Shown: positions 1 through 64,000 of the stretch, in pieces | Layout: every line of letters starts with the position of its first letter | Numbering within the stretch: the first letter of the stretch is position 1 | NCBI GenBank assembly: GCA_022340425.1 | Contig: JAJDNY010000021.1 | Coordinates: 2,972 to 66,971, forward strand | DNA length: 64,000 bases | From: Desulfobacteraceae bacterium | GTDB taxonomy: Bacteria; Desulfobacterota; Desulfobacteria; Desulfobacterales; JAABRJ01 | Direction: 5' to 3' | Program-made: the position numbers and the translations under genes | Notes under the pieces: generated by a model | Told to the model about the DNA's origin: nothing | What the model saw: only the letters and a program-made list of their open reading frames with translations | Database searches by the model: none

Positions 1-25
1 CTTGCCCCACGGGCGGCAGCGGGCC

Positions 26-226
26 CTATGCGCGCCGCACGTTCACCGCCTGGGGGCCCTTGGGCGAAGCTTCGATCTCGAAGGTGACCGCTTCGGCCTC
101 GCGCAAGGTGCGAAATCCGCTTCCCTCGATGCTGGAATAATGAACGAAAACGTCTCCCTGGCTGTCGGTTTCGATGAAGCCGTACCCCTTTTTGTCGTTG
201 AACCACTTAACCCGGCCCTGCGCCAT
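26..226 (-). CDS. Cold-shock domain protein (CspA family)
   Basis: Translation [30 protein letters not shown] has the KGYGFI and VFVHYS RNP motifs. The ORF track extends to 331, but the internal Met at 226 gives the canonical 66 aa. Confidence 0.9.
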
Positions 227-520
227 GCCAACCTCCTCATGCGTGTGACGTTTTAGCCCCCCTGCTGCGTTCGTCGGACGATTTTTCCGGATGTGGGTCC
301 GTAGCGGGCCCCTCACCACCCCGATGTCCAAAAAAGTCCCTGAATCTTTTCCCTTATGAAGGTCGTCGACCGCTAAAAACCCCCGCTGCCTTGGGGAAGG
401 CGGTCCCGCAGATGAAGTCCCCCAGCGGTAAGGGTCCTCGAGCGCGACGGACGGGTTGGCTCAATTCTCAGCTACTTTTCGGGGTGATGAAGGCAAAACG
501 GAAACGTCGCTAGTCGTCTT

Positions 521-549
521 CCATTAGACCAAATGAATTCCGCTGTCAA
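521..549 (-). promoter_or_regulatory. Putative sigma70-type promoter of csp (TTGACA-N17-TAATGG on minus strand)
   Basis: Reverse complement of 521-549 reads TTGACA, 17 nt, TAATGG. It would give a ~285-nt 5' UTR, as is typical for cold-shock genes. Confidence 0.4.
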
Positions 550-550
550 G

Positions 551-579
551 TAAAACGGCGGCAGGCCTTGACTGCCGCC
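551..579 (-). terminator. Putative rho-independent terminator after the flavoprotein gene
   Basis: GGCGGCAG (557-564) pairs with CTGCCGCC (572-579), an 8-bp GC stem with a 7-nt loop. On the minus strand it is followed by GTTTTA, just downstream of the stop at 643. Confidence 0.5.
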
Positions 580-642
580 AATGCATTGTTAGAACAAGTC
601 GTTAGCGTAAATCCGATGCGTTTCGGGATCACCTGCCGGTGC

Positions 643-1995
643 TCAGGGAGGCGATAGCTTTTTCAGCAATTGATTGGCTGCGGTCAGCAATGGATCCCAC
701 ACCGGGCCAAAGGGCGGCGCGTAGGCCAGGTCCGCCTGGGTGAACTGGCCGACGCTCAGGCCGGCGTGCAGCGCCACCGCCGGGGCGTTGATGCGGTGCG
801 CCGCGCTGCCCAAGGGCCCCACCATTTGCGTTCCCAGAAGGCGGCCGCTGGACTTGTCGCCCACCATCTGGACCCGGACGGTCGACGAACCTGGCTGACC
901 GTGGGCCTTGGTACGGCTGGCGATGGTCACGGCGGCGGGATCGAAGCCGGCATCCGTTGCTTCCCGCAGGCTCAGCCCGGTTCGGGCGACCTCCAGGTCG
1001 AAAATTTTGAAGACCGCCGTGCCGACCACCCCCTGGATTTCGCCGCCCGTGCCGCAGACGGCGTCGGCCACCGCCCAGCCGGCGCGATTGGCGATCAGGG
1101 CCAGGGGGCTCCAGGTGTTGCGCCCCGAAACGACGTGAAAGACCTCGGCGCAATCTCCAGCGGCGTAAATGCAGGGATCGACAGTGCGCAACCGGCGGTC
1201 CACCGCGATGGCATCGCCGGCTCCCAATGCGAGGCCGGCATCGGCGGCCAGTCGGCTGTTGGGTCGCACCCCGACGCCCACGATGACCATGTCGGCCTGC
1301 AGCCTCAGACCGTCGCAAACCACCACCAGACCGTCGCCGGCTGCCTCGATGCGCTTGACGGGGTGGCCCGCATGGCAGGCCACCCCGTGGATGGTCAGCT
1401 CCCTGGCCACCATCGCGGCCAGCTCCCGATCCAGCCAGGGCAGCAGGTCCGGCCGGGGCTTGACCATCGCCGTTGCGATGCCGCGATGGTGAAGCGTTTC
1501 CACCATCTCCAGGGCGATATAGCCCATGCCGATGATAACGGCCTGGCGCACCGGCTTTTGGGCCAAAAAGGCCTTGATGCGGCGGCCGTCCTCGAGGCTT
1601 TTGAGGGCGAAGACCCCCGGGAGGTCGCAACCGGGCAGGTCGGGGATGACGGCCTCGGCCCCGGTTGCGATCAGGAGCCGGTCGTAGGCGACCGTAAACG
1701 GTGCGCCCTCCAGGGTGGTGCCGGAAACCCGACGCGCGGCCGGCTCGATGCGGGTGACGCAGTGGCCGGTGCGCAGGTCGATGCCCTGTTTTTCACGAAA
1801 GACTTCCGCAGGGCGCACCACGAGGGTTTCGATGGGGCGCTCGGGGTCGGCGATGTTGTAGGGCATCCCGCAGGCGCTGTAGGAAACGTCGCGGGTTTTT
1901 TCGAGAACGGTGACCGCCATTTCCGGGCAGCGGCGCTTGGCACGGCTGGCCGCGCTCATGCCGGCGGCATCGCCGCCAATGATGACAAACTGCAT
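643..1995 (-). CDS. FAD-dependent pyridine nucleotide-disulfide oxidoreductase (NADH oxidase / CoA-disulfide reductase family)
   Basis: N-terminal dinucleotide fold IIGGDAAGMSAA, single redox Cys motif SYSACGMPY, second Rossmann motif VIIGMGYIALE, and AAGDCA. Confidence 0.85.
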   Translation of the reverse strand: MQFVIIGGDAAGMSAASRAKRRCPEMAVTVLEKTRDVSYSACGMPYNIADPERPIETLVVRPAEVFREKQGIDLRTGHCVTRIEPAARRVSGTTLEGAPFTVAYDRLLIATGAEAVIPDLPGCDLPGVFALKSLEDGRRIKAFLAQKPVRQAVIIGMGYIALEMVETLHHRGIATAMVKPRPDLLPWLDRELAAMVARELTIHGVACHAGHPVKRIEAAGDGLVVVCDGLRLQADMVIVGVGVRPNSRLAADAGLALGAGDAIAVDRRLRTVDPCIYAAGDCAEVFHVVSGRNTWSPLALIANRAGWAVADAVCGTGGEIQGVVGTAVFKIFDLEVARTGLSLREATDAGFDPAAVTIASRTKAHGQPGSSTVRVQMVGDKSSGRLLGTQMVGPLGSAAHRINAPAVALHAGLSVGQFTQADLAYAPPFGPVWDPLLTAANQLLKKLSPP

Positions 1996-2306
1996 AACCG
2001 GCTCCTTTCCGGGTGAAAACCGCGGCGGCGGCGGCGCGCTGCGGCGGGAGTGCCCATGGACAGGGGCTAAAAATTCGTTTACCTTGAGTGTCCGCTGCCT
2101 GCCCCGCGCCGCAGCCCAAGTCTTTCAGGGTAAAACGACCGTGCGGGGGGAGGCGGCTGGCAGCTGGCCAGCTGGCCGCGCTTGACACGAACCGTTAAAC
2201 AGGATGCGATCGCACCCCACACAAAACGCATTATCGGGCGGTTGTCAAAACAAATCTGGCGCTTGCCGTCCCTGCCGGCGGCAGCGCCGGGACCGCCCAG
2301 GTCACG

Positions 2307-5300
2307 ATGGAAAAAACGATACCGCACCGTCCAGGCGCCCTCCGGAAGCGCCTTGAAAAGCTCCAGCGGATGCTGCCGCAGACCCTCTGCCGGGACCGCT
2401 GGCCTTTTTACCGGGCCGCGGCCCGCCTGAAGGCCCAAATGGCGCGCAATCCGGCCGACCCGCTGCTGGCGCGGCAGTTGGCCGATCTGGAGGCCCGGCT
2501 GGCGGCCTCGCTGGCGGTCTGTGAGCAGCGCGCGCGCCACCGGCCCGAACCGCGCCACAACCCCGATCTGCCGATTTTCGCCCACCGCGACCAGATTGTG
2601 GCCGCCATCCGCAGGCACCCGGTGACGATCATCGCCGGACAGACCGGATCGGGCAAGACCACTCAGATCCCCAAGTTCTGCCTGGCCGCCGGCCGCGGCC
2701 TGCAGGGGCAGATCGGCTGCACCCAGCCCCGCCGGATCGCCGCCACCAGCCTGGCCCGGCGCCTGGCCGAGGAACTCGGCACGGCTCCCGGCACGGTGGT
2801 GGGGCATAAGGTCCGCTTCCAGGACACAACCCGGCCCGAAGCCTATATCAAGATCATGACCGACGGCATCCTGCTGGCCGAGGCCCAGGGCGACCGCCGG
2901 CTGGCGGCCTACGACACCCTGATCGTGGATGAGGCCCACGAGCGCAGCCTGAACATCGATTTCGTCCTGGGCTTGCTGAAAACCCTTTTGGTGCAGCGGC
3001 CGGAGTTCAGGCTGATCGTCACCTCGGCCACCATCGACACCGCCAAATTTTCGGCATTCTTCGACCAGGCCCCGGTCATCGAGGTCTCCGGGCGGATGTT
3101 CCCCGTGACGGTCCACTACCGGCCGCCGGACCCGGATGGGGCCGAGAACGGGGAGGCCACCCACATCGAGCAAGCGCTTGGAGTGATCGACGGGCTCCAG
3201 GCCGGCGGGGCTGCCGGAGACATCCTGGTCTTCATGCCCACCGAGCAGGATATCCGCGAGACCTGTGAGCTCCTGGCCGCCCGGCGTTACCGGGACACCC
3301 TTGTCCTGCCGCTCTTCGCCCGGCTGCCAGCCGACCAACAGGCCCGGGTCTTCGCAAGCGCCCCCGGCCGCAAGATCATCGTGGCCACCAACGTGGCCGA
3401 AACCTCCCTGACGATTCCGGGGATTCGCTATGTGGTCGATTCGGGGCTCGCCCGCATCTCCCACTACTCGCCCCGTTCACGGACCACCTCGCTGCCGGTG
3501 CGGCCGGTTTCGCGCAGCAGCTGTGATCAGCGCATGGGGCGCTGCGGCCGGGTGGCGGACGGCGTTTGCTTCCGTCTCTATGCCGAGGAGGACTACCTGG
3601 CCAGGCCGCTGTTCACGGCGCCTGAAATCCTGCGGGCCAACCTGGCCGAAGTCGTCCTGCGCATGATGGCTCTCAAGTTGGGGGACGTCGCGGAATTCCC
3701 GTTCATTGATCCCCCGGTCGACGCCAGCATCCGCGACGGTTTCAACCTGCTGCTGGAACTGGGGGCCATCCGGGAGCGCGGCGGCGGTCGCCCGCGCCCC
3801 GGGCGGCCGCGCCACGATCTGACCGCCAACGGGCGGATGATGGCCAAAATCCCCATCGACCCCCGCTTGGCGCGCATGCTGCTTACGGCCCGGGCCGAGG
3901 GCTGCCTGGAGGAGATCACCATCATCGCCGCCGCCCTGAGCATTCAGGACCCGCGCGAGCGTCCCCCCGAAAGGGCCGCCGAGGCCGACCGGGCCCACGC
4001 CGCCTTCAAGGACCCGGCGTCGGATTTCATCACCCTGCTCAACCTCTGGCGGCTTTTCAACGGGAGGGCGGGGGAGCGGATGGGCAGCGCGCAGCTGAAG
4101 AAATTCTGCCGCGAGCGTTTTCTCTCCTTTCGGCGCCTGCGGGAATGGCGCGATCTCCACGGCCAGTTGACGGCGATTCTCGAAGAACACGTCCTGCCGG
4201 GCCCGCAAGCGCCTCCGGCGGCCGGCATCGGCAGCGCCGCGGCTGAGCCCCAGGGCGATTTCAGCGCCCGCTACGGTGCCATCCACCGCGCCATTCTAAG
4301 CGGCTTTCTCTCCAACATCGCCCTCCAGAAGGATGGCAACTTTTACACCGCCGCCCGCAACCGCGCGGCCATGATTTTCCCCGGCTCGGGCCTTTTCAAC
4401 GCCGCCGGCAAGTGGATCGTGGCTGCCGAACTGGTGGAGACCTCCCGCCTTTTTGCCCGCACCGTGGCCAAGATCGACCCCGCCTGGCTGGAGCCGCTGG
4501 CACGCGAGCAGTGCCGCTACACCTATCTCGAGCCCCACTGGGAGCGGGCCCGGGGCGAGGTGGTGGCCCGCGAAGAGGTGACCCTCTACGGCCTGCCGAT
4601 CGTTTCCGGGCGGCCGGTGTCCTACGGCCGGATCAACCCCGCGGCGGCGGCCGAAATTTTCCTGCAGCGCGCCCTGGTGGAAGGGGATGTGCGCACGCTG
4701 CTGCCCTTCATGGTCCACAACCAGGCCCTGATGGCATCCGTGCGGGACCTGGAAGACCGGGTGCGTCGGCGGGACCTGCTGATCGGGGATGCCGAGGTGT
4801 TTCAGTTTTACCGCGACCGTCTGCCGGGTGTCAGCGACTGGGCGAGTCTCAAACGGCGGATCCGTGAGGCCGGCGGCGACGCTTTTCTGCACATGACCCG
4901 CGAGAGCCTGCTGCGCTACCTGCCCGACGCCGGCGAGTTGGCCCAGTATCCGGACCGGGTGGCCCTGGGGAAAGGGGATTATGCCTGCGACTACAGCTTC
5001 GCACCGGGAGCCCCGACCGATGGCGTCACAGTGCGCATCCGGGCCGCCCAGGCGCCCCAGGTGGCCCCCGAAGCCCTGGATTGGCTGGTGCCCGGGCTGC
5101 TGAAGGACAAGATCGCGGCCCTGATCCGGGGGCTGCCCAAGGCCTATCGTCGCCAGCTGCTGCCCCTGGCCCGCACGGTGGACATCATCGCAAATGAAAT
5201 GCCCCGCGGCCGGGGCGCACTGCTCACCGCGCTGGGGCGGTTTGTGCGCCAGCGTTTCGGGGTGGACATTCCGGCCGCGGAGTGGCCCCGGGAGAGCCTG

Positions 5301-6329
5301 CCGGAGCATCTCAAAATGCGCATCGCCCTGACCGATGCCGGCGGAAAGGAGATCCTGGCGGGCCGCGACCCGGCGCTGCTCACCCGGGAGGTGGCCGCTG
5401 CCCCGCAGCCGGAGGCGTTGGCCGCCGCCCGGCGCAGCCGCGAGAAGCACGGCCTGAGCAGCTGGGATTTCGGCGACCTGCCCGGGGTGGTGCCGATTAG
5501 GGGCTCCGCCGGCGGCTGCTGGGAGGCCTTTCCGGCGCTCAGCGCCGAGCCCGACGGCATTCACCTGCGGCTTTTTGAAAGCCGCTTGCAGGCCGATGCG
5601 GCCCACCCCGACGGCGTGGCGGCCCTGTTGCGCGAGGTGCTCAAAAAGGAGTTCAAGCTGCTGCAGAAATCGGTGGCCCTGCCGCCTGGGCTGAGCGATG
5701 CGGCACGCTATTTCGGGGGCCAGCAGGCCGTGGCGGCGGCAATCGGCCAGGCGGTCTGGGATACTCTGTTTCGCCGCGATCTTCGCAGTCGGGAGGCCTT
5801 CGAGGCCCAGCTGGCCGCCGCCGGCCCCCGGCTTCAGGCCGCGGCCCGGGTCAAGCTGGCGCTGGTGGCGCCCGTGCTGGCGGCCTATCAGCGGGTGCGC
5901 GAAACCCTCTGCGGGCTAGAGTCGTCCCATGCTGGCAACGCCGTGGTGCGCGCCTACCTCCAGGGGCTGCGGGCGGCAGCCGCCGCGCTGGTCCCCGAAA
6001 ACTTCCTGACGCGCTATCCCGATGCGCGCCTGGCGCACTTGCCGCGCTATCTCGAGGCCCTGGAGATCCGGGCCCGGCGCGGGGTTGACAACCTGGAGCG
6101 CGATTTGCTGCGGGCCCGTGAACTCCAGGTCTTCAGTGAGCGGCTGGACCGGTTTCGGGGCATGCTGGGACCGCAGGATTCCAGCGCCAAGCGGGCCGCG
6201 GTGGAGGAGTTCGGCTGGATGATCGAGGAATTCAAGGTCTCGCTTTTCGCCCAGGAGCTCAAGACCGCCGTGCCGGTGTCCCCCAAGCGGCTGGACCGTT
6301 TGGCGCGGGAGATCGACCGGATGGCATAA
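2307..6329 (+). CDS. hrpA: ATP-dependent RNA helicase HrpA (DEAH box)
   Basis: 1340 aa with Walker A GQTGSGKTTQ, DEAHERS, SATID and TNVAETSLTIPG motifs, plus the long HrpA-type C-terminal extension. Confidence 0.93.
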   Translation: MEKTIPHRPGALRKRLEKLQRMLPQTLCRDRWPFYRAAARLKAQMARNPADPLLARQLADLEARLAASLAVCEQRARHRPEPRHNPDLPIFAHRDQIVAAIRRHPVTIIAGQTGSGKTTQIPKFCLAAGRGLQGQIGCTQPRRIAATSLARRLAEELGTAPGTVVGHKVRFQDTTRPEAYIKIMTDGILLAEAQGDRRLAAYDTLIVDEAHERSLNIDFVLGLLKTLLVQRPEFRLIVTSATIDTAKFSAFFDQAPVIEVSGRMFPVTVHYRPPDPDGAENGEATHIEQALGVIDGLQAGGAAGDILVFMPTEQDIRETCELLAARRYRDTLVLPLFARLPADQQARVFASAPGRKIIVATNVAETSLTIPGIRYVVDSGLARISHYSPRSRTTSLPVRPVSRSSCDQRMGRCGRVADGVCFRLYAEEDYLARPLFTAPEILRANLAEVVLRMMALKLGDVAEFPFIDPPVDASIRDGFNLLLELGAIRERGGGRPRPGRPRHDLTANGRMMAKIPIDPRLARMLLTARAEGCLEEITIIAAALSIQDPRERPPERAAEADRAHAAFKDPASDFITLLNLWRLFNGRAGERMGSAQLKKFCRERFLSFRRLREWRDLHGQLTAILEEHVLPGPQAPPAAGIGSAAAEPQGDFSARYGAIHRAILSGFLSNIALQKDGNFYTAARNRAAMIFPGSGLFNAAGKWIVAAELVETSRLFARTVAKIDPAWLEPLAREQCRYTYLEPHWERARGEVVAREEVTLYGLPIVSGRPVSYGRINPAAAAEIFLQRALVEGDVRTLLPFMVHNQALMASVRDLEDRVRRRDLLIGDAEVFQFYRDRLPGVSDWASLKRRIREAGGDAFLHMTRESLLRYLPDAGELAQYPDRVALGKGDYACDYSFAPGAPTDGVTVRIRAAQAPQVAPEALDWLVPGLLKDKIAALIRGLPKAYRRQLLPLARTVDIIANEMPRGRGALLTALGRFVRQRFGVDIPAAEWPRESLPEHLKMRIALTDAGGKEILAGRDPALLTREVAAAPQPEALAAARRSREKHGLSSWDFGDLPGVVPIRGSAGGCWEAFPALSAEPDGIHLRLFESRLQADAAHPDGVAALLREVLKKEFKLLQKSVALPPGLSDAARYFGGQQAVAAAIGQAVWDTLFRRDLRSREAFEAQLAAAGPRLQAAARVKLALVAPVLAAYQRVRETLCGLESSHAGNAVVRAYLQGLRAAAAALVPENFLTRYPDARLAHLPRYLEALEIRARRGVDNLERDLLRARELQVFSERLDRFRGMLGPQDSSAKRAAVEEFGWMIEEFKVSLFAQELKTAVPVSPKRLDRLAREIDRMA

Positions 6330-6349
6330 GCGCCGCCCGCGGGGGGCTT

Positions 6350-7195
6350 TCAGGCCTCCGGCCTGAAGCGTGCGACCAGCGCCAGGCAGTGCTCGGCCTC
6401 GGCCTGCCGCCCGCGCTTGCGGCAGCCGGCGGCGTAGATGGCGCACTTGGCCGCCAGGGTTTCCCAGGCCGCCCGTCGTTGGTCCGCCGTGAGCACATTC
6501 CGGGCCAGCAGGCCGCAGATGGCGCGGATGCGGAAACGATCGAGCCCCGGGGCGCGCGAGAGCTGGTCCGGGTGGCCGCCGCGCTTGACGATCAGCGGGC
6601 GCTCGATCAGGTGCACGGGGTGGCGGCAGCCGATCCGCAGCCAGAGGTCGTAATCCTCGCAGGCGGGCAGGCGCTCGTCGAAAAAGCCGGCGGTTTCAAA
6701 CAACGAGCGGCGCAGCATCACCGCCGAGGGGCTGACCAGGCACAGTTCAAGGGAAGGCTCGAAAATCATGCCGCCGCGCTTGCGGTGGCGCTTGCCGGGG
6801 TTGACCCGGACCCCATTGCGGACCCAGATCTCTTCGGTCTGGCAGATCACGGCCTCGGGGTGGCGCTCGAAAAACGCGGTCTGGGCCGCCAGCTTGCCCG
6901 GCAGAAAGTAATCGTCGGAATCCAGCAGGGCCACCAGGGGGGCCCTTGCTGCGCGGATGCCGGCGTTGCGGGCGGCGCTGACGCCGCGGTTGGGCTGGCC
7001 GATCACCCGCAGCGCCGCGCCGTACCTCGCCAGCAGCGCCGGGGTCTCATCGGTGGAGCCGTCGTCCACGACGATCGTCTCAAAGGCTTCGAAATCCTGG
7101 GACAGGACCGAGTCCAGGGCCGTCGCCAGCGACCAGGCGCGGTTGTATGTGGGGATGACGATGCTGACCCGCGGGGCCGGGGGGTGAACGTTCAC
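6350..7195 (-). CDS. Family 2 glycosyltransferase
   Basis: VSIVIPTYNRAWSL...VVDDGSTDET...LDSDD motifs. The longest ORF reaches 7396. I prefer a GTG at 7195 (V68), preceded by GAGGAA, because the upstream part overlaps a plus-strand promoter-like site. The start is uncertain. Confidence 0.8.
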   Translation of the reverse strand: MNVHPPAPRVSIVIPTYNRAWSLATALDSVLSQDFEAFETIVVDDGSTDETPALLARYGAALRVIGQPNRGVSAARNAGIRAARAPLVALLDSDDYFLPGKLAAQTAFFERHPEAVICQTEEIWVRNGVRVNPGKRHRKRGGMIFEPSLELCLVSPSAVMLRRSLFETAGFFDERLPACEDYDLWLRIGCRHPVHLIERPLIVKRGGHPDQLSRAPGLDRFRIRAICGLLARNVLTADQRRAAWETLAAKCAIYAAGCRKRGRQAEAEHCLALVARFRPEA

Positions 7196-7372
7196 CGGTA
7201 TTTCCTCTACTGCGCGATGCTCCTCAAGGACCTCACCCGGCTCTATAGCAGAAGCCGGTCGAACCGCCAAATGGGCCCTGGGCCGCTGACGACCGCATCC
7301 TGAAATTTTCTTCGGGGCCGGGGCGGTTTGCCCCCCCGACCCGGCGGGAATTTGCGGCGAAAAAATTAAGGC

Positions 7373-7401
7373 TTGACAAGTTCTGAATTTTCTCATAAAT
7401 T
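7373..7401 (+). promoter_or_regulatory. Putative sigma70-type promoter (TTGACA-N17-TAAATT) upstream of the TAXI-TRAP genes
   Basis: Read directly from the sequence: TTGACA at 7373-7378 and TAAATT at 7396-7401, in an AT-richer divergent intergenic region. Confidence 0.4.
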
Positions 7402-7623
7402 CAGTTAGATATACAAAGACCTTGTGCGGTCAGTCAAAAAACTGAAGGAGCTTCAATAACTTACGGGGAGAAACCTGCGGCGGAATTCCTGACCGCAGTC
7501 ACGGCTGAGGAAAAGGACCTCCCGGGCGTTATCCCCCCGCTGGATGCAGAAAGGAGGAGGGAGCGTATTTTTGAATTTGGACGTCTTGCAGGATTCAGAA
7601 CCCAAACCCATAAGGAGGAAGGC

Positions 7624-8613
7624 ATGAAAAAAACGGCTGTCATTTTTTTGGCGCTGGCATTCGGCTGCGGATTGTTGCTCGGTACCACGCCTGATTCGGT
7701 TCAGGCCCAGACGACCTTCGTGACCATCGGCACCGGGGGCATCACCGGGGTGTACTACCCCACGGGCGGCGCGATCGCCAAGATGGTCAACGAAAAACGC
7801 GGCGAATACGGAATTCGCGCCACGGTCGAGGCCACCGGCGGGTCTGTTTTCAACATCAACGCGGTGCTCTCCGGCGACCTGGAGTTCGGTGTGGCCCAGT
7901 CGGACCGCCAATACCAGGCCGTCAATGGGCTTGCCGAATGGGCGGAAAAGGGTCCCCAGAAGGACCTGCGGGCGGTTTTCAGCCTCCATCCGGAAACCGT
8001 CACCCTCCTGGCGGCGGTGGATGCCGGGATTAAATCCGTCGCCGACCTCAAGGGCAAGCGGGTCAATCTCGGTAACCCCGGTTCCGGTCAGCTCCAAAAC
8101 TCCATCGACGCCCTGACGGCGGTCGGCATCGACCCTGATAAAGACATCAAGGCCGAGGGCATCAAAGCCGCCGAGGCCCCGGGTCTGCTGCAGGACGGCC
8201 GGATCGACGCGTTCTTCTACACCGTCGGCCATCCCAACGGCGCCTTCAAGGAAGCCACGGCAGGCGCCCGCAAGGTGTTCTTCGTGCCCCTTGAAGGTCC
8301 CGGCATCGACGAACTGATCAAGGCCAAACCCTACTACGCCAAGTCCGTCGTACCGGTCATGGCGAATTACCAGGGTGCCGCCAACACCGAAGACATCAAC
8401 TCCTTCGGCGTTCTGGCCACGTTTGTCACCTCCGCCAAGGTGCCCGACGAGGTGGTCTATGCCATCACCAAGGAGGTCTTCGACAACCTCGATACCTTCA
8501 AAAACCTTCACCCGGCCTTTGCGATCCTCACCAAGGAAAGCATGCTGGAAGGCATGTCGGCCCCGATTCATCCGGGCGCGATGAAATACTACAAGGAAGT
8601 CGGCTTGAAATAA
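7624..8613 (+). CDS. TRAP transporter solute receptor, TAXI family
   Basis: Signal peptide MKKTAVIFLALAFGCGLL, then TIGTGGITGVYYPTGGAIA, typical of TAXI receptors. GGAGGA RBS upstream of the ATG. Confidence 0.88.
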   Translation: MKKTAVIFLALAFGCGLLLGTTPDSVQAQTTFVTIGTGGITGVYYPTGGAIAKMVNEKRGEYGIRATVEATGGSVFNINAVLSGDLEFGVAQSDRQYQAVNGLAEWAEKGPQKDLRAVFSLHPETVTLLAAVDAGIKSVADLKGKRVNLGNPGSGQLQNSIDALTAVGIDPDKDIKAEGIKAAEAPGLLQDGRIDAFFYTVGHPNGAFKEATAGARKVFFVPLEGPGIDELIKAKPYYAKSVVPVMANYQGAANTEDINSFGVLATFVTSAKVPDEVVYAITKEVFDNLDTFKNLHPAFAILTKESMLEGMSAPIHPGAMKYYKEVGLK

Positions 8614-8680
8614 GGCCCTGGCGTGCGCATCGGAGCGGGGCTGGGGGCCCGGGGGTGACTCCGGTCGGTCCCTGATCTGC

Positions 8681-8711
8681 CCGCACCCCGCGGCGGCTCC
8701 GCGGGGTGCGG
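8681..8711 (+). other. Perfect 13-bp GC-rich intercistronic stem-loop between receptor and permease genes
   Basis: CCGCACCCCGCGG (8681-8693), loop CGGCT, then CCGCGGGGTGCGG (8699-8711). No U-tract follows. Confidence 0.6.
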
Positions 8712-8838
8712 ACACGCCGCTCTGATTTGCCCGCGACGGATCCCAGGCGGGTCGTTTCAAGACGGCACCTGCTGTCACCAGACCCGGAGGCCGGCGCGGG
8801 CCCAACCGCCATTTCAAAATAGAAGAGAGGTGGCCGCG

Positions 8839-10911
8839 ATGAGCGAAACCGATATCAAGGGCAAAGACGAAGGTCTGGAACTGGCCCGGCGGATGGCGGA
8901 GGAGGAGGAGGGGATCGGGCGGCGGCCCCGGGGGCTGGAAAAATATGTGATCCCAACGATCGCCGTGGCCTGGAGCCTCTTCCAGCTCTCCATCGCCAGC
9001 TGGCTGATTCTCGACTCGACCTTCATTCGCGCGATCCACCTCGGGTTTGCCCTGCTGATCGTTTTTCTCAATTATCCCCTCTTTAAAAAAGAACGCTTCG
9101 GCTTCAAGTTTCTCTCCGCCACCGACCGTATCCCCATCTTCGACTATCTCATGGCCATCGTGGCCTGCCTGGCGGCGCTCTACATCGCCATCGATTACGC
9201 CGGGATGACGGCGCGCTACGGCGCCCCCATCACGCGCGATATCGTGATCGGCATGCTGCTGGTGGTGGTCCTGCTGGAGGCCTCGCGGCGCGTGATCGGC
9301 CCGGCGTTGCCGATAATCGCGATCTTTTTCATCCTCTACTCTTTTTTTGGCCCCTACATGCCGGATCTGATCGCCTTTAAAGGCGTTTCGATGAACCGCT
9401 TCGTCGGTCAGATGACCATGTCCACCGAGGGGATCTACGGGATTCCCCTGGATGTCTCGGCCACCATCGTCTTTCTGTTCGTGCTCTTCGGCGCAATGCT
9501 GGACAAGGCCGGCGCCGGTCATTATTTCATCCAACTGGCCCTCAGCATGCTGGGCGGGTTCAAGGGTGGGCCGGCCAAGGCCGCCGTGGTGGGCAGCGGG
9601 TTGACCGGGCTGGTCTCCGGCTCCAGCATCGCCAACATCGTGACCACCGGCACGTTCACCATCCCACTGATGAAAAAGGTGGGCTATCCCCCCACCAAAG
9701 CCGCCGCCATCGAGGTCGCCGCCAGCACCGACGGCCAATTGGCGCCGCCCATCATGGGGGCCGCGGCCTTCATCATCGCCGAATACGTCAACGTGCCCTA
9801 CGTGGAGGTGGTCAAGGCCGCTGCGGTCCCGGCCTTCGCCTCCTACGCCGCGCTTTTCTACATCACCCATATCGAGGCCTCCAAGCTGGGGCTGCAGGGC
9901 ATGGCCCGCAGCGAACTGCCGCCTTTTTTCAAGACCCTGCTCGGCGGCGCCCATTTCCTGGTGCCCCTGGTGATGCTGCTCTACGAGCTGATCGTCGTGC
10001 GCCACTCCCCCGAGTTGGCCGCCTTCAACGCCATCTGGGTGATGGCGCTGATCATGTTCTTCCAGAACCCGGTCAAGGCCTATTTCAAGAAGGAACCCCT
10101 GGGGCCGGCCTTCAGGCAGAGTGTCGTGCAGATTTTCGCGGCCCTGGCGGGTGGCGCGCGCAATATGGTATCGGTGGCCCTGGCAACCTCGGCGGCCGGA
10201 ATCATTGTGGGGGTGGTCGCCCTGGGGCTGGGGCAGCTGATCACCGCCATCATCGACACTCTTTCGGGGGGCAATATTTTTCTCATGCTGGTGATCACGG
10301 CCATCACCAGCCTGATCATCGGCATGGGGCTGCCCACCACCGCCACCTACATCGTGATGGCCTCCCTGACCGCCCCGGCGATCGTCGAAATCGGCGGTTT
10401 CAACAATTTCATCGTGCCGCTGATGGCCGCCCATCTGTTCTGCTTCTATTTCGGGATCCTGGCCGATGACACCCCGCCGGTTGGGCTGGCGGCATACGCG
10501 GCGGCCGCCATCGCCAAGTCGCCGCCGGTGCCCACCGGTCTGCAGGGCTTCATGTACGACATCCGCACGGCGATCCTGCCGTTCATGTTCATCTTCAACA
10601 CCGACCTGATACTCCACAACGTCACCAGCTGGGCCCAGGGGTTGTTGATTTTTGCCATGGCCTGCATCGGCAACTTCGCCTTCGCCTCGGCCACCCAGGG
10701 CTGGTTCGTGGCCCGCAACCGGATCTGGGAGGTGCCACTTTTTTTGTTGGTGACCTTCTCGCTGATGCGGCCGGACGCGGTGGCGCCGATTCTGGGGCTG
10801 GCCCATGAGCAGCGCTACTGGACCTACCTCATCGGGTTGGCCATCTTCGGGCTGCTCTACCTGATGCAGCGGCCCCGCATTCCCCTGGCGACGGCGACGG
10901 AAAGCGGTTGA
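8839..10911 (+). CDS. TRAP transporter fused permease (TAXI-type 4TM/12TM fusion)
   Basis: About 690 aa and highly hydrophobic with many TM segments. It sits directly downstream of the TAXI receptor. ATG at 8839 is preceded by AGAAGAGAGG; the ORF track starts at GTG 8830. Confidence 0.88.
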   Translation: MSETDIKGKDEGLELARRMAEEEEGIGRRPRGLEKYVIPTIAVAWSLFQLSIASWLILDSTFIRAIHLGFALLIVFLNYPLFKKERFGFKFLSATDRIPIFDYLMAIVACLAALYIAIDYAGMTARYGAPITRDIVIGMLLVVVLLEASRRVIGPALPIIAIFFILYSFFGPYMPDLIAFKGVSMNRFVGQMTMSTEGIYGIPLDVSATIVFLFVLFGAMLDKAGAGHYFIQLALSMLGGFKGGPAKAAVVGSGLTGLVSGSSIANIVTTGTFTIPLMKKVGYPPTKAAAIEVAASTDGQLAPPIMGAAAFIIAEYVNVPYVEVVKAAAVPAFASYAALFYITHIEASKLGLQGMARSELPPFFKTLLGGAHFLVPLVMLLYELIVVRHSPELAAFNAIWVMALIMFFQNPVKAYFKKEPLGPAFRQSVVQIFAALAGGARNMVSVALATSAAGIIVGVVALGLGQLITAIIDTLSGGNIFLMLVITAITSLIIGMGLPTTATYIVMASLTAPAIVEIGGFNNFIVPLMAAHLFCFYFGILADDTPPVGLAAYAAAAIAKSPPVPTGLQGFMYDIRTAILPFMFIFNTDLILHNVTSWAQGLLIFAMACIGNFAFASATQGWFVARNRIWEVPLFLLVTFSLMRPDAVAPILGLAHEQRYWTYLIGLAIFGLLYLMQRPRIPLATATESG

Positions 10912-10960
10912 ACCAGCGGCCGCCGGTGCGCCGGCGGGTCGACCCGGAAGGAGGAAAGCG

Positions 10961-11464
10961 ATGGGCGACATTCAAAAAATCATGGTGGCCATTGCGTTCA
11001 GCGACTACTCCCAAGGCATCTTCGACTTCGGGGCGCGGCTGGCCCGCAACCTGGACGCCGAAATCCTCGTGGTGAGCGTCATCAACCAACGGGACGTGGC
11101 CGCCGTTCGCAAGGTGGCGGCCCTGGGGTACGCGGTCGACGGCGAACATTATGTCCAGGGGGTGCGTGAGGACCGCCTGAAAATGCTCACGGACTTTGCG
11201 GCCAAGACCGGATTTCCCGAGGAGCGCATCACGGTGCGGATCCTGCTGGGTGACCCCCTGGAGGAGCTGTTGAAAACGGCCCTGCGGGAAAATGTCGATC
11301 TGATCGTGATGGGGGTCAAGGGGCGCTCTGAGCTGGAACATGTTCTGGTGGGATCGGTGGCCGAGAAGATGTTTCGCCGCAGCCCGATCACCATCGTGTC
11401 CTATCGCGGCGAGAAGGAGGCCCACCACCTGCGCAAGCGGGTGGCGCATCTGCTATCGGATTAA
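10961..11464 (+). CDS. Universal stress protein (UspA family)
   Basis: KIMVAIAFSD...DLIVMGVKGRSELEHVLVGSVAEKMFRRSPITIV is the typical Usp ATP-binding C-terminal motif G-x2-G-x9-G(S/T). Confidence 0.85.
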   Translation: MGDIQKIMVAIAFSDYSQGIFDFGARLARNLDAEILVVSVINQRDVAAVRKVAALGYAVDGEHYVQGVREDRLKMLTDFAAKTGFPEERITVRILLGDPLEELLKTALRENVDLIVMGVKGRSELEHVLVGSVAEKMFRRSPITIVSYRGEKEAHHLRKRVAHLLSD

Positions 11465-11601
11465 CGGCCGGGCGAGCGTTTCCTTTTTTCCCCGACCAAC
11501 CGCGGCGGGTCCTCGAAGGGGCCCGCCGCTTGACTTTCGCACTCGGGGGCCTACCCTATTTTCAACGCTTTTTTGACACCGAAGAATAGAGGAGGTATCC
11601 A

Positions 11602-11856
11602 ATGAATTCGCATCCAACCGACCCACAACGGCTTAAAATCATAATGGATCTGGAACGCCTCAACCGCTCCAACGCCGAGGGCTGCCCGGCCTGCGGCCGC
11701 AAGTTCTCCCTGGGGGATACCGTCGTACCGGCCTGCGGGGCGTGGGAGGGGGGCCCCAAGCTGATTCACGAACACGAGGCGGTCTTTGACCACAGCCGGG
11801 GGGGCTACGTCGAAAGGCGCTGCCACGCGGCAAACCGCGGCCCCATCGGAGCTTGA
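11602..11856 (+). CDS. Small hypothetical protein with Cys-rich (zinc-ribbon-like) motif
   Basis: Strong RBS (GAGGAGG) 7 nt upstream. CPAC...PAC...C-H pattern. No family recognised. Confidence 0.55.
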   Translation: MNSHPTDPQRLKIIMDLERLNRSNAEGCPACGRKFSLGDTVVPACGAWEGGPKLIHEHEAVFDHSRGGYVERRCHAANRGPIGA

Positions 11857-11930
11857 CCCGGCCGGCGTTTTAGCTGGATACCTGTCCGCTGAGTCCGTGA
11901 GTAGCTTATCCTTGGGAAAAGGACCCTCGA

Positions 11931-13880
11931 TTGGGACCTCAAAACGCCTTGCGGCATGACCGAGCGGGTGGTTTAAAAGGAAACTCTGTGGCTGCCAATG
12001 ACCAACCCGATGCTGCCCAAGAGCAAAATTTCGGGTTCCAACCCCGAAGCCTACGCCAGCGGCTGGTGCTTTTTGTGCTGCTGCCGGTGGCGGTGCTGCT
12101 GTTTTTGATGGGTCTCGTCGGGTTTGTGTTCGCCCGCAACAGCCTGCTGACCCAGTGGCAGGAAGCGGCCGTGCTCAAACTCCAGCGGGCCGCTCACCGG
12201 GTTGACATGCGGCTGGTGGCGCCCAAGGAATGGCTGGGGATTTTCGCCAGCACACTCGGCCTCCCCAGTGCATCCACGGTGCAGCAGATGATCATCGAGC
12301 GGCTGCAGACCATGGAGGGGGTCGCCTATGTCAATCTGGTGTGGGAGGATCCCGCCCCGGAGGCCTCCCCCAGGGACCGCCGCCACGATGCCGCCCGGGG
12401 CCCCAGCGCGGGGGCTTTCCCCCCGGGAGGTCGTTCGCACCCCATGCACCGCGGGGGATCCAAGGCCGAGATCATGTCGCCGCGTTACGACGAACTTGTG
12501 GCGGGGGAAACCGTGACCCTGGTCGCCCCCTTGAGCGACCCGGACGGCAAGCGCCTCGGGCGCCTGGAGGTGGCCCTGCGCTTTGACTACATCATCCAGG
12601 ACGTGTTGGGGTCGGGTTCGTGGCAGCAGGGTCTCAAGGCGTTTCTGGTGGACGATGCCGGACGGGTGCTGACCTGCACGGTTCCCGGCGGCTCCCTGAA
12701 TCTCTGCGCCGCCGATGATGTCCTGACCCGCGAGACGCTGGCGGCCATGCAGACCCGGGATTCCGGGACCGTGCTGGGCAGGGGCCTTCCCCCGGCGGAG
12801 GTGAGCGGTTTTCACCGTCTCCAGGAGGCCCCCTGGACCCTGATCGTGATCGCCCCCGGGGACATGGTGCTGGCCCCGATCCTGCGCTTCCGGCGCTATT
12901 ACGCCGTGACGGGGGTGGCTTTCATCGGGTTTGTGCTGGTTTTGATCCGCCTGATGACCCAGCGCACGGTGGCCGCCATCAAGGATGTCTCACGGGCCGC
13001 CGAGGCGGTGGCGCGCGGCGACCTGGGCGCGCCCCTGCCGGTGCGCAGCCGCGACGAGGTGGGCGAACTCACCCGCAGCTTCAACACCATGCTTTCTCAG
13101 CTGGAGGAGCGTATCCGCATCAAGCAAGCGTTAGGGCTCGCCCAACAGGTCCAGCAGAATCTACTGCCGGACCGCACCCTGACCTTTGGGAACCTCGCGG
13201 TTGCCGGCGCCAGCCTTTACTGTGAAGAGACCGGCGGGGATTACTTTGATTTTCTGCAGTTTCCGGCCCTGGGCGACGGGCGGCTGGGGATCGCGGTGGG
13301 TGATGTGGTGGGCCACGGCGTGGCCTCGGCGCTGTTGATGGCCACCGTGCGCGCCCTCTTGCGCAGCCGGGCCTCCCAGGGGGGCGCAGCGGGGCGGATT
13401 GTAACGGATGTCAACCGCCTGTTGTGCTTGGACACGGCCGCGGCGGGCAATTTCATGACCCTTTTCTTCGCTCTGCTGGACCCTGCCGCCGGGGAGATCC
13501 GCTGGGCGCGGGCGGGCCACGAACCGGCCCTGCTCTACGACGGCGGCGAAGACAGCTTTTTGGAGCTGCGCGGCACCGGAATGGCCCTGGGCGTGGATGA
13601 GACCCAGGAATACGCGTCCTCCAGCTACGTCGGCTGGAGCGCAAGGCAACTGCTGCTTTTCGGCACCGACGGGATTTGGGAGACCGAGAACATGGGCGGG
13701 GAGCGCTTCGGTAAGAAGCGCCTGCGGCAGCTGTTGCGTGAGAACTGGCAGCGCTCGCCGACGGACATTCTGCGGGCCGTCACCGACGCCGTGGCGGCCT
13801 TTCGGCGCGATGCGGTTCAGCACGACGACATCACCCTGGTGGTGGTCAAGTTCCGTCCGGCCGCAGCGGCCGGTGACTGA
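11931..13880 (+). CDS. Membrane sensor HAMP domain / PP2C-type SpoIIE (RsbU-like) protein phosphatase
   Basis: Two TM segments flank a ~270-aa extracytoplasmic region. HAMP (DVSRAAEAVARGDLG...RDEVGELTRSFNTM), then PP2C motifs GGDYFD, VGDVVGHGV and FGTDGIWE. TTG start at 11931; the true start is uncertain. Confidence 0.85.
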   Translation: MGPQNALRHDRAGGLKGNSVAANDQPDAAQEQNFGFQPRSLRQRLVLFVLLPVAVLLFLMGLVGFVFARNSLLTQWQEAAVLKLQRAAHRVDMRLVAPKEWLGIFASTLGLPSASTVQQMIIERLQTMEGVAYVNLVWEDPAPEASPRDRRHDAARGPSAGAFPPGGRSHPMHRGGSKAEIMSPRYDELVAGETVTLVAPLSDPDGKRLGRLEVALRFDYIIQDVLGSGSWQQGLKAFLVDDAGRVLTCTVPGGSLNLCAADDVLTRETLAAMQTRDSGTVLGRGLPPAEVSGFHRLQEAPWTLIVIAPGDMVLAPILRFRRYYAVTGVAFIGFVLVLIRLMTQRTVAAIKDVSRAAEAVARGDLGAPLPVRSRDEVGELTRSFNTMLSQLEERIRIKQALGLAQQVQQNLLPDRTLTFGNLAVAGASLYCEETGGDYFDFLQFPALGDGRLGIAVGDVVGHGVASALLMATVRALLRSRASQGGAAGRIVTDVNRLLCLDTAAAGNFMTLFFALLDPAAGEIRWARAGHEPALLYDGGEDSFLELRGTGMALGVDETQEYASSSYVGWSARQLLLFGTDGIWETENMGGERFGKKRLRQLLRENWQRSPTDILRAVTDAVAAFRRDAVQHDDITLVVVKFRPAAAAGD

Positions 13881-13895
13881 GGCCGCCGCCGGCCG

Positions 13896-15080
13896 CTACA
13901 TGGCGTCCACGTCGGTTTCGGCGATCATTCGGTCCAACTCCTTTTTGAGGTTCGGCGGCAAGCCCACGATTTCAAGTGAAAGAAAGCCCTTGATGATCAG
14001 GGAGGTGGCGTCCTGCTCGCTGAGCCCGCGGGCCATGAGATACTCGATCTCATCGCGGGCGATCTTGCCCACCGCCGCCTCGTGGGACATCTCCACATCG
14101 GGGGTGCGGCCCTCCAGCTCGGGAATGGCGTGAATCGCGCCCTGCTCCGAGAGCAGCAGCCCCTTGCACTCCAGGTGGGCCTTGGCGCCCGGCTGGGCGC
14201 CCACCAGGTGACCGCGGGCGATGATTTTACCTCCGGTGGAGACCGCGCGCGAGACGATCTCGGCCCGGCAGTTGGGGGCTTCCATCAGCACCCGACTGCC
14301 CACGTCCATCAGCGACCCCGGCCGCGCCATGAGAACCGAGTTGAGGCTGGCGGCGGCGTTTGGCCCCCGGAGGGTCACACTCGGGTACATCTGGATATCG
14401 CGCGCCGGCACCAGGCAGATGTAGTTGGAGATGAAGGTGCCGCCCGCCTCGACGATCACGGCGGTCCGGGGGCGCACGGCCATCTGTTCGGGCCAGTGGT
14501 GGATCATGGTGAAGGAGAGTGTGGCGCCCTTTTGGACGTAGAACTCTGACACCCCCACATGCAGGCCCGAGCGCACCCCGTGGGAGGTCGCGCAGCCGGT
14601 GATGATGTTGAGCTCGGCGTTTTCCTCGGCAATCACGATGTTGTGGACATCCTGGGCGAGCTTGTCCTCGGTGAGGTAGAGACAGGCCTGCAGCGGGTAG
14701 TGGGCCTTGGCGCCGGCCCGGGCGCGGATGAAATACCCCTGCCCGTGGCGGGTCTCGGCCCTGCGGGTGTAGCGGTCCTTGTCCATCGCCACCGCCTGCC
14801 ACCAGTATTCCTTGAGCCCGTCGTATTTATCCCGTGCATCGCCCACGGCCAGCATCTCGACCCCCTCATGGAGGCTGCGGCAGTGGACCACCGAGTGGTC
14901 CATCTGGAAAAAACTGCCCGAGCGTTCCTTCTCGCCGGGGTCCACCCCGGCCAGCAGGAGTTGCTTCCGGTCGTCGGCTGGCAGACCCGCGAGGTCGGCC
15001 AGCGGCGGGTGGGCCGGAACGTCCTCGCGGTAAAGGCTCAGGTCCAGGTCGGCGGGGCCGTCACCGGTTTGGGTGCTCAT
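13896..15080 (-). CDS. Fe-S cluster assembly scaffold, SufB/SufD family
   Basis: SufBD-type beta-helix sequence (NIITGCATSH...HLECKGLLLS...P.LE...DV.MSHEAAVGKI). The start ATG overlaps the sufC stop as ATGA at 15077-15080. Confidence 0.85.
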   Translation of the reverse strand: MSTQTGDGPADLDLSLYREDVPAHPPLADLAGLPADDRKQLLLAGVDPGEKERSGSFFQMDHSVVHCRSLHEGVEMLAVGDARDKYDGLKEYWWQAVAMDKDRYTRRAETRHGQGYFIRARAGAKAHYPLQACLYLTEDKLAQDVHNIVIAEENAELNIITGCATSHGVRSGLHVGVSEFYVQKGATLSFTMIHHWPEQMAVRPRTAVIVEAGGTFISNYICLVPARDIQMYPSVTLRGPNAAASLNSVLMARPGSLMDVGSRVLMEAPNCRAEIVSRAVSTGGKIIARGHLVGAQPGAKAHLECKGLLLSEQGAIHAIPELEGRTPDVEMSHEAAVGKIARDEIEYLMARGLSEQDATSLIIKGFLSLEIVGLPPNLKKELDRMIAETDVDAM

Positions 15081-15862
15081 GTCTTTTCTCCTTGGCGGAA
15101 GCAGCGGTAGCATTCCTTGAAGCCGCAGTCCCGTATAGTGTGCAGCATTTCCCGCGGATTGGCCTGACAGGCGATCCGGCCCTCCATCAGGACATGGCCG
15201 ACATCCACGTTGACGTACTCCAGGATATGACCGGTGTGGGTGATGATCAGGCCCGACTTGCGGGACTGGGCGTAAATCTGTTTCAGGGTGCGGATGCCGT
15301 TGGGGGTGTGTTTGCGGCCGAGTACATGGTTGGTGTACTCGCCGATGAGGTGAATGTTCTCCAGGTCCACACCGGACTCGGGCTCGTCCAAGAGAACCAG
15401 GTCGGGGTCCTGCAGCAGCAGTTGGAGCAGTTCGGCGCGCTTGATCTCCCCGCCGGAAAAGCCAACGTTGATTTCGCGGTCGAGAAAGTCCAGCAGGTTG
15501 AGTCCCCTGGCCAACTCCTCCAGCAGTGCGCCGTTGCGCCGGGCACTGGCGGTGATCAGCTCCCTGAGTTTCACGCCGCGAATGGTCGGCGGGCGCTGGA
15601 AGGAGATCCCCAGGCCCAGCCGGGCGCGTTCGTCGGTGGGCAAGGCAATGATGTTTTGCCCTTTGAACCAGATCTCCCCGCTCACGGTATAGCCTGAAAA
15701 TCCCATCAGAGCGTTGAGCAGGGTGGTTTTACCGGAGCCATTGGGGCCGAAGATCGCGTGGATCTCGCCTGTGTTGATGCTGAAGTTGACGTCTTTGAGG
15801 ATCTCTTTGGCGCCCACCCGCACCCTGAGGTCCCTGACGTCCAGCAGGGGTGTTGCCGTCAT
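15077..15862 (-). CDS. sufC: Fe-S cluster assembly ATPase SufC
   Basis: ABC ATPase with Walker A GPNGSGKTTL, signature FSGGE, Walker B LVLLDEPESGVD, and the SufC-typical ITH motif (LIITHTGHIL). Confidence 0.88.
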   Translation of the reverse strand: MTATPLLDVRDLRVRVGAKEILKDVNFSINTGEIHAIFGPNGSGKTTLLNALMGFSGYTVSGEIWFKGQNIIALPTDERARLGLGISFQRPPTIRGVKLRELITASARRNGALLEELARGLNLLDFLDREINVGFSGGEIKRAELLQLLLQDPDLVLLDEPESGVDLENIHLIGEYTNHVLGRKHTPNGIRTLKQIYAQSRKSGLIITHTGHILEYVNVDVGHVLMEGRIACQANPREMLHTIRDCGFKECYRCFRQGEKT

Positions 15863-15916
15863 TTTTCGAATTCCTGTCTGGGGGGCTCCCCGTCATGCGG
15901 ACCCATGGCGGTGCGC

Positions 15917-16441
15917 CTATTTTTCATCGGTCGAGGCTTTGACCTCCGCCACGATGTTCTTGAGGTCGCGGCGGCTGCGATAGGGCTGGCTCAGGGCCTG
16001 GATGATTTTTTTCATCTGCCTGCGCCGGCGCTCGGCGGCCGCGGTGAGCTTTTCCTCCAGCACCTCCAGCGGGCAGGGTTTCATCAGGTAGTCAAAGGCC
16101 CCGCGCTTCATGCCCTCGATGGCCTCGGCGACCGTGGCGTGACCGGTCAACATGATGACCTCCACCAGCGGATGCCGATCCCGGATCAAATTGAAGGTTT
16201 CGATGCCGTCAAGCCCCGGCATGCGGACGTCCAGCAGAACCACCTCCACATTGCCGCCCTCTTCCAAGCCCGCCATGACCCGATTGTTGTAATCGATGCC
16301 GGCCCGCTCGTCCAGCCACTCGATGGCGGCCTCGCCGCTGTGCACGGTGCTGACGGTGAAGTCCCGTCTACGCAGCCGGTTGGCCAGGGTGGTCACAAAA
16401 GGCACTTCGTCATCCACCAGGAGCACATTTGCTTTAACCAT
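15917..16441 (-). CDS. Response regulator, receiver domain with short helical C-terminal tail
   Basis: Canonical REC residues: LLVDDE, VVLLDVRMPGLDG, MLTGH, DYLMKP. Internal Met (MVKANV) chosen as start; the ORF track extends to 16525. Confidence 0.85.
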   Translation of the reverse strand: MVKANVLLVDDEVPFVTTLANRLRRRDFTVSTVHSGEAAIEWLDERAGIDYNNRVMAGLEEGGNVEVVLLDVRMPGLDGIETFNLIRDRHPLVEVIMLTGHATVAEAIEGMKRGAFDYLMKPCPLEVLEEKLTAAAERRRRQMKKIIQALSQPYRSRRDLKNIVAEVKASTDEK

Positions 16442-16701
16442 TGCCTTGCCTCCCTTGCTTTTACGTCTCATTTTAGTCCTCCCCGGCGCGCATGTCCATA
16501 GAAGATTGCGGCGCGGGCCCAGCAACCCGCGTTGACCCGGCTCGCGCCGCGAACGCCCGGGCGTTTGCGGCCTTGACCCCCCGCGCTCTTTTCACTATAG
16601 TACTCGCTTTGCGGGGCGCTGCGGCCCGCACACGGCCCTCGGGGCCGGCGCCGTTGGTGGCCGCCGGCTGCAGGCGCTACCATTAAGGGAGTGATCTCGC
16701 G

Positions 16702-18279
16702 ATGCATGTGACCTTCTATGGCGCCGTGCGTGAAGTTACCGGCTCCATGCACCTCATCAGCTCGGAAACCGATCGGGTCCTGTTGGACTGCGGGCTTTTC
16801 CAGGGACGGCGCCGGGAAAGCGACCGCAAAAACCGCATTTTGCCGTTTGACCCGCGGATTCTGACCAATGTCGTTCTCTCCCACGCCCACATCGACCACT
16901 CCGGACGCCTGCCGCTGCTGGTCCGGCAGGATTTCGCCGGCCGCATCATCTGCACCCGGGCCACCGCCGGCGCCTGCAGCTATCTCCTGCCCGACAGCGC
17001 CCGTATCCAGGAGTCCGACGCCGAGTACCTCAACTACAAGACCGTGCGGGGGCACCTTTACGACCTGAAGACCTCGCCCCGCACCCATAAGGTCAGCAAA
17101 CGCGAGGTGCGCCGGATCAAAGAGCTGCTCAAGACCGACCACAACCGCCTCAACACCGGGGTCATCGACGAATTGATCGCCAAGTACCATCTGGAGGCGG
17201 TGCGGCCGCTTTACACCGTCGCGGACGCCGAGGCCGCGCTATCGTATTTCGACGGCTATCCTTACCGCGAGCCGGTGGCTGTGGGCCGTGAGATGCACTG
17301 CACCTTCTACGACGCCGGCCACATTCTCGGCTCGGCTGTGAGCATCATTCGCCTGCGCGAGGACCATCGCTGCTGCACCGTGGGCTTCAGCGGCGACCTG
17401 GGGCGGTTTGGCATGCCGATCCTGCGGGACCCGACCTTGGCCTTCGCGCCCGAGGACGCCGCCCTTGATCTGCTGATTATGGAGAGCACCTACGGCCAGC
17501 GGCGGCACAGCGCCGTGGCGGACCTTAAAAGCGCCCTCCAGACCGCTTTGCAGGACGCCATCGCCCGCGGCGGCGTTGTTTTGATTCCCTCATTTGCCTA
17601 CGGGCGCGCCCAGGTGCTGCTCTACATGCTGCACCTGCTCTACGACGAGGGGGCCCTGCCGCGCCTGCCGATCTACCTGGACAGCCCTCTGGGGACCAAG
17701 ATGACCCAGGTCTACGCCGAACACCCCGAAGTCTACGACCGCGAGGCCAACGAGGTCTTCCTGGCCAACGGCAAGAACCCGTTCACCTTTCACCACGTCA
17801 ACTTCGTCGCCTCGGTGGAGGAGTCCATGGCCCTGATGCGCGACCCCCGCCCGGCGATTGTGATCGCGGCCTCGGGGATGTGCGAGGCGGGCCGCATTCT
17901 GCACCACCTGCGCTACAAGATCCACGACCCGCGCAACACCATCCTGATCGTGGGCTACATGGCCGAGAACACTCTCGGCCGGCGCATCCTGGAATTCGGG
18001 CAGGCTTACGAGGCCGCCGGCCGCTCAGGCCCGGCGCCGGTGGTCAAATTTCTCAACAAGGAATACCCCCTGCGGGCGCGTGTGGTGAAGCTCGACGGCT
18101 TCAGCGCCCACGGTGACCGGGATGAGATGCTGCGTTTTTTGCGCGCCTCGAACCTCAAAATCCGACGAATCGCCCTGGTCCACGGGGAGGAGGCACAGTC
18201 CCTGGCTTTTGCCGATTTCCTGCGCGGCGAGGGGTTCGACGCCTTCGTCCCCCGGGTCGGGGAATCGGTGCGCCTGTAG
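16702..18279 (+). CDS. MBL-fold metallo-hydrolase, beta-CASP RNA-metabolising family
   Basis: HAHIDHSG motif near the N-terminus, ESTYG, and a C-terminal SAHGD motif typical of beta-CASP nucleases. Confidence 0.85.
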   Translation: MHVTFYGAVREVTGSMHLISSETDRVLLDCGLFQGRRRESDRKNRILPFDPRILTNVVLSHAHIDHSGRLPLLVRQDFAGRIICTRATAGACSYLLPDSARIQESDAEYLNYKTVRGHLYDLKTSPRTHKVSKREVRRIKELLKTDHNRLNTGVIDELIAKYHLEAVRPLYTVADAEAALSYFDGYPYREPVAVGREMHCTFYDAGHILGSAVSIIRLREDHRCCTVGFSGDLGRFGMPILRDPTLAFAPEDAALDLLIMESTYGQRRHSAVADLKSALQTALQDAIARGGVVLIPSFAYGRAQVLLYMLHLLYDEGALPRLPIYLDSPLGTKMTQVYAEHPEVYDREANEVFLANGKNPFTFHHVNFVASVEESMALMRDPRPAIVIAASGMCEAGRILHHLRYKIHDPRNTILIVGYMAENTLGRRILEFGQAYEAAGRSGPAPVVKFLNKEYPLRARVVKLDGFSAHGDRDEMLRFLRASNLKIRRIALVHGEEAQSLAFADFLRGEGFDAFVPRVGESVRL

Positions 18280-18292
18280 CCGCGGGGGCCTT

Positions 18293-20155
18293 ATGATCAG
18301 CGTCGAAAATCTCAGCAAAAGCTACGGCGGAAGAGTGCTGTTCGAGTCCATCAGCTTTCGCCTCAACGCCCGCGAGCGGGTGGGGCTGGTGGCCCGCAAC
18401 GGCGAGGGCAAGACCACGCTGTTGCGGATCATCGTTGGTGAGGAGCAGGCCGATGCCGGCAGCCTGGTCATTCCCCGCAACTATCGCATCGGCTACGTGC
18501 GCCAGCAGTTGGATTTCAGCGCTGATACGGTTCTGGGAGAGGGCGTTCGCGGGCTGCCGCCCCACGAGCGCGACCAGGTCTGGAAGGTCGAAAAAATCCT
18601 GACCGGTCTGGGGTTTTCCGAAAACGATTTCGGGCGGCGCCCATCGGATTTCTCCGGCGGCTACCAGGTGCGGCTGAACCTCGCCAAGGTCCTGGTCTCT
18701 GAACCGGACCTGCTGTTGCTGGATGAGCCCACCAACTACCTGGACATCACCTCCATCCGCTGGATCGAGCGTTTTCTCCTGAACTGGCTCCACGAGGTGA
18801 TTTTGGTCACCCACGACCGCGGTTTCATGGACAAACTCGCCACCCATATCGTCGGCCTGCACCGCGGCAAGGCCCGCAAGATCGCCGGCGACACCCACAA
18901 GTACTACGCCCAGATCGCCCAGGAGGAGGAGATCTTCGAAAAGACCCGCCTCAACGACGAGCGTCGCCGCAAGGAGATCGAGCTGTTCATTTCGCGCTTC
19001 CGCGCCAAGGCCCGCCTGGCCAATCTGGTGCAGTCGCGGATCAAGACCCTGGGCAAGATGGAGAAAACGGAAAAGCTGGAAAAGCTCCAGGAGCTGGATT
19101 TCGCCTTTCGCAGCCGGCCCTTCAAGGGTAAATTTGTGCTCCAGGTGCGGGGCCTCGCGTTTGGCTTCGCGCCCGGCCGGCCGCTTTTCAAGGGGCTGGA
19201 CTTTGCGGTGCGCGCCCAGGACCGGATCTGCATCATCGGCCCCAACGGCCGGGGCAAAACCACCCTGCTCAAACTCCTCCATGGCGCCCTGACCCCCACC
19301 AGCGGCGAGGTGAGCCCGCACCCGGCGGCGGCCCCGGGCTTTTTCGAGCAAACCAACGTGCAAAGCCTGGTGGACAGCCGCACGGTGGAGGAGGAGATCC
19401 TCTGGACCAGCCCGGATGTGGGCCGTCAGCAGGCCCGCAACATCTGCGGTGCGATGCTGTTTGCCGGCGACGAGGCCCTGAAGAAAATCAGCGTGCTTTC
19501 CGGCGGCGAAAAGGCGCGCGTGATGCTGGGCAAGCTCTTGCTGACACCGGTCAATCTCCTGCTGCTGGACGAACCGACCAACCATCTGGACATGGAATCC
19601 TGCGACGCCCTTCTGGCCGCCATCGATAGCTTCCCGGGCGCGGTGGTGATGGTGACCCACAACGAGATGTTTCTGCACACCCTGGCCGAGCGTCTGATCG
19701 TCTTCCAAGGCGGCACTGCCCGCCTCTTCGAAGGCGGCTACCAGCGCTTCCTGGAAACCGAAGGCTGGCGCGACGAGGGCGGAGCCGCCGGCGGGAGCCG
19801 CAGCGGCGCGCAGATGGTCAAGCTCAGCAAAAAAGAGGCCCGCCGCCGGCGCTCGGAGATCATCACCCGGCGCGGCCGGGAACTGCGCCCCCTGGAAGAG
19901 GCCATCGCCGCGGCGGAGAACCGGATCGAGGCCGAGGAAGCCCGGCTGAAGGATCTCAACGGCGGGATCTTGGCGGCCTCCCAGAACGGGGACGGCGCGC
20001 GCATCGCCGAACTCTCGCGAAGCCTGCATGCCTGCCAGGAGGCCATCGACCGGCATTTTGCGGAGCTTGAGAAACTCAGCGCGGCCCTGAACCGGAAAAA
20101 CGCCGGCTTCGAGTCCCAGCTGGCCCAGCTGGGGGAGGGCGACGCGTCGGACTGA
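18293..20155 (+). CDS. ABC-F family ATPase (two ABC domains, no TM domain)
   Basis: Two Walker A sites (ARNGEGKTT, GPNGRGKTT), two LSGG signatures (FSGGYQ, LSGGEK), a charged linker and a C-terminal coiled coil. Start taken at MISVENLSKSYGG (18293), just after the upstream stop. Confidence 0.88.
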   Translation: MISVENLSKSYGGRVLFESISFRLNARERVGLVARNGEGKTTLLRIIVGEEQADAGSLVIPRNYRIGYVRQQLDFSADTVLGEGVRGLPPHERDQVWKVEKILTGLGFSENDFGRRPSDFSGGYQVRLNLAKVLVSEPDLLLLDEPTNYLDITSIRWIERFLLNWLHEVILVTHDRGFMDKLATHIVGLHRGKARKIAGDTHKYYAQIAQEEEIFEKTRLNDERRRKEIELFISRFRAKARLANLVQSRIKTLGKMEKTEKLEKLQELDFAFRSRPFKGKFVLQVRGLAFGFAPGRPLFKGLDFAVRAQDRICIIGPNGRGKTTLLKLLHGALTPTSGEVSPHPAAAPGFFEQTNVQSLVDSRTVEEEILWTSPDVGRQQARNICGAMLFAGDEALKKISVLSGGEKARVMLGKLLLTPVNLLLLDEPTNHLDMESCDALLAAIDSFPGAVVMVTHNEMFLHTLAERLIVFQGGTARLFEGGYQRFLETEGWRDEGGAAGGSRSGAQMVKLSKKEARRRRSEIITRRGRELRPLEEAIAAAENRIEAEEARLKDLNGGILAASQNGDGARIAELSRSLHACQEAIDRHFAELEKLSAALNRKNAGFESQLAQLGEGDASD

Positions 20156-20238
20156 GGGCCGCAAACCGGCAGGCCCCGCAACGGGCGGGGATGGCCGCCG
20201 CGGTCGCACCCACGGACACTTAACCGGAAGCTTTCGCC

Positions 20239-21054
20239 ATGGAGACCCTTGCTGCCAATACCGTGCGCTTTGTGGACAGCCATCTGCACCTCGATCTCGT
20301 CGCCAAATCCCATCGGGCGCGGATAACCTGGCTGCGCAAGGCCGGGTGCCTGCCCGTCGCCTGGGCCATGGGCGGCGGCGGGGGGAGCGTCCCCAAGCTG
20401 CGCAAGTACCTCGAGGCCCAGCGCAACACCATGCACCGCCTGCGCAAGGCCGATCTGGCGGGGTGGTTTCTGACCGGCGTGCACCCGCGCCATATCCCGG
20501 CGGCCCTCAAACCCGAGGCGCTGGCCTCCTTGCTGGCGCCTTTTCTCGCCGATCCCTTCTGCCGCGGGGTCGGCGAGATCGGCCTGGATGCCGCCGACGA
20601 GCGCGAAAAGGAAATCTTCATCGCCCAGCTGGAGTTGCTGCGCACCGAAATGAGCCGCCATCTGGTGGTCGGGGTGCACACCCCGCGCGAGGACAAAGAG
20701 CGGGTGACCGAGGAAATCCTGGCGATCCTCAACCGCTACACGCCATGGGCGGACCGCATCGTGGTGGACCACTGCAGCCTTGCAACCCTCGGGGCGGTGC
20801 TGGAGGGCGGCTTCTGGGCCGGCGTGACCCTCAGCCCGGCGAAGTCCTCGGCGGCGGATGTGGTCGAAATGTTGGCGCGCTACCCGCGCGCCCTGCACCG
20901 GGTGATGCTCAACAGTGACAGCGACGGTGAGTTCCACGAGGACCTGCAACGTTTCGTCGCTTCCCAGGGCCTGCCGCCGGAAGCCCTGGTGCGCCTGAGC
21001 CGCGATAACGCCCTGACCTTCTATCGTCTGCCGCGGCCGTCAAAGCCGGTCTGA
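20239..21054 (+). CDS. TatD-family metal-dependent hydrolase
   Basis: DSHLHLD near the N-terminus and a GEIGLD motif. Confidence 0.6.
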   Translation: METLAANTVRFVDSHLHLDLVAKSHRARITWLRKAGCLPVAWAMGGGGGSVPKLRKYLEAQRNTMHRLRKADLAGWFLTGVHPRHIPAALKPEALASLLAPFLADPFCRGVGEIGLDAADEREKEIFIAQLELLRTEMSRHLVVGVHTPREDKERVTEEILAILNRYTPWADRIVVDHCSLATLGAVLEGGFWAGVTLSPAKSSAADVVEMLARYPRALHRVMLNSDSDGEFHEDLQRFVASQGLPPEALVRLSRDNALTFYRLPRPSKPV

Positions 21055-21133
21055 TCCGCCTGGCGGCGCGGCCGCAAGATAAGTTTCAGCCCCATTCAGG
21101 CCCGGCCCCGGCCGCGCGCCAAGGAGGTGGCCC

Positions 21134-21769
21134 ATGTCCTATATCCTGGCCTTTTACGGCAGCCCCCGGCGCCGGGGCAACACCGCCACCCTGCTGCAGC
21201 ACGCGGTTCAGGGGGCGCGTGCGGCCGGCGCCGAGGTCGAGGAGGTCGTCCTTAGGGACCTCAAGATGTCCCCCTGTCTGGAAATATACGGCTGCAAGAA
21301 GGACGGGCGCTGCGTGATCCAGGACGACTATCAGCCACTCCACGACAAGCTGCTGCGGATGGACGGGATCATGCTGGCCTCGCCGATTTTTTTCTACACC
21401 GTTTCAGCCTTCACCAAGGTCCTGATGGACCGCTGCAACGTTCACTGGGTCAAAAAATACTGGATCGACCAGGCGACCATGGGAAAATGGGAAAATCGCC
21501 GCAAGGGGCTCTTCATCGCCGCCGGGGCTACCCGGGGGCGTAAATTGTTTGCGGGGGTCGAGCTGAGCATCCGCTATTTCTTCGATGCCCTGGACACCCA
21601 GTTGTGGCGGTCATTGTGCTTTCGCGGGCTGGACTTTCAAGGGGACGTGCTGAAGCATCCGGCGTACTTGGAAGAGGCCTTGGCCGCCGGCCGCGACCTG
21701 GCCCTGGCGCTGGCAGCCGACGCCGAAAGCGCCGGGGAGAGCCCACCCCCCGCAACTGGAGGCGTCTGA
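21134..21769 (+). CDS. Flavodoxin-like fold NAD(P)H-dependent FMN reductase / iron-sulfur flavoprotein-like
   Basis: FYGSPRRRGNT FMN-binding loop and ASPIFFY motif. AAGGAGG RBS. Confidence 0.7.
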   Translation: MSYILAFYGSPRRRGNTATLLQHAVQGARAAGAEVEEVVLRDLKMSPCLEIYGCKKDGRCVIQDDYQPLHDKLLRMDGIMLASPIFFYTVSAFTKVLMDRCNVHWVKKYWIDQATMGKWENRRKGLFIAAGATRGRKLFAGVELSIRYFFDALDTQLWRSLCFRGLDFQGDVLKHPAYLEEALAAGRDLALALAADAESAGESPPPATGGV

Positions 21770-21775
21770 ATCGCC

Positions 21776-23242
21776 ATGGAGCTGAAAAGCCTGAACCTGA
21801 AAACGGCCGCTGTGGAGACCCTCGTGGTGCCGGTCTGCGAGGATGCCGAGCTGCACCCCAACCCGGTCCTGAGCGCCCTGGCAGCCCAAGCCAAGGCCCT
21901 GCCCGAATTCAGTGGCAAAAGCGGTGAGGCGCTGACCCTGCACGCACTCCAAGGGCTCCCGCTGCGCCGGGCGATCTTCCTCGGCCTGGGCCCCCTGGCC
22001 GCCATCGACCGCGAAGGCCTGCGCCGTTTTGCCGGGGCTGCCGTTCAGAGGTGCATCGGCTGCCGTCTGGCGGAGGCCCTGATCGCCGTGCCGGCGGCCG
22101 CCCGGCTGAAGATTACGGTCCCCGACCTGCTGACAGCCCTTCTGGAAGGCGCTTTTCTGGCCAACCATCGGTTCGACCGCTACAAGGCCGAAAAAAAGGA
22201 GACCCCCCTGGCCCGGCTGGCCTTTCTGGTCCGGTCCCAGGTGGCCCGGCAGCACCGCGACCTGCCCGAGCGGGTGGCCACGGTCTGCGGCGGCACCCTG
22301 CTGGCGCGGGAGTGGGTCTCCATGCCGGCCAACGACAAGCGGCCCGCGCAGTTCGTGCAGGCCTTAACCGAACAGGCCCGGGCCGCAAATCTGGACGTGA
22401 CCGTGCTCGACGAACGGGCCCTGCAAAAGGAGAAGCTCGGCGCGCTTTTGGCCGTCGGCGGCGGCAGCGACAGCAGACCCGCGCTGGTGCTGATCGACTA
22501 CAACCCCCGAGGGGCGCGCCGAAGCCTGGCGCTGGTGGGCAAGGGGGTGACCTTCGATGCCGGCGGTCTGAATCTCAAACCCACCGGGTCCATCGAGGAG
22601 ATGAAGATCGACATGGCCGGTGCGGCCGCGGTGGCGGCCGCGATGATCGTGATCGCCCGGCTGAAGCCCAAGCTGCGGGTGGTGGCGGCTCTGCCGGTGG
22701 TGGAGAACATGATTTCCGGCAGCGCCTACCGGCCCGGGGATGTCGTCACCAGCTACGCCGGCAAGACGATCGAGATCGGCAACACCGACGCCGAGGGGCG
22801 CCTGATCCTGGCCGATGCCATGGCCTACGTGGTCCAAAAATACCGGCCGGACACCCTGATCGACCTGGCGACCCTGACCGGGGCCTGCGTGGTGGCGCTG
22901 GGGGAGGGGATCGCCGGGGTTTTTTCGCGCGACGACGATCTGGCCGAGGGCATCCTGCGCGCCGGCCGGGTGACCCATGAACGCTGCTGGCAAATGCCTC
23001 TACCGGACGACTACAAGGAGCTGCTCAAGAGCGAGATCGCCGATCTGCGCAGCGTGGGGACCACCCGCTGGGGCGGCGCCATCGCCGCGGCCTTGTTTCT
23101 GTCGGAGTTTGTCGGCGACACCCGCTGGGCGCACATCGATATCGCCGGCCCGGTCTATCGCAAGAAGGAAGACGCCTACTGCGGTGCGGGGGGCACGGGC
23201 TTCGGCGTTCGGCTGCTCTGGGAGCTGATTGAAAAGCTCTGA
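21776..23242 (+). CDS. pepA: Leucyl aminopeptidase (M17)
   Basis: VGKGVTFDAGGLNLKP and NTDAEGRLILAD M17 signature motifs. Confidence 0.92.
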   Translation: MELKSLNLKTAAVETLVVPVCEDAELHPNPVLSALAAQAKALPEFSGKSGEALTLHALQGLPLRRAIFLGLGPLAAIDREGLRRFAGAAVQRCIGCRLAEALIAVPAAARLKITVPDLLTALLEGAFLANHRFDRYKAEKKETPLARLAFLVRSQVARQHRDLPERVATVCGGTLLAREWVSMPANDKRPAQFVQALTEQARAANLDVTVLDERALQKEKLGALLAVGGGSDSRPALVLIDYNPRGARRSLALVGKGVTFDAGGLNLKPTGSIEEMKIDMAGAAAVAAAMIVIARLKPKLRVVAALPVVENMISGSAYRPGDVVTSYAGKTIEIGNTDAEGRLILADAMAYVVQKYRPDTLIDLATLTGACVVALGEGIAGVFSRDDDLAEGILRAGRVTHERCWQMPLPDDYKELLKSEIADLRSVGTTRWGGAIAAALFLSEFVGDTRWAHIDIAGPVYRKKEDAYCGAGGTGFGVRLLWELIEKL

Positions 23243-23246
23243 AGGG

Positions 23247-23278
23247 GCCGGGCCGCCCGCAATCCCGGGCGGCCCGGC
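23247..23278. terminator. 13-bp GC hairpin between convergent genes (possible bidirectional terminator)
   Basis: GCCGGGCCGCCCG (23247-23259), loop CAATCC, then CGGGCGGCCCGGC (23266-23278). It lies between the pepA stop and the stop of the minus-strand flavoprotein. No U-tract. Confidence 0.45.
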
Positions 23279-23286
23279 CGCGGGGG

Positions 23287-24999
23287 TTACTCTGAAGGGG
23301 CAAAATCGGGGTCGCTGAGCTTGACCATCCCGACGCCCCCCTGGATGTTGCGGGTTTCCTTGACGCCCTTGCTGCGCAGCAGCAGCTGGGCCTCGTAAGA
23401 TCGGGGCCCGGAGCCGCATATCAGGCAGAGCTTCTCTCCCTTGGGGACCTCGTCCAGGCGGCAAATCAGCTCCTCCTGGGGGATGTTAAGCCACTGGCTG
23501 CCGTATTTTTCCATAAACGGCGAGGACTGCACCACGCTGCGTACGTCCAGCACCCTGATCTTGCCGTCCTTGAAGTCTTCGAGAAACTCGGCCACATCGA
23601 TGGGCTCCTGCCGGCCCTCCATGATGTTTTCAAGGGCATTGGCCGCGTTGTTGACGATGTCCATGGCCGAGGCAAAGGGTGGGGCGTAGGCCACCTCGAG
23701 GTTGGAGATTTCCTCCAGGCAAACATCGTGATGCAGCAGGGCGGCCACGGCATCCACGCGCCCCTTGACGGCGTCGCCGGCTTTGCCCACGGCCTCGATC
23801 CCCAGCACCCGGCGGGTCTTGCGGTCGGCAATCAGCTTGATATACATGAGCTCCTGGGACGGGTAAAAGTGCGCCCGGTCCGACTGCACCACAACCGCGT
23901 GCACCGGGTCAAAGCCCGCAGCGGCCGCTTGGCGCTCGGTCAGCCCGGCCCGGGCGATGCCGAAGTCGAAAACCTTCAGGCAGAAGGTGCCCACCGTGCC
24001 GCTGATGCGCCCCCAGCCCCCGGTGATGTTGGTGCCGATTACCCGGCCCTGGCGGTTGGCCAGGGAGCCCAGCGGCATGTGGACGGTCTCGCCGCTGACC
24101 TTGTGCAGGATTTCAATGCAATCCCCCCCGGCGAAGATATCCGGGTCCGAGGTCCGCAGCCCCTCGTCCACCCGGATGCCGCCGAAGCGCCCGACCGCCA
24201 AACCGGCCTCCCGGGCCAGGGTGCTGTTGGGGCGCACCCCCACGGCCAGGATCACCAGCTGGCACGGGATTTGGCCGTTGCTGGTCTCCACCGCCTGGAC
24301 CCCGCTCTGGGCGTCCCCCAGAATGCGGGTGACCCGCTCCGAGAGCAGGACCCGCACCCCCTTTTCGGTCATGTGGTTTTTGATCAAGAGCGCCATGTCC
24401 GACCCGAAGGCCGGCGGCAGGAGCTGGTCCATCATCTCCACCAGGGTGGTTTCCACTCCCCACAGATCGGTCAGGGCCTCGGCCATTTCAAGGCCGATGG
24501 CGCCGCCGCCGATGACCACCGCGCTTTCCACCTGCCCCTTGGCGATCATGTCCTTGATGAGCTTGGCGTGGTGAAGGTTGGCGACCAGCGACACCCCGGG
24601 CAGGTCGACCCCCGGCAGTGGCGGCCGCACCGGGGTGGCGCCGGTGGCCAGGACCAGCTTGTCGTAGGGCAGGTTTTCTTCTTTGCCGTCAGGCTGGTGG
24701 CGTATTTTGAGTGTTTTGGCCCGGCGGTCGATGGCCAGGGCCTCGGCATGCACCACATCGACGCACTTGGCGTTTTTGAAAAACCGGCTGTCGCGCAGGA
24801 CGTGGGCGCTGGTGGAGCGCAGGCCTTCCAGGTCGGCCACGTCACCGCCGATGTAGTAGGGAATGCCGCAGCCGCCGTAGGAAATGATATAGTCCCGATC
24901 CAGCAGTTTGACTTCCGCCTCGGGGTCCAGACGCATCACCCTGGCGGCCACCTTGGGGCCCAGGGCCACAGCGCCGACGATTATCACACGCTTTGCCAT
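23287..24999 (-). CDS. CoA-disulfide reductase-family flavoprotein fused to a C-terminal rhodanese domain (persulfide/polysulfide reductase-like)
   Basis: IVGAVALGPK, redox Cys motif SYGGCGIPY, GGGAIGLE and GGDC. The C-terminal ~100 aa carry the rhodanese active-site loop CGSGPRS. Confidence 0.85.
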   Translation of the reverse strand: MAKRVIIVGAVALGPKVAARVMRLDPEAEVKLLDRDYIISYGGCGIPYYIGGDVADLEGLRSTSAHVLRDSRFFKNAKCVDVVHAEALAIDRRAKTLKIRHQPDGKEENLPYDKLVLATGATPVRPPLPGVDLPGVSLVANLHHAKLIKDMIAKGQVESAVVIGGGAIGLEMAEALTDLWGVETTLVEMMDQLLPPAFGSDMALLIKNHMTEKGVRVLLSERVTRILGDAQSGVQAVETSNGQIPCQLVILAVGVRPNSTLAREAGLAVGRFGGIRVDEGLRTSDPDIFAGGDCIEILHKVSGETVHMPLGSLANRQGRVIGTNITGGWGRISGTVGTFCLKVFDFGIARAGLTERQAAAAGFDPVHAVVVQSDRAHFYPSQELMYIKLIADRKTRRVLGIEAVGKAGDAVKGRVDAVAALLHHDVCLEEISNLEVAYAPPFASAMDIVNNAANALENIMEGRQEPIDVAEFLEDFKDGKIRVLDVRSVVQSSPFMEKYGSQWLNIPQEELICRLDEVPKGEKLCLICGSGPRSYEAQLLLRSKGVKETRNIQGGVGMVKLSDPDFAPSE

Positions 25000-25182
25000 A
25001 GTTTCTTTTCTCCTCGTCCGGTCGGTCCGGAAACGCTTTGTTGCGGTTGCACATCAAACAGGATATATCCCAAAAACTCCTTTTAGCCACCTGTCGCAGG
25101 CCTGTCAAGGTCTTGCATGTTCCAAGGGCCGCACTGGCGGCGGCGGCCCCGCAAGCCCTGGGCCGCGGCCTGAAAAGAGTTC

Positions 25183-25210
25183 TTGCAAAACGGGCGGTTG
25201 GTTTTATATT
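25183..25210 (+). promoter_or_regulatory. Putative sigma70-type promoter for htpX (TTGCAA-N16-TATATT)
   Basis: Read directly: TTGCAA at 25183-25188 and TATATT at 25205-25210, ~55 nt upstream of the htpX ATG. Confidence 0.4.
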
Positions 25211-25265
25211 TAGCGTGTTTTTCGTCGCAGGTGAAACGTCTGCCGCAATGCGAAGGAGTACTAAA

Positions 25266-26204
25266 ATGTCGAATCAACTCAAAACCACCTTTCTTCTGGC
25301 CCTGTTGACGGTCTTCATCGTCCTGGTTGGGCGGTTGCTGGGCGGCCAGCAGGGGATGATCCTCGCCTTTTTGCTGGCGGCCGGGATGAATTTTTTCAGC
25401 TACTGGTTCTCGGATAAAGTGGTCCTGCGGATGTACCGCGCCCGCGAGATCACCCGCGAGCAAGCCCCGGAAATCTACGACATCGTGGCCTCCCTGGCCC
25501 AGCGGGCCGGACTGCCGATGCCCAAGGTCTGCATCATTCCCCAGGAGACCCCCAATGCCTTCGCCACCGGTCGCAACCCCGAGCACGCCGTCGTGGCGGT
25601 CACCGAGGGGCTGCTGCGTCTGATGGACCGCGAGGAGATCACCGGGGTGCTGGCCCACGAACTGGCCCACGTCAAAAACCGTGACATTCTCATCGGTTCC
25701 ATCGCCGCCACCATGGCCGGGGCGGTGATGATCCTGGCCAACATGGCGCGCTGGTCGGCCATTTTCGGCGGCGTCAACCGCAACGATCAACAGGGCGGCG
25801 GCTTGGGCATGATCGGCCTGCTGGTCACCTCGATCCTCGCGCCGATGGCCGCCATGGTGATCCAGATGGCGGTTTCGCGCTCGCGCGAGTACCTGGCCGA
25901 CGCCACTGGCGCCGGATTTTCCGGCAATCCCGAGGGGCTGGCGCGGGCTCTGGAAAAACTCGGCGCCTACTCCAAGCAGCTGCCGATGCAGGCCGCCCCC
26001 GCCACCGCGCACATGATGACCGTCAACCCGCTCACCGGTGGCGGCCTGGCCAACCTTTTCTCCACCCATCCGCCGTTGTCCGAACGCATCGCCCGGCTGC
26101 GCGGTGTCCGCCCCGCCACCGGCAGCGGCAGGCCGCAATCGGATGGCGAGGCCAGCAGCGGCCGGGACGCGGGCCGTGCCATGTGGGACCGCCTCTCCCG
26201 TTGA
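25266..26204 (+). CDS. htpX: Zinc metalloprotease HtpX (M48)
   Basis: [10 protein letters not shown] zinc motif, four TM segments, SREYLAD. Start ATG at 25266 follows AAGGAG; the ORF track extension to 25038 was rejected. Confidence 0.9.
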
Positions 26205-26234
26205 AGGAGCGGCTTGCCAAAAGGAGCGCTTGGT

Positions 26235-26489
26235 ATGAAAGACGATCGGGGGCACTACTACTACCCCTTTCCCCAGAACAAGCGGGTGCGCATGTACGTG
26301 CGGCAGGGTGAGGCAGGGGTTGATTTCAGGCTTTGGAACCAGGACGATCCGCAGCTGTGGACCGAGCACGGCTGGGTGCCTTACGCGGCCATCACGGCGG
26401 CCAGCGCCATTTACCGCAAGAAGGGCTTCGATCCGAACCAGGCCTATGATCTCAAGTTGGCCAAGGCGCTTTTGGCCGAATCCCCCTAA
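26235..26489 (+). CDS. Hypothetical protein (84 aa)
   Basis: AAGGAG RBS 7 nt upstream of ATG 26235 and high GC3. No family recognised. Confidence 0.5.
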   Translation: MKDDRGHYYYPFPQNKRVRMYVRQGEAGVDFRLWNQDDPQLWTEHGWVPYAAITAASAIYRKKGFDPNQAYDLKLAKALLAESP

Positions 26490-26581
26490 GCGCCCGCCTC
26501 TGTTTGCCACGGAGGAGCGAAATTGCCGTTTTTGCGGGACCCGGTAAATCCAACCCCGACCGCTAAGCCCGAAGGGACCCT

Positions 26582-26806
26582 ATGAAATCCTATCTCATCC
26601 TTTGTCTGCTGGTGATCGCCCTGGCGCTGCCGGCTTGCAGCGGTCCCAGCCCCACAGAGCTTCTCGAGACCGCCCGGCTGGAAGAGAAGCAGCACAACCC
26701 CGAGCACGCCGCAACCCTCTACCGCGAGATCATTTCCAAATTTCCCGACAGCGAGGCCGCCAAGACCGCCGCCGCCCGACTGGCGGCCATGGCGCCAACC
26801 CCATGA
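26582..26806 (+). CDS. Small lipoprotein with a single TPR-like helix pair
   Basis: Signal peptide plus lipobox (LALPAC), then a YbgF/TPR-like LYREIISKFPDSEAAKTAAARL segment. Confidence 0.6.
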   Translation: MKSYLILCLLVIALALPACSGPSPTELLETARLEEKQHNPEHAATLYREIISKFPDSEAAKTAAARLAAMAPTP

Positions 26807-26843
26807 GTTTCCCGAATTTCAGCCAAAACCGAGGAAAAGGGCG

Positions 26844-27596
26844 ATGACCGCCGACGCGAACCTTAAGAAACTGCAGCTTCGGATCGAGGAACTGGAGGAT
26901 ATCTGTGACCAGTGCCTGAAATCCGAACAGATGCTGCGCCGCAGCAACCAGACCATCAAAAGCATCCTGGCGCACTCTGCGATCGGATTCGGGTTGGTGG
27001 AAAACCAGGCCTTCGTGGAGGTTAACGAGGCCATGCGCAAACTCTTCGGTTTCAGCCGCAGAGGCGATTACGAGGGTAAGCGCCTGTCTGCCTTGTATCC
27101 CGCCACGGGGGATTACGCGCGTATCGCCGACGGTATCGAGACGACCCTGCGGGCCGGTGAGGTCGTTCAACTGGATACCACCTTCCGGCGCAAGGACGGC
27201 TCCACCTTTCTGGGCCACCTGAAAATCAGCACCCTGGATCCCGCCAATCCGATGCGGCGGGCGGTGGTGTCGGTTTCGGACATTTCCTGGCGCAAAGCGA
27301 TGGAAGCGGAGCTGATGGAAAAAGAGAAGCTCCAGGGGGTGATCGAGATGGCCGGTGCCATCTGCCATGAGCTCAACCAACCAATTCAGGTGGCGACCTT
27401 CGAGTTCTCCCAGGTGCTGGAAGAATCGGACCTTGCACCGAAAGTACGGGCCGATTTGACCAAGATCAAACGCCAGATCGACAAGATCGCATCGATTACC
27501 GGCAAATTGATGCGGATCACCCGCTATGAAACCTGCGAATACATCGAGGGCAAGAAGATCATCGACATCGACCGGGCTTCGGGCCTGCTCCCTTAG
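26844..27596 (+). CDS. Coiled-coil / PAS / DHp (H-box) protein lacking a kinase catalytic domain
   Basis: PAS core (FVEVNEAMRKLFGF...FRRKDGSTFLG...SDISWRK), then an H-box AGAICHELNQPIQ. The ORF stops ~70 aa later with no N/G1/F/G2 boxes. Confidence 0.75.
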   Translation: MTADANLKKLQLRIEELEDICDQCLKSEQMLRRSNQTIKSILAHSAIGFGLVENQAFVEVNEAMRKLFGFSRRGDYEGKRLSALYPATGDYARIADGIETTLRAGEVVQLDTTFRRKDGSTFLGHLKISTLDPANPMRRAVVSVSDISWRKAMEAELMEKEKLQGVIEMAGAICHELNQPIQVATFEFSQVLEESDLAPKVRADLTKIKRQIDKIASITGKLMRITRYETCEYIEGKKIIDIDRASGLLP

Positions 27597-27666
27597 GGCG
27601 ATTGATTCCCCGGTGAAACCAGCCGGCCCGGGAAGCCCCCGGTTTTGGGCAACTCGCCGAAAGCGG

Positions 27667-27695
27667 TTGACCTCCCCCGCGACAACGGCTATAAT
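27667..27695 (+). promoter_or_regulatory. Near-consensus sigma70 promoter (TTGACC-N17-TATAAT)
   Basis: TTGACC at 27667-27672 and TATAAT at 27690-27695 with exactly 17-nt spacing. It lies ~160 nt upstream of the next start codon. Confidence 0.6.
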
Positions 27696-27856
27696 TAATA
27701 TGTTTTTGCGTGACGGGCTGCGACCCGTCCGCGGGCAGGTCCGCGGCTGGCCGAAAATCCCGGCCGCCGGGTGTTGCCGTCAAATCGGCCGCGTGCCATG
27801 AAGCGGCGCCGGCGGTTGCCGGCAACGCAGGGGAAAACGGCTCTTGGACGGGGGTT

Positions 27857-28333
27857 ATGGAAGAGATCTACTGCCGGTGGCCGCAGGTGGAGAGACGCTC
27901 CGGGGAGGACCGCCGATCCGGCGCCTTTCGGCTCTTCAGCCGGCACTGGCTGGCGGGAAAGCGCGGGGAGCCGCGGCGGCAGTCGGACCGTGAACGGTCC
28001 TATCGGGTAGACCGCTACCATCCCCGGGTCCTGATCCCCGTCGCGCTGATTCTGACTTTGAGCCTGCTGGATGCGGCCCTGACCCTCTACCTGATCGGGC
28101 ACGGGGCCGCTGAAATCAACCCCCTCCTGAACTATTTCCTCAACCGAGGCCACCTGCCGTTTTTGATCGTCAAGTATGGCCTGACCGCAATCGCAATCCT
28201 CATCGTGGTCTACAACGCCAACGTTTTCCTTTTTCGCTCGCGCATCCGGACGCGGATTCTGCTGGCATTTTTCATTCTGCCGTTTTTCCTGGTGGTTCAA
28301 TGGGAGTTGTTCCTGATTTTCTTCTGGGTCTGA
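27857..28333 (+). CDS. Arg-rich N-terminus + DUF5658-like small membrane protein
   Basis: N-terminal RRSGEDRRSG...GEPRRQSDRER...VDRY, then 4 TM segments including LLDAALTLYLIGHGAAEINPLLNYFL. From memory this is the DUF5658 signature. Internal Met chosen as start; the ORF track frame opens at 27710. Confidence 0.6.
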   Translation: MEEIYCRWPQVERRSGEDRRSGAFRLFSRHWLAGKRGEPRRQSDRERSYRVDRYHPRVLIPVALILTLSLLDAALTLYLIGHGAAEINPLLNYFLNRGHLPFLIVKYGLTAIAILIVVYNANVFLFRSRIRTRILLAFFILPFFLVVQWELFLIFFWV

Positions 28334-28367
28334 CGGACCTTCGGTCCCACCCGGACTGGAGACGGGG

Positions 28368-29282
28368 ATGACTGCGACCGTGGTTCAAAACGGGTACCCC
28401 CCCCGGGTGACCCTCTTTGAGGTGGGCCCCCGGGACGGCTTTCAGTTCGAAAAAACGCTGATTCCCACCGATTTGAAGTTGGAAATGGTTCAGGGCCTGG
28501 TCGCTGCGGGGCTCCGCAACATCCAGGTGACCTCTTTTGTCAATCCCCGCAAGGTCCCCCAGATGGCCGATGCCGAGGAGCTGGTCCGGCGCCTGCCCAA
28601 GGATCCGGCTGTTTGCTTCTCCGGCCTGGTGCTCAACCGCGTCGGCCTCGAGCGGGCCTGCAAGAGCGGCCTGCAAGCCGTGGAGATTTCCGTCTCCGCC
28701 AGCGACAGCCACAGCCGGCGCAACACCGGGATGCCCCTGACGGTGGCCGTGGCCCAGGGCCAGGAGCTGATCCGGACCGCTGTCCGCGAGGGGCTGCGGG
28801 TGCGCGCCAGCGTGCAGTGCGCCTTCGGCTGTGTTCAGGAGGGGCCCATTGCAGAGGACCGGGTGGGCCAGATTCTGGCCGCTTTCAAGGCCTCCGGGGC
28901 CCACAGCCTGGCGCTGGCCGATACCACCGGGATGGCCACGCCGCCGGCCATCAAGCGCCTGTTGCGGCGGTTGCTGCCCGCAACCGGAACCACGCCTCTG
29001 ACCCTTCACCTCCACGACACCCGGGGCCTGGGCTTGGTGAACCTGATGGCCGGCCTGGAGTGCGGGGTGACGCGGTTTGACACCGCCTTCGGCGGCTTGG
29101 GCGGGTGCCCCTTTGTCCAGGGCGCCGCGGGCAATATCGCCACCGAAGATACCTTATACCTGTTGGCCGCCCTCGGGGTCGAAACCGGGGTCGACGCGAC
29201 CGCTGTGGCCCGCTGCTCCCGCCGGCTGGCGGCTTTTCTGGGCAAGACCATGGCCGGCAAGCTCTACCGGCTGGAAATCTGA
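28368..29282 (+). CDS. Hydroxymethylglutaryl-CoA lyase-like (HMGL/DRE-TIM family)
   Basis: VTLFEVGPRDGFQ N-terminal motif, LADTTGMATP, HLHDTRGLGLVN and GGLGGCPF motifs. Confidence 0.88.
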   Translation: MTATVVQNGYPPRVTLFEVGPRDGFQFEKTLIPTDLKLEMVQGLVAAGLRNIQVTSFVNPRKVPQMADAEELVRRLPKDPAVCFSGLVLNRVGLERACKSGLQAVEISVSASDSHSRRNTGMPLTVAVAQGQELIRTAVREGLRVRASVQCAFGCVQEGPIAEDRVGQILAAFKASGAHSLALADTTGMATPPAIKRLLRRLLPATGTTPLTLHLHDTRGLGLVNLMAGLECGVTRFDTAFGGLGGCPFVQGAAGNIATEDTLYLLAALGVETGVDATAVARCSRRLAAFLGKTMAGKLYRLEI

Positions 29283-29291
29283 CCAGAGGCT

Positions 29292-29367
29292 GGGGCGCCG
29301 GCAGTCATGGCCCATCAAGTTTGCCGGCCGGTCTACCGAATAGAGAACTGCGGCAGCGCCCTTTTTT
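29292..29367 (+). terminator. Long imperfect stem ending in T6 (terminator-like) after the HMGL gene
   Basis: GGGGCGCCGGCAGT (29292-29305) pairs imperfectly with ACTGCGGCAGCGCCC (29347-29361), followed by TTTTTT (29362-29367). Confidence 0.4.
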
Positions 29368-29547
29368 GGAGGTTCCGCCAAAAGTCCAATTTCTGCGTTG
29401 CGCTGCATCTCGAAGTCGCTGCGGCGTAAGTTAAGTCCGGCTCACTCTTCGAGATTTGCGCGCCGTTAATTGAACTTTGTTCGAAACCGTCTGGTTTGAG
29501 GCTTTTTACCGTTCCATCTTTTTTGGCACATTCTTCGGGCTGAACGG

Positions 29548-31158
29548 ATGAACGACAGTGAGCGGCAAAAAATCCTGTTTGTCGACGACGAGGAGAGCAT
29601 CCTCGAAATCGCCCGGGAATTTTTCCTGCACAAAGGCTACCAGGTTTACACGGCCTGCAACGGCCGGGAAGCGCTGGCGCTGGTGCATGCCGAGCCGATC
29701 GACTGCTGCTTCACCGATATCAACATGCCCGAGATGGACGGGCTCGAACTCGCCGAGCACATCCGCACCTTCGACAACACGATACCCGTCATCGTCATGA
29801 CCGGCTACCCCTCCATGGACAACACCCTGCGGACTCTCAAAAACGGTGTCGTCGATTTCCTGATCAAACCGGTCAATCTCAACCAGATGGAACTCTGCGT
29901 TCAGCGCGTGCTGCGGGAGCGGCAGCTGTTCGTCGAAAACATCCTGCTGAAGAAGGAGGTCGCCCACAAGGAGCGCCTGGAAAAGCTCAACCGCGAGCTG
30001 CTCTGCAAGGTCGAGGAACTGCACGTGCTCAACAAGATCATGCGCAATTTCAACACCATCAGCCAGAGCACCGACGTTTTCAAGCGGGTCATCGACCTCA
30101 CCCTTGAAATAACGCCGGCGGAGGACTCCCGTTTTTACGTGATCAACGACGGGCTGCAAAAACCGGTGGTCATCGCGCGTGCCGGAGCCCCGGGTGGCCC
30201 GGGCGGACCGCCCGAAAATGCGGCCGACCCCGTCCCGCAGGCGGCGGCCGAAGAGGCCGCGATCGAAACCCTCATTCTGGAGAGTGTGGCGGATGAGGTG
30301 CCCCTGCTGGTTGCCGAAAACCGCGGCGCCCGCGGGCTGGCGGAAGATATTCGATCTTTCGTGGCGGTTCCCCTCAAAATCCGGGAAAAAGTCTTCGGCG
30401 TGCTGACCGCCATGGTGCGCTCCGCCGGGCCGCGGTTCAACGAGAAAGATCTCTACTATCTCTCCTTCATGACCCAGAATGCCGCCTATGCCGTCGAAAA
30501 TCTAGCCCTCTACGAAAATATCTATGAAAATCTCTTCTCCACCCTGTTTGCCTTCGTGAAAGCCATCGAAGCCCGCGACCAGTACACCCAGCAGCACTCC
30601 AACCGCGTGACCGGGATCGCCATCGCCATCGGCAAACAGCTGGGCTGCACCACCGAAGAAATCGGCATTCTGAACCTGGCCGGCCAGCTGCACGATATCG
30701 GTAAAATTGGCATCCCTGACGATATTTTGCTAAAACCCGGGCGCTTGACTCCCGAAGAATTCGAGACCATCAAGGGGCACTCCCTGATCGGCGCCAGCAT
30801 CGTGGGTCAGCTGGGTCTCTGGGACCGGGAACAACAGATCATCCGCTCCCACCACGAGCGCTTCGACGGCACCGGCTACCCGGACGGCCTGGCCGGCGAG
30901 GAGATCCCCCTCCTGGCCCGGATCCTTTCCATCGCGGACGTCTACGACGCCATGGCCTCCGACCGCACCTACCGCAGGCGCATGGCGGAGAGCCGCATTC
31001 TGGAAATCATCCAGGAGGGCGCCGGGTCGCAGTTCGACCCCACCATCGTCAGCGTCTTCATGCAGCTCTACCGGGAAGGTAAAATTGCCGGCCAGGAGTG
31101 GGAGGCAGGGCAGGACGCCGATCGCCACCCGTCGCCGCCCCTGTCCCTGACAGCCTAA
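29548..31158 (+). CDS. Response regulator with GAF and HD-GYP (c-di-GMP phosphodiesterase) domains
   Basis: Canonical REC (FVDDEE, CCFTDINMPEMDG, VMTGY, DFLIKP), a central GAF-like region, and HD-GYP motifs HDIGKIGIP...HHERFDGTGYPDGL. Confidence 0.88.
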   Translation: MNDSERQKILFVDDEESILEIAREFFLHKGYQVYTACNGREALALVHAEPIDCCFTDINMPEMDGLELAEHIRTFDNTIPVIVMTGYPSMDNTLRTLKNGVVDFLIKPVNLNQMELCVQRVLRERQLFVENILLKKEVAHKERLEKLNRELLCKVEELHVLNKIMRNFNTISQSTDVFKRVIDLTLEITPAEDSRFYVINDGLQKPVVIARAGAPGGPGGPPENAADPVPQAAAEEAAIETLILESVADEVPLLVAENRGARGLAEDIRSFVAVPLKIREKVFGVLTAMVRSAGPRFNEKDLYYLSFMTQNAAYAVENLALYENIYENLFSTLFAFVKAIEARDQYTQQHSNRVTGIAIAIGKQLGCTTEEIGILNLAGQLHDIGKIGIPDDILLKPGRLTPEEFETIKGHSLIGASIVGQLGLWDREQQIIRSHHERFDGTGYPDGLAGEEIPLLARILSIADVYDAMASDRTYRRRMAESRILEIIQEGAGSQFDPTIVSVFMQLYREGKIAGQEWEAGQDADRHPSPPLSLTA

Positions 31159-31314
31159 CACCCCGAGGGCATTTGGTATTTACACCCGCCCCGGTTGATG
31201 CTATGAATTCCCGCCTACCTTCGCGGATCAGGCTTGCACGTTCCCCCGTCCCATCGCCGCCGGCCGGCGGCCGCTGCCGGCCGGCCGGGCTTGCTGGACG
31301 GTTCTGGTGTGGAT

Positions 31315-31875
31315 ATGGATGAGAAACGGACGTTTGTTCGCGCCCTGATTTCGACCCGCGCAAAAATAAAGCTGCTCACGCCCCGGGAGCTGGAAGAAAT
31401 TCGGAGCTTGCGGACCGCGGCGCGTCCGCTGCAGGGCCAACTGCCGCAGCCTGCGGATGCAGACGACTCTGCCCCGGCCTATCTGGGGGAATTGGTCGAG
31501 TACTTGATCCAGATCGACGACAAGCTGGACCGTGTCATGGATCTACTGATCCACGGCAAGGGCGGCGATGCGGCCCCGCCAGAGGTTCTGCAAACCATCG
31601 ACATCAGCGGCGCCGGCATGTTCATGGTTCTCTCGGCGCCCCTGGATGTTGGCCAGCTGCTGCAGGTCACCATCCGTTTTCCGGGTTTTCCCCTGGGGCT
31701 TTTCAAGGTTTTGGGCGAGGTGGTGCGGATCGAACCCGCCAGTGAAGAGCAGGCCTTGGTCTACCACACTGGGGTGCGGTTTCTGGAAATGACCGACGCC
31801 GAGCGGGACCGCCTGGTCGCCTACACTTTCATGCAGCAGCGCCGGACCATCCGGGAGTCCAAAAAGGAATCCTGA
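31315..31875 (+). CDS. PilZ domain protein (c-di-GMP receptor-like) with long insertion between the two binding motifs
   Basis: RTFVR (RxxxR) at residues 5-9 and DISGAG (DxSxxG) at residues 96-101 counted from Met 31315. The ORF track frame opens at 31234. Confidence 0.75.
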   Translation: MDEKRTFVRALISTRAKIKLLTPRELEEIRSLRTAARPLQGQLPQPADADDSAPAYLGELVEYLIQIDDKLDRVMDLLIHGKGGDAAPPEVLQTIDISGAGMFMVLSAPLDVGQLLQVTIRFPGFPLGLFKVLGEVVRIEPASEEQALVYHTGVRFLEMTDAERDRLVAYTFMQQRRTIRESKKES

Positions 31876-31961
31876 CCGGCGGACGGGGCCGACGCCGCCC
31901 GCCGTCCCTTGCCGGGCCCACGGCCAAACTGTACCAGAGATCACGGAAGCGCACCCAGATC

Positions 31962-33356
<1,395 letters not shown>

Positions 33357-33535
33357 GATCCAGACCGTCCCTCCGCGGGCCGCGCTTTCGCCAAAATTTT
33401 GACAGATCTTCCCGCGGCGACCGGTTCGCCGCCCCCCAACAGTATCCCCCGCATCCAGCCTGACGCCCCGGCAGGCCGGCGATTTTCTCCAGCTGCAACC
33501 GCGCGCCCCCTTCTGCGTCGCCCATAACCCTTTGA

Positions 33536-33551
33536 TGGCACAGTGTTTGCT
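33536..33551 (+). promoter_or_regulatory. Sigma54 (-24/-12) promoter TGGCAC-AGTGT-TTGCT
   Basis: Exact match to the TGGCAC-N5-TTGCW consensus: GG at 33537-38, GC at 33549-50. It lies in the intergenic region upstream of the AMIN/TPR gene. Confidence 0.75.
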
Positions 33552-33694
33552 CTCGTCTTTGCCTGATGCCCCGCGGCTTTTTGCCGATTCCTCTGGCTCA
33601 CGGGCCTGCCTTCCACGGCTGGGGAGCGGGGCAGCGGATCAGATCGCTCGCACGGCCGGCGGCCCTTATCGGCGCTGGCAGACAGGAGACGGAC

Positions 33695-36217
33695 GTGTTC
33701 AGGCCGATTTTTTGGCGGCGCAAATATATCAGGTGGCGGCGTGTTTCCAAAGGTGTGGGCCTGGTCCTGCTGGTGCTGTGGGGGTTGGGGCCCAACGCCG
33801 GTCTTGGGGCCGTCAAGCCGGCGGGTCAAATCGAGAAAATTGCGCTCTCGGCGGATCCTCTGCGGATCGCAGTTCACCTTCCCGGCCCCGTGCCCTTCAA
33901 GGTCGTTCAGGTGGATGCAGGTGAAGTCCTAATCGCCCTTCGCAACCTGCGCCATGTGGATTCGGTTCCCCAAAGCGGCCGGGGCGGGGCCTTTCTGAAA
34001 AGCCTTTCGCTGGCCGGGCTGCCCCAGGAGGTCGTGGGAATTACCCTGAAAACCGCCGGGCCCGTAAAAAACATAGGGGCCCAGTGGCTGGAGGATAACC
34101 GGGTGCTGGCCGTGACTCTGGTGGGCCCTGAAAAACCCCAGCCGCCGCCCCCTGTTGTACCCGCTCAGCCGGCGGGCAAATCGACGCCGGACGCTGGCGC
34201 CCAGCCGCCGCCCCCGACCCCCTCCGACAGCCGGAAGCGGGCGACGGATGCCGCGGCGATTCGTTTTATCCCCGGCACCCTGGATGCCCTTCTCGAGGAG
34301 GTCGCCACGTCCGGGTGCGGGACCGAAGCCGACCTTGAGCGGGCGCTGGCGCTCTGCCGAGCAGGGCAACGGCACGAGGCGGCCGCACTGCTGGAAGAAT
34401 ACCTCGCAGACCTGTCGCCGGACGCGCCGGGCGCCGGGGGCGGCTGCGCCGAGGCAGGCCTTTTCCTGCACGCCTACTGCCTCTTCCAGGCTCGGACGGC
34501 GGGGGATGCCATGGCCCGGCTGGAGGCGGCGCAGCACTTCCAGGACGCCATCAACCGCTTTCCGGACTCGCCGCTGCTGCCCTACGCCCTGTCCGCCCTG
34601 GGCGCTACCGCCATGGCCTTCAACAATTTTGAGGAGGCCAGGGGCTATTTCAAACTGGTTTTGGACCGCTACCCCGATTATCGGGGGACCCCCGAGACCC
34701 TGCTGGGTCTGGGCCGGGTGCACGCCGCCAAGAAAAATCACGAGGCTGCCGTTTCCGCCTTTCGCAAAATCATCGACGCTTTCCCCGGCTCCCAGCCGGT
34801 TGCCGAGGCCAAAATGGCTTTGGGCCAGAGCCTGTATGCCACCAATCACCTTCAGGAAGCGATCACCGTGCTGAGCGCGATCCGGGCCGAAAGTCCCCGC
34901 CGGGTTTACGCATCCCCGGATCTCCTGGTTTCTCTGGGCAACGCCTATTATCAGAGCGGGCAGTTGGAAAAGTCCTGTCAGACCCTGGCGGCGGCCTACA
35001 ATGCCTTCCCCCGGGACGGCCAGAACCACATCCTCCTGACCCGCATCGGAGACATTTACCGGGATCTCGGCCAGCCTGCCAAGGCCCTGCCGTTCTACAG
35101 GCTGGTGCGCCAGCGCTTCCCGGGAACCGACGGCTATCTGATCAGCTCTCTGCGGGAGGCGGAGGCCATCACCGACGCGGCCGAGAAGGAAAAAATCTAC
35201 CGCATGATCATCGCGGACTACCCCGCCAACCCGCTCTCCAATCTCGCCCTGGTCAGTTTGGCCGAGCATTTCAGCCGCACCGGCGAGGACGAAAAGAGCA
35301 TTGCCGCCATTCGCAAGTTTTTCGACAAGTACCCGCGGGAATTGAACCAGGAGGCCGTTTTCATCTTCCAGGAAGCCTACCTGCGGGTGTTCAGGCGGCT
35401 GGCGGCCGCCAACGACTACCCCGGCATCCTGGCGCGCTTCGAGGCCGACCGGACGATTCTGAAGCGGGTGGAGAGCCCGGATCTTTTCTACCTGGCCGGG
35501 CAAGCCTACCTCCAGGCCCGGCTTTACCGTCAGGCCGCCGGGGCTCTCAAGAGCGCCCATGACCTCTACCTGTCCAGCCGGCGCCCGTCGGAGCTGGCGT
35601 TTGAATTGGGGGCCGCGCTCCAGGGCGCCGGGGACCCCGCCAGGGCCCTGCCGTTTCTGGAGGCCTTCCTGGAAAAGACGCCCGACGCCCCGCATGCCGC
35701 AGAAGCCAGCTACCGCTGCGGGCAGATCCTGATTGGCGACAAGGTTTACGACAAGGCCCTGGCCCGTTTTCAAACCGCCCTGGCCTCTGCAGGCCGGCCG
35801 CATGACCGGGCGCTGACGCTTATGGGGATGGCCGAGGCCTACCGCGGACTGAACCGCCCCCAGGCCGCAGTCGACAGTCTGCTTGAGGCCGTCAACCACC
35901 TGGCGGGCGCCTCCGATAAGGCCTACGAAACGCTTTTCACGGCCCACCGCCGCCTGGGGGAGGCCTACCGGGCTTTGGGAGCCTTTGACAAGGCGGCCGA
36001 TGCACTGGCCATGGCCTTGAAATTTACCGAGCAGCCCGAGAAGTATCCGGACCTCCATTTCCTCCTGGGGGAAACCTACCAGAAGGGTGCTGCAGCCGAA
36101 CAGGCCCGTCTGGCCTTTGGCGCGGTCGCGGCCTGCGGCGACCCGTTCTGGGCACGCCTGGCCGAGGAGGCCCTGCAGCGGCTGGCCATCGAGGGCCGGT
36201 TGGCGCGGCAGGCTTGA
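33695..36217 (+). CDS. Large AMIN-like + Pro-rich linker + multi-TPR protein
   Basis: Signal-anchor (GVGLVLLVLWGLG) and an AMIN-like beta segment (IEKIALSADPLRIAVHLPGPVPFKVVQVDAGEVLIAL). Then PQPPPPVVPAQP and more than 10 TPR-like repeats (e.g. ALSALGATAMAFNNFEEARGYFKLVLDRYPD). GTG 33695 after AGGAGA is preferred because the ATG at 33566 would sit only ~15 nt after the sigma54 -12 element. Confidence 0.75.
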   Translation: MFRPIFWRRKYIRWRRVSKGVGLVLLVLWGLGPNAGLGAVKPAGQIEKIALSADPLRIAVHLPGPVPFKVVQVDAGEVLIALRNLRHVDSVPQSGRGGAFLKSLSLAGLPQEVVGITLKTAGPVKNIGAQWLEDNRVLAVTLVGPEKPQPPPPVVPAQPAGKSTPDAGAQPPPPTPSDSRKRATDAAAIRFIPGTLDALLEEVATSGCGTEADLERALALCRAGQRHEAAALLEEYLADLSPDAPGAGGGCAEAGLFLHAYCLFQARTAGDAMARLEAAQHFQDAINRFPDSPLLPYALSALGATAMAFNNFEEARGYFKLVLDRYPDYRGTPETLLGLGRVHAAKKNHEAAVSAFRKIIDAFPGSQPVAEAKMALGQSLYATNHLQEAITVLSAIRAESPRRVYASPDLLVSLGNAYYQSGQLEKSCQTLAAAYNAFPRDGQNHILLTRIGDIYRDLGQPAKALPFYRLVRQRFPGTDGYLISSLREAEAITDAAEKEKIYRMIIADYPANPLSNLALVSLAEHFSRTGEDEKSIAAIRKFFDKYPRELNQEAVFIFQEAYLRVFRRLAAANDYPGILARFEADRTILKRVESPDLFYLAGQAYLQARLYRQAAGALKSAHDLYLSSRRPSELAFELGAALQGAGDPARALPFLEAFLEKTPDAPHAAEASYRCGQILIGDKVYDKALARFQTALASAGRPHDRALTLMGMAEAYRGLNRPQAAVDSLLEAVNHLAGASDKAYETLFTAHRRLGEAYRALGAFDKAADALAMALKFTEQPEKYPDLHFLLGETYQKGAAAEQARLAFGAVAACGDPFWARLAEEALQRLAIEGRLARQA

Positions 36218-36293
36218 GAGCGATGACCGCGGGAAATAAACCGACGCCCGGAAGGCTGCCGATGATCCCCACCAATCCCCGGTCTGAGGGACG

Positions 36294-37652
36294 ATGACGT
36301 CAAACTGCCAGATTCTCGTCGCGGAGGAAAACTACCGGGAGCGGGCCGCCTTGGCCCGCCTGCTGGAAGCGTGGGGTTATCCCGTGACCACCGCCATCGA
36401 CGGTCACGACGCCCTGCGCAAACTTCAGGAGCAGCCGTTTCGACTGGTGATCGCCGGCAGCCGTCTGCCCGGGTGCGGCAGCCTGGAGGTGATGCGCCAG
36501 GCCCTGGCCCAGGATGACGCCCCGGCGGTTGTGATCCTTTCCGCTCAGGCCTGCGTGGATGAGGCCGTGGCCGCGATGAAAGCCGGCGCGCTGGACTTCA
36601 TGATCAAACCGGTGGCGCCCGAGCAGCTCAAGCAGCGGGTCGAGGGCGTCATGGGCGCCGAGCCCGGAGGTCTTGAGGCCGATCGTCGACGCGCCCCGGA
36701 GCGCGCCATTATCACCCGGGACCCGTCGATGCAGCGCCTGCTGTCCCTGGCCGGACAGGTGGCCGACAGCCGTGCGGCGGTTTTGATCCAGGGCGAGAGC
36801 GGCACCGGAAAGGAGCTTCTGGCCCGCTTCATACATGGCCGCAGCCGGCGCCGGGAAGGCCCCTTCCGGGCCGTCAACTGCGGTGCGCTGCCCGAGTCCC
36901 TGCTGGAAAGCGAGCTTTTCGGCTATGAAAAAGGGGCCTTTACCGGTGCATTGGGACGTAAAACGGGTGTCTTCGAACAGGCCCAGGGCGGGACCCTGCT
37001 GCTCGATGAAGTCACCGAGATGGCTTTTCACCTCCAGTCCCGCCTGCTGCGGGTGCTGCAGGAGGGCGAGGTCGACCGCGTCGGCGGCACCCACCCGGTA
37101 AAGCTCGACGTGCGCGTTATCGCCACCACCAACCGTGATATCAAGGCCGCCGTGGCCGAGGGCGACTTTCGCGAGGACCTCTTCTACCGCCTCAACGTCA
37201 TCCCGTTGAAGATTCCGCCGCTGCGGGAACGAAAGAACGACCTGCCGCTTTTGGTGTGCCATTTCATCGAAAAATACAACGAGATTGACGGGCGCTCCGT
37301 CAAGAATTTGACTGATCAGGCCCTTGCAAAGCTCGCCGGACTGCCCTTCAGGGGCAACGTGCGCGAACTGGAAAACCTGGTGGAACGGGCGTTGCTGCTG
37401 GCCGGGGGCGAGACCATCACGGCCGAGGACCTGCTGCTGGATGAGGGCCTGCTACCGGCGGAAAACCCGCCATCGGACGCACCGACGTCGGCCGGGACGG
37501 GCCCCGAGCCTTTGCGGGAGGCCGAGCGCCGGCTGATTTTGGATGCCCTGGACCACACCGCGGGCAATCGCACCCACGCCGCCAAAGTCCTCGGGATCAG
37601 CGTCCGCACCCTGCGCAACAAGCTCAACGAATATGGGCAAAAGTCCTCCTGA
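36294..37652 (+). CDS. Sigma54-dependent transcriptional activator with degenerate receiver domain (FleQ/FlrA-like by architecture), EBP2
   Basis: GESGTGKE, GAFTGA, LLDEV, RELEN, HTH (HAAKVLGISVRTL). The REC-like N-terminus has G55 where the phospho-acceptor Asp is expected (RLVIAGSRLPG). Confidence 0.88.
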   Translation: MTSNCQILVAEENYRERAALARLLEAWGYPVTTAIDGHDALRKLQEQPFRLVIAGSRLPGCGSLEVMRQALAQDDAPAVVILSAQACVDEAVAAMKAGALDFMIKPVAPEQLKQRVEGVMGAEPGGLEADRRRAPERAIITRDPSMQRLLSLAGQVADSRAAVLIQGESGTGKELLARFIHGRSRRREGPFRAVNCGALPESLLESELFGYEKGAFTGALGRKTGVFEQAQGGTLLLDEVTEMAFHLQSRLLRVLQEGEVDRVGGTHPVKLDVRVIATTNRDIKAAVAEGDFREDLFYRLNVIPLKIPPLRERKNDLPLLVCHFIEKYNEIDGRSVKNLTDQALAKLAGLPFRGNVRELENLVERALLLAGGETITAEDLLLDEGLLPAENPPSDAPTSAGTGPEPLREAERRLILDALDHTAGNRTHAAKVLGISVRTLRNKLNEYGQKSS

Positions 37653-37686
37653 GCCCGGCATGACGACGCCTACGGCGGGCCCCGAT

Positions 37687-37702
37687 CGGCACAGGGATTG
37701 CT
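37687..37702 (+). promoter_or_regulatory. Sigma54 promoter CGGCAC-AGGGA-TTGCT upstream of flgB
   Basis: GG at 37688-89 and GC at 37700-01 (N10 spacing), ~75 nt upstream of the flgB ATG. Confidence 0.7.
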
Positions 37703-37776
37703 TTAGCCCACAGGCGGACAGGGCGGCCGGCAAATTTTTCCACCCCGGTCGCCGAACATTTAAAAGGAGTGCTCGG

Positions 37777-38181
37777 ATGGCAGAGATGTTTATCTTCGAC
37801 GACACCACCCGGCTGCTGGGCAAGGCCATGGACGTTACGGCCCGGCGGCACGCCCTGATCGCCGGCAATATCGCCAACCTCGACACGGTCGGCTACCGGC
37901 CCCAGGACCTGGACTTCAAAAAGACCCTGGCCGCCGTCATGGCCGAGGGCCACCGCAAACTGGCCACCCCCCATGCCCGCCATATCCCGGCGGCCGAAAC
38001 GGTCCGATTGGCGCCCAGCGCCATCGTAGACGGTGACGCCGGCCCGGGGCTGGATTCGGTCAATATCGACCGCGAGATGACCCATTTGATGGAAAACAAC
38101 ATCCAGTACCGCAGCAGCGTCGAACTGCTCCTGCGCAAGATCAGCCTGCTGCGCCAGGCCATTACCGAAGGAGGTCAATAA
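37777..38181 (+). CDS. flgB: Flagellar basal-body rod protein FlgB
   Basis: RHALIAGNIANLDTVGYRP motif and C-terminal YRSSVELL. AAAGGAG RBS. The ORF track extension to 37543 was rejected. Confidence 0.92.
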   Translation: MAEMFIFDDTTRLLGKAMDVTARRHALIAGNIANLDTVGYRPQDLDFKKTLAAVMAEGHRKLATPHARHIPAAETVRLAPSAIVDGDAGPGLDSVNIDREMTHLMENNIQYRSSVELLLRKISLLRQAITEGGQ

Positions 38182-38615
38182 TGGATCTCTTCAGGGCGCT
38201 CAATGTCAGTGCGTCCGGGCTGCACGCGCACCGCCGCAAGATGGACGTGATCGCCGAAAACCTGGCCAACACCGAAACCACCCGCACCGAAGCCGGCGGA
38301 CCCTACCGCCGCAAGATGGTGGTATTCGAGGCCAAGCCGCTGGAGAGCTTTCGGGCGGTGCTCAACCGGCTGCGCGAAGATGCCGGCGGGGTGACGGTCA
38401 GCGAGGTCGTCCAGGCCCGCGACGCCCCTCGGATGGTTTACAACCCGGCCCATCCCGACGCCGACCCCGAGAGCGGCTACGTGGCCATGCCCAACATCAA
38501 TCTGCTGACGGAGATGGCCGACATGGTGGTGGCCCGGCGGTCCTATGACGCCGGCGTGACCGCCCTGTCAACCACCCGCGGCATGATGCTCAAGGCCCTC
38601 GAGATCGGGAAATAA
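38181..38615 (+). CDS. flgC: Flagellar basal-body rod protein FlgC
   Basis: SASGLHAHRRKMDVIAENLANTETTRT...GPYRRK...MPNINLLTEMADMVVARRSYDA. Confidence 0.95.
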   Translation: MDLFRALNVSASGLHAHRRKMDVIAENLANTETTRTEAGGPYRRKMVVFEAKPLESFRAVLNRLREDAGGVTVSEVVQARDAPRMVYNPAHPDADPESGYVAMPNINLLTEMADMVVARRSYDAGVTALSTTRGMMLKALEIGK

Positions 38616-38644
38616 TCCGCTTCAGCGGCCCGAAGGGAGTGCAT

Positions 38645-38935
38645 ATGAACGATATCAAAATCGGGACCCCCGCCATGACCCTGCCGCTTTCCGCCGGCGA
38701 GGGAGGGGTGCGGCGCTCGGAAGGCTTCAGCGATGCCCTCAAGCGCGCCATCGGCGAGGTCAACCAGTTGCAGCAGGCCGCCGACGGGGCAGCCGCCCAG
38801 GTGGTTCGCGGTGAGACGGGCATTCATGAGGGGATGCTGGCGATGGGCAAGGCGGATCTCTCCCTGCGCCTGATGCTTCAGGTGCGTAACAAGGCCATGG
38901 AGGCCTACCGGGAAATCATGCAGATGTCGGTATGA
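38645..38935 (+). CDS. fliE: Flagellar hook-basal body complex protein FliE
   Basis: FSDALKRAIGEVNQLQQAAD...LSLRLMLQVRNKAMEAYREIMQM. ATG 38645 follows GAAGGGAG; the ORF track starts at GTG 38639. Confidence 0.9.
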   Translation: MNDIKIGTPAMTLPLSAGEGGVRRSEGFSDALKRAIGEVNQLQQAADGAAAQVVRGETGIHEGMLAMGKADLSLRLMLQVRNKAMEAYREIMQMSV

Positions 38936-39062
38936 GGATTCCGGCCACCATCACTGCCACGGTGCTTCCGATCCCGAGAGGTTATCGGCCGGCCGCTGAG
39001 GGTCATGGCGACCATCCCGGCACCGACCCGATAAAACCCGACAAATCCATGGACCCGCCAGA

Positions 39063-40646
39063 ATGAACAGCGCTCTGCAACAGATCGTGCACCTCTTCAA
39101 CGCCATGCCCCTGCCGCGCAAGCTGCTGATGGCGGCCGTGGCGCTGACCGTCCTGGGGGGGTTTGGCCTGATGTTTTTCTGGGCCAACCGGATCGAATAC
39201 CAGCCGGTGTTTACCGGTCTGGCGGCGGAGGACGCCGCCCAGATCGTCGAAAAACTCAAGGAGCAGCAGATCCCCTATCGGCTGGAAGGCGGCGGCAGCG
39301 TCATCCTGGTGCCGGCCGAGAGGGTCTACGACATTCGCCTCAGCATGGCCGGCGCGGGCATCCCCAAAGGCGGCGCGGTGGGGTTTGAAATCTTCAATCA
39401 AACCGAGTTCGGAACCACCGAATTCGTTCAGAAGCTCAATTTCCAGCGCGCCCTGCAGGGGGAGCTGGCCCGCACCATCCGCGATTTCAGGGAGGTCAGC
39501 GACGCCAGGGTGATGATCGTCATGCCCAAGGAGTCGGTCTTTGTGGAGGAGGCCCGGCCGCCCTCGGCATCGGTGCTGCTCAAGCTGCGCGCCAGCCTCT
39601 CGCCGGAGAAGGTCAGCGCCGTCGTGCACCTGGTGGCCAGCGCGGTGGAAGGGCTCGAACCCGATCGGGTCACGGTGGTGGACACCACGGGCAAGGTGCT
39701 TTCCAAGGGCGGCGGCGAGGAGCACAAGGCCGGCTCGCTGGCCGCCGGTCAGCTGGAGTACCGCAAAAGCTACGAGCAGGACCTGACCCAGCGCATCCAG
39801 ACCCTGCTGGAGCGGATCGTCGGCAAGGGCCGGGCCATCGTGCGGGTTTCCGCCGAGATGGACTTCGACCAGGTGGCCATCGACGAGGAGATCTACGATC
39901 CGGACAGCCAGGTGGTGCGAAGTCAGCAGATCGTGAACGAGTCGGCCAACCGCAAATCCAGCCCCAACGCCAATGTCTCCAGTGTGGATGCCGTCAACGC
40001 CGCCGGTGCCGGTTATGCCCGTGAAACCGCCGATGTCAGCTCGCGCCAGGATGAAACGGTCAATTACGAAATCAGCCGAACCGTCAAGCGGATTTCCAGG
40101 CCGGTGGGCAGCCTCAACCGGCTGTCGGTGGCCGCGGTGCTGGACGGCAACTACGTATCCGCCCAAGAAAACGGCCAAACGGTTCGCCAGTACGTGCCGC
40201 GAACGACCGAGGAGCTCGCCCAGTTTACCAAAATCGTCAAGAACGCCATGGGCTACAGCGCCGACCGCGAAGACCAGATATCGGTTGAATCCGTTCCTTT
40301 TGCCGATATGCAAGACCTGCAGCTGGAAAAACCCCAAGGGCTCGACTGGGTCCGACTGGTGCGTCAATTCGGCCGCAGCGCGCTCAACGTCGTCTTGGTG
40401 CTGCTGGTGTTTTTCTTCGTGGTGCGGCCGCTGCTGAGAACCTTTCGGGATCTCAAAACCGAGGTGCGCACGCCGACCCTTGGCGGCGGCGAACACAGCC
40501 GGGCGGCCATCGCCACCGAACAGCGGGAGGCTCTGCCTGCGCCCGAGGGCCTTTCCCCCCGGCAACAGGCAGCCGCCCTGGCCCAGAAGGACATCGATAA
40601 ATCGGCAGGTCTCATCAAGGGCTGGCTAAACGAGTCTGGGTCATGA
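39063..40646 (+). CDS. fliF: Flagellar MS-ring protein FliF
   Basis: 527 aa with an N-terminal TM, YQPVFTGL, RVYDIRLSMAGAGIPKGG, FQRALQGELARTI and a C-terminal TM. Confidence 0.95.
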   Translation: MNSALQQIVHLFNAMPLPRKLLMAAVALTVLGGFGLMFFWANRIEYQPVFTGLAAEDAAQIVEKLKEQQIPYRLEGGGSVILVPAERVYDIRLSMAGAGIPKGGAVGFEIFNQTEFGTTEFVQKLNFQRALQGELARTIRDFREVSDARVMIVMPKESVFVEEARPPSASVLLKLRASLSPEKVSAVVHLVASAVEGLEPDRVTVVDTTGKVLSKGGGEEHKAGSLAAGQLEYRKSYEQDLTQRIQTLLERIVGKGRAIVRVSAEMDFDQVAIDEEIYDPDSQVVRSQQIVNESANRKSSPNANVSSVDAVNAAGAGYARETADVSSRQDETVNYEISRTVKRISRPVGSLNRLSVAAVLDGNYVSAQENGQTVRQYVPRTTEELAQFTKIVKNAMGYSADREDQISVESVPFADMQDLQLEKPQGLDWVRLVRQFGRSALNVVLVLLVFFFVVRPLLRTFRDLKTEVRTPTLGGGEHSRAAIATEQREALPAPEGLSPRQQAAALAQKDIDKSAGLIKGWLNESGS

Positions 40647-41662
40647 TGAAAAGCAAGCTGGACCCCCAGAACCTCACCGGGCCCCAGAAGGCGGCCGTCT
40701 TCCTGCTGACCATGGGGGAAGAGTTCGCCTCGGCGGTGTTCAGGAAAATGACGGAAAACGAGATCAAGAAGGTTGCCGGAATCATGTCGGAGATCCGGCA
40801 TATCCCCGGGGAGGTGCTGACCGCGGTGTCCGAAGCTTTTGTCGACGGCTATCGCCAGGAGGACCAGGTGCTGGTGCCCGGGGACGGCTTTATCCAAGAG
40901 GTGATCGCCCAGGCCCTGGACCCCAAGGCCGCCGAAGCGATCGTCGCCCATATCCGCGAGAAAAAGCAGGAAATGCCCTTCAAGTGGAGCCGCGAAGTGG
41001 ACCGCGAGGCCCTGGCCCAACGGATCAAGAACGAGCATCCCCAGACCATCGCCATGATTCTCTCCTATCTGCCGCCCGAAATATCAGCCGAGATTCTGAT
41101 GACCGTGCCCGACGAGCAGAAGGGGGACATCGCCCTGCGCATCGCCAACCTGGGGCAGGTGCCCTCGGAGGTGGTCAAGGCCGTCGATCAGGCCCTGCAG
41201 TCGGATCTCAGCAACCTGGACAATGCAGCTGCGGCCGCGGGCGGGCTGGAGAAGCTGGTCCAGATTCTGGGCAGCGTGGACCGGGCCACCGAGGACACCG
41301 TCCTGGAGTCCATCGAGGACGAGCGCGGCGAGCTTGCAAACGAAATCCGGGAAATGATGTTCGTCTTCGAGGACCTGGTCAAGGTCGACGACCGCGGCAT
41401 CCGGGAGATCCTCAAAAAGGTGGAAAGCCAGCAGCTGGTGCTGGCGATGAAGACCGCCAGCGAGGATATGAAGGCCAAGATTCTCAACAACCTCTCCTCA
41501 CGCGCCGCGGAGATGTTGAAGGAAGACCTGGAGGTCATGGGCCCCGTGCGGCTGGCGGAAGTCGAGCAGGCCCAGCAGCAGATCGTGCGGGCCGCCAAGG
41601 AACTGGAGGCCGAAGGGGCCATCGTGCTGGGCGGCAAGGGAAAGGAGGACGTTCTTGTCTGA
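40643..41662 (+). CDS. fliG: Flagellar motor switch protein FliG
   Basis: LTGPQKAAVFLLTMGEE...EHPQTIAMILSYL...MFVFEDL...LSSRAAEMLKEDLE. ATGA overlap with fliF. Confidence 0.95.
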   Translation: MMKSKLDPQNLTGPQKAAVFLLTMGEEFASAVFRKMTENEIKKVAGIMSEIRHIPGEVLTAVSEAFVDGYRQEDQVLVPGDGFIQEVIAQALDPKAAEAIVAHIREKKQEMPFKWSREVDREALAQRIKNEHPQTIAMILSYLPPEISAEILMTVPDEQKGDIALRIANLGQVPSEVVKAVDQALQSDLSNLDNAAAAAGGLEKLVQILGSVDRATEDTVLESIEDERGELANEIREMMFVFEDLVKVDDRGIREILKKVESQQLVLAMKTASEDMKAKILNNLSSRAAEMLKEDLEVMGPVRLAEVEQAQQQIVRAAKELEAEGAIVLGGKGKEDVLV

Positions 41663-42464
41663 TCCTTTGCATGCCCCTCAGGGGACGGCCGAGTGGCAGC
41701 CGATGCATTTTCAACGCGCCCCCGATCCGGACAGCGGCTGGGCGGCGGCCTCTCCGGGCGGCAGCGTCCTTCAATCCGGCTTCAGCGCACTTTACCCCCC
41801 GGGCGAGGCCGCGTGTGCGGCCCCCGCGCCCCAGGAGGCCCCGGACCAGGACCCGGCGGATGCCGAGGCTCTGCGCCGGGAAGCCTACCAGGAGGGCCTG
41901 GCCCGCGGGCAGGCTGAGGGCTTCGCCGCCGGCATGGAAAAGGCGGGCGAGGTGGTTGAAAACCTGCACCGGCTGCTTACCGCTGCCGAGCAATTGTGGC
42001 CCGCCCTGTGCCGCACCTACGAGCACCAGATCATCGCGCTGGTGGGACGGGTGGCGGAAAAGGTGGTCTGCGGGCATGTGGTCCTGGACCGGGAGGTGGT
42101 GCGGCGGACGATTCTCAAGGCCTTCGAGCAGATTCCCGAACCGCTGAACGTCGCCCTGGAGGTCAACCCCGAAGACTACGAGTACCTTGAGGCTCTCAAA
42201 AAACCCCTGATGGCCGAAATCCGCGGCCTCAAACAGCTCAGCCTGCAGGCCGACCCGTCGGTCGGCCGCGGCGGCTGCCGCATCGAAACCCGTTCCGGGA
42301 CCATCGACGCCACCCTGGAGGCGCGCCTGGAGGCCGTTCGCCAATGCCTTCTGGAGACCGCCCCGCCGCCCCTCGTCGCCGCCGCTGCTGAAGCGCCGCC
42401 GGCGGATGACCGGCCCGGGCCGGCCTCGGCAATTCCCCCAGCGGTCCTTTCCCATGACCCCTGA
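41655..42464 (+). CDS. fliH: Flagellar export apparatus regulator FliH
   Basis: Position between fliG and fliI. FliH-like central helix (AYQEGLARGQAEGFAAG) and C-terminal GGCRIETRSGTIDATLEARLE. TTG start after AAAGGAGGA. Confidence 0.85.
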   Translation: MSDPLHAPQGTAEWQPMHFQRAPDPDSGWAAASPGGSVLQSGFSALYPPGEAACAAPAPQEAPDQDPADAEALRREAYQEGLARGQAEGFAAGMEKAGEVVENLHRLLTAAEQLWPALCRTYEHQIIALVGRVAEKVVCGHVVLDREVVRRTILKAFEQIPEPLNVALEVNPEDYEYLEALKKPLMAEIRGLKQLSLQADPSVGRGGCRIETRSGTIDATLEARLEAVRQCLLETAPPPLVAAAAEAPPADDRPGPASAIPPAVLSHDP

Positions 42465-43779
42465 TCTGCACATCGACTGGGAACCGTATCAGCAGGCCGT
42501 TGCCGCCGCGGTCAGCATGCGTTTGGAGGGGCGCATCGCCAAGGTCATCGGGCTGATTGCCGAGGGCACCGGCCCGGACGTGAGCATCGGCAGCCTGTGC
42601 CGCATAAGCAACGAAAACGGCCCGGACCTTCTGGCTGAGGTGGTCGGCTTCAAGGAGGCGCGCGTATTGCTGATGCCATACGGTGATACCCGCGGGATCC
42701 GGCCCGGCAGCCGGATCGGGCTGGTCGACACCAGCCCCCGGGCCGATGTGGGCCGGGGGTTTCTCGGCCGGGTGGTGGACGGGCTGGGGCGGCCCATCGA
42801 CGGCAAGGGAACCATCGCCGCCGAGGCCCGCTACCCCCTGCATGGCCGCCCCATCAACCCCATGGAGCGCGCGCCGATCCGGCAGCTCATGGATGTGGGC
42901 ATCGGGGCCATCAACACCATGGTGCCCTTGGGGAGGGGCCAGCGGGTGGCCATCATGGCCGGCTCCGGGGTGGGCAAGAGCGTGCTGATGGGCATGATGA
43001 CCCGCCACACGGCAGCTGATGTCACCGTGATCGGGCTGATCGGCGAGCGCGGCCGCGAGGTCGGGGATTTCGTTGGGCAAACCTTGGGCGCCGAGGGGAT
43101 GCGCCGGGCCGCAGTCGTGGCGGCCACCTCCGACGCCCCGCCGCTGGTGCGGATGCGCGGCGCCTATCTGGCCACCACCCTGGCGGAGTATTTTCGGGAC
43201 CAGGGAAAAAACGTGCTCCTGATCATCGACTCCATCACCCGTTTTGCCATGTCCTCCCGGGATGTTGGGCTGGCGGCCGGAGAGCCCCCCACCAGCCGGG
43301 GCTATACCCCGTCGTTCTTCGCCCAGCTACCGGTGCTGCTGGAGCGCGCTGGCAACTTGCAGGGGCGGGGCAGCATGACCGGCATCTACACCGTCCTGGT
43401 GGAGGGCGATGACATGAATGACCCGGTGGGCGACGCCGTGCGCTCCATCGTCGACGGCCATATCGTGCTCTCGCGCAAGCTGGCCAACCGCGGCCACTAC
43501 CCGGCCATCGAGGTGCTGGAGTGCGTCAGCCGCGTCATGCGCGATGTGGTCGATCCGCAGCACCTGGCGCTGCGCGCCAAGGCGGTCGAACTGCTGGCGG
43601 CCTATCAGGGAGCCGAGGACATGATCGCTATCGGGGCTTACAGCGACGGCAGCGACCCGCAGATCGACCAGGCCAAACGGATGATGCCGCACCTCAGGCA
43701 GCTGCTCTCCCAGGAGATCGATCACCGGGTTGCCTATGGCGACGCGCTCCAGGCCCTGAGCGCCCTTTTCAAGGCCTGA
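42454..43779 (+). CDS. fliI: Flagellum-specific ATPase FliI
   Basis: Walker A GSGVGKS, Walker B LLIIDSITR, F1-ATPase-like fold motifs. Met 42454 chosen (11-nt overlap with fliH); the ORF opens at 42406. Confidence 0.95.
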   Translation: MTPDLHIDWEPYQQAVAAAVSMRLEGRIAKVIGLIAEGTGPDVSIGSLCRISNENGPDLLAEVVGFKEARVLLMPYGDTRGIRPGSRIGLVDTSPRADVGRGFLGRVVDGLGRPIDGKGTIAAEARYPLHGRPINPMERAPIRQLMDVGIGAINTMVPLGRGQRVAIMAGSGVGKSVLMGMMTRHTAADVTVIGLIGERGREVGDFVGQTLGAEGMRRAAVVAATSDAPPLVRMRGAYLATTLAEYFRDQGKNVLLIIDSITRFAMSSRDVGLAAGEPPTSRGYTPSFFAQLPVLLERAGNLQGRGSMTGIYTVLVEGDDMNDPVGDAVRSIVDGHIVLSRKLANRGHYPAIEVLECVSRVMRDVVDPQHLALRAKAVELLAAYQGAEDMIAIGAYSDGSDPQIDQAKRMMPHLRQLLSQEIDHRVAYGDALQALSALFKA

Positions 43780-43789
43780 GGCGGATCGC

Positions 43790-44239
43790 GTGAAACGTTT
43801 TCGATTTCGCCTGGCGGCGTTGCTGCGCTATCGAGAGTTTCAGGAGCGGCAGACCCGGCAGGCCGTTCTGGAGGCCAGTCGCGTGCTGGGGGAGTGCGAG
43901 GCCGATCTGGCGCGGCAGCAGGGGCGTCTGGACCAGGCGCGGGCGGCCTGTGAGGGTGAAGCACTGGGGGGGATGACCGCGGAGCGCTTCCTGCTTTTCA
44001 CCCGGTTTGTGGCGGGGCTCGAAGCCCGGCGCGATGCCGCCCAAGCCCGGCGCCAAACGCTGCTGAAGGAGCTGGACGCCTGCCGCAAACGGCTGGCGGA
44101 TGCCGTCGCTCAGCGGCAAGCCGTGGAAAAACTCAAAGAGCGCCGCCAGTCTGAATACGATCAGGACATGGCCAAGGAGTTGCAAAAGCAAACCGAGGAG
44201 ATTGTCCTCATGCACCGGGGCCGGAAGGAAAAAAAATGA
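43790..44239 (+). CDS. fliJ: Flagellar export protein FliJ
   Basis: 149-aa coiled-coil protein (FRFRLAALLRYREFQE...), in the canonical position after fliI. GTG start. Confidence 0.8.
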   Translation: MKRFRFRLAALLRYREFQERQTRQAVLEASRVLGECEADLARQQGRLDQARAACEGEALGGMTAERFLLFTRFVAGLEARRDAAQARRQTLLKELDACRKRLADAVAQRQAVEKLKERRQSEYDQDMAKELQKQTEEIVLMHRGRKEKK

Positions 44240-44901
44240 AGCGCCGCCGCCGCAACGCCATCAAAAACCTGCTGGTCGGTCTTTTGATGCTTAAAATCTC
44301 GCTGACCCTGGTTTTCCTGGCGGCCCCACTTTGGGCTCCCGATGCGGTGCTGCTGGAGAACCATGCCATTGCCCAGGAAACTGCGGCCCCAGCGGCTAAG
44401 GAGCCCCCTTCGGGCGAGACCCCGGCTGGCATTGACCCGTCGGCCGCTGCCACCCCCGCCACGGAGGAGGTCAAACTGACCCTGGCCAGCCTGGAGGAGA
44501 AACGGCTGGAGATCGAGAAGGAAAAAGAGCGGCTGAGCGAGCAGCAGGCGCGCTTGGAAAGCTTGAAGGACGAACTGACGCTCCAAATCGATGAACTCGC
44601 CCGGATTCGTCAGGAAGTGGAGGCCAGCCTGGCCGTCAAGGAGCAGCAGGAGACCGAGAAGCGGCGCCTGGCCCGGGAGCAGGAGGAGGCCAAGTTGAAA
44701 CACCTGGTCAAGGTCTACACCAGCATGAAACCCAAAAACGCCGCCGCCCTGATCGACAAACTTGACCTGGATGTCGTGCTCAAGCTCTTTGCCCAAATGA
44801 AAGGCGAGCAGGTCGGGCAGATTCTCAGCTATGTCAGCCTCGATCGCGCCGCTCTGGTGAGCGAACGGCTGGCGCAAAACGCCGCCGGCCGGGGCAAGTA
44901 A
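44236..44901 (+). CDS. YlxF/MotE/FlbB-family flagellar protein (TM + coiled coil + MgtE_N-like domain)
   Basis: N-terminal TM, a long charged coiled coil, and C-terminal YTSMKPKNAAALIDKLDLDVVLKLFAQMKGEQVGQIL. Same position as ylxF in the B. subtilis fla/che operon. Confidence 0.7.
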   Translation: MKRRRRNAIKNLLVGLLMLKISLTLVFLAAPLWAPDAVLLENHAIAQETAAPAAKEPPSGETPAGIDPSAAATPATEEVKLTLASLEEKRLEIEKEKERLSEQQARLESLKDELTLQIDELARIRQEVEASLAVKEQQETEKRRLAREQEEAKLKHLVKVYTSMKPKNAAALIDKLDLDVVLKLFAQMKGEQVGQILSYVSLDRAALVSERLAQNAAGRGK

Positions 44902-44930
44902 ACGCCCTCCGACAGCCCTCGTGATGACAG

Positions 44931-44956
44931 CCCCCGGCAACCCCGGGGGTTTTTTT
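44931..44956 (+). terminator. Rho-independent terminator
   Basis: CCCCCGG (44931-37), loop CAACC, CCGGGGG (44943-49), followed by T7 (44950-56). It lies 30 nt after the stop of the ylxF-like gene. Confidence 0.75.
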
Positions 44957-45144
44957 GTTCCTCAGGGGCCGCTGCCGGACCGAATCTCAAACAGGAGCGC
45001 GCACCGGATGGGCGGCAAAAATTGCCGTTTCTCCCCCCGGCCGGGGTAAAAACTGCAGCCGCATGGCCCAGGATGCGAATCGGCAGCCGCCCAAGTTTGA
45101 TTCCAATATACTGGAAAAAAAGGAAAACAGTTTTTTGGCAGGGG

Positions 45145-45160
45145 TGGCATAGGTGTTGCT
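45145..45160 (+). promoter_or_regulatory. Sigma54 promoter TGGCAT-AGGTG-TTGCT upstream of fliK
   Basis: GG at 45146-47 and GC at 45158-59 (N10), preceded by an AT-rich tract (CCAATATACTGGAAAAAAAGGAAAACAGTTTTTT). Confidence 0.7.
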
Positions 45161-45218
45161 CAGGGTCACAGCCAGCGGCAGCACCCATTTGCGGCCGGTA
45201 TCAGAAAGGAAAGTCGGC

Positions 45219-46760
45219 ATGTTGGCACCAGCGTTTCAGATTCAGAGTATTTTGACACCTCTGGCGGTCACCGGCGCACCGGCAGAACCGGCTGCATGCC
45301 CGGGCGGCTTCAGCCGTGCGCTGCACCGGGCGCTCCAGACCGGCGCGGCCCGGGAGGCGGGCACCGACGCGAAAGCAGGCACGGCCCAGCCGCCGCCGGG
45401 GGACAAATCCCGGTGGCTGCAACAGTTCAAGGCCCAGCTTGCGCAGCACGGGGTTGACTGCGGCGTCACGGCCGTGGACCGCGCTGGGCTGGCGACGCTG
45501 CTGCCGCTGCTTGCCGCGGCGGGTTTCGACGCCCAGGCGGCGGCCGGCCTTTTTGCCGAGCTGCAGGCCACCTCCGACAGCGGGGAGGTACGCCTGGCGG
45601 ACCTCTTGGCGGGTCTGCAGGCGGGGGCTGCAGACTCGGTAAACTCTTCCGACGACCAAGCTTCGATGCTGGCGCTTTCCAGCCTGCCCTACCTGGAAAC
45701 CCTGCTCAGCGCCTTCGGCATGCCCCCGGCGGATGTGGATCAGGTGGTGGCTGCATCCAAAGTCGAAGGGCAGGGTATCGCCCTAATGCCGCTGGTGGAT
45801 GCCCTTAAACGCTGTCTGACGGCGAAGCCGGATCTGGCCGTGCGGGTAGCGGATGAAAAAACCCGCCTTCAGGCTGCGGAGTTGATGGGCCGCATGGGAC
45901 TTGACCCAGACGGCCCCCACGCGGGAGGCGTTTTGAATCTGGAACAGTTTGTCGCCCGGCTGGAAAAACTGGCCGACCAAACCGCCGGCCCGCGGACCGA
46001 GCCGTCGGCGCTGGGGCCCCAAATCGATCGGTTTTTAGAAGGCTGTCACACATTGGGCCCCCAGACGCCGACGTCGGCTGGGCCGTCAGCGGTTGAAAAT
46101 GGGATGTCAGCGATCCCGTCGCCCCACGCCGCCGGCCTGGAAACACCCCGGAGCGCGTCGGCGGCCCAGGGCCCCCCGCCGGCGGGGGAACCGCCGGCCG
46201 GCTCGCCTCCCCAGTCGTCTGCCGGTGAAGCGGCCCCGACGGTCGGGATGCTGGCTGCGGCCGAAAGCCGAGGTTCTGCTGCGACCGGCGGACCAGGCGG
46301 AACTTCTGCGGCCGCATCCGATCCCGGCCTGCCGGCCCATGTGCTCAACCAGGTGGGGCGCCAGATCGTGCGGGCCCGCCTGAGCGACGCCAGCGAGGTC
46401 CGTTTCCAGCTCAAACCGCCGCATCTGGGTCGGATTCAGTTGACCATCGATCAGGGCCCAGAGGGCCTCAAGGTTACCGTCCTCACCGAGCAGCAGGCGG
46501 CCCGCGACATGCTGACCGCGCATGCAGCCGACCTGCGCGCGGCGCTCCAGGAGCAGGGGATCCAACTGGCCAAGGTGGATGTTCAGTTCAGCCCCGACTT
46601 CGCCCAGACCATGGCCGACAGCCGGCGGGATTCGGCACGCGGCCGTCCGGGAAGCGCTCCGGCGGGCGCCCGGCGCAATGAGGGGGGCGAGACCGACCCG
46701 CTATCGGGTGCCCTGCCCACAAGCGGCGGGCGCGATAACGCCCTCAATATCGTGGTGTAG
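45219..46760 (+). CDS. fliK: Flagellar hook-length control protein FliK
   Basis: Ala/Pro/Gly-rich central region and a C-terminal Flg_hook-type domain (EVRFQLKPPHLGRIQLTIDQGPEGLKVTVLTEQQAARDML). Met 45219 after GAAAGGAAAG is chosen because the track start 45153 lies inside the promoter. Confidence 0.85.
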   Translation: MLAPAFQIQSILTPLAVTGAPAEPAACPGGFSRALHRALQTGAAREAGTDAKAGTAQPPPGDKSRWLQQFKAQLAQHGVDCGVTAVDRAGLATLLPLLAAAGFDAQAAAGLFAELQATSDSGEVRLADLLAGLQAGAADSVNSSDDQASMLALSSLPYLETLLSAFGMPPADVDQVVAASKVEGQGIALMPLVDALKRCLTAKPDLAVRVADEKTRLQAAELMGRMGLDPDGPHAGGVLNLEQFVARLEKLADQTAGPRTEPSALGPQIDRFLEGCHTLGPQTPTSAGPSAVENGMSAIPSPHAAGLETPRSASAAQGPPPAGEPPAGSPPQSSAGEAAPTVGMLAAAESRGSAATGGPGGTSAAASDPGLPAHVLNQVGRQIVRARLSDASEVRFQLKPPHLGRIQLTIDQGPEGLKVTVLTEQQAARDMLTAHAADLRAALQEQGIQLAKVDVQFSPDFAQTMADSRRDSARGRPGSAPAGARRNEGGETDPLSGALPTSGGRDNALNIVV

Positions 46761-46793
46761 AGCCCAGCGAATACTAAAAAGAGGGGAGTGATC

Positions 46794-47489
46794 ATGACAA
46801 TCGAACCGGTTTCAAACGCAAGCGGCAGCCTCGCCGCCATCAGCGGCAGCTACGTCGACAGCACCCAGAAGGAAAAGGACAACGGCCTGCAGCAGTCCGA
46901 CTTTCTCACCATGATGGTGGCCCAGTTGCAGCACCAGGACCCGCTCAACCCGGTGGAAGGCACCGATTACACCTCCCAACTGGCGCAGTTCAGCGGCCTG
47001 GAGCAGCAGATCAATACCAACACGAATCTGGAGGCGATCCTGAGGGCACTCGAAGACCAGGGGGCAAATGAAAACCTCCTGGACTATATCGGCAAGCAGA
47101 TCACCTGCCGGGACAACCTGGTAACCCTGGAGAACGGCGTTGCCGGCGGTGCCACTTTCAGTCTGCCGGAGCCCGGGCAGGTCATCGTGACGATCACCGA
47201 TGGCGCTGGAAACCAGATCACCAGCTATGCCCAGACCGATTTGGCCGCCGGCACCCACGCGGTTGTCTGGAACGGGCAAAGCCTCGACGGACAAAACGTC
47301 CCCGACGGCACCTATCGCTATGAAATCCAGGCCATCAGCGCCAGCGGCTCCCTCCAGAACGTTCAGACTGCCTTCACCGGCACCGTCACCGGTTTGACCT
47401 ATGCCAACGGCTCCCCGCAATTGTTGATGGGCGGCCGCAGCGTCGATCCCCAGAGTGTGCTCAGCGTTGGGCTGGCACCCGAAGGGTAG
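46794..47489 (+). CDS. flgD: Flagellar hook assembly/capping protein FlgD
   Basis: DFLTMMVAQLQHQDPLNP motif, then a FlgD Ig-like region (VTITDGAGNQI...VWNGQSLDGQNVPDGTYRYEI). Confidence 0.93.
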   Translation: MTIEPVSNASGSLAAISGSYVDSTQKEKDNGLQQSDFLTMMVAQLQHQDPLNPVEGTDYTSQLAQFSGLEQQINTNTNLEAILRALEDQGANENLLDYIGKQITCRDNLVTLENGVAGGATFSLPEPGQVIVTITDGAGNQITSYAQTDLAAGTHAVVWNGQSLDGQNVPDGTYRYEIQAISASGSLQNVQTAFTGTVTGLTYANGSPQLLMGGRSVDPQSVLSVGLAPEG

Positions 47490-47580
47490 CCCCAGGCGGG
47501 CGCGGCCCGCGGGATGAATTGCCAGCCTTTACAACTGGCACTTGGGATCAAAGCCTATCACCAAAATTGGAGACTGAACC

Positions 47581-48969
47581 ATGTCATTGACCAGCTCACT
47601 TTACTCCGGCATCAGCGGTCTTTCGACCCTGGGAAATTCCATGCAGATCATCGGCGACAACATCGCCAACGTCAACACCGTCGCCTTCAAGGGCAGCAAC
47701 TACACCTTCCAGGATCTCCTCAGCCAGTCGGTGGCCACCCAGTCCGGCACTTCCCAGGTGGGCCGCGGCACGGCCCTGGGCAACATCTCGGCCAATTTTC
47801 AGCAGGGCTCCTTTGAATCCACCGGCAACACCACCGACCTGGCCATCGGCGGCAAGGGTTTCTTCGTTCTGCGCGAGGCCGGCAGCAACTCCCAGTTCTA
47901 CACCCGTGCGGGCAATTTCAGTTTCAACAACGACGGCTACCTCACCAGTCCCGAAGGCTACGTGGTCCAGGGCTGGGCGCTGAACGAGGACACCGGCGAG
48001 GATGTGGGCTCCATCGCCGATATCATGCTGGACTCCTTTACCTCGCCGCCGCGCCAAACCGATCAACTCACCGTGATCACCAACCTGGACGCCGATGCAA
48101 TCAGCAACAGCGCCGACCTTGCGGCCGCCTGGGACGCCACCAACGCGCCGCCCATGGCCGCCACCAGCTACGAATACCAGTCGACGGTCAAGGCCTACGA
48201 CTCCCTGGGATCCACCCACGACATCACCATCTACTACGACATCATCGACGGCACCTCCAACTGGGAGTATGTCGTGACCTGTAATCCCGCCGAAGACCGC
48301 CGCGGCTTTCCCGCGGGCGACCCCAACGCGGGCCTCCTGGCCCGGGGGCAGATCGATTTCTCGACCAGCTCCGGCACCATCACCAACCTGAACCTGGAGA
48401 ACCTCACCGCCGGTGGTTGGGTCCCTGCGGCCCTCAATCCCGACGGCTACTTCGAGTTTACCGCCGATTTTCTCGGTGGGGTGCCCCTTTCCGTCGATCT
48501 GGACATCGGGACCCGCTGGGACGGCACCGGCTTCGCCAACTCGTCGCTGACCACCACCCAGTACGCTCGGGCCTCCTCCACCACCTTTCAATCCTCCACC
48601 GGCTATGGTGCCGGCGACCTTCAGGGGGTCTCGGTGGGCACCGACGGGATTGTCACCGGCAGCTATTCCAACGGGCAGCTGATTCCGCTCTACCGGGTGG
48701 CCCTGGCCAGCTTCCAGAACGAGCAGGGGCTTTTCAAGCTCGGCGGCAATCTCTATCAGGAAACCAACGAAAGCGGCGACCCGGTCACCAACCACCCCGG
48801 CACCAACGGTTTGGGGAGCATCACCCCCAACTCGCTCGAGCAGTCCAACGTCGACATCGCCAACGAGTTCGTCAAGATGATCACCACCCAGCGGGGCTAC
48901 CAGGCCAATTCCAAAATCATCACCACCGTGGACGACATGCTGGCCGAGACGATCCAGATGAAACGCTAA
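47581..48969 (+). CDS. flgE: Flagellar hook protein FlgE
   Basis: SLYSGISGLSTLGNSMQIIGDNIANVNTVAFK N-terminus and C-terminus LEQSNVDIANEFVKMITTQRGYQANSKIITT. Confidence 0.95.
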   Translation: MSLTSSLYSGISGLSTLGNSMQIIGDNIANVNTVAFKGSNYTFQDLLSQSVATQSGTSQVGRGTALGNISANFQQGSFESTGNTTDLAIGGKGFFVLREAGSNSQFYTRAGNFSFNNDGYLTSPEGYVVQGWALNEDTGEDVGSIADIMLDSFTSPPRQTDQLTVITNLDADAISNSADLAAAWDATNAPPMAATSYEYQSTVKAYDSLGSTHDITIYYDIIDGTSNWEYVVTCNPAEDRRGFPAGDPNAGLLARGQIDFSTSSGTITNLNLENLTAGGWVPAALNPDGYFEFTADFLGGVPLSVDLDIGTRWDGTGFANSSLTTTQYARASSTTFQSSTGYGAGDLQGVSVGTDGIVTGSYSNGQLIPLYRVALASFQNEQGLFKLGGNLYQETNESGDPVTNHPGTNGLGSITPNSLEQSNVDIANEFVKMITTQRGYQANSKIITTVDDMLAETIQMKR

Positions 48970-48985
48970 CTGGAATGGGGCAGGG

Positions 48986-49011
48986 GCGGCGGGCGGCTGG
49001 GCGCCCGCCGC
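48986..49011 (+). terminator. 10-bp GC stem-loop after flgE (possible terminator or processing site)
   Basis: GCGGCGGGCG (48986-95), 6-nt loop, CGCCCGCCGC (49002-11), then TTCCTTCC, which is a weak U-tract. Confidence 0.4.
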
Positions 49012-49196
49012 TTCCTTCCGACGGCCGTCATGGAATTGACGTCCGTACCGCCAATTTGACCCCCCGACCCTGACCGCAGACCCTGCCAGGGGCCTCCGGC
49101 AGCGGTGGATCCGGCAAGGCCTCCCGGGGCGGGGTCTTTTGAGATGCCCAGCGCCGGCACCTTTCTCCTCTTTGCGGCCACTCAGGCCACCCCGCC

Positions 49197-49212
49197 TGGC
49201 ACTTTCCTTGCT
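49197..49212 (+). promoter_or_regulatory. Sigma54 promoter TGGCAC-TTTCC-TTGCT upstream of motA
   Basis: Exact consensus match: GG at 49198-99 and GC at 49210-11, ~90 nt upstream of the motA ATG. Confidence 0.75.
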
Positions 49213-49300
49213 TAAAGCCTCTTCAGTTTTCTATCCGCGTCGGTTTTCCGTCGCCCCGCCGGCAGAATCTTCAATCCGCCGATTCTGAAAAGAGACGCTA

Positions 49301-50065
49301 ATGGACATAGCCACGCTTCTGGGAACGGTGTCCGCCTTCGGGCTGGTGTTGATCGCGATCATCATGGGGGGCGGACTCTCTCTGTTCATCAACGTTCCTT
49401 CGCTGATGATTGTCGTGGGAGGGACCCTCGGGGCCACCATGATCAATTACCCCCTCAAAGACGTCCTGGGAGCGCTGCGGGTGGTTAAAAACGTGTTTTT
49501 GAGCAAGAGCGCCTCGGTGGAGAAGATCGTCGAGCAGTTCGTGGGTTTCGGCAACAAGTCACGGCGTGAGGGCATCCTCTCGCTGGAGGAGGATGTCAAG
49601 AACGTCGAGGACATCTTTCTCAAGAAGGGCCTGCAGCTGTCGGTGGACGGGCTGGAGCCCGGGTCGATCCAGAACATCCTGGAGACCGAAATCGCGTTTC
49701 TGCGGGAACGACACCAGCTGGGGGCCGAAATTTTCGCCACCATGGGCACCTTTGCACCTGCCCTGGGGATGATCGGGACCCTCATCGGGCTGGTTCAGAT
49801 GCTGCAGTCCATGGAGGATCCCAGTTCCATCGGCCCGGCGATGGCCGTGGCGCTGTTGACCACCTTCTACGGCTCGCTGATCGCCAACCTGGTCTGCATG
49901 CCGATCTCCGGAAAGCTCAAGACCCGCAGCAAAGAGGAGACGCTCGCCAAGGAGATGATCACCGAAGGCGTGATCTCCCTTACCAAGGGCGAAAACCCGC
50001 GGATTCTCGAGCAGAAGATGCTGGCGTTCGTCTCACCGAGCCAGCGCCAGTCCCATTTCAAATAA
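49301..50065 (+). CDS. motA: Flagellar stator protein MotA/PomA
   Basis: 254 aa with 4 TM segments and the MotA/TolQ/ExbB motif FAPALGMIGTLIGLVQML...AVALLTTFYGSLIAN. Confidence 0.92.
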   Translation: MDIATLLGTVSAFGLVLIAIIMGGGLSLFINVPSLMIVVGGTLGATMINYPLKDVLGALRVVKNVFLSKSASVEKIVEQFVGFGNKSRREGILSLEEDVKNVEDIFLKKGLQLSVDGLEPGSIQNILETEIAFLRERHQLGAEIFATMGTFAPALGMIGTLIGLVQMLQSMEDPSSIGPAMAVALLTTFYGSLIANLVCMPISGKLKTRSKEETLAKEMITEGVISLTKGENPRILEQKMLAFVSPSQRQSHFK

Positions 50066-50101
50066 TCCTCCCAACGGCGGACGACCCCGAGGGGCGCCAG
50101 A

Positions 50102-50848
50102 ATGGCCCGCAAACAGAAACAACCCGCAGCCGCAGGCAGCAACCTTATTCAGGTGATGACGGTCTCGCTCTTTATCATTCTGCTGGCGTTTTTCATTCTG
50201 CTCAACGCCATCGCGGTGGTGGACGAGCAGCGGCAGCGCCAGGCGCTGGGATCCCTGCTGGAGAGCTTCGCGGGTCTTTCGGGTGGCTTCAGTTTTCTTG
50301 AGCGCAAGCAAAGCCCTTCGGCGCTGCCCCCCTTTCCGGCGCCGGCAGGCAGGGTGGACTTCACCCCCTTGCTGGAAACCGCCGAGCATTTGAACCAGCA
50401 GGTGCGGATCCGGAGCACCCAGCGCGGTGCGGTGGTGTCGCTGCAGGCCGATGGGCTTTTCCAGGGTCCGGGGGTGCAAATCCGGCCGGCGGCGCATCCC
50501 CTGCTGGTGCGGTTGGCAGACCTGATCCTGAAAAGCGAGGCCCCCGTCGAGGTCAGCGGCCACAGCGACAACAGCCCAGCCGACCCCACCCAGGGAGGAT
50601 CCCCCATGGCGCTCTCCGCCCGGCGGGCGCTTGGTGTGCTGCGGTTTTTGGTCGACCGGGGGGGGGTGCCGGCCGAGCGCATCACGGCCTACGGTCGGGG
50701 GCCGCATCAACCCCTGGCCGCCAACACCACCCGCGAGGGCCGGGCGCTCAATCGGCGGGTGGACGTGCTGCTGCTGCATCCCCGGGGCCTTCAGAAGCCC
50801 CAGCGGGGCTTCACCTTCAAATCGTTTTTCTTCAAGGTGTTCAGGTAG
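50102..50848 (+). CDS. MotB-like OmpA-domain protein lacking the conserved TM aspartate
   Basis: N-terminal TM QVMTVSLFIILLAFFILL aligns with MVTFADLVMLLLTFFVLL of the next gene, with Ser in place of Asp. C-terminal OmpA-like motifs SGHSDN...ALSARRA...GRG...NRRVDVLL. Confidence 0.8.
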   Translation: MARKQKQPAAAGSNLIQVMTVSLFIILLAFFILLNAIAVVDEQRQRQALGSLLESFAGLSGGFSFLERKQSPSALPPFPAPAGRVDFTPLLETAEHLNQQVRIRSTQRGAVVSLQADGLFQGPGVQIRPAAHPLLVRLADLILKSEAPVEVSGHSDNSPADPTQGGSPMALSARRALGVLRFLVDRGGVPAERITAYGRGPHQPLAANTTREGRALNRRVDVLLLHPRGLQKPQRGFTFKSFFFKVFR

Positions 50849-50892
50849 CGACGGATGCTGGCGATCCATCCCAAGGGGAGGTAACAGCCGTT

Positions 50893-51642
50893 TTGGCCAG
50901 AAACAGCGGCAGAAAAAACCGCGGACAGGACCTTGCGCAGGTCGACCCCAACGCCTGGATGGTGACCTTCGCCGACTTGGTGATGCTGCTGCTGACCTTC
51001 TTCGTTTTGCTGCTGACGATGAAGTCCATGGACACCGGAAAAGTGCGCACCATTTTCAACATCGCCGCCGCCACCCAGGGCCCCATGAGCCACAGCGCGG
51101 TCAGCCCCCGGGTCAGTCCCATCGACGACGCCCAGGGCGCCCCGCGGATCGACACCCTCAGCGATAGCCGTCTGGTGGCCGAGGCGGTGGAACTTCTTAA
51201 CGGCATTCAGCGGGTGAAGGCCGAAAACCCCGAGATGGCAGCCGTTCTCGATCTGCTGGGGGTTTCCGAGGACCAGCGGGGGGTGGTGATCTCGCTGGAG
51301 GCCGACCACCTCTTCGCTTCCGGTGAGGCCGTGATCCGTCCCCAGAAACTCCCGATCCTGGAGGGCATCAAAAAGGTCCTGCGGTTTGCGGCCAACCAGA
51401 TTCTGATCATGGGCCATAGCGACCGCCAGCCGGTGGTCGGCGGCCGTTTCGCCAGCAACTGGGAGCTCTCCTTGGAGCGCGCCCTGAGTGTCCACGCGGT
51501 GCTGACCGCACCGCCGGGGCTTGACCCGGCGCAGCTGGGGGTGGGCGGCTATGGCGACCGGCGGCCGCTCTTCGGCCCCGATACCCCGGAAAACCGCGCC
51601 CGCAACCGGCGGGTGGAATTTATTCTGCGAAAACCGAATTGA
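50893..51642 (+). CDS. motB: Flagellar stator protein MotB (canonical, Asp-containing)
   Basis: WMVTFADLVMLLLTFFVLLL plug/TM with the conserved Asp. OmpA-like C-terminus GHSD...NWELSLERA...GYGD..P...NRRVEFIL. TTG start after GGGGAGG. Confidence 0.88.
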   Translation: MARNSGRKNRGQDLAQVDPNAWMVTFADLVMLLLTFFVLLLTMKSMDTGKVRTIFNIAAATQGPMSHSAVSPRVSPIDDAQGAPRIDTLSDSRLVAEAVELLNGIQRVKAENPEMAAVLDLLGVSEDQRGVVISLEADHLFASGEAVIRPQKLPILEGIKKVLRFAANQILIMGHSDRQPVVGGRFASNWELSLERALSVHAVLTAPPGLDPAQLGVGGYGDRRPLFGPDTPENRARNRRVEFILRKPN

Positions 51643-52091
51643 GCGAGGAAAGACCGGTGCAAAGCAATTTTTCGGTGCAAGTCAAATCCCTGCCGGCGCT
51701 GCTGTTGGCGCTGCTGACGCTCTGCAGCCCGATGACCGGCTGCAAGGGGCAGGAGGCCGATGGCCGGCAGGCGGCGGTGGCGGCTGATTTCGGCCAGATT
51801 TTCGACCTCGACACCTTCGTGGTCAATCTGGGCGACCAGGGCGGCAAGCGCTACCTGAAGACCAAGATCGCCCTGGAGTACGGCAGCGAAGCGCTCGGAA
51901 AGGAAATGATCACCCGCCTGCCCCAACTGCGGGACATGATTCTGCTCCTGCTCAGCAGTAAAACCCTGGATCAGATCCAGGATATCGACGGCAAAATCGC
52001 GCTGCGCAACGAACTGATGGCTCGGATCAACCAGACCCTGCAGCAGGGGCATATCAAAAACCTCTATTTCACCGAGTTCGTCATTCAGTAG
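51639..52091 (+). CDS. fliL: Flagellar basal body-associated protein FliL
   Basis: FDLDTFVVNLGD...YLKTKIALEY...LPQLRDMILLLLSSK...LRNELMARIN...IKNLYFTEFVIQ. TTG 51639 or GTG 51657 as start. Confidence 0.88.
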   Translation: MSEERPVQSNFSVQVKSLPALLLALLTLCSPMTGCKGQEADGRQAAVAADFGQIFDLDTFVVNLGDQGGKRYLKTKIALEYGSEALGKEMITRLPQLRDMILLLLSSKTLDQIQDIDGKIALRNELMARINQTLQQGHIKNLYFTEFVIQ

Positions 52092-52103
52092 CCCGGGGGC
52101 CTG

Positions 52104-53075
52104 ATGAGCGATATTCTTTCCCAGGATGAGGTCGACAGCCTTCTCAGCGGTCTGACCACCGGCAAGGTCGAAGCCGAGACCGACACCGGACCCGATCCCC
52201 AGGAGGTTCAGGCCTACGACTTCACCCGCCAGGACCAGGTGGTGCGCGGGCGGATGCCGACCTTTGAGCTGGTCAACGAACGGCTGGCCAAGGAGATGCG
52301 CGCCGGCGTCTCCAACCTGCTGCACACCAGTGTGGGGATTGCCCTGAAGGCCACCGACACGATCAAGTTTTCCGAATTCACCCGCTCGCTGCCGGTGCCC
52401 ACCAGCCTGCATCTCTTCCGCATGGAGCCGCTGCGCGGCTTTGCCCTGATGGTCCTGGAAAGCCGGCTGGTCTATAACCTGATCGACACTTTTTTCGGCG
52501 GCCGCGGCGACGGCAAGGCCAAGATCGAGGGGCGCGAGTTCACCCCGATCGAGACCGTCATGATCCAGAAGGTGGTCGCCGTTTGTCTCGAGGCCCTCAA
52601 AAAGGCCTGGCGCCCGGTGGAGGTGATCGATACGGTCTTCGTCCGCTCGGAGATGAACCCCCAGTTTGCGACGGTTCTGCTGCCCTCGGACCTGGTGATC
52701 GTCTCGCGCTTCGAGGTCGAGCTGGAGCAAAGCGCGGGTCTCATCACGGTCAGCCTGCCCTATGCGATGATCGAACCCATTCGCAGCAAGCTCAACGCCG
52801 GCTTCCAGAGCGACGCCCTTGAAGTCGACCAGGCTTGGCAGCGGCGGATGCGGGAAATCCTGCAGGTCGCCGAGATCAGTTTTGGGGTGGCTCTGGGGGC
52901 CACCGAGATAACCGGCGAGCGCCTGATTCACCTCAGGGTCGGGGACGTGATTCAACTGGACAACGATGCCGAGGAGCGCCTGACCGGTTTGGTGGCCGGG
53001 GTTCCCAAATTCAAGGGTTTTGCCGGCACCCACCGGGGGTGCCAGGCCTTCAAGGTGGACAGCCGATTGGAGTAG
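52104..53075 (+). CDS. fliM: Flagellar motor switch protein FliM
   Basis: N-terminal CheY-P docking peptide MSDILSQDEVDSLLSG, and the FliM middle domain with GGRG-type motif (FFGGRGDG). Confidence 0.95.
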   Translation: MSDILSQDEVDSLLSGLTTGKVEAETDTGPDPQEVQAYDFTRQDQVVRGRMPTFELVNERLAKEMRAGVSNLLHTSVGIALKATDTIKFSEFTRSLPVPTSLHLFRMEPLRGFALMVLESRLVYNLIDTFFGGRGDGKAKIEGREFTPIETVMIQKVVAVCLEALKKAWRPVEVIDTVFVRSEMNPQFATVLLPSDLVIVSRFEVELEQSAGLITVSLPYAMIEPIRSKLNAGFQSDALEVDQAWQRRMREILQVAEISFGVALGATEITGERLIHLRVGDVIQLDNDAEERLTGLVAGVPKFKGFAGTHRGCQAFKVDSRLE

Positions 53076-53081
53076 CACGCG

Positions 53082-53414
53082 ATGGATGCAGACAACAGGG
53101 CGGCAGCGGCAGCCGTCGCCGAGGGCGCCGAAACGGCGGCCGCCGGCGGCGGAGAGCGGGACCTGGACTTTATCCTCGATATTCCCCTGGAGTTGTCGGT
53201 GGAGCTCGGGCGCACCCGTATGTTGGTCAACGACCTCTTGCAGTTGGGCCAGGGGGCGATCGTGCAGCTGGACAAACTGGCCGGTGAGCCCCTGGAGATT
53301 TTCATCAACCGCAAACTGGTGGCCCGCGGGGAGGTGGTGGTGGTCAACGAAAAATTCGGCGTGCGTCTGACCGACATCATCAGCCCCACGGAGCGGGTCC
53401 GCACCCTCGGCTGA
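53082..53414 (+). CDS. fliN: Flagellar motor switch protein FliN
   Basis: SpoA domain: ILDIPLELSVELGRTRMLVNDLLQLGQGAIVQLDKLAGEPLEIFINRKLVARGEVVVVNEKFGVRLTDI. Confidence 0.95.
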   Translation: MDADNRAAAAAVAEGAETAAAGGGERDLDFILDIPLELSVELGRTRMLVNDLLQLGQGAIVQLDKLAGEPLEIFINRKLVARGEVVVVNEKFGVRLTDIISPTERVRTLG

Positions 53415-53462
53415 GCCGGCTGCCCGCTGACGGAACGCGGTCAGGGATTCAAGGAACGCGCG

Positions 53463-53855
53463 ATGGATGGATTGTCCTCCCCGGCGGCGGCCGCGGCACC
53501 GCCGGAACTGTGGTTTTCACTGCTCAAAAGCGCCGCGACGCTCTGCATCGTGCTGGCCCTCTTGGTCGGGGCGCTGGTTTTGATGCGCCGGCTTTTCGTC
53601 CAACGGGGCGCACTGGGCGGGGCGCAGATCATCAAGACCGTCGCCGTCCAGTACGTGGCGCCCAAGGAGCGGGTCATCCTGCTGGATGTGCTGGGCGAAA
53701 AACTGCTGATCGGGGCCACCCCCCAAGCCATCACCCTGCTCTCCCGGCTGCCCGCCGGGTGTCAGCTGCCCTCGCCGCCGGCCCCCGACTCGGCCGGCCT
53801 TTTTAAAGACCTTCTCAAACGGACGCTCCAGCGCGAGCAGCGGCCGCGCGCTTGA
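53463..53855 (+). CDS. fliO: Flagellar biosynthesis protein FliO
   Basis: Single TM followed by a VILLDVLGEKLLIGATPQAITLL motif. Position between fliN and fliP. Confidence 0.85.
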   Translation: MDGLSSPAAAAAPPELWFSLLKSAATLCIVLALLVGALVLMRRLFVQRGALGGAQIIKTVAVQYVAPKERVILLDVLGEKLLIGATPQAITLLSRLPAGCQLPSPPAPDSAGLFKDLLKRTLQREQRPRA

Positions 53856-53899
53856 AACCCGCCGGGCCGCGGCCGCCGGACCAGGACAGGCAGATCCCA

Positions 53900-54673
53900 A
53901 TGAAGGCCCTTCACCCCACAAGCGGGACCCTTTTGCGCCTCCTTCTGGCCGCGCTGTTGTTGGCCTTGGCGGCGGCGCCGGCGGCGGCCGTGCCGCTGCC
54001 CTCCTTGCAGATCGGTGTGGAGGAGGCCCGGTCCCCGGAAGAGGTGGCCGTGGTCCTGCAGATCATTGCGCTCTTGACGGTCCTTTCTCTGGCACCGGCG
54101 ATCCTGGTGCTGATGACCTCCTTTACCCGCCTGGTTGTGGTGTTCAATTTTCTGCGCCAGGCGATTGGTGTGCAGCAGGCCCCGCCCAACCAGGTCCTCA
54201 TCGGGCTGGCGCTCTTCATCACCTTCTTCGTGATGGCCCCGGTCTGGCAGCAGGTCCACCAGACGGCCTTGCGTCCCTACCTCGACAAGGAAATCTCCTA
54301 CCAGCAGGCCTTCGAGAGTGCCCAGGCGCCGGTGCGCAAGTTCATGCTGGCCAACACCCGCGAAAAGGATCTGGCGCTTTTCGTGAAAGTCTCCGGCGCC
54401 GATCGGCCCCGCACGCCGGCGGATGTGGGCATGCTGGCGCTGATCCCGGCCTTCGTGATCAGCGAGTTGAAAACCGCCTTTATCATCGGCTTCGTGCTCT
54501 ACGTGCCGTTTCTGGTGATCGACATGGTGGTGGCCAGCGTGCTGCTTTCCATGGGCATGATGATGCTGCCGCCGGTGATGATCTCGCTGCCCTTCAAACT
54601 GATGCTCTTCGTTCTCGTGGACGGCTGGAACATCGTGATCGGCTCTTTGGTCAAGAGCTTCGGGGTGGTCTGA
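53900..54673 (+). CDS. fliP: Flagellar export gate protein FliP
   Basis: Signal peptide, then TVLSLAPAILVLMTSFTRLVVVFNFLRQAIG and FLVIDMVVASVLLSMGMMMLPP. The alternative TTG 53852 overlaps the fliO stop. Confidence 0.93.
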   Translation: MKALHPTSGTLLRLLLAALLLALAAAPAAAVPLPSLQIGVEEARSPEEVAVVLQIIALLTVLSLAPAILVLMTSFTRLVVVFNFLRQAIGVQQAPPNQVLIGLALFITFFVMAPVWQQVHQTALRPYLDKEISYQQAFESAQAPVRKFMLANTREKDLALFVKVSGADRPRTPADVGMLALIPAFVISELKTAFIIGFVLYVPFLVIDMVVASVLLSMGMMMLPPVMISLPFKLMLFVLVDGWNIVIGSLVKSFGVV

Positions 54674-54674
54674 G

Positions 54675-54944
54675 ATGACGCCTGAATTCGTGGTCAGCTT
54701 CGCCAAGGAGGCCATCACCCTGACCATCCTGATCGCCATGCCGCTGCTGGGTTTGGGTCTGATCGTGGGGCTGGCGGTGAGCATCTTCCAGGCGGTCACC
54801 TCGGTTCAGGAAATGACCCTCAGCTTCATTCCCAAAATCCTGGCGGTGCTCCTGGGCCTGTTGTTTTTCGCCCCCTGGATGCTCCAGCGGCTGGTGGGCT
54901 TCACCCGCCAGATCATCACCGACATCCCGCTTTACATCCGCTGA
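54675..54944 (+). CDS. fliQ: Flagellar export gate protein FliQ
   Basis: 89 aa with two TM segments and the SIFQAVTSVQEMTLSFIPKI motif. Confidence 0.93.
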   Translation: MTPEFVVSFAKEAITLTILIAMPLLGLGLIVGLAVSIFQAVTSVQEMTLSFIPKILAVLLGLLFFAPWMLQRLVGFTRQIITDIPLYIR

Positions 54945-54945
54945 A

Positions 54946-55731
54946 ATGCAGCTCCTGAACTTTTCCCCGGAACAGTTCGAGGTCTTTGTCCTGATCCTGA
55001 TCCGGGTCGGTGCGCTGCTGCTTCTCTTCCCGATTTTTGACAGCCCGCTTTTCCCGCGCGTGGTCAAGCTCGGTCTGGCGCTGGCCTTGACCCTGGCGCT
55101 TTTCCCGGCGGTGCCGGTGGACGCCACGCGCTTTCCGCGGCATGCCCCCGGGCTGCTGGCCCTGGGGGTCAGCGAGCTCTTCGCGGGCATGGTGCTGGGG
55201 TTGACGGTGCGCCTTTTTTTTGCGGCGGTGCAGCTGGCGGGCCAGATGGTGGGCTTTCAGATGGGGTTTTCGATCATCAACGTGCTCGACCCCCAGACCG
55301 GCGGGCAGGTGTCGATTATCGACCAGATCGGCCTGATGGTGGTGATGCTGCTGTTTCTCTCGCTAAATGGGCACCACGTCCTGATCGGCGCCCTGGCCGA
55401 GAGCTTCCGGATTTTGGCCCCCGGCGTGCTCAACCTGCAGCAGGGCTTTTTCTCCCTGGTGCTGGCCGGCGCCGGCAACATGTTCGCCCTGGGCATCAAG
55501 ATCGGGGCGCCCGCCATCGCGGCCCTGCTGTTCACCGATGCGGCCTTCGGGATCTGCGCGCGCTTCGTGCCCCAAATGAATATCCTGATCGCCGGCTTCC
55601 CGGTCAAGATCGTCGTGGGCCTCTTTTTTTTCGGCGTGACGCTTCAAATCGTGGGCCTGATGACCGGCCTCTTCCTGGGCCACCTGCCGGGGCAGCTGCG
55701 AACCCTGCTGACCCTCATGGGGATCCCGTAG
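54946..55731 (+). CDS. fliR: Flagellar export gate protein FliR
   Basis: 261-aa polytopic protein with LILIRVGALLLLFPIF and QMVGFQMGFS motifs. Confidence 0.92.
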   Translation: MQLLNFSPEQFEVFVLILIRVGALLLLFPIFDSPLFPRVVKLGLALALTLALFPAVPVDATRFPRHAPGLLALGVSELFAGMVLGLTVRLFFAAVQLAGQMVGFQMGFSIINVLDPQTGGQVSIIDQIGLMVVMLLFLSLNGHHVLIGALAESFRILAPGVLNLQQGFFSLVLAGAGNMFALGIKIGAPAIAALLFTDAAFGICARFVPQMNILIAGFPVKIVVGLFFFGVTLQIVGLMTGLFLGHLPGQLRTLLTLMGIP

Positions 55732-56802
55732 ATGCCTGAACAGGGGTTCCAGGAGCGCACCGAGCGGGCGACCCCGCGCAAACGCGAACAGGCCCGTGAA
55801 AAAGGCCAGGTGGCCCGCAGCGCCGACATCTCATCGGTCTGTGTGCTGCTGGCCGGGGTCTTGGCGCTCTATTTTTTCAGCCACCATCTCTACCGGGGGC
55901 TTGCCTCGGTCATCCGCAGCGGCCTGAGCTTTGACCGGATAACGGAATTCAGCAGCGCCGGATGCCTGCAGCTGTGCTCAACGGTTTTGCTGCGCTTTCT
56001 GATCATGTTGCTGCCGGTGATGGGCGCGGTCTTTCTGGCCGCCCTGGCCGCCAACCTGATCCAGGTCGGCTTCCACCTGTCCGGGCAGGCGCTGGCCCCC
56101 AGGCTCGACAAGCTGAGCGTCAGCAAGGGGTTTGGCCGCCTGTTTTCGCTGCGCTCGCTGGTGGAGCTGGTCAAGTCGCTTCTCAAGCTGGGGATCGTCG
56201 GCGGCGTCGCCTATCTGGCGGTCAAGGGTCAAAGCGCCGGCCTGCTGAGCCTCTACGACATGAGCCCCAACGCCATTACGGCCTTTATCCTGGGGGCGGC
56301 CCTCAAGCTTTTTCTCTGGGTGGGGCTGATCATGGCCCTGGTGGCGGCCCTGGACTACGGGTTCCAGCGCTGGAAGTTTGAGCAGGAACTCAAGATGACC
56401 AAGCAGGAGGTCAAGGAGGAGGCCAAACAGGCCGAAGGCGACCCCCAGATCAAGGCCCGCATCCGCAGCATTCAGCAGCAGGCGGCGCGCAAGCGCATGA
56501 TGCAGGCCCTTCCCCAGGCCGACGTGGTGGTTACCAACCCCACCCACCTGGCCGTGGCCATCAAATACGATCCCCTCAGCATGGGAGCCCCGCAGGTGGT
56601 GGCCAAAGGCGCCGGAGCGGTGGCGGCCCGCATCCGGCAGCTGGCCGCCGGCTACGGCATCCCGGTGGTGGAGAACAAGGGCTTGGCAAGAAATTTGTAT
56701 AAGACAGTGGAGCCCGGCCGCGAGATTCCCTCTGAGCTCTACCGGGCGGTGGCCGAACTGCTGGCCTACGTTTACAGGCTCAAGGGCAACGCACGCAGAT
56801 AA
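55732..56802 (+). CDS. flhB: Flagellar export switch protein FlhB
   Basis: QERTERATPRKREQAREKGQVARS N-terminus and the autocleavage motif NPTH (VVTNPTHLAVA). Confidence 0.95.
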   Translation: MPEQGFQERTERATPRKREQAREKGQVARSADISSVCVLLAGVLALYFFSHHLYRGLASVIRSGLSFDRITEFSSAGCLQLCSTVLLRFLIMLLPVMGAVFLAALAANLIQVGFHLSGQALAPRLDKLSVSKGFGRLFSLRSLVELVKSLLKLGIVGGVAYLAVKGQSAGLLSLYDMSPNAITAFILGAALKLFLWVGLIMALVAALDYGFQRWKFEQELKMTKQEVKEEAKQAEGDPQIKARIRSIQQQAARKRMMQALPQADVVVTNPTHLAVAIKYDPLSMGAPQVVAKGAGAVAARIRQLAAGYGIPVVENKGLARNLYKTVEPGREIPSELYRAVAELLAYVYRLKGNARR

Positions 56803-56929
56803 CCCCCGGGTTTTTCCGGGCGCCAGGCAGGGGCGAAGGCCGTCAAACCCCCGACAGGCCCCGCCGACAATTTGGCGCCGCCGCGATCCCGAAGGTCGAC
56901 CTCGGACAGGCTGAAAGGCATCCCCACCC

Positions 56930-59023
56930 ATGGAGATCAGCGCAGGAAACAAGTCGATGTCCGCCGGTCTGCCCAGGGAGGCCGGCGATATCGGCCTGGT
57001 CCTGGCCGTAATTGGCATCCTGCTGGCCATGATCCTGCCCATCCCCGCGATGCTCCTGGATTTCTGTCTGGCGTTGAACGTCACCGTCGCCGTCATCGTG
57101 TTGATCAACACCATGTACGTGACCTCGCCGATGGACTTCGCGATCTTTCCCACCCTGCTGCTGGTGCTGACCCTTTTCCGCCTGGCCCTCAACATCGCCT
57201 CCACCCGCCTGATCCTCCTGCACGGCAGCGAAGGACCGCTGGCGGCCGGCGCGGTCATCAAGTCCTTCGGGAGTTTTGTGGTCGGCGGGAACTACGTCAT
57301 CGGGATGATCATTTTCGTGATCCTGGTGCTGATCAACTTTATCGTCATCACCAAGGGCTCCGGGCGAATCGCCGAGGTGGCGGCACGTTTTACGCTGGAC
57401 GCCATGCCGGGCAAGCAGATGGCCATCGACGCCGACTTGAACGCCGGCATCATCGACGAAAACGAGGCCCGCGACCGGCGCAAGGCCATCGCCCGTGAGT
57501 CCGAGTTTCACGGCGCCATGGACGGGGCCAGCAAATTCGTCCGCGGCGACGCGATTGCCGGGATCATTATCACCCTGATCAATATTTTCGGCGGGTTCGT
57601 GATCGGCGTGGCCCAACAGGGCATGTCGATGATCAGCGCCGCCCAGAACTACACCCTTTTGACGGTTGGTGACGGTCTGGTGTCCCAGATCCCGGCCCTG
57701 ATCATCTCCACCGCCGCGGGCATCCTGGTCAGCCGGGCGGCCTCCGAAGCCCGTATGGGCCGGGAGTTCAGCCGGCACATCCTGGCTAACCCGACCCCGA
57801 TTTACATCGGCTCCGGGGTCACCTTCCTGCTGGGGCTGGTGCCGGGTTTGCCGGCGGGCCCGTTCATGTTTCTGGCCACTGTCCTGGGCGGCTCGGTTTA
57901 TCTCTTCGAGCGCAAGCGCAGCGCCGAAACGGACCTGGTGCCGACGAAAACCGAAGCCGCCCAGGCGGCCGAATCCCCGGGGCCCGAGGATGTGGAACAT
58001 CTTCTGGCGCTCGACGTGATGGAACTGGAGGTCGGTTACGGGCTGATTCCGCTGGTGGATAAAAACCAGGACGGCAGCCTGCTCAACCGCATCCGCGGCA
58101 TCCGGCGTCAGTTCGCCAGCGAAATGGGCATGGTGATTCCCCCGATCCACATCCGTGACAACCTCAAGCTCAAGCCCCCCGAGTACCGGGTTCTGGTCAA
58201 GGGGGTCGAGCTGGCCCGGGGTGAGGTGATGGTCAACCACTTGCTGGCCATGGATCCCGGTGATGTGACCCAGAAGGTCAGCGGTATTCCGACCACCGAG
58301 CCGGCCTTCAACCTGCCGGCCCTTTGGATTCCCGGCGAAAAGGAGGAGGACGCCAGGTTCGCGGGCTACACCGTGGTGGACAACGCCACCGTCGTGGCCA
58401 CCCATCTGACCGAGGTGCTGCGCAGCAGCGCCCCGGATCTGCTGGGGCGCCAGGAAGTCCAGCACCTGCTCGACACCCTTGCCAAAACCAGCCCCAAGGC
58501 CGTCGAGGAGCTTGTGCCCGCCCTGCTGCCGTTGGGCATCGTCCAGAAGGTGCTGCAGAACCTGCTGCGCGAGCAGGTTTCCATCCGCGATCTGCTCACC
58601 GTGGTGGAGACCCTGGCCGATTATGCGCCCCTCAGCCGGGACCCGGACCTGCTCACCGAATACGTGCGGCAAAAGCTGGCGCGCACCATCGTCGGGCCCT
58701 ACGTTCAATCCGACGGGATGCTGCCGGTGATCACCGTCGATGCCAAGGTCGAAGACCTGCTGACCAAGGGGATCCAGCATACCGAGCACGGCGCTTACCT
58801 TTCGCTGGAACCGGGGATCTTGGATTCTGTAACTCAGGCGGCCAGGAAGGCCATCGGCGCCGTCGGCGAGATGGGGCTCCAGGCCATGATCGTCTGCTCA
58901 CCGATGCTGCGGCGGCATCTCAAACGGTTGCTGGCCCAGGCTTCGGTGAACGCGATGGTCATCTCACAGGCCGAAATCATCCCCAACATTCGAATTCAGT
59001 CCCTGGGACGGATAAAGCTCTAA
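56930..59023 (+). CDS. flhA: Flagellar export gate protein FlhA
   Basis: 697 aa with the FHIPEP motif region (RIAEVAARFTLDAMPGKQMAIDADLNAG...GAMDGASKFVRGDAIAG) and a cytoplasmic C-domain. Confidence 0.96.
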   Translation: MEISAGNKSMSAGLPREAGDIGLVLAVIGILLAMILPIPAMLLDFCLALNVTVAVIVLINTMYVTSPMDFAIFPTLLLVLTLFRLALNIASTRLILLHGSEGPLAAGAVIKSFGSFVVGGNYVIGMIIFVILVLINFIVITKGSGRIAEVAARFTLDAMPGKQMAIDADLNAGIIDENEARDRRKAIARESEFHGAMDGASKFVRGDAIAGIIITLINIFGGFVIGVAQQGMSMISAAQNYTLLTVGDGLVSQIPALIISTAAGILVSRAASEARMGREFSRHILANPTPIYIGSGVTFLLGLVPGLPAGPFMFLATVLGGSVYLFERKRSAETDLVPTKTEAAQAAESPGPEDVEHLLALDVMELEVGYGLIPLVDKNQDGSLLNRIRGIRRQFASEMGMVIPPIHIRDNLKLKPPEYRVLVKGVELARGEVMVNHLLAMDPGDVTQKVSGIPTTEPAFNLPALWIPGEKEEDARFAGYTVVDNATVVATHLTEVLRSSAPDLLGRQEVQHLLDTLAKTSPKAVEELVPALLPLGIVQKVLQNLLREQVSIRDLLTVVETLADYAPLSRDPDLLTEYVRQKLARTIVGPYVQSDGMLPVITVDAKVEDLLTKGIQHTEHGAYLSLEPGILDSVTQAARKAIGAVGEMGLQAMIVCSPMLRRHLKRLLAQASVNAMVISQAEIIPNIRIQSLGRIKL

Positions 59024-59027
59024 CGCC

Positions 59028-60200
59028 ATGGGTGTCCGCAACTACAAGGCCAGAAGCATCGCCGAGGCCCTTCGCCGGGTCAAGGCGGATCTGGGCTCAG
59101 ACGCCATGATTCTCTCCACCCGCCAGCTCCCTGCAGGGTTCAAGAACCCTTACGGCGGCGCCATGTTTGAGGTCTCCGCAATTTGCGCCCAGGAAGCGCC
59201 GGAAGCCGCCGGACACGGCCGGGCCGACGCTTTTATGTCGGGGGCGGTCGGCCCGCAGCCGGACAGCGCGGCGCCCGAAGCCTGCGGGATGGGCTGGCAG
59301 GCGCTGCAGAGCGAACTTGTCGGAATCCGCGAAATGCTGGGTCTGCTCAATATGGGCGGCGGGCTGCCCGACATGATTCTGGAGCACCCCCAATGGCTCG
59401 GTCTTTACGCGCGGCTGGTGCGTGCCGGGGTTTCGGCCCAACGGGTGCAAGGGGCGCTGCGGCATCTTTGCCAAGCGGGCTCCCCGTCCGACCCCGCGGG
59501 CGCCGCCCAGCGCGTCATGGCCGAAATTCTCAAGTCGGTTCTGACCTGCGAGCCCTTTGCGGCCGCCGCCGGCGCCCCGCAGTTTGCCGCTTTCGTGGGG
59601 CCCACCGGTGTCGGCAAGACCACCACGATCGCCAAGCTGGCGGCCGAACTCAGCCTCAAAGCCAAAAAGCGGGTGGGACTGATCTCGATCGACAGTTTCC
59701 GGATCGGCGCCGTTGAGCAGCTCCGGACGTATGCCGCCATCATGGGGCTGCCCTGCCTGCCCGCCTTCTCGCACCAGGACCTCAGGTTGGCGGTGGAAAA
59801 AATGGCCCGGCAGGACGTTGTCTTGATCGACACCGCCGGCCACAGCCATCTCGACGGCCAGCGGATGCAGCAGCTGCAGACGCTGCTGGGAGGGCAGGGG
59901 CCGATCGCCAGCCACCTGGTTCTCAGCGCAGCCACCAACCGCCTGGACCTTCAGGAGGCCGCGGCGCGCTTCGCCGTATTCAGACCTTGTTCGTACGTTT
60001 TTACCAAGCTGGACGAAACCCGGCAGCGCGGGGTGATCATCGATCAGGCCGAAACCCTGCGGCTTCCGATTTCTTACATTACCACCGGGCAGCGGGTGCC
60101 GGAGGACATCCTTCCGGCCACCCGGCAGACGATTCTGGACCGCATTTTCGACGCCCCCGGCCCCGTGCCGGAAGTACCGACCCTGAAAGGGAGACCCTGA
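59028..60200 (+). CDS. flhF: Flagellar placement SRP-type GTPase FlhF
   Basis: G1 FVGPTGVGKTTTIAKL, DTAG, and TKLDE motifs. Confidence 0.92.
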   Translation: MGVRNYKARSIAEALRRVKADLGSDAMILSTRQLPAGFKNPYGGAMFEVSAICAQEAPEAAGHGRADAFMSGAVGPQPDSAAPEACGMGWQALQSELVGIREMLGLLNMGGGLPDMILEHPQWLGLYARLVRAGVSAQRVQGALRHLCQAGSPSDPAGAAQRVMAEILKSVLTCEPFAAAAGAPQFAAFVGPTGVGKTTTIAKLAAELSLKAKKRVGLISIDSFRIGAVEQLRTYAAIMGLPCLPAFSHQDLRLAVEKMARQDVVLIDTAGHSHLDGQRMQQLQTLLGGQGPIASHLVLSAATNRLDLQEAAARFAVFRPCSYVFTKLDETRQRGVIIDQAETLRLPISYITTGQRVPEDILPATRQTILDRIFDAPGPVPEVPTLKGRP

Positions 60201-60201
60201 C

Positions 60202-61113
60202 GTGGATCAAGCCAGCAGCCTCCGAAAAATCATTTCCACCCATGCCCGCCAGAGGCCGCAGCGCTTGAGCACCCCGGCAGCCGGCGATACAGCGGCTGCG
60301 GTCCCCGCCCCGCGGGCCATCGCCGTAACCAGCGGCAAGGGCGGTGTGGGCAAGACCAATATCGTCGGCAACCTGGCCCTGGTGCTGGCCGACCGCGGCC
60401 ACAAGGTGCTCATCCTGGATGCCGATCTCGGGCTGGCCAATATCGACATCATTTTCGGCGTTCACCCGAAATTCAATATCGGACACGTGCTCGACGGCGA
60501 AAAAACCCTCTCGGAGATCATCGTCGAGGGCCCGGCCGGGATCCAGATCGTCCCGGCCGGCTCCGGCTTCACCCACCTGACCCATCTGACCGAGGGGCAG
60601 AAGCTCAACCTGCTGGGGGAGTTCGAGGCCTTCGGCAACGAGCTGGACGTGATGCTGATCGACACCGGGGCCGGGATATCGTCCAATGTCCTCTATTTCA
60701 ATCTGGCGGCCGACGACTGCATCATCGTGGCGACCCCCGAGCCCACCGCCATCACCGACGCCTATGCCATGATGAAGGTCATGTCTCTGCAGCACGGGAC
60801 CCGTCATTTCCAACTGCTGGTCAACATGGCCACCAGCGAGCTGGAGGCCAAAGCGGTCTACGCCAGCCTGGTGCAGGCCGCCGAGCGCTTCCTCAACGGG
60901 GTTGTGATTCAATACCTGGGCATGGTTCCCAGCGATCATAGCGTCACCCGCGCGGTGCGCGACCGGCGCATCGCCGTCGAGGCATACCCCGAAGCCGCCT
61001 GGAGCCGCGGCATCAACGCCCTGGCCGATCAGCTCATGGACGCGCCGCGGTGCCAGAATACCGACGGCAATATCAAGTTTTTTTTCAAACGTTTCATCGA
61101 ATTCCGTGTCTGA
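60202..61113 (+). CDS. flhG: MinD/ParA-type ATPase FlhG (FleN/YlxH)
   Basis: Deviant Walker A SGKGGVGKT and a C-terminal amphipathic membrane-targeting helix (IKFFFKRFIEF). GTG start 1 nt after the flhF stop. Confidence 0.9.
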   Translation: MDQASSLRKIISTHARQRPQRLSTPAAGDTAAAVPAPRAIAVTSGKGGVGKTNIVGNLALVLADRGHKVLILDADLGLANIDIIFGVHPKFNIGHVLDGEKTLSEIIVEGPAGIQIVPAGSGFTHLTHLTEGQKLNLLGEFEAFGNELDVMLIDTGAGISSNVLYFNLAADDCIIVATPEPTAITDAYAMMKVMSLQHGTRHFQLLVNMATSELEAKAVYASLVQAAERFLNGVVIQYLGMVPSDHSVTRAVRDRRIAVEAYPEAAWSRGINALADQLMDAPRCQNTDGNIKFFFKRFIEFRV

Positions 61114-61204
61114 CCGGGCGTGCGGAAAGGGCCAGCGCCGGGTCGATGCGCTTTGATGGATCGCGAACATATTCGATGGAAACCCCAACTGGGCAAACGG
61201 TGCG

Positions 61205-61975
61205 ATGATGACGACAAAATTTGCGTATGCTAGCGGTGGGAACGACCAGTGTTATTTCGATGAAAAAGAACGCGAGGCCTTGATCGTCAGGTATGCCCCG
61301 CTGGTCAAGCGGATCGCTGGCCGAATGGCCATGCGGATTCCCTCCAGCGTTCTTTTCGACGAACTGCTCAGTGCCGGCTGTCTCGGTCTGATCAACGCGG
61401 TGGACCGCTTTGACCCCGAAAGGGATGTCAACCTCAAGACCTACGCCGAGTATCGGATCAAGGGGGCGATCCTGGACGAACTTCGCCGGATGGACTGGTA
61501 TTCGCGGTCCATGCGGAAAAAAATGCAGCGGATCGAAAAGGCTCTGGTGGCGGTGGAGGGCCGCACCCAGCGGCCGGCCGAAGCCCAGGAGATCGCCGCG
61601 GAGTTGGGCATCGCGCTGGAAGATTACTTCAATACTCTCTCGGACATCCATCGGGTATCACTGCTGAGCCTGGATGAGTTCATCAAGGATGAGGCCAATG
61701 ACGCGGTCTCCAAAAAATCCTTTCAGGAGAGCATCCGCAGCGCAGACGACCCTTCCGAAAACGTGGCCAAGGAGGAACTCAAGCGCGTGATTGCCCAGGC
61801 CATCAAAACGCTTTCGGAAAAAGAGCAGATCGTGGTCTCGCTATACTACTACGACGAGTTGACCCTTAAGGAGATCGGACACGTGTTGAGTCTCACGGAG
61901 TCGCGCATCTGCCAGATCCACGCCATGGCGGTGATCAAATTGAAGATCCGCCTCAAGAAATACTGTGCGATCTAA
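61205..61975 (+). CDS. fliA: Flagellar sigma factor FliA (sigma28)
   Basis: Sigma70 region 2 (FDELLSAGCLGLINAVDRFDPERDVNLKTYAEYRIKGAILDELR) and region 4 HTH (LTLKEIGHVLSLTESRICQIH). Position after flhG. Confidence 0.92.
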   Translation: MMTTKFAYASGGNDQCYFDEKEREALIVRYAPLVKRIAGRMAMRIPSSVLFDELLSAGCLGLINAVDRFDPERDVNLKTYAEYRIKGAILDELRRMDWYSRSMRKKMQRIEKALVAVEGRTQRPAEAQEIAAELGIALEDYFNTLSDIHRVSLLSLDEFIKDEANDAVSKKSFQESIRSADDPSENVAKEELKRVIAQAIKTLSEKEQIVVSLYYYDELTLKEIGHVLSLTESRICQIHAMAVIKLKIRLKKYCAI

Positions 61976-62047
61976 TGGCACCGTACATCGTGGGCGGCAT
62001 GGGTCGGGTTTCCAGGAAATTTTTTGTGATGCCGGCAAACCGCAGCC

Positions 62048-63427
62048 ATGAACGCTAAGTCCTCACCCCCCACCATCCCGCAGTACGTTTCCCAGGCGGA
62101 CATCGATGCCCTGCTGCAGGGCGCCGGGACGCAGGAGGCCCCGCCGGAGGGCCCCGAAGAGCCGCAGTCGGCGACGGCCGACGCCGACGAGGTGATGATC
62201 TCTCAAACGGACATCGATGCGCTGCTGCAGGGCGCCGGGACCCAGGAGGCCCCGCCGGAGGGCCTGGAAGAGTCGCAGCCGGCGACGGTCGAGGCGGACG
62301 AGGTGATGATCTCCCAGGCGGACATCGATGCGCTGCTGCAAGGCGCCGGGGCGCAGGAGGCCCCGCCGGAGGGCCTGGAAGAGCCGCAGCCGGCGTCGGC
62401 CGAGGCGGACGAGGTGATGATCTCCCAGGCGGACATCGATGCGCTGCTGCAGGGCGCCGGGACGCAGGAGGCCCCGCCGGAGGGCCTGGAAGAGCCGCAG
62501 CCGGCGACGGTCGAGGCGGACGAGGTGATGATCTCCCAGGCGGACATCGATGCCCTGCTGCAAGCGGCATCGGCGCCTGTCGGCCCCAGCGATCCCTCCC
62601 CCGGGGTGGATCCCCGGTCGTCCAACGCCGGTGGGGATGGCGGGGAGGAAATTTTCATCTCCCAGGCGGATATTGACGCCCTGATGGCTTCCGAGGACTT
62701 GGTGGCAAGCGAAGCGATCGACCTTGCTTCCCCGGGGGTGAGTGCCGCCCCGGACCCCCAGGCGCCTGCCGCGGACCGCGCGCAGCAAGAGCCGCACCCA
62801 AAGGACGAACAGGAAGCGGGCGGACTTCCGGTGCCGTCTGTCGGCCGTGACGGCACCGGGCCTCAAAAGGTCATTTTGGCGCCGTCCGACGGGGAGCAGT
62901 CACCCGCCGTCAAGGCTCCTGAAGACCAACAGCGGGCCGCGAAGCGCTGGTTTTCATCAAAGACCCTGTGGACCGTGGCGGCAGTTTTGCTGATCCTGAT
63001 CTCCACGGTGACCTCGTTTAGCATCTACGGTCGCCGAACATCCGCGCGGGGCGCCGGCGCCGGGCCCCAGACCTTTCCCATACCGCAGAGTACTGCCGGC
63101 GCCCAGGCGCCCGACCCAACAGGCCCGGTCCAGATGGTCCTGGCGGGCTTCGTCGTGCCGGCTTCATTTGATAAAGAAGGGGCGGCCGGTCTGCTGGTGG
63201 ATGTCCAATTGGCTTTTTCCGATGCCGCCGCAGGATCTGAGGTCAAGCGGCACGAACCCTATTTCCGCAGCCTCGTATTCGGTGTTTTGTCCGATGTCCT
63301 GGCCGATCGCAGCCGCCCGGAGGTCGACGAACCGGCGCTCACCGCTGGGATCAAAGACGCGCTCAACCGCGCATTGCCGCGGGCCAGCATCCGCACGGTA
63401 GCCCTGGAGAACCTGCGTCTGCTTTAA
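62048..63427 (+). CDS. Repeat-containing single-pass membrane protein: 6x 'SQxDIDALL' motifs + TM + FliL-like C-terminal domain
   Basis: High GC3 in this frame. Five tandem motif copies (residues 15-175) plus a sixth (ISQADIDALMASEDL). TM WTVAAVLLILISTVTSFSIYG. The C-terminal ~100 aa parallel the in-window FliL pattern (LAGFVVPA.., LLVDVQLAF, EPYFRSLVFGVL, IKDALNRAL..IRTVALENLRLL). Confidence 0.8.
   Translation: MNAKSSPPTIPQYVSQADIDALLQGAGTQEAPPEGPEEPQSATADADEVMISQTDIDALLQGAGTQEAPPEGLEESQPATVEADEVMISQADIDALLQGAGAQEAPPEGLEEPQPASAEADEVMISQADIDALLQGAGTQEAPPEGLEEPQPATVEADEVMISQADIDALLQAASAPVGPSDPSPGVDPRSSNAGGDGGEEIFISQADIDALMASEDLVASEAIDLASPGVSAAPDPQAPAADRAQQEPHPKDEQEAGGLPVPSVGRDGTGPQKVILAPSDGEQSPAVKAPEDQQRAAKRWFSSKTLWTVAAVLLILISTVTSFSIYGRRTSARGAGAGPQTFPIPQSTAGAQAPDPTGPVQMVLAGFVVPASFDKEGAAGLLVDVQLAFSDAAAGSEVKRHEPYFRSLVFGVLSDVLADRSRPEVDEPALTAGIKDALNRALPRASIRTVALENLRLL
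62090..62570 (+). repeat. Tandem direct repeat, 111-bp unit x ~4.3 (in frame, 37 codons)
   Basis: Units start at 62090, 62201, 62312, 62423 and 62534 (partial). Manual alignment shows only ~4-7 mismatches per 111 bp between units. Confidence 0.9.
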
Positions 63428-63451
63428 AGGGCCGTTCGCAGCGGCCGATAA
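63425..63451 (+). promoter_or_regulatory. Sigma28 (FliA) promoter TAAA-N15-GCCGATAA
   Basis: TAAA at 63425-28 (overlapping the TAA stop of the repeat gene), exactly 15 nt, then GCCGATAA at 63444-51. This is a perfect match to the enterobacterial class III consensus. Confidence 0.75.
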
Positions 63452-63557
63452 ACCGCACCACGGTCCCTGCCGGGGGCCCATCGGAGCACCGGCCGCATCT
63501 TCGGGTGCCCCCGTTGCAAGTCCGGCAGGGGCGTGGCGCAGCCCGTGAGCCAAGCCG

Positions 63558-63851
63558 ATGACGACGATTGCCAACATAAACCAGGTGGTGCAGCAGGCCG
63601 ACAGCGCCCGGGAGATGCAACCGCCGCGGGGCGCCCTGGAAGCGGGGCAGTCGCCGGCGGCGACCCCCCAGGAAAAGCTGGCCGCCCAGGGGGCCAAGGT
63701 CCGAAGCGGCGGCAAGAGCGAAAAAACCGGCGCCGACCGGGACCGCCGCCGGCACCAGAAAAAGCGCGCCGGCAAACCCGGGACCGTCGGGGGCGGGCAG
63801 ACGGCGGCGCCCACCCGGGGCACCGGCACCCTGCTGGATATTGTGGCCTGA
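63558..63851 (+). CDS. Small basic, low-complexity hypothetical protein (97 aa), probable late flagellar-regulon gene
   Basis: High GC3 and ~105 nt downstream of the sigma28 promoter. No clear Shine-Dalgarno. The C-terminus GTLLDIVA is reminiscent of YjfB-like putative motility proteins (from memory, unverified). Confidence 0.45.
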   Translation: MTTIANINQVVQQADSAREMQPPRGALEAGQSPAATPQEKLAAQGAKVRSGGKSEKTGADRDRRRHQKKRAGKPGTVGGGQTAAPTRGTGTLLDIVA

Positions 63852-64000
63852 GACGGCGGGGCGGGTTTTGGTGCCCCCAGCCGCGCGTGGGCGTGCGGCA
63901 AACCCAGGCCTGAATACCAATCAGAAGACTTGACAGGTGACCGGGCGATAGATCACGCGGCCCGGCGTCTGCCGCCAGGGGTGGGCAAGACCCATCGCCG

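Follow-up and report, generated by a model that had tools for sequence, protein, structure and literature searches.

What is the function of a second FliL-like protein that carries a string of six FliM-type motifs? Such a protein is encoded in the window, by which we mean the whole 64-kb stretch of DNA that was analysed, from a sulfate-reducing bacterium, within the gene order flhA-flhF-flhG-fliA-target-...-flgF. The target ORF, an EIDAL-array FliL paralogue (62048..63427, + strand), is complete, starts with ATG and encodes 459 residues; the product is 100% identical to MCG6905436.1 (NCBI; Desulfobacteraceae MAG). As a sequence-only reading of this DNA had stated, it is encoded right after fliA, the gene for sigma-28 (61205..61975, + strand; Sigma70 regions 2, 3 and 4). 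Further upstream on the same strand, domain matches identify flhG (60202..61113), which encodes a MinD/ParA-type ATPase and alternative EIDAL client, and flhF (59028..60200), which encodes an SRP-type GTPase. Because the gap between fliA and the target is 72 nt, with no + strand terminator between them, the target is probably co-transcribed with fliA and with flhF-flhG. A sigma-54-like TGGCAC at 61976, upstream of the target, is without a good -12 element. A sigma-28 promoter of perfect consensus, TAAA-N15-GCCGATAA (63425..63451, + strand; 0.03 expected by chance), overlaps the target stop codon, where the next unit, dependent on FliA, begins.

The canonical fliL of the window (51639..52091, + strand; PF03748, 96.8 bits) lies beside fliM (52104..53075, + strand), and the target is therefore a second, paralogous FliL. 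The window FliM starts MSDILSQDEVDSLLSG and has its N-terminal EIDAL motif, LSQDEVDSLL, at nt 52116. No cheY gene was found within the 64-kb window.

The repeat array and its motifs

A strict motif regular expression matched the 459-residue protein six times, at residues 14, 51, 88, 125, 162 and 204. All six motifs are on the + strand and coincide with predicted helices: VSQADIDALL (62087..62116, residues 14-23, helix 16-25), ISQTDIDALL (62198..62227, residues 51-60, helix 53-64), and then ISQADIDALL three times (62309..62338, residues 88-97, helix 90-98; 62420..62449, residues 125-134, helix 127-135; and, in a truncated unit, 62531..62560, residues 162-171, helix 164-175). The sixth, ISQADIDALM (62657..62686, residues 204-213, helix 206-225), has diverged flanks. 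Four of the six [V/I]SQxDIDAL[L/M] motifs are housed in 37-residue tandem units. TRF reported a single array in the ORF (62090..62562, + strand), with a period of 111 nt, 4.3 copies, 92% matches and no indels, which agrees with the 37-residue units described earlier from the sequence. When the protein was shuffled 20,000 times with its composition preserved, no shuffle had two or more motifs. In a six-frame translation of the whole window, the sole further match was the FliM N-terminus, at nt 52116.

The motif had also been called FliM-type, and alignment of the repeats to residues 5-17 of Salmonella FliM gives 9 identical residues out of 13; the target sequence ISQADIDALLQG is near-identical to LSQAEIDALLNG of Salmonella FliM. 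When the units are compared codon by codon, the differences within the motif are mostly synonymous (12 synonymous and 6 nonsynonymous, pairwise), whereas those in the spacers are mostly nonsynonymous (5 synonymous and 22 nonsynonymous). Thus, within the window, constraint falls on the motif and not on the spacer.

Pfam and NCBIfam gave weak matches of the target to the FliY N-terminus and the CheZ C-terminus. The match to Pfam CheZ (PF04344) scores 19.2 bits against a required 30.7 and is confined to profile positions 168-200 of 203, the C-terminal peptide. A phmmer search of PDB sequences with one 30-residue repeat unit found nothing relevant in a set that omits chains shorter than 20 residues, such as FliM16 peptides. 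The SHS2_FTSA match of the full protein in Pfam, at 25.8 bits just over the cutoff, is spurious because the score sums weak matches to the repeats; no single stretch passes.

The tail, the membrane helix and the FliL-type domain

In the full-length AF2 model, helices coincide with all six motifs and the spacers have pLDDT <50. A Pro/Ala/Gln/Glu-rich linker (62711..62956, + strand, residues 222-303) follows, predicted to be cytoplasmic and disordered from its composition and a pLDDT <50 throughout. The tail has a pI of 4.05 and a net charge of -50, and such acidity is extreme (median net charge, -90). The model thus shows the first ~300 residues as an acidic disordered tail whose six short helices are of the 'EIDAL' type known from FliM, FliY and CheZ. 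The linker region also contains a second short conserved motif, QKVILA (62864..62881, + strand), likewise placed in the cytoplasm, 27-38 residues N-terminal to the membrane helix; its family consensus, [DEPN][QKPT]V[VI]L[EA], was found in 59 of the first 60 members inspected.

Topology prediction and AF2 place a single TM helix, N-in, at residues 305-330 (62960..63037, + strand), after the linker as previously proposed. K+R is 4.65 on the N-side of this helix and 1.73 on the C-side, and the N-side is higher in 123 of 130 relatives and never lower. By the positive-inside rule, the motif array is predicted to be cytoplasmic, as the earlier reading had it, and the C-terminal domain periplasmic.

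What is the C-terminal domain (63128..63421, + strand, residues 361-458)? It had been said to match the FliL encoded at 51639-52091 block for block, with an expected hit to PF03748. This was overstated, since BLASTP of the target against the window FliL finds no alignment. Pfam gave no FliL (PF03748) match for the full 459-residue protein and only 14.4 bits, short of the cutoff of 24.6, for the C-terminus by itself, and the NCBIfam FliL match (E=0.0027) is far under its cutoff. However, the homology itself stands at the profile level: hhalign of the domain with the window FliL gives a probability of 86.7% and E=4.3e-6 over 99 colinear columns at 20% identity. The family profile finds FliL in the PDB (7sgn, E=2.6e-6; 9hmf, E=0.005), and PF03748 is matched by 5 of 18 relatives (best, 2.4e-6). 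One relative, P0024, has a precomputed PF03748 match, and many are named FliL by JGI.

The domain has the order beta-beta-alpha-alpha-alpha-beta. Its AF2 model has a pLDDT of 79.9 (80-96 across the domain), and the best eight Foldseek matches are FliL chains from H. pylori, Vibrio and C. jejuni (7sgn, 6ahq and 9hmf; TM 0.58-0.80), with stomatin SPFH domains next. On this modelling, the C-terminal domain is a divergent FliL with an SPFH-like periplasmic fold. Its membership of the FliL family, which the sequence-only reading had proposed, is thus borne out by profile and predicted fold, and in sequence is seen only at the profile level, below the Pfam threshold.

Canonical FliL (PF03748; H. pylori 7SGN, V. 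alginolyticus 6AHQ) is, like the target, bitopic and N-in, with an SPFH-like periplasmic domain and a gene in a flagellar locus. However, its cytoplasmic N-terminus is short, whereas that of the target has ~300 residues with six EIDAL helices, and the target domain, too divergent for the PF03748 threshold, coexists with a canonical fliL.

The family and the same motif on other proteins

The target has a family of 169 clusters at E<=1e-10, mostly from Desulfobacterales, with 2-17 motifs per member. At least two motifs are present in 100 of 110 full-length cluster representatives, down to ~22% identity, and the order flhA-flhF-flhG-fliA-target is kept in 23 of 23 related loci. The combination of EIDAL repeats, TM helix and FliL domain is not unique to the target; at 50% identity, the conserved family that has it numbers at least 100 clusters. 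In agreement with the sequence-only reading, the searchable literature yielded no account of this architecture, and nothing relevant on multi-copy CheY-binding motifs or on CheY decoys or sinks.

Further arrays were sought in contigs with a degenerate two-motif DNA pattern; a search of genome contigs with the single target protein found no relative. About 15 of the pattern matches (Phycisphaerales, Tepidisphaera) are unrelated dockerin/EF-hand-like DxNxDGxxDQGDIDxLINV repeats. A Nitrospirae protein, L045, with an array, a TM helix and a C-terminal domain of ~130 residues, looks FliL-like by eye but is matched by neither Pfam nor the family HMM, and it was left out of the family count.

Might the array have arisen simply by neutral expansion of an unstable, low-complexity sequence in an ordinary FliL paralogue, or be due in part to misassembly? 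The DNA copies are 92% identical, and copy number differs between near-identical metagenomic sequences, in steps of exactly 37 residues, which short-read assembly can produce. However, multi-motif tails have been retained in the 100 of 110 representatives noted above. Over 131 instances, the family motif has the consensus [IV]SQ[DAE]DID[AK]LLxG, with ten positions conserved, while the spacers are unrelated. Furthermore, the arrays of different lineages have periods of 96-186 nt and 83-96% identity, and were amplified independently, many times. We therefore disfavour a neutral origin and regard it as very improbable.

The tandem motif is also found on other proteins. Seven CheZ proteins (L008, L020, L041, L088, L105, L110 and L116), one of them from Azospirillum sp. 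TSO35-2, have 2-11 copies separated by Pro/Ala-rich spacers; six are above the Pfam threshold, and L020 is recognised by sequence only. In the alignment with E. coli CheZ, the first copy falls on the C-terminal peptide seen in the CheY-CheZ complex 1KMI. The tandem motif at the position of the docking peptide implies that multivalent CheY docking is used elsewhere. The CheZ peptide is of the same motif class as that of the target, but the target is without the CheZ helical bundle and the catalytic QDLTGQ motif, and hence no phosphatase activity is expected from it.

Tandem copies also occur on FliM, FliN and FliH, and a QDDIDxLL-type tandem motif lies in the acidic cytoplasmic region of at least two HubP/FimV proteins; the array carriers L025 and L119 match TIGR03505/TIGR03504. 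In two Planctomycetota genomes, a gene for an array-TM protein lies directly 3' of one for a REC-domain protein, and no FlhG-like gene is in the neighbourhood. Further carriers are a DUF2497 (PopZ-type) protein, zinc-ribbon TM proteins and Ig-domain TM proteins.

The motif on scaffolds with no obvious link to CheY (DUF2497, zinc-ribbon TM, FliH and Ig-domain TM proteins) would fit a tail that binds some other partner or acts physically, as an entropic bristle, an acidic spacer or a condensate-forming scaffold around the motor. The resemblance to EIDAL would then be that of a generic amphipathic acidic helix, with no specific CheY or FlhG site. The extreme acidity of the tail is consistent with this, and the conserved QKVILA motif suggests that the tail has further partners. 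However, the motif has ten conserved positions with FliM-like specificity between spacers that vary freely, and wherever the function of the motif is known, CheY or FlhG is involved. Such a role appears to us rather improbable.

Possible partners of the array

The N-terminal CheY-P docking peptide of FliM and FliY is, like the target motifs, a short cytoplasmic helix in a disordered segment. However, FliM and FliY have one copy, on the C-ring, whereas the target has six, on a protein of the membrane and stator side. The target is without the FliM middle domain or FliN site for the switching signal, and Pfam finds no FliM/FliN (SPOA, CheC-like) domain in it. We suggest, with modest confidence, that the target most likely serves at the stator ring as a membrane-tethered array that docks CheY-P multivalently.

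The proposed mechanism is as follows. The periplasmic FliL domain would put the protein at or around the stator units, at the motor rim, as in canonical FliL, and therefore a flexible string of six docking helices would hang beside the C-ring. These helices would bind the alpha4-beta5-alpha5 face of CheY-P, or of CheY-like receivers, as the single copies of FliM, FliY and CheZ do, and would keep CheY-P pooled locally at the motor, free to exchange. Without the second binding site of FliM, the array would be unable itself to switch the rotor, and its role would therefore be that of a buffer, concentrator or competitor. It may set the gain, threshold and time constant of switching, and may protect its bound CheY-P from those phosphatases that engage the same face. 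Valency (2-17 motifs, varying with lineage and strain) would be an evolutionarily tunable parameter. In other species this motif is bound by FlhG, which is possibly a second client here.

Several observations stand against CheY docking. The stator association is derived solely from FliL homology, and the domain is divergent. Since a pure buffer leaves the steady-state concentration of free CheY-P unchanged, it is hard to see what the cell would gain. Nor does CheY docking account for QKVILA, the second conserved motif. Furthermore, FlhG too is a documented partner of the EIDAL motif, and flhG lies two genes upstream of the target, seemingly co-transcribed with it; this second documented client was overlooked in the sequence-only reading.

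Could the array dock not CheY but FlhG, the MinD-type ATPase that restricts how many flagella are made? The FliL paralogue of a finished motor would then capture FlhG at the flagellated pole through its many EIDAL helices, and the capture would stimulate FlhG or position it against FlhF and so block further flagella, as a landmark like HubP or FipA, but on the motor. There is precedent: in S. putrefaciens, FlhG is reported to need no more than the EIDAL motif of FliM/FliY for binding, and not to bind without it; the motif is also used in B. subtilis.

Landmark proteins point in the same direction. Like the target, HubP/FimV is anchored by a domain in the periplasm and has a single TM helix, and its cytoplasmic part is long, acidic and disordered. 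The imperfect repeats of that part differ in number among close relatives and recruit motility clients; the known clients of HubP/FimV include FlhF/FlhG and ParA-like ATPases. That these landmarks bear the same tandem motif speaks for FlhG and against CheY as the client. However, the periplasmic domain of HubP/FimV is N-terminal, giving the opposite polarity, is of the LysM/FimV and not the FliL type, and anchors the protein to polar peptidoglycan, in contrast to the presumed stator association of the target; Pfam and NCBIfam find no LysM/FimV_core or FimV C-terminal domain in the target. In gammaproteobacteria, a small membrane protein encoded close to flhFG, FipA (DUF2802), is a partner of FlhF and helps to organise the polar flagellum. 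It resembles the target in being a membrane protein genetically linked to flhF/flhG, but the two share no sequence or domain similarity, and FipA binds FlhF by a folded cytoplasmic domain and not by motif arrays.

The position of the target directly after flhF-flhG-fliA in all 23 loci, with no intervening terminator, would also suit FlhG docking. In gammaproteobacteria, however, cheY and cheZ occupy the same post-fliA position, and therefore synteny does not discriminate between CheY and FlhG. The arrays on CheZ phosphatases and beside REC genes indicate receiver domains, and a valency of up to 17 motifs per chain seems too high for a low-abundance regulator. Docking of FlhG in place of CheY is the main rival, and we consider it possible but unlikely.

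The motor probably holds an extra, undescribed docking platform for signalling or assembly proteins. To our knowledge, FliL is the least understood of the conserved motor proteins, all the roles known for it lie in the periplasm, at the stator, and no link of the stator side to chemotaxis signalling or to the control of flagellar number is known. A conserved FliL paralogue with a docking string for CheY or FlhG would join the stator side to one or the other. A bolder form of CheY docking, to which we give little credence, is that the stator FliL ring is a second CheY-P receptor, acting on stator engagement or torque, and that tandem EIDAL is a general multivalent code that recruits CheY-family proteins. 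If this were true, the chemotaxis signal would act on speed or braking from the membrane side of the motor, besides switching at the C-ring, and the code would be used on CheZ, FliM, FliN, FliH, HubP/FimV and the FliL paralogue.

The valency of docking helices, which changes between strains and has arisen repeatedly and independently, would be a design principle, a fast-evolving tuning knob. The tandem motif on CheZ, FliM, FliN, FliH and HubP/FimV offers a testable hypothesis for binding by the still unexplained acidic repeats of HubP/FimV. Cultured hosts of the family include Desulforapulum autotrophicum, Desulfospira joergensenii, Desulfosudis oleivorans and Desulfobacula and Desulfobacter spp., and the short peptides would ease binding assays.

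The repeat array and its motif

The 459-aa ORF was confirmed at 62048-63427 (+), and it is an exact match of MCG6905436.1, labelled 'hypothetical protein', from a Desulfobacteraceae MAG. With Tandem Repeats Finder, one array was detected, at 62090-62562; it comprises 4.3 copies of a 111-nt period with 92% matches and is free of indels. A strict regular expression finds six motif instances, at aa 14, 51, 88, 125, 162, and 204, and no composition-matched shuffle of the protein contained two or more (0/20,000). The sequence-only reading, which had placed an ORF with six SQxDIDALL-type motifs right after fliA, is thus borne out. In six reading frames, the sole other instance in the 64-kb window is the N-terminus of FliM, which starts MSDILSQDEVDSLLSG; FliN of the window has no EIDAL motif. 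Pfam also assigns SHS2_FTSA to the protein, at 25.8 bits against a cutoff of 25.4, but no individual stretch passes. This match is an artefact, arising because weak matches add up over the repeats, and it could mislead automated annotation.

The likeness of the repeat to the FliM N-terminus was confirmed by alignment, since MISQADIDALLQG of the window and residues 5-17 of Salmonella FliM, ILSQAEIDALLNG (8umd), are identical at 9 of 13 positions, and three of the other four differ conservatively. The consensus drawn from 131 instances in 18 diverse members is [IV]-S-Q-[DAE]-D-I-D-[AK]-L-L-x-G, with S conserved in 106, Q in 118, D in 119, I in 120, D in 113, L in 125, and L in 105. The flanks of these 131 instances are unconserved, and the motifs are spaced by 22-51 residues. 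Among the four full units of the protein, pairwise differences are 12 synonymous vs 6 non-synonymous in the 13 motif codons, and 5 vs 22 in the 24 spacer codons. That the array is a neutral expansion seems to us highly improbable.

A divergent FliL domain and an acidic tail

The C-terminus had been assigned to FliL, and this holds by profile and fold but not by direct matching. BLASTP gave no alignments between the protein and the canonical FliL of the window (51639-52091 (+), next to fliM, 96.8 bits), and FliL is absent from the Pfam results for the full-length sequence. The isolated C-terminus scores 14.4 bits against Pfam FliL, under the 24.6-bit cutoff, and NCBIfam FliL reaches only E=0.0027, also short of its cutoff. 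A profile from an alignment of 18 diverse homologues matches the solved FliL structures of H. pylori (7sgn, E=2.6e-6) and C. jejuni (9hmf, E=0.005); five of the 18 reach PF03748 individually, at best with 2.4e-6. By hhalign, this profile and the canonical FliL align over 99 colinear columns with 20% identity (probability 86.7%, E=4.3e-6). AF2 models the TM and domain segment with a mean pLDDT of 79.9, including a beta-beta-alpha-alpha-alpha-beta domain at pLDDT 85-96. When this model was compared with the PDB in Foldseek, FliL periplasmic domains ranked first (7sgn with TM 0.78-0.80, then 6ahq and 9hmf), and stomatin/HflK SPFH domains came next. These profile and model matches therefore identify the protein as a divergent FliL paralogue, recognisable at the profile and fold level only.

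Charge was counted as K+R in the 15 residues on either side of the TM helix in 130 family members. The mean is 4.65 on the N-side vs 1.73 on the C-side, and 123 members have the larger count on the N-side, with none showing the reverse. This excess predicts a cytoplasmic N-terminus, as in FliL, in agreement with the earlier placement of the repeats in the cytoplasm before one TM helix. The tail is acidic, with pI 4.05 and net charge -50, and the family tails have a median length of 358 aa and a median net charge of -90. In the full-length AF2 model, short helices with pLDDT bumps fall exactly on the six motifs (16-25, 53-64, 90-98, 127-135, 164-175, and 206-225), and the spacers and the linker, aa 222-303, are at pLDDT <50. 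The modelled picture is of a disordered string bearing helical docking elements. It is improbable that the tail serves another partner or a physical role. A second short motif, QKVILA (62864-62881 (+), aa 273-278), has the family consensus [DEPN][QKPT]V[VI]L[EA]; of the first 60 family members inspected, 59 have it, 27-38 aa ahead of the TM helix. One subclade has a DQEDEDVLGDL element upstream of it. The protein thus combines a FliL-fold periplasmic domain and one TM helix with a cytoplasmic, disordered, acidic tail carrying six FliM-type helices.

Family, gene order, and motif number

A word-indexed search gave 28 relatives with the array and FliL architecture. When the C-terminal profile was run exhaustively with HMMER against 1.84 billion cluster representatives, it matched 633 proteins at E<=1e-3, of which 169 reach E<=1e-10 and 72 reach E<=1e-30. 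Among the matches listed, 100 of the 110 proteins of at least 300 aa have at least two motifs, with a mode of 5-8 and a maximum of 17 per protein; shorter members with a single N-terminal motif also occur. The architecture therefore recurs across genomes, as a conserved family and not as a feature unique to the window. Its members are labelled 'FliL' or 'hypothetical' in databases, and no model in Pfam or NCBIfam covers the architecture. The literature searched yielded no description of the architecture or of multi-copy EIDAL arrays, consistent with the sequence-only reading, and the protein joins two known modules in an undescribed combination.

About 50 loci with an array and FliL-like domain, nearly all in Desulfobacterales, turned up when species genomes were scanned with a two-motif DNA pattern. 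They include Desulfospira joergensenii DSM 10085, which is in culture, as well as MAGs classified as Desulforapulum autotrophicum, Desulfocicer vacuolatum, Desulfobacula, Desulfobacter, Desulfotignum, and Desulfamplus. A locus assigned to Desulfosudis oleivorans (L022) has a 17-motif ORF leaving the locus edge, its C-terminal part lying outside the sequence covered.

Upstream of the gene lie flhF (an SRP54 GTPase), flhG (of ParA/MinD type), and fliA (with sigma-70 regions 2, 3, and 4). The order flhA-flhF-flhG-fliA-[gene]-(91 aa)-DUF6115-FliK-like-FlhB_C-like-flgF is kept in 23/23 loci examined, and likewise around a MAG protein only 26% identical to ours. Genes shared downstream in related loci (L001, 11933-14176) encode a protein of ~91-97 aa with no family match (63558-63851 (+) in the window), DUF6115, another FliK-like protein (Flg_hook), and a protein of 90 aa with only the FlhB C-terminal domain. 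On the + strand of the window, no terminator separates fliA from the gene, and a perfect sigma-28 (FliA) promoter, TAAA-N15-GCCGATAA (63425-63451 (+); 0.03 expected by chance), overlaps its stop codon. The gene therefore appears to close the fliA unit, with a FliA-dependent unit starting after it; the promoter presumably drives the 97-aa ORF at 63558-63851 and the downstream genes.

Elsewhere in the window, 49301-51642 (+) holds motA followed by a tandem pair of motB paralogues (50102-50848 and 50893-51642, each MotB_plug + OmpA), just 5' of the canonical fliL. The two MotB and two FliL-type proteins could possibly be paired stator variants. Upstream of the flagellar cluster, 29548-37652 (+) encodes a REC-GAF-HD(HD_5) protein, a PilZ-domain protein, two REC-sigma54 activators, and an 883-aa TPR protein, likely a c-di-GMP/sigma-54 regulatory module for motility.

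The members of the protein's 90%-identity cluster (P0029/P0033/P0001/P0030) are 459, 422, 385, and 348 aa long and otherwise near-identical, stepping by exactly one 37-aa unit. Such steps reflect either real differences in copy number between strains or 92%-identical repeats that collapsed during short-read assembly. Other lineages have amplified units of their own, with periods of 108, 99, 114, 96, 162, and 186 nt and 83-96% identity between copies; the spacers are unrelated between lineages and the motif is the same. These comparisons indicate repeated and independent amplification of a putative conserved docking element. Motif number is thus evolutionarily labile, and the motif itself is conserved and the flagellar-locus position fixed.

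Binding partner and proposed mechanism

What does the array bind? Synteny with flhG does not discriminate between CheY and FlhG, since gammaproteobacteria have cheY and cheZ at the post-fliA position. Context that does discriminate comes from multi-copy CheZ and other loci of the pattern scan. Seven CheZ homologues carry 2-11 tandem motif copies (L008 from Azospirillum sp. TSO35-2, L020, L041, L088, L105, L110, and L116); six exceed the Pfam PF04344 threshold, and for L020 the assignment was made by its sequence alone. We know of no description of such tails. The Azospirillum CheZ repeats SQADIDSLFDSPAP three to four times, and that of L088 repeats AGQDDIDALFAGG 11 times. The first copy aligns to E. 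coli CheZ residues ~200-211 (ASQDQVDDLLDS), the C-terminal peptide that docks CheY in the CheY-CheZ complex 1KMI. In FliM/FliY, the EIDAL helix itself is where CheY-P docks, and we lean towards the view that the array docks CheY-family proteins.

Docking of FlhG, which is compatible with docking of CheY, is somewhat unlikely as the function. The EIDAL helix is reported to be both required and enough for FlhG to bind in S. putrefaciens, and FlhG uses EIDAL in B. subtilis too. The same motif, as QDDIDxLL, is repeated in the acidic cytoplasmic repeat region of the FimV/HubP landmark proteins of Shewanella sp. TC10 (L025, 2650-6273 -) and Marinobacterium jannaschii DSM 6295 (L119), both above cutoff for TIGR03505 and TIGR03504. 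Known FimV/HubP clients include FlhF/FlhG, and the function of the acidic repeat region is still under study as of 2026 (PMC12918733). The motif suggests that HubP repeats may dock CheY-like proteins or FlhG. However, in two Planctomycetota, L090 (2643-7616 +) and L054 (3090-7992 -), an array-TM gene directly follows a REC-domain gene, and no FlhG-like gene lies near either pair. The array is thus genetically linked to a receiver domain there, in a conserved, non-flagellar trio of a REC protein, a multi-motif TM protein with a helical-repeat C-terminus, and an STN/TPR protein.

Multivalent arrays extend to C-ring and export-apparatus proteins: a FliM with ~10 N-terminal MAQGDIDALFDLD repeats (L061, Bacillota MAG), FliN with 3 and 2 EIDAL motifs in fliN-fliPQR-flhBA operons of Phycisphaerae (L047 and L095), and a FliH with 3 C-terminal QADIDDLFDSPAP motifs (L097, Mailhella). 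Motif arrays also occur in alphaproteobacterial zinc-ribbon + array + TM proteins (L030 and L009), an array + TM + Big_9/cadherin-like protein of Desulfobulbia (L103), and, with two copies, a DUF2497 protein (L042) whose C-terminus we take to be PopZ-type. A Nitrospirae MAG (L045, 1-1454 +) encodes ASQDDIDALL x4, a TM helix, and a ~130-aa C-terminal domain, FliL-like by eye. Pfam and the family HMM both fail to match it, so this protein is possibly a very remote analogue. Phycisphaerales/Tepidisphaera pattern matches (L012, L017, L035, L049, L050, L053, L063-L067, L074, L076, and L078) were rejected as chance matches unrelated to EIDAL, their C-terminal paired DxNxDGxxDQGDIDxLINVxAGGxC being dockerin/EF-hand-like.

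We propose that the FliL domain would put the protein at the stator ring, from which the ~300-residue disordered tail could reach the upper C-ring and its helices would hold CheY-P reversibly. Because the array lacks FliM's second site, it would be unable to switch the rotor itself. It would buffer, concentrate, or compete for CheY-P and may shield it from phosphatases using the same face, and this holding of CheY-P may tune threshold and kinetics. FlhG may be captured as well. The array is a genuine and conserved feature that should surprise motor specialists and lends itself to simple tests, with a putative partner and physiological role. CheY-P binding to the array might also feed back on the stator, and this would be the novel case.
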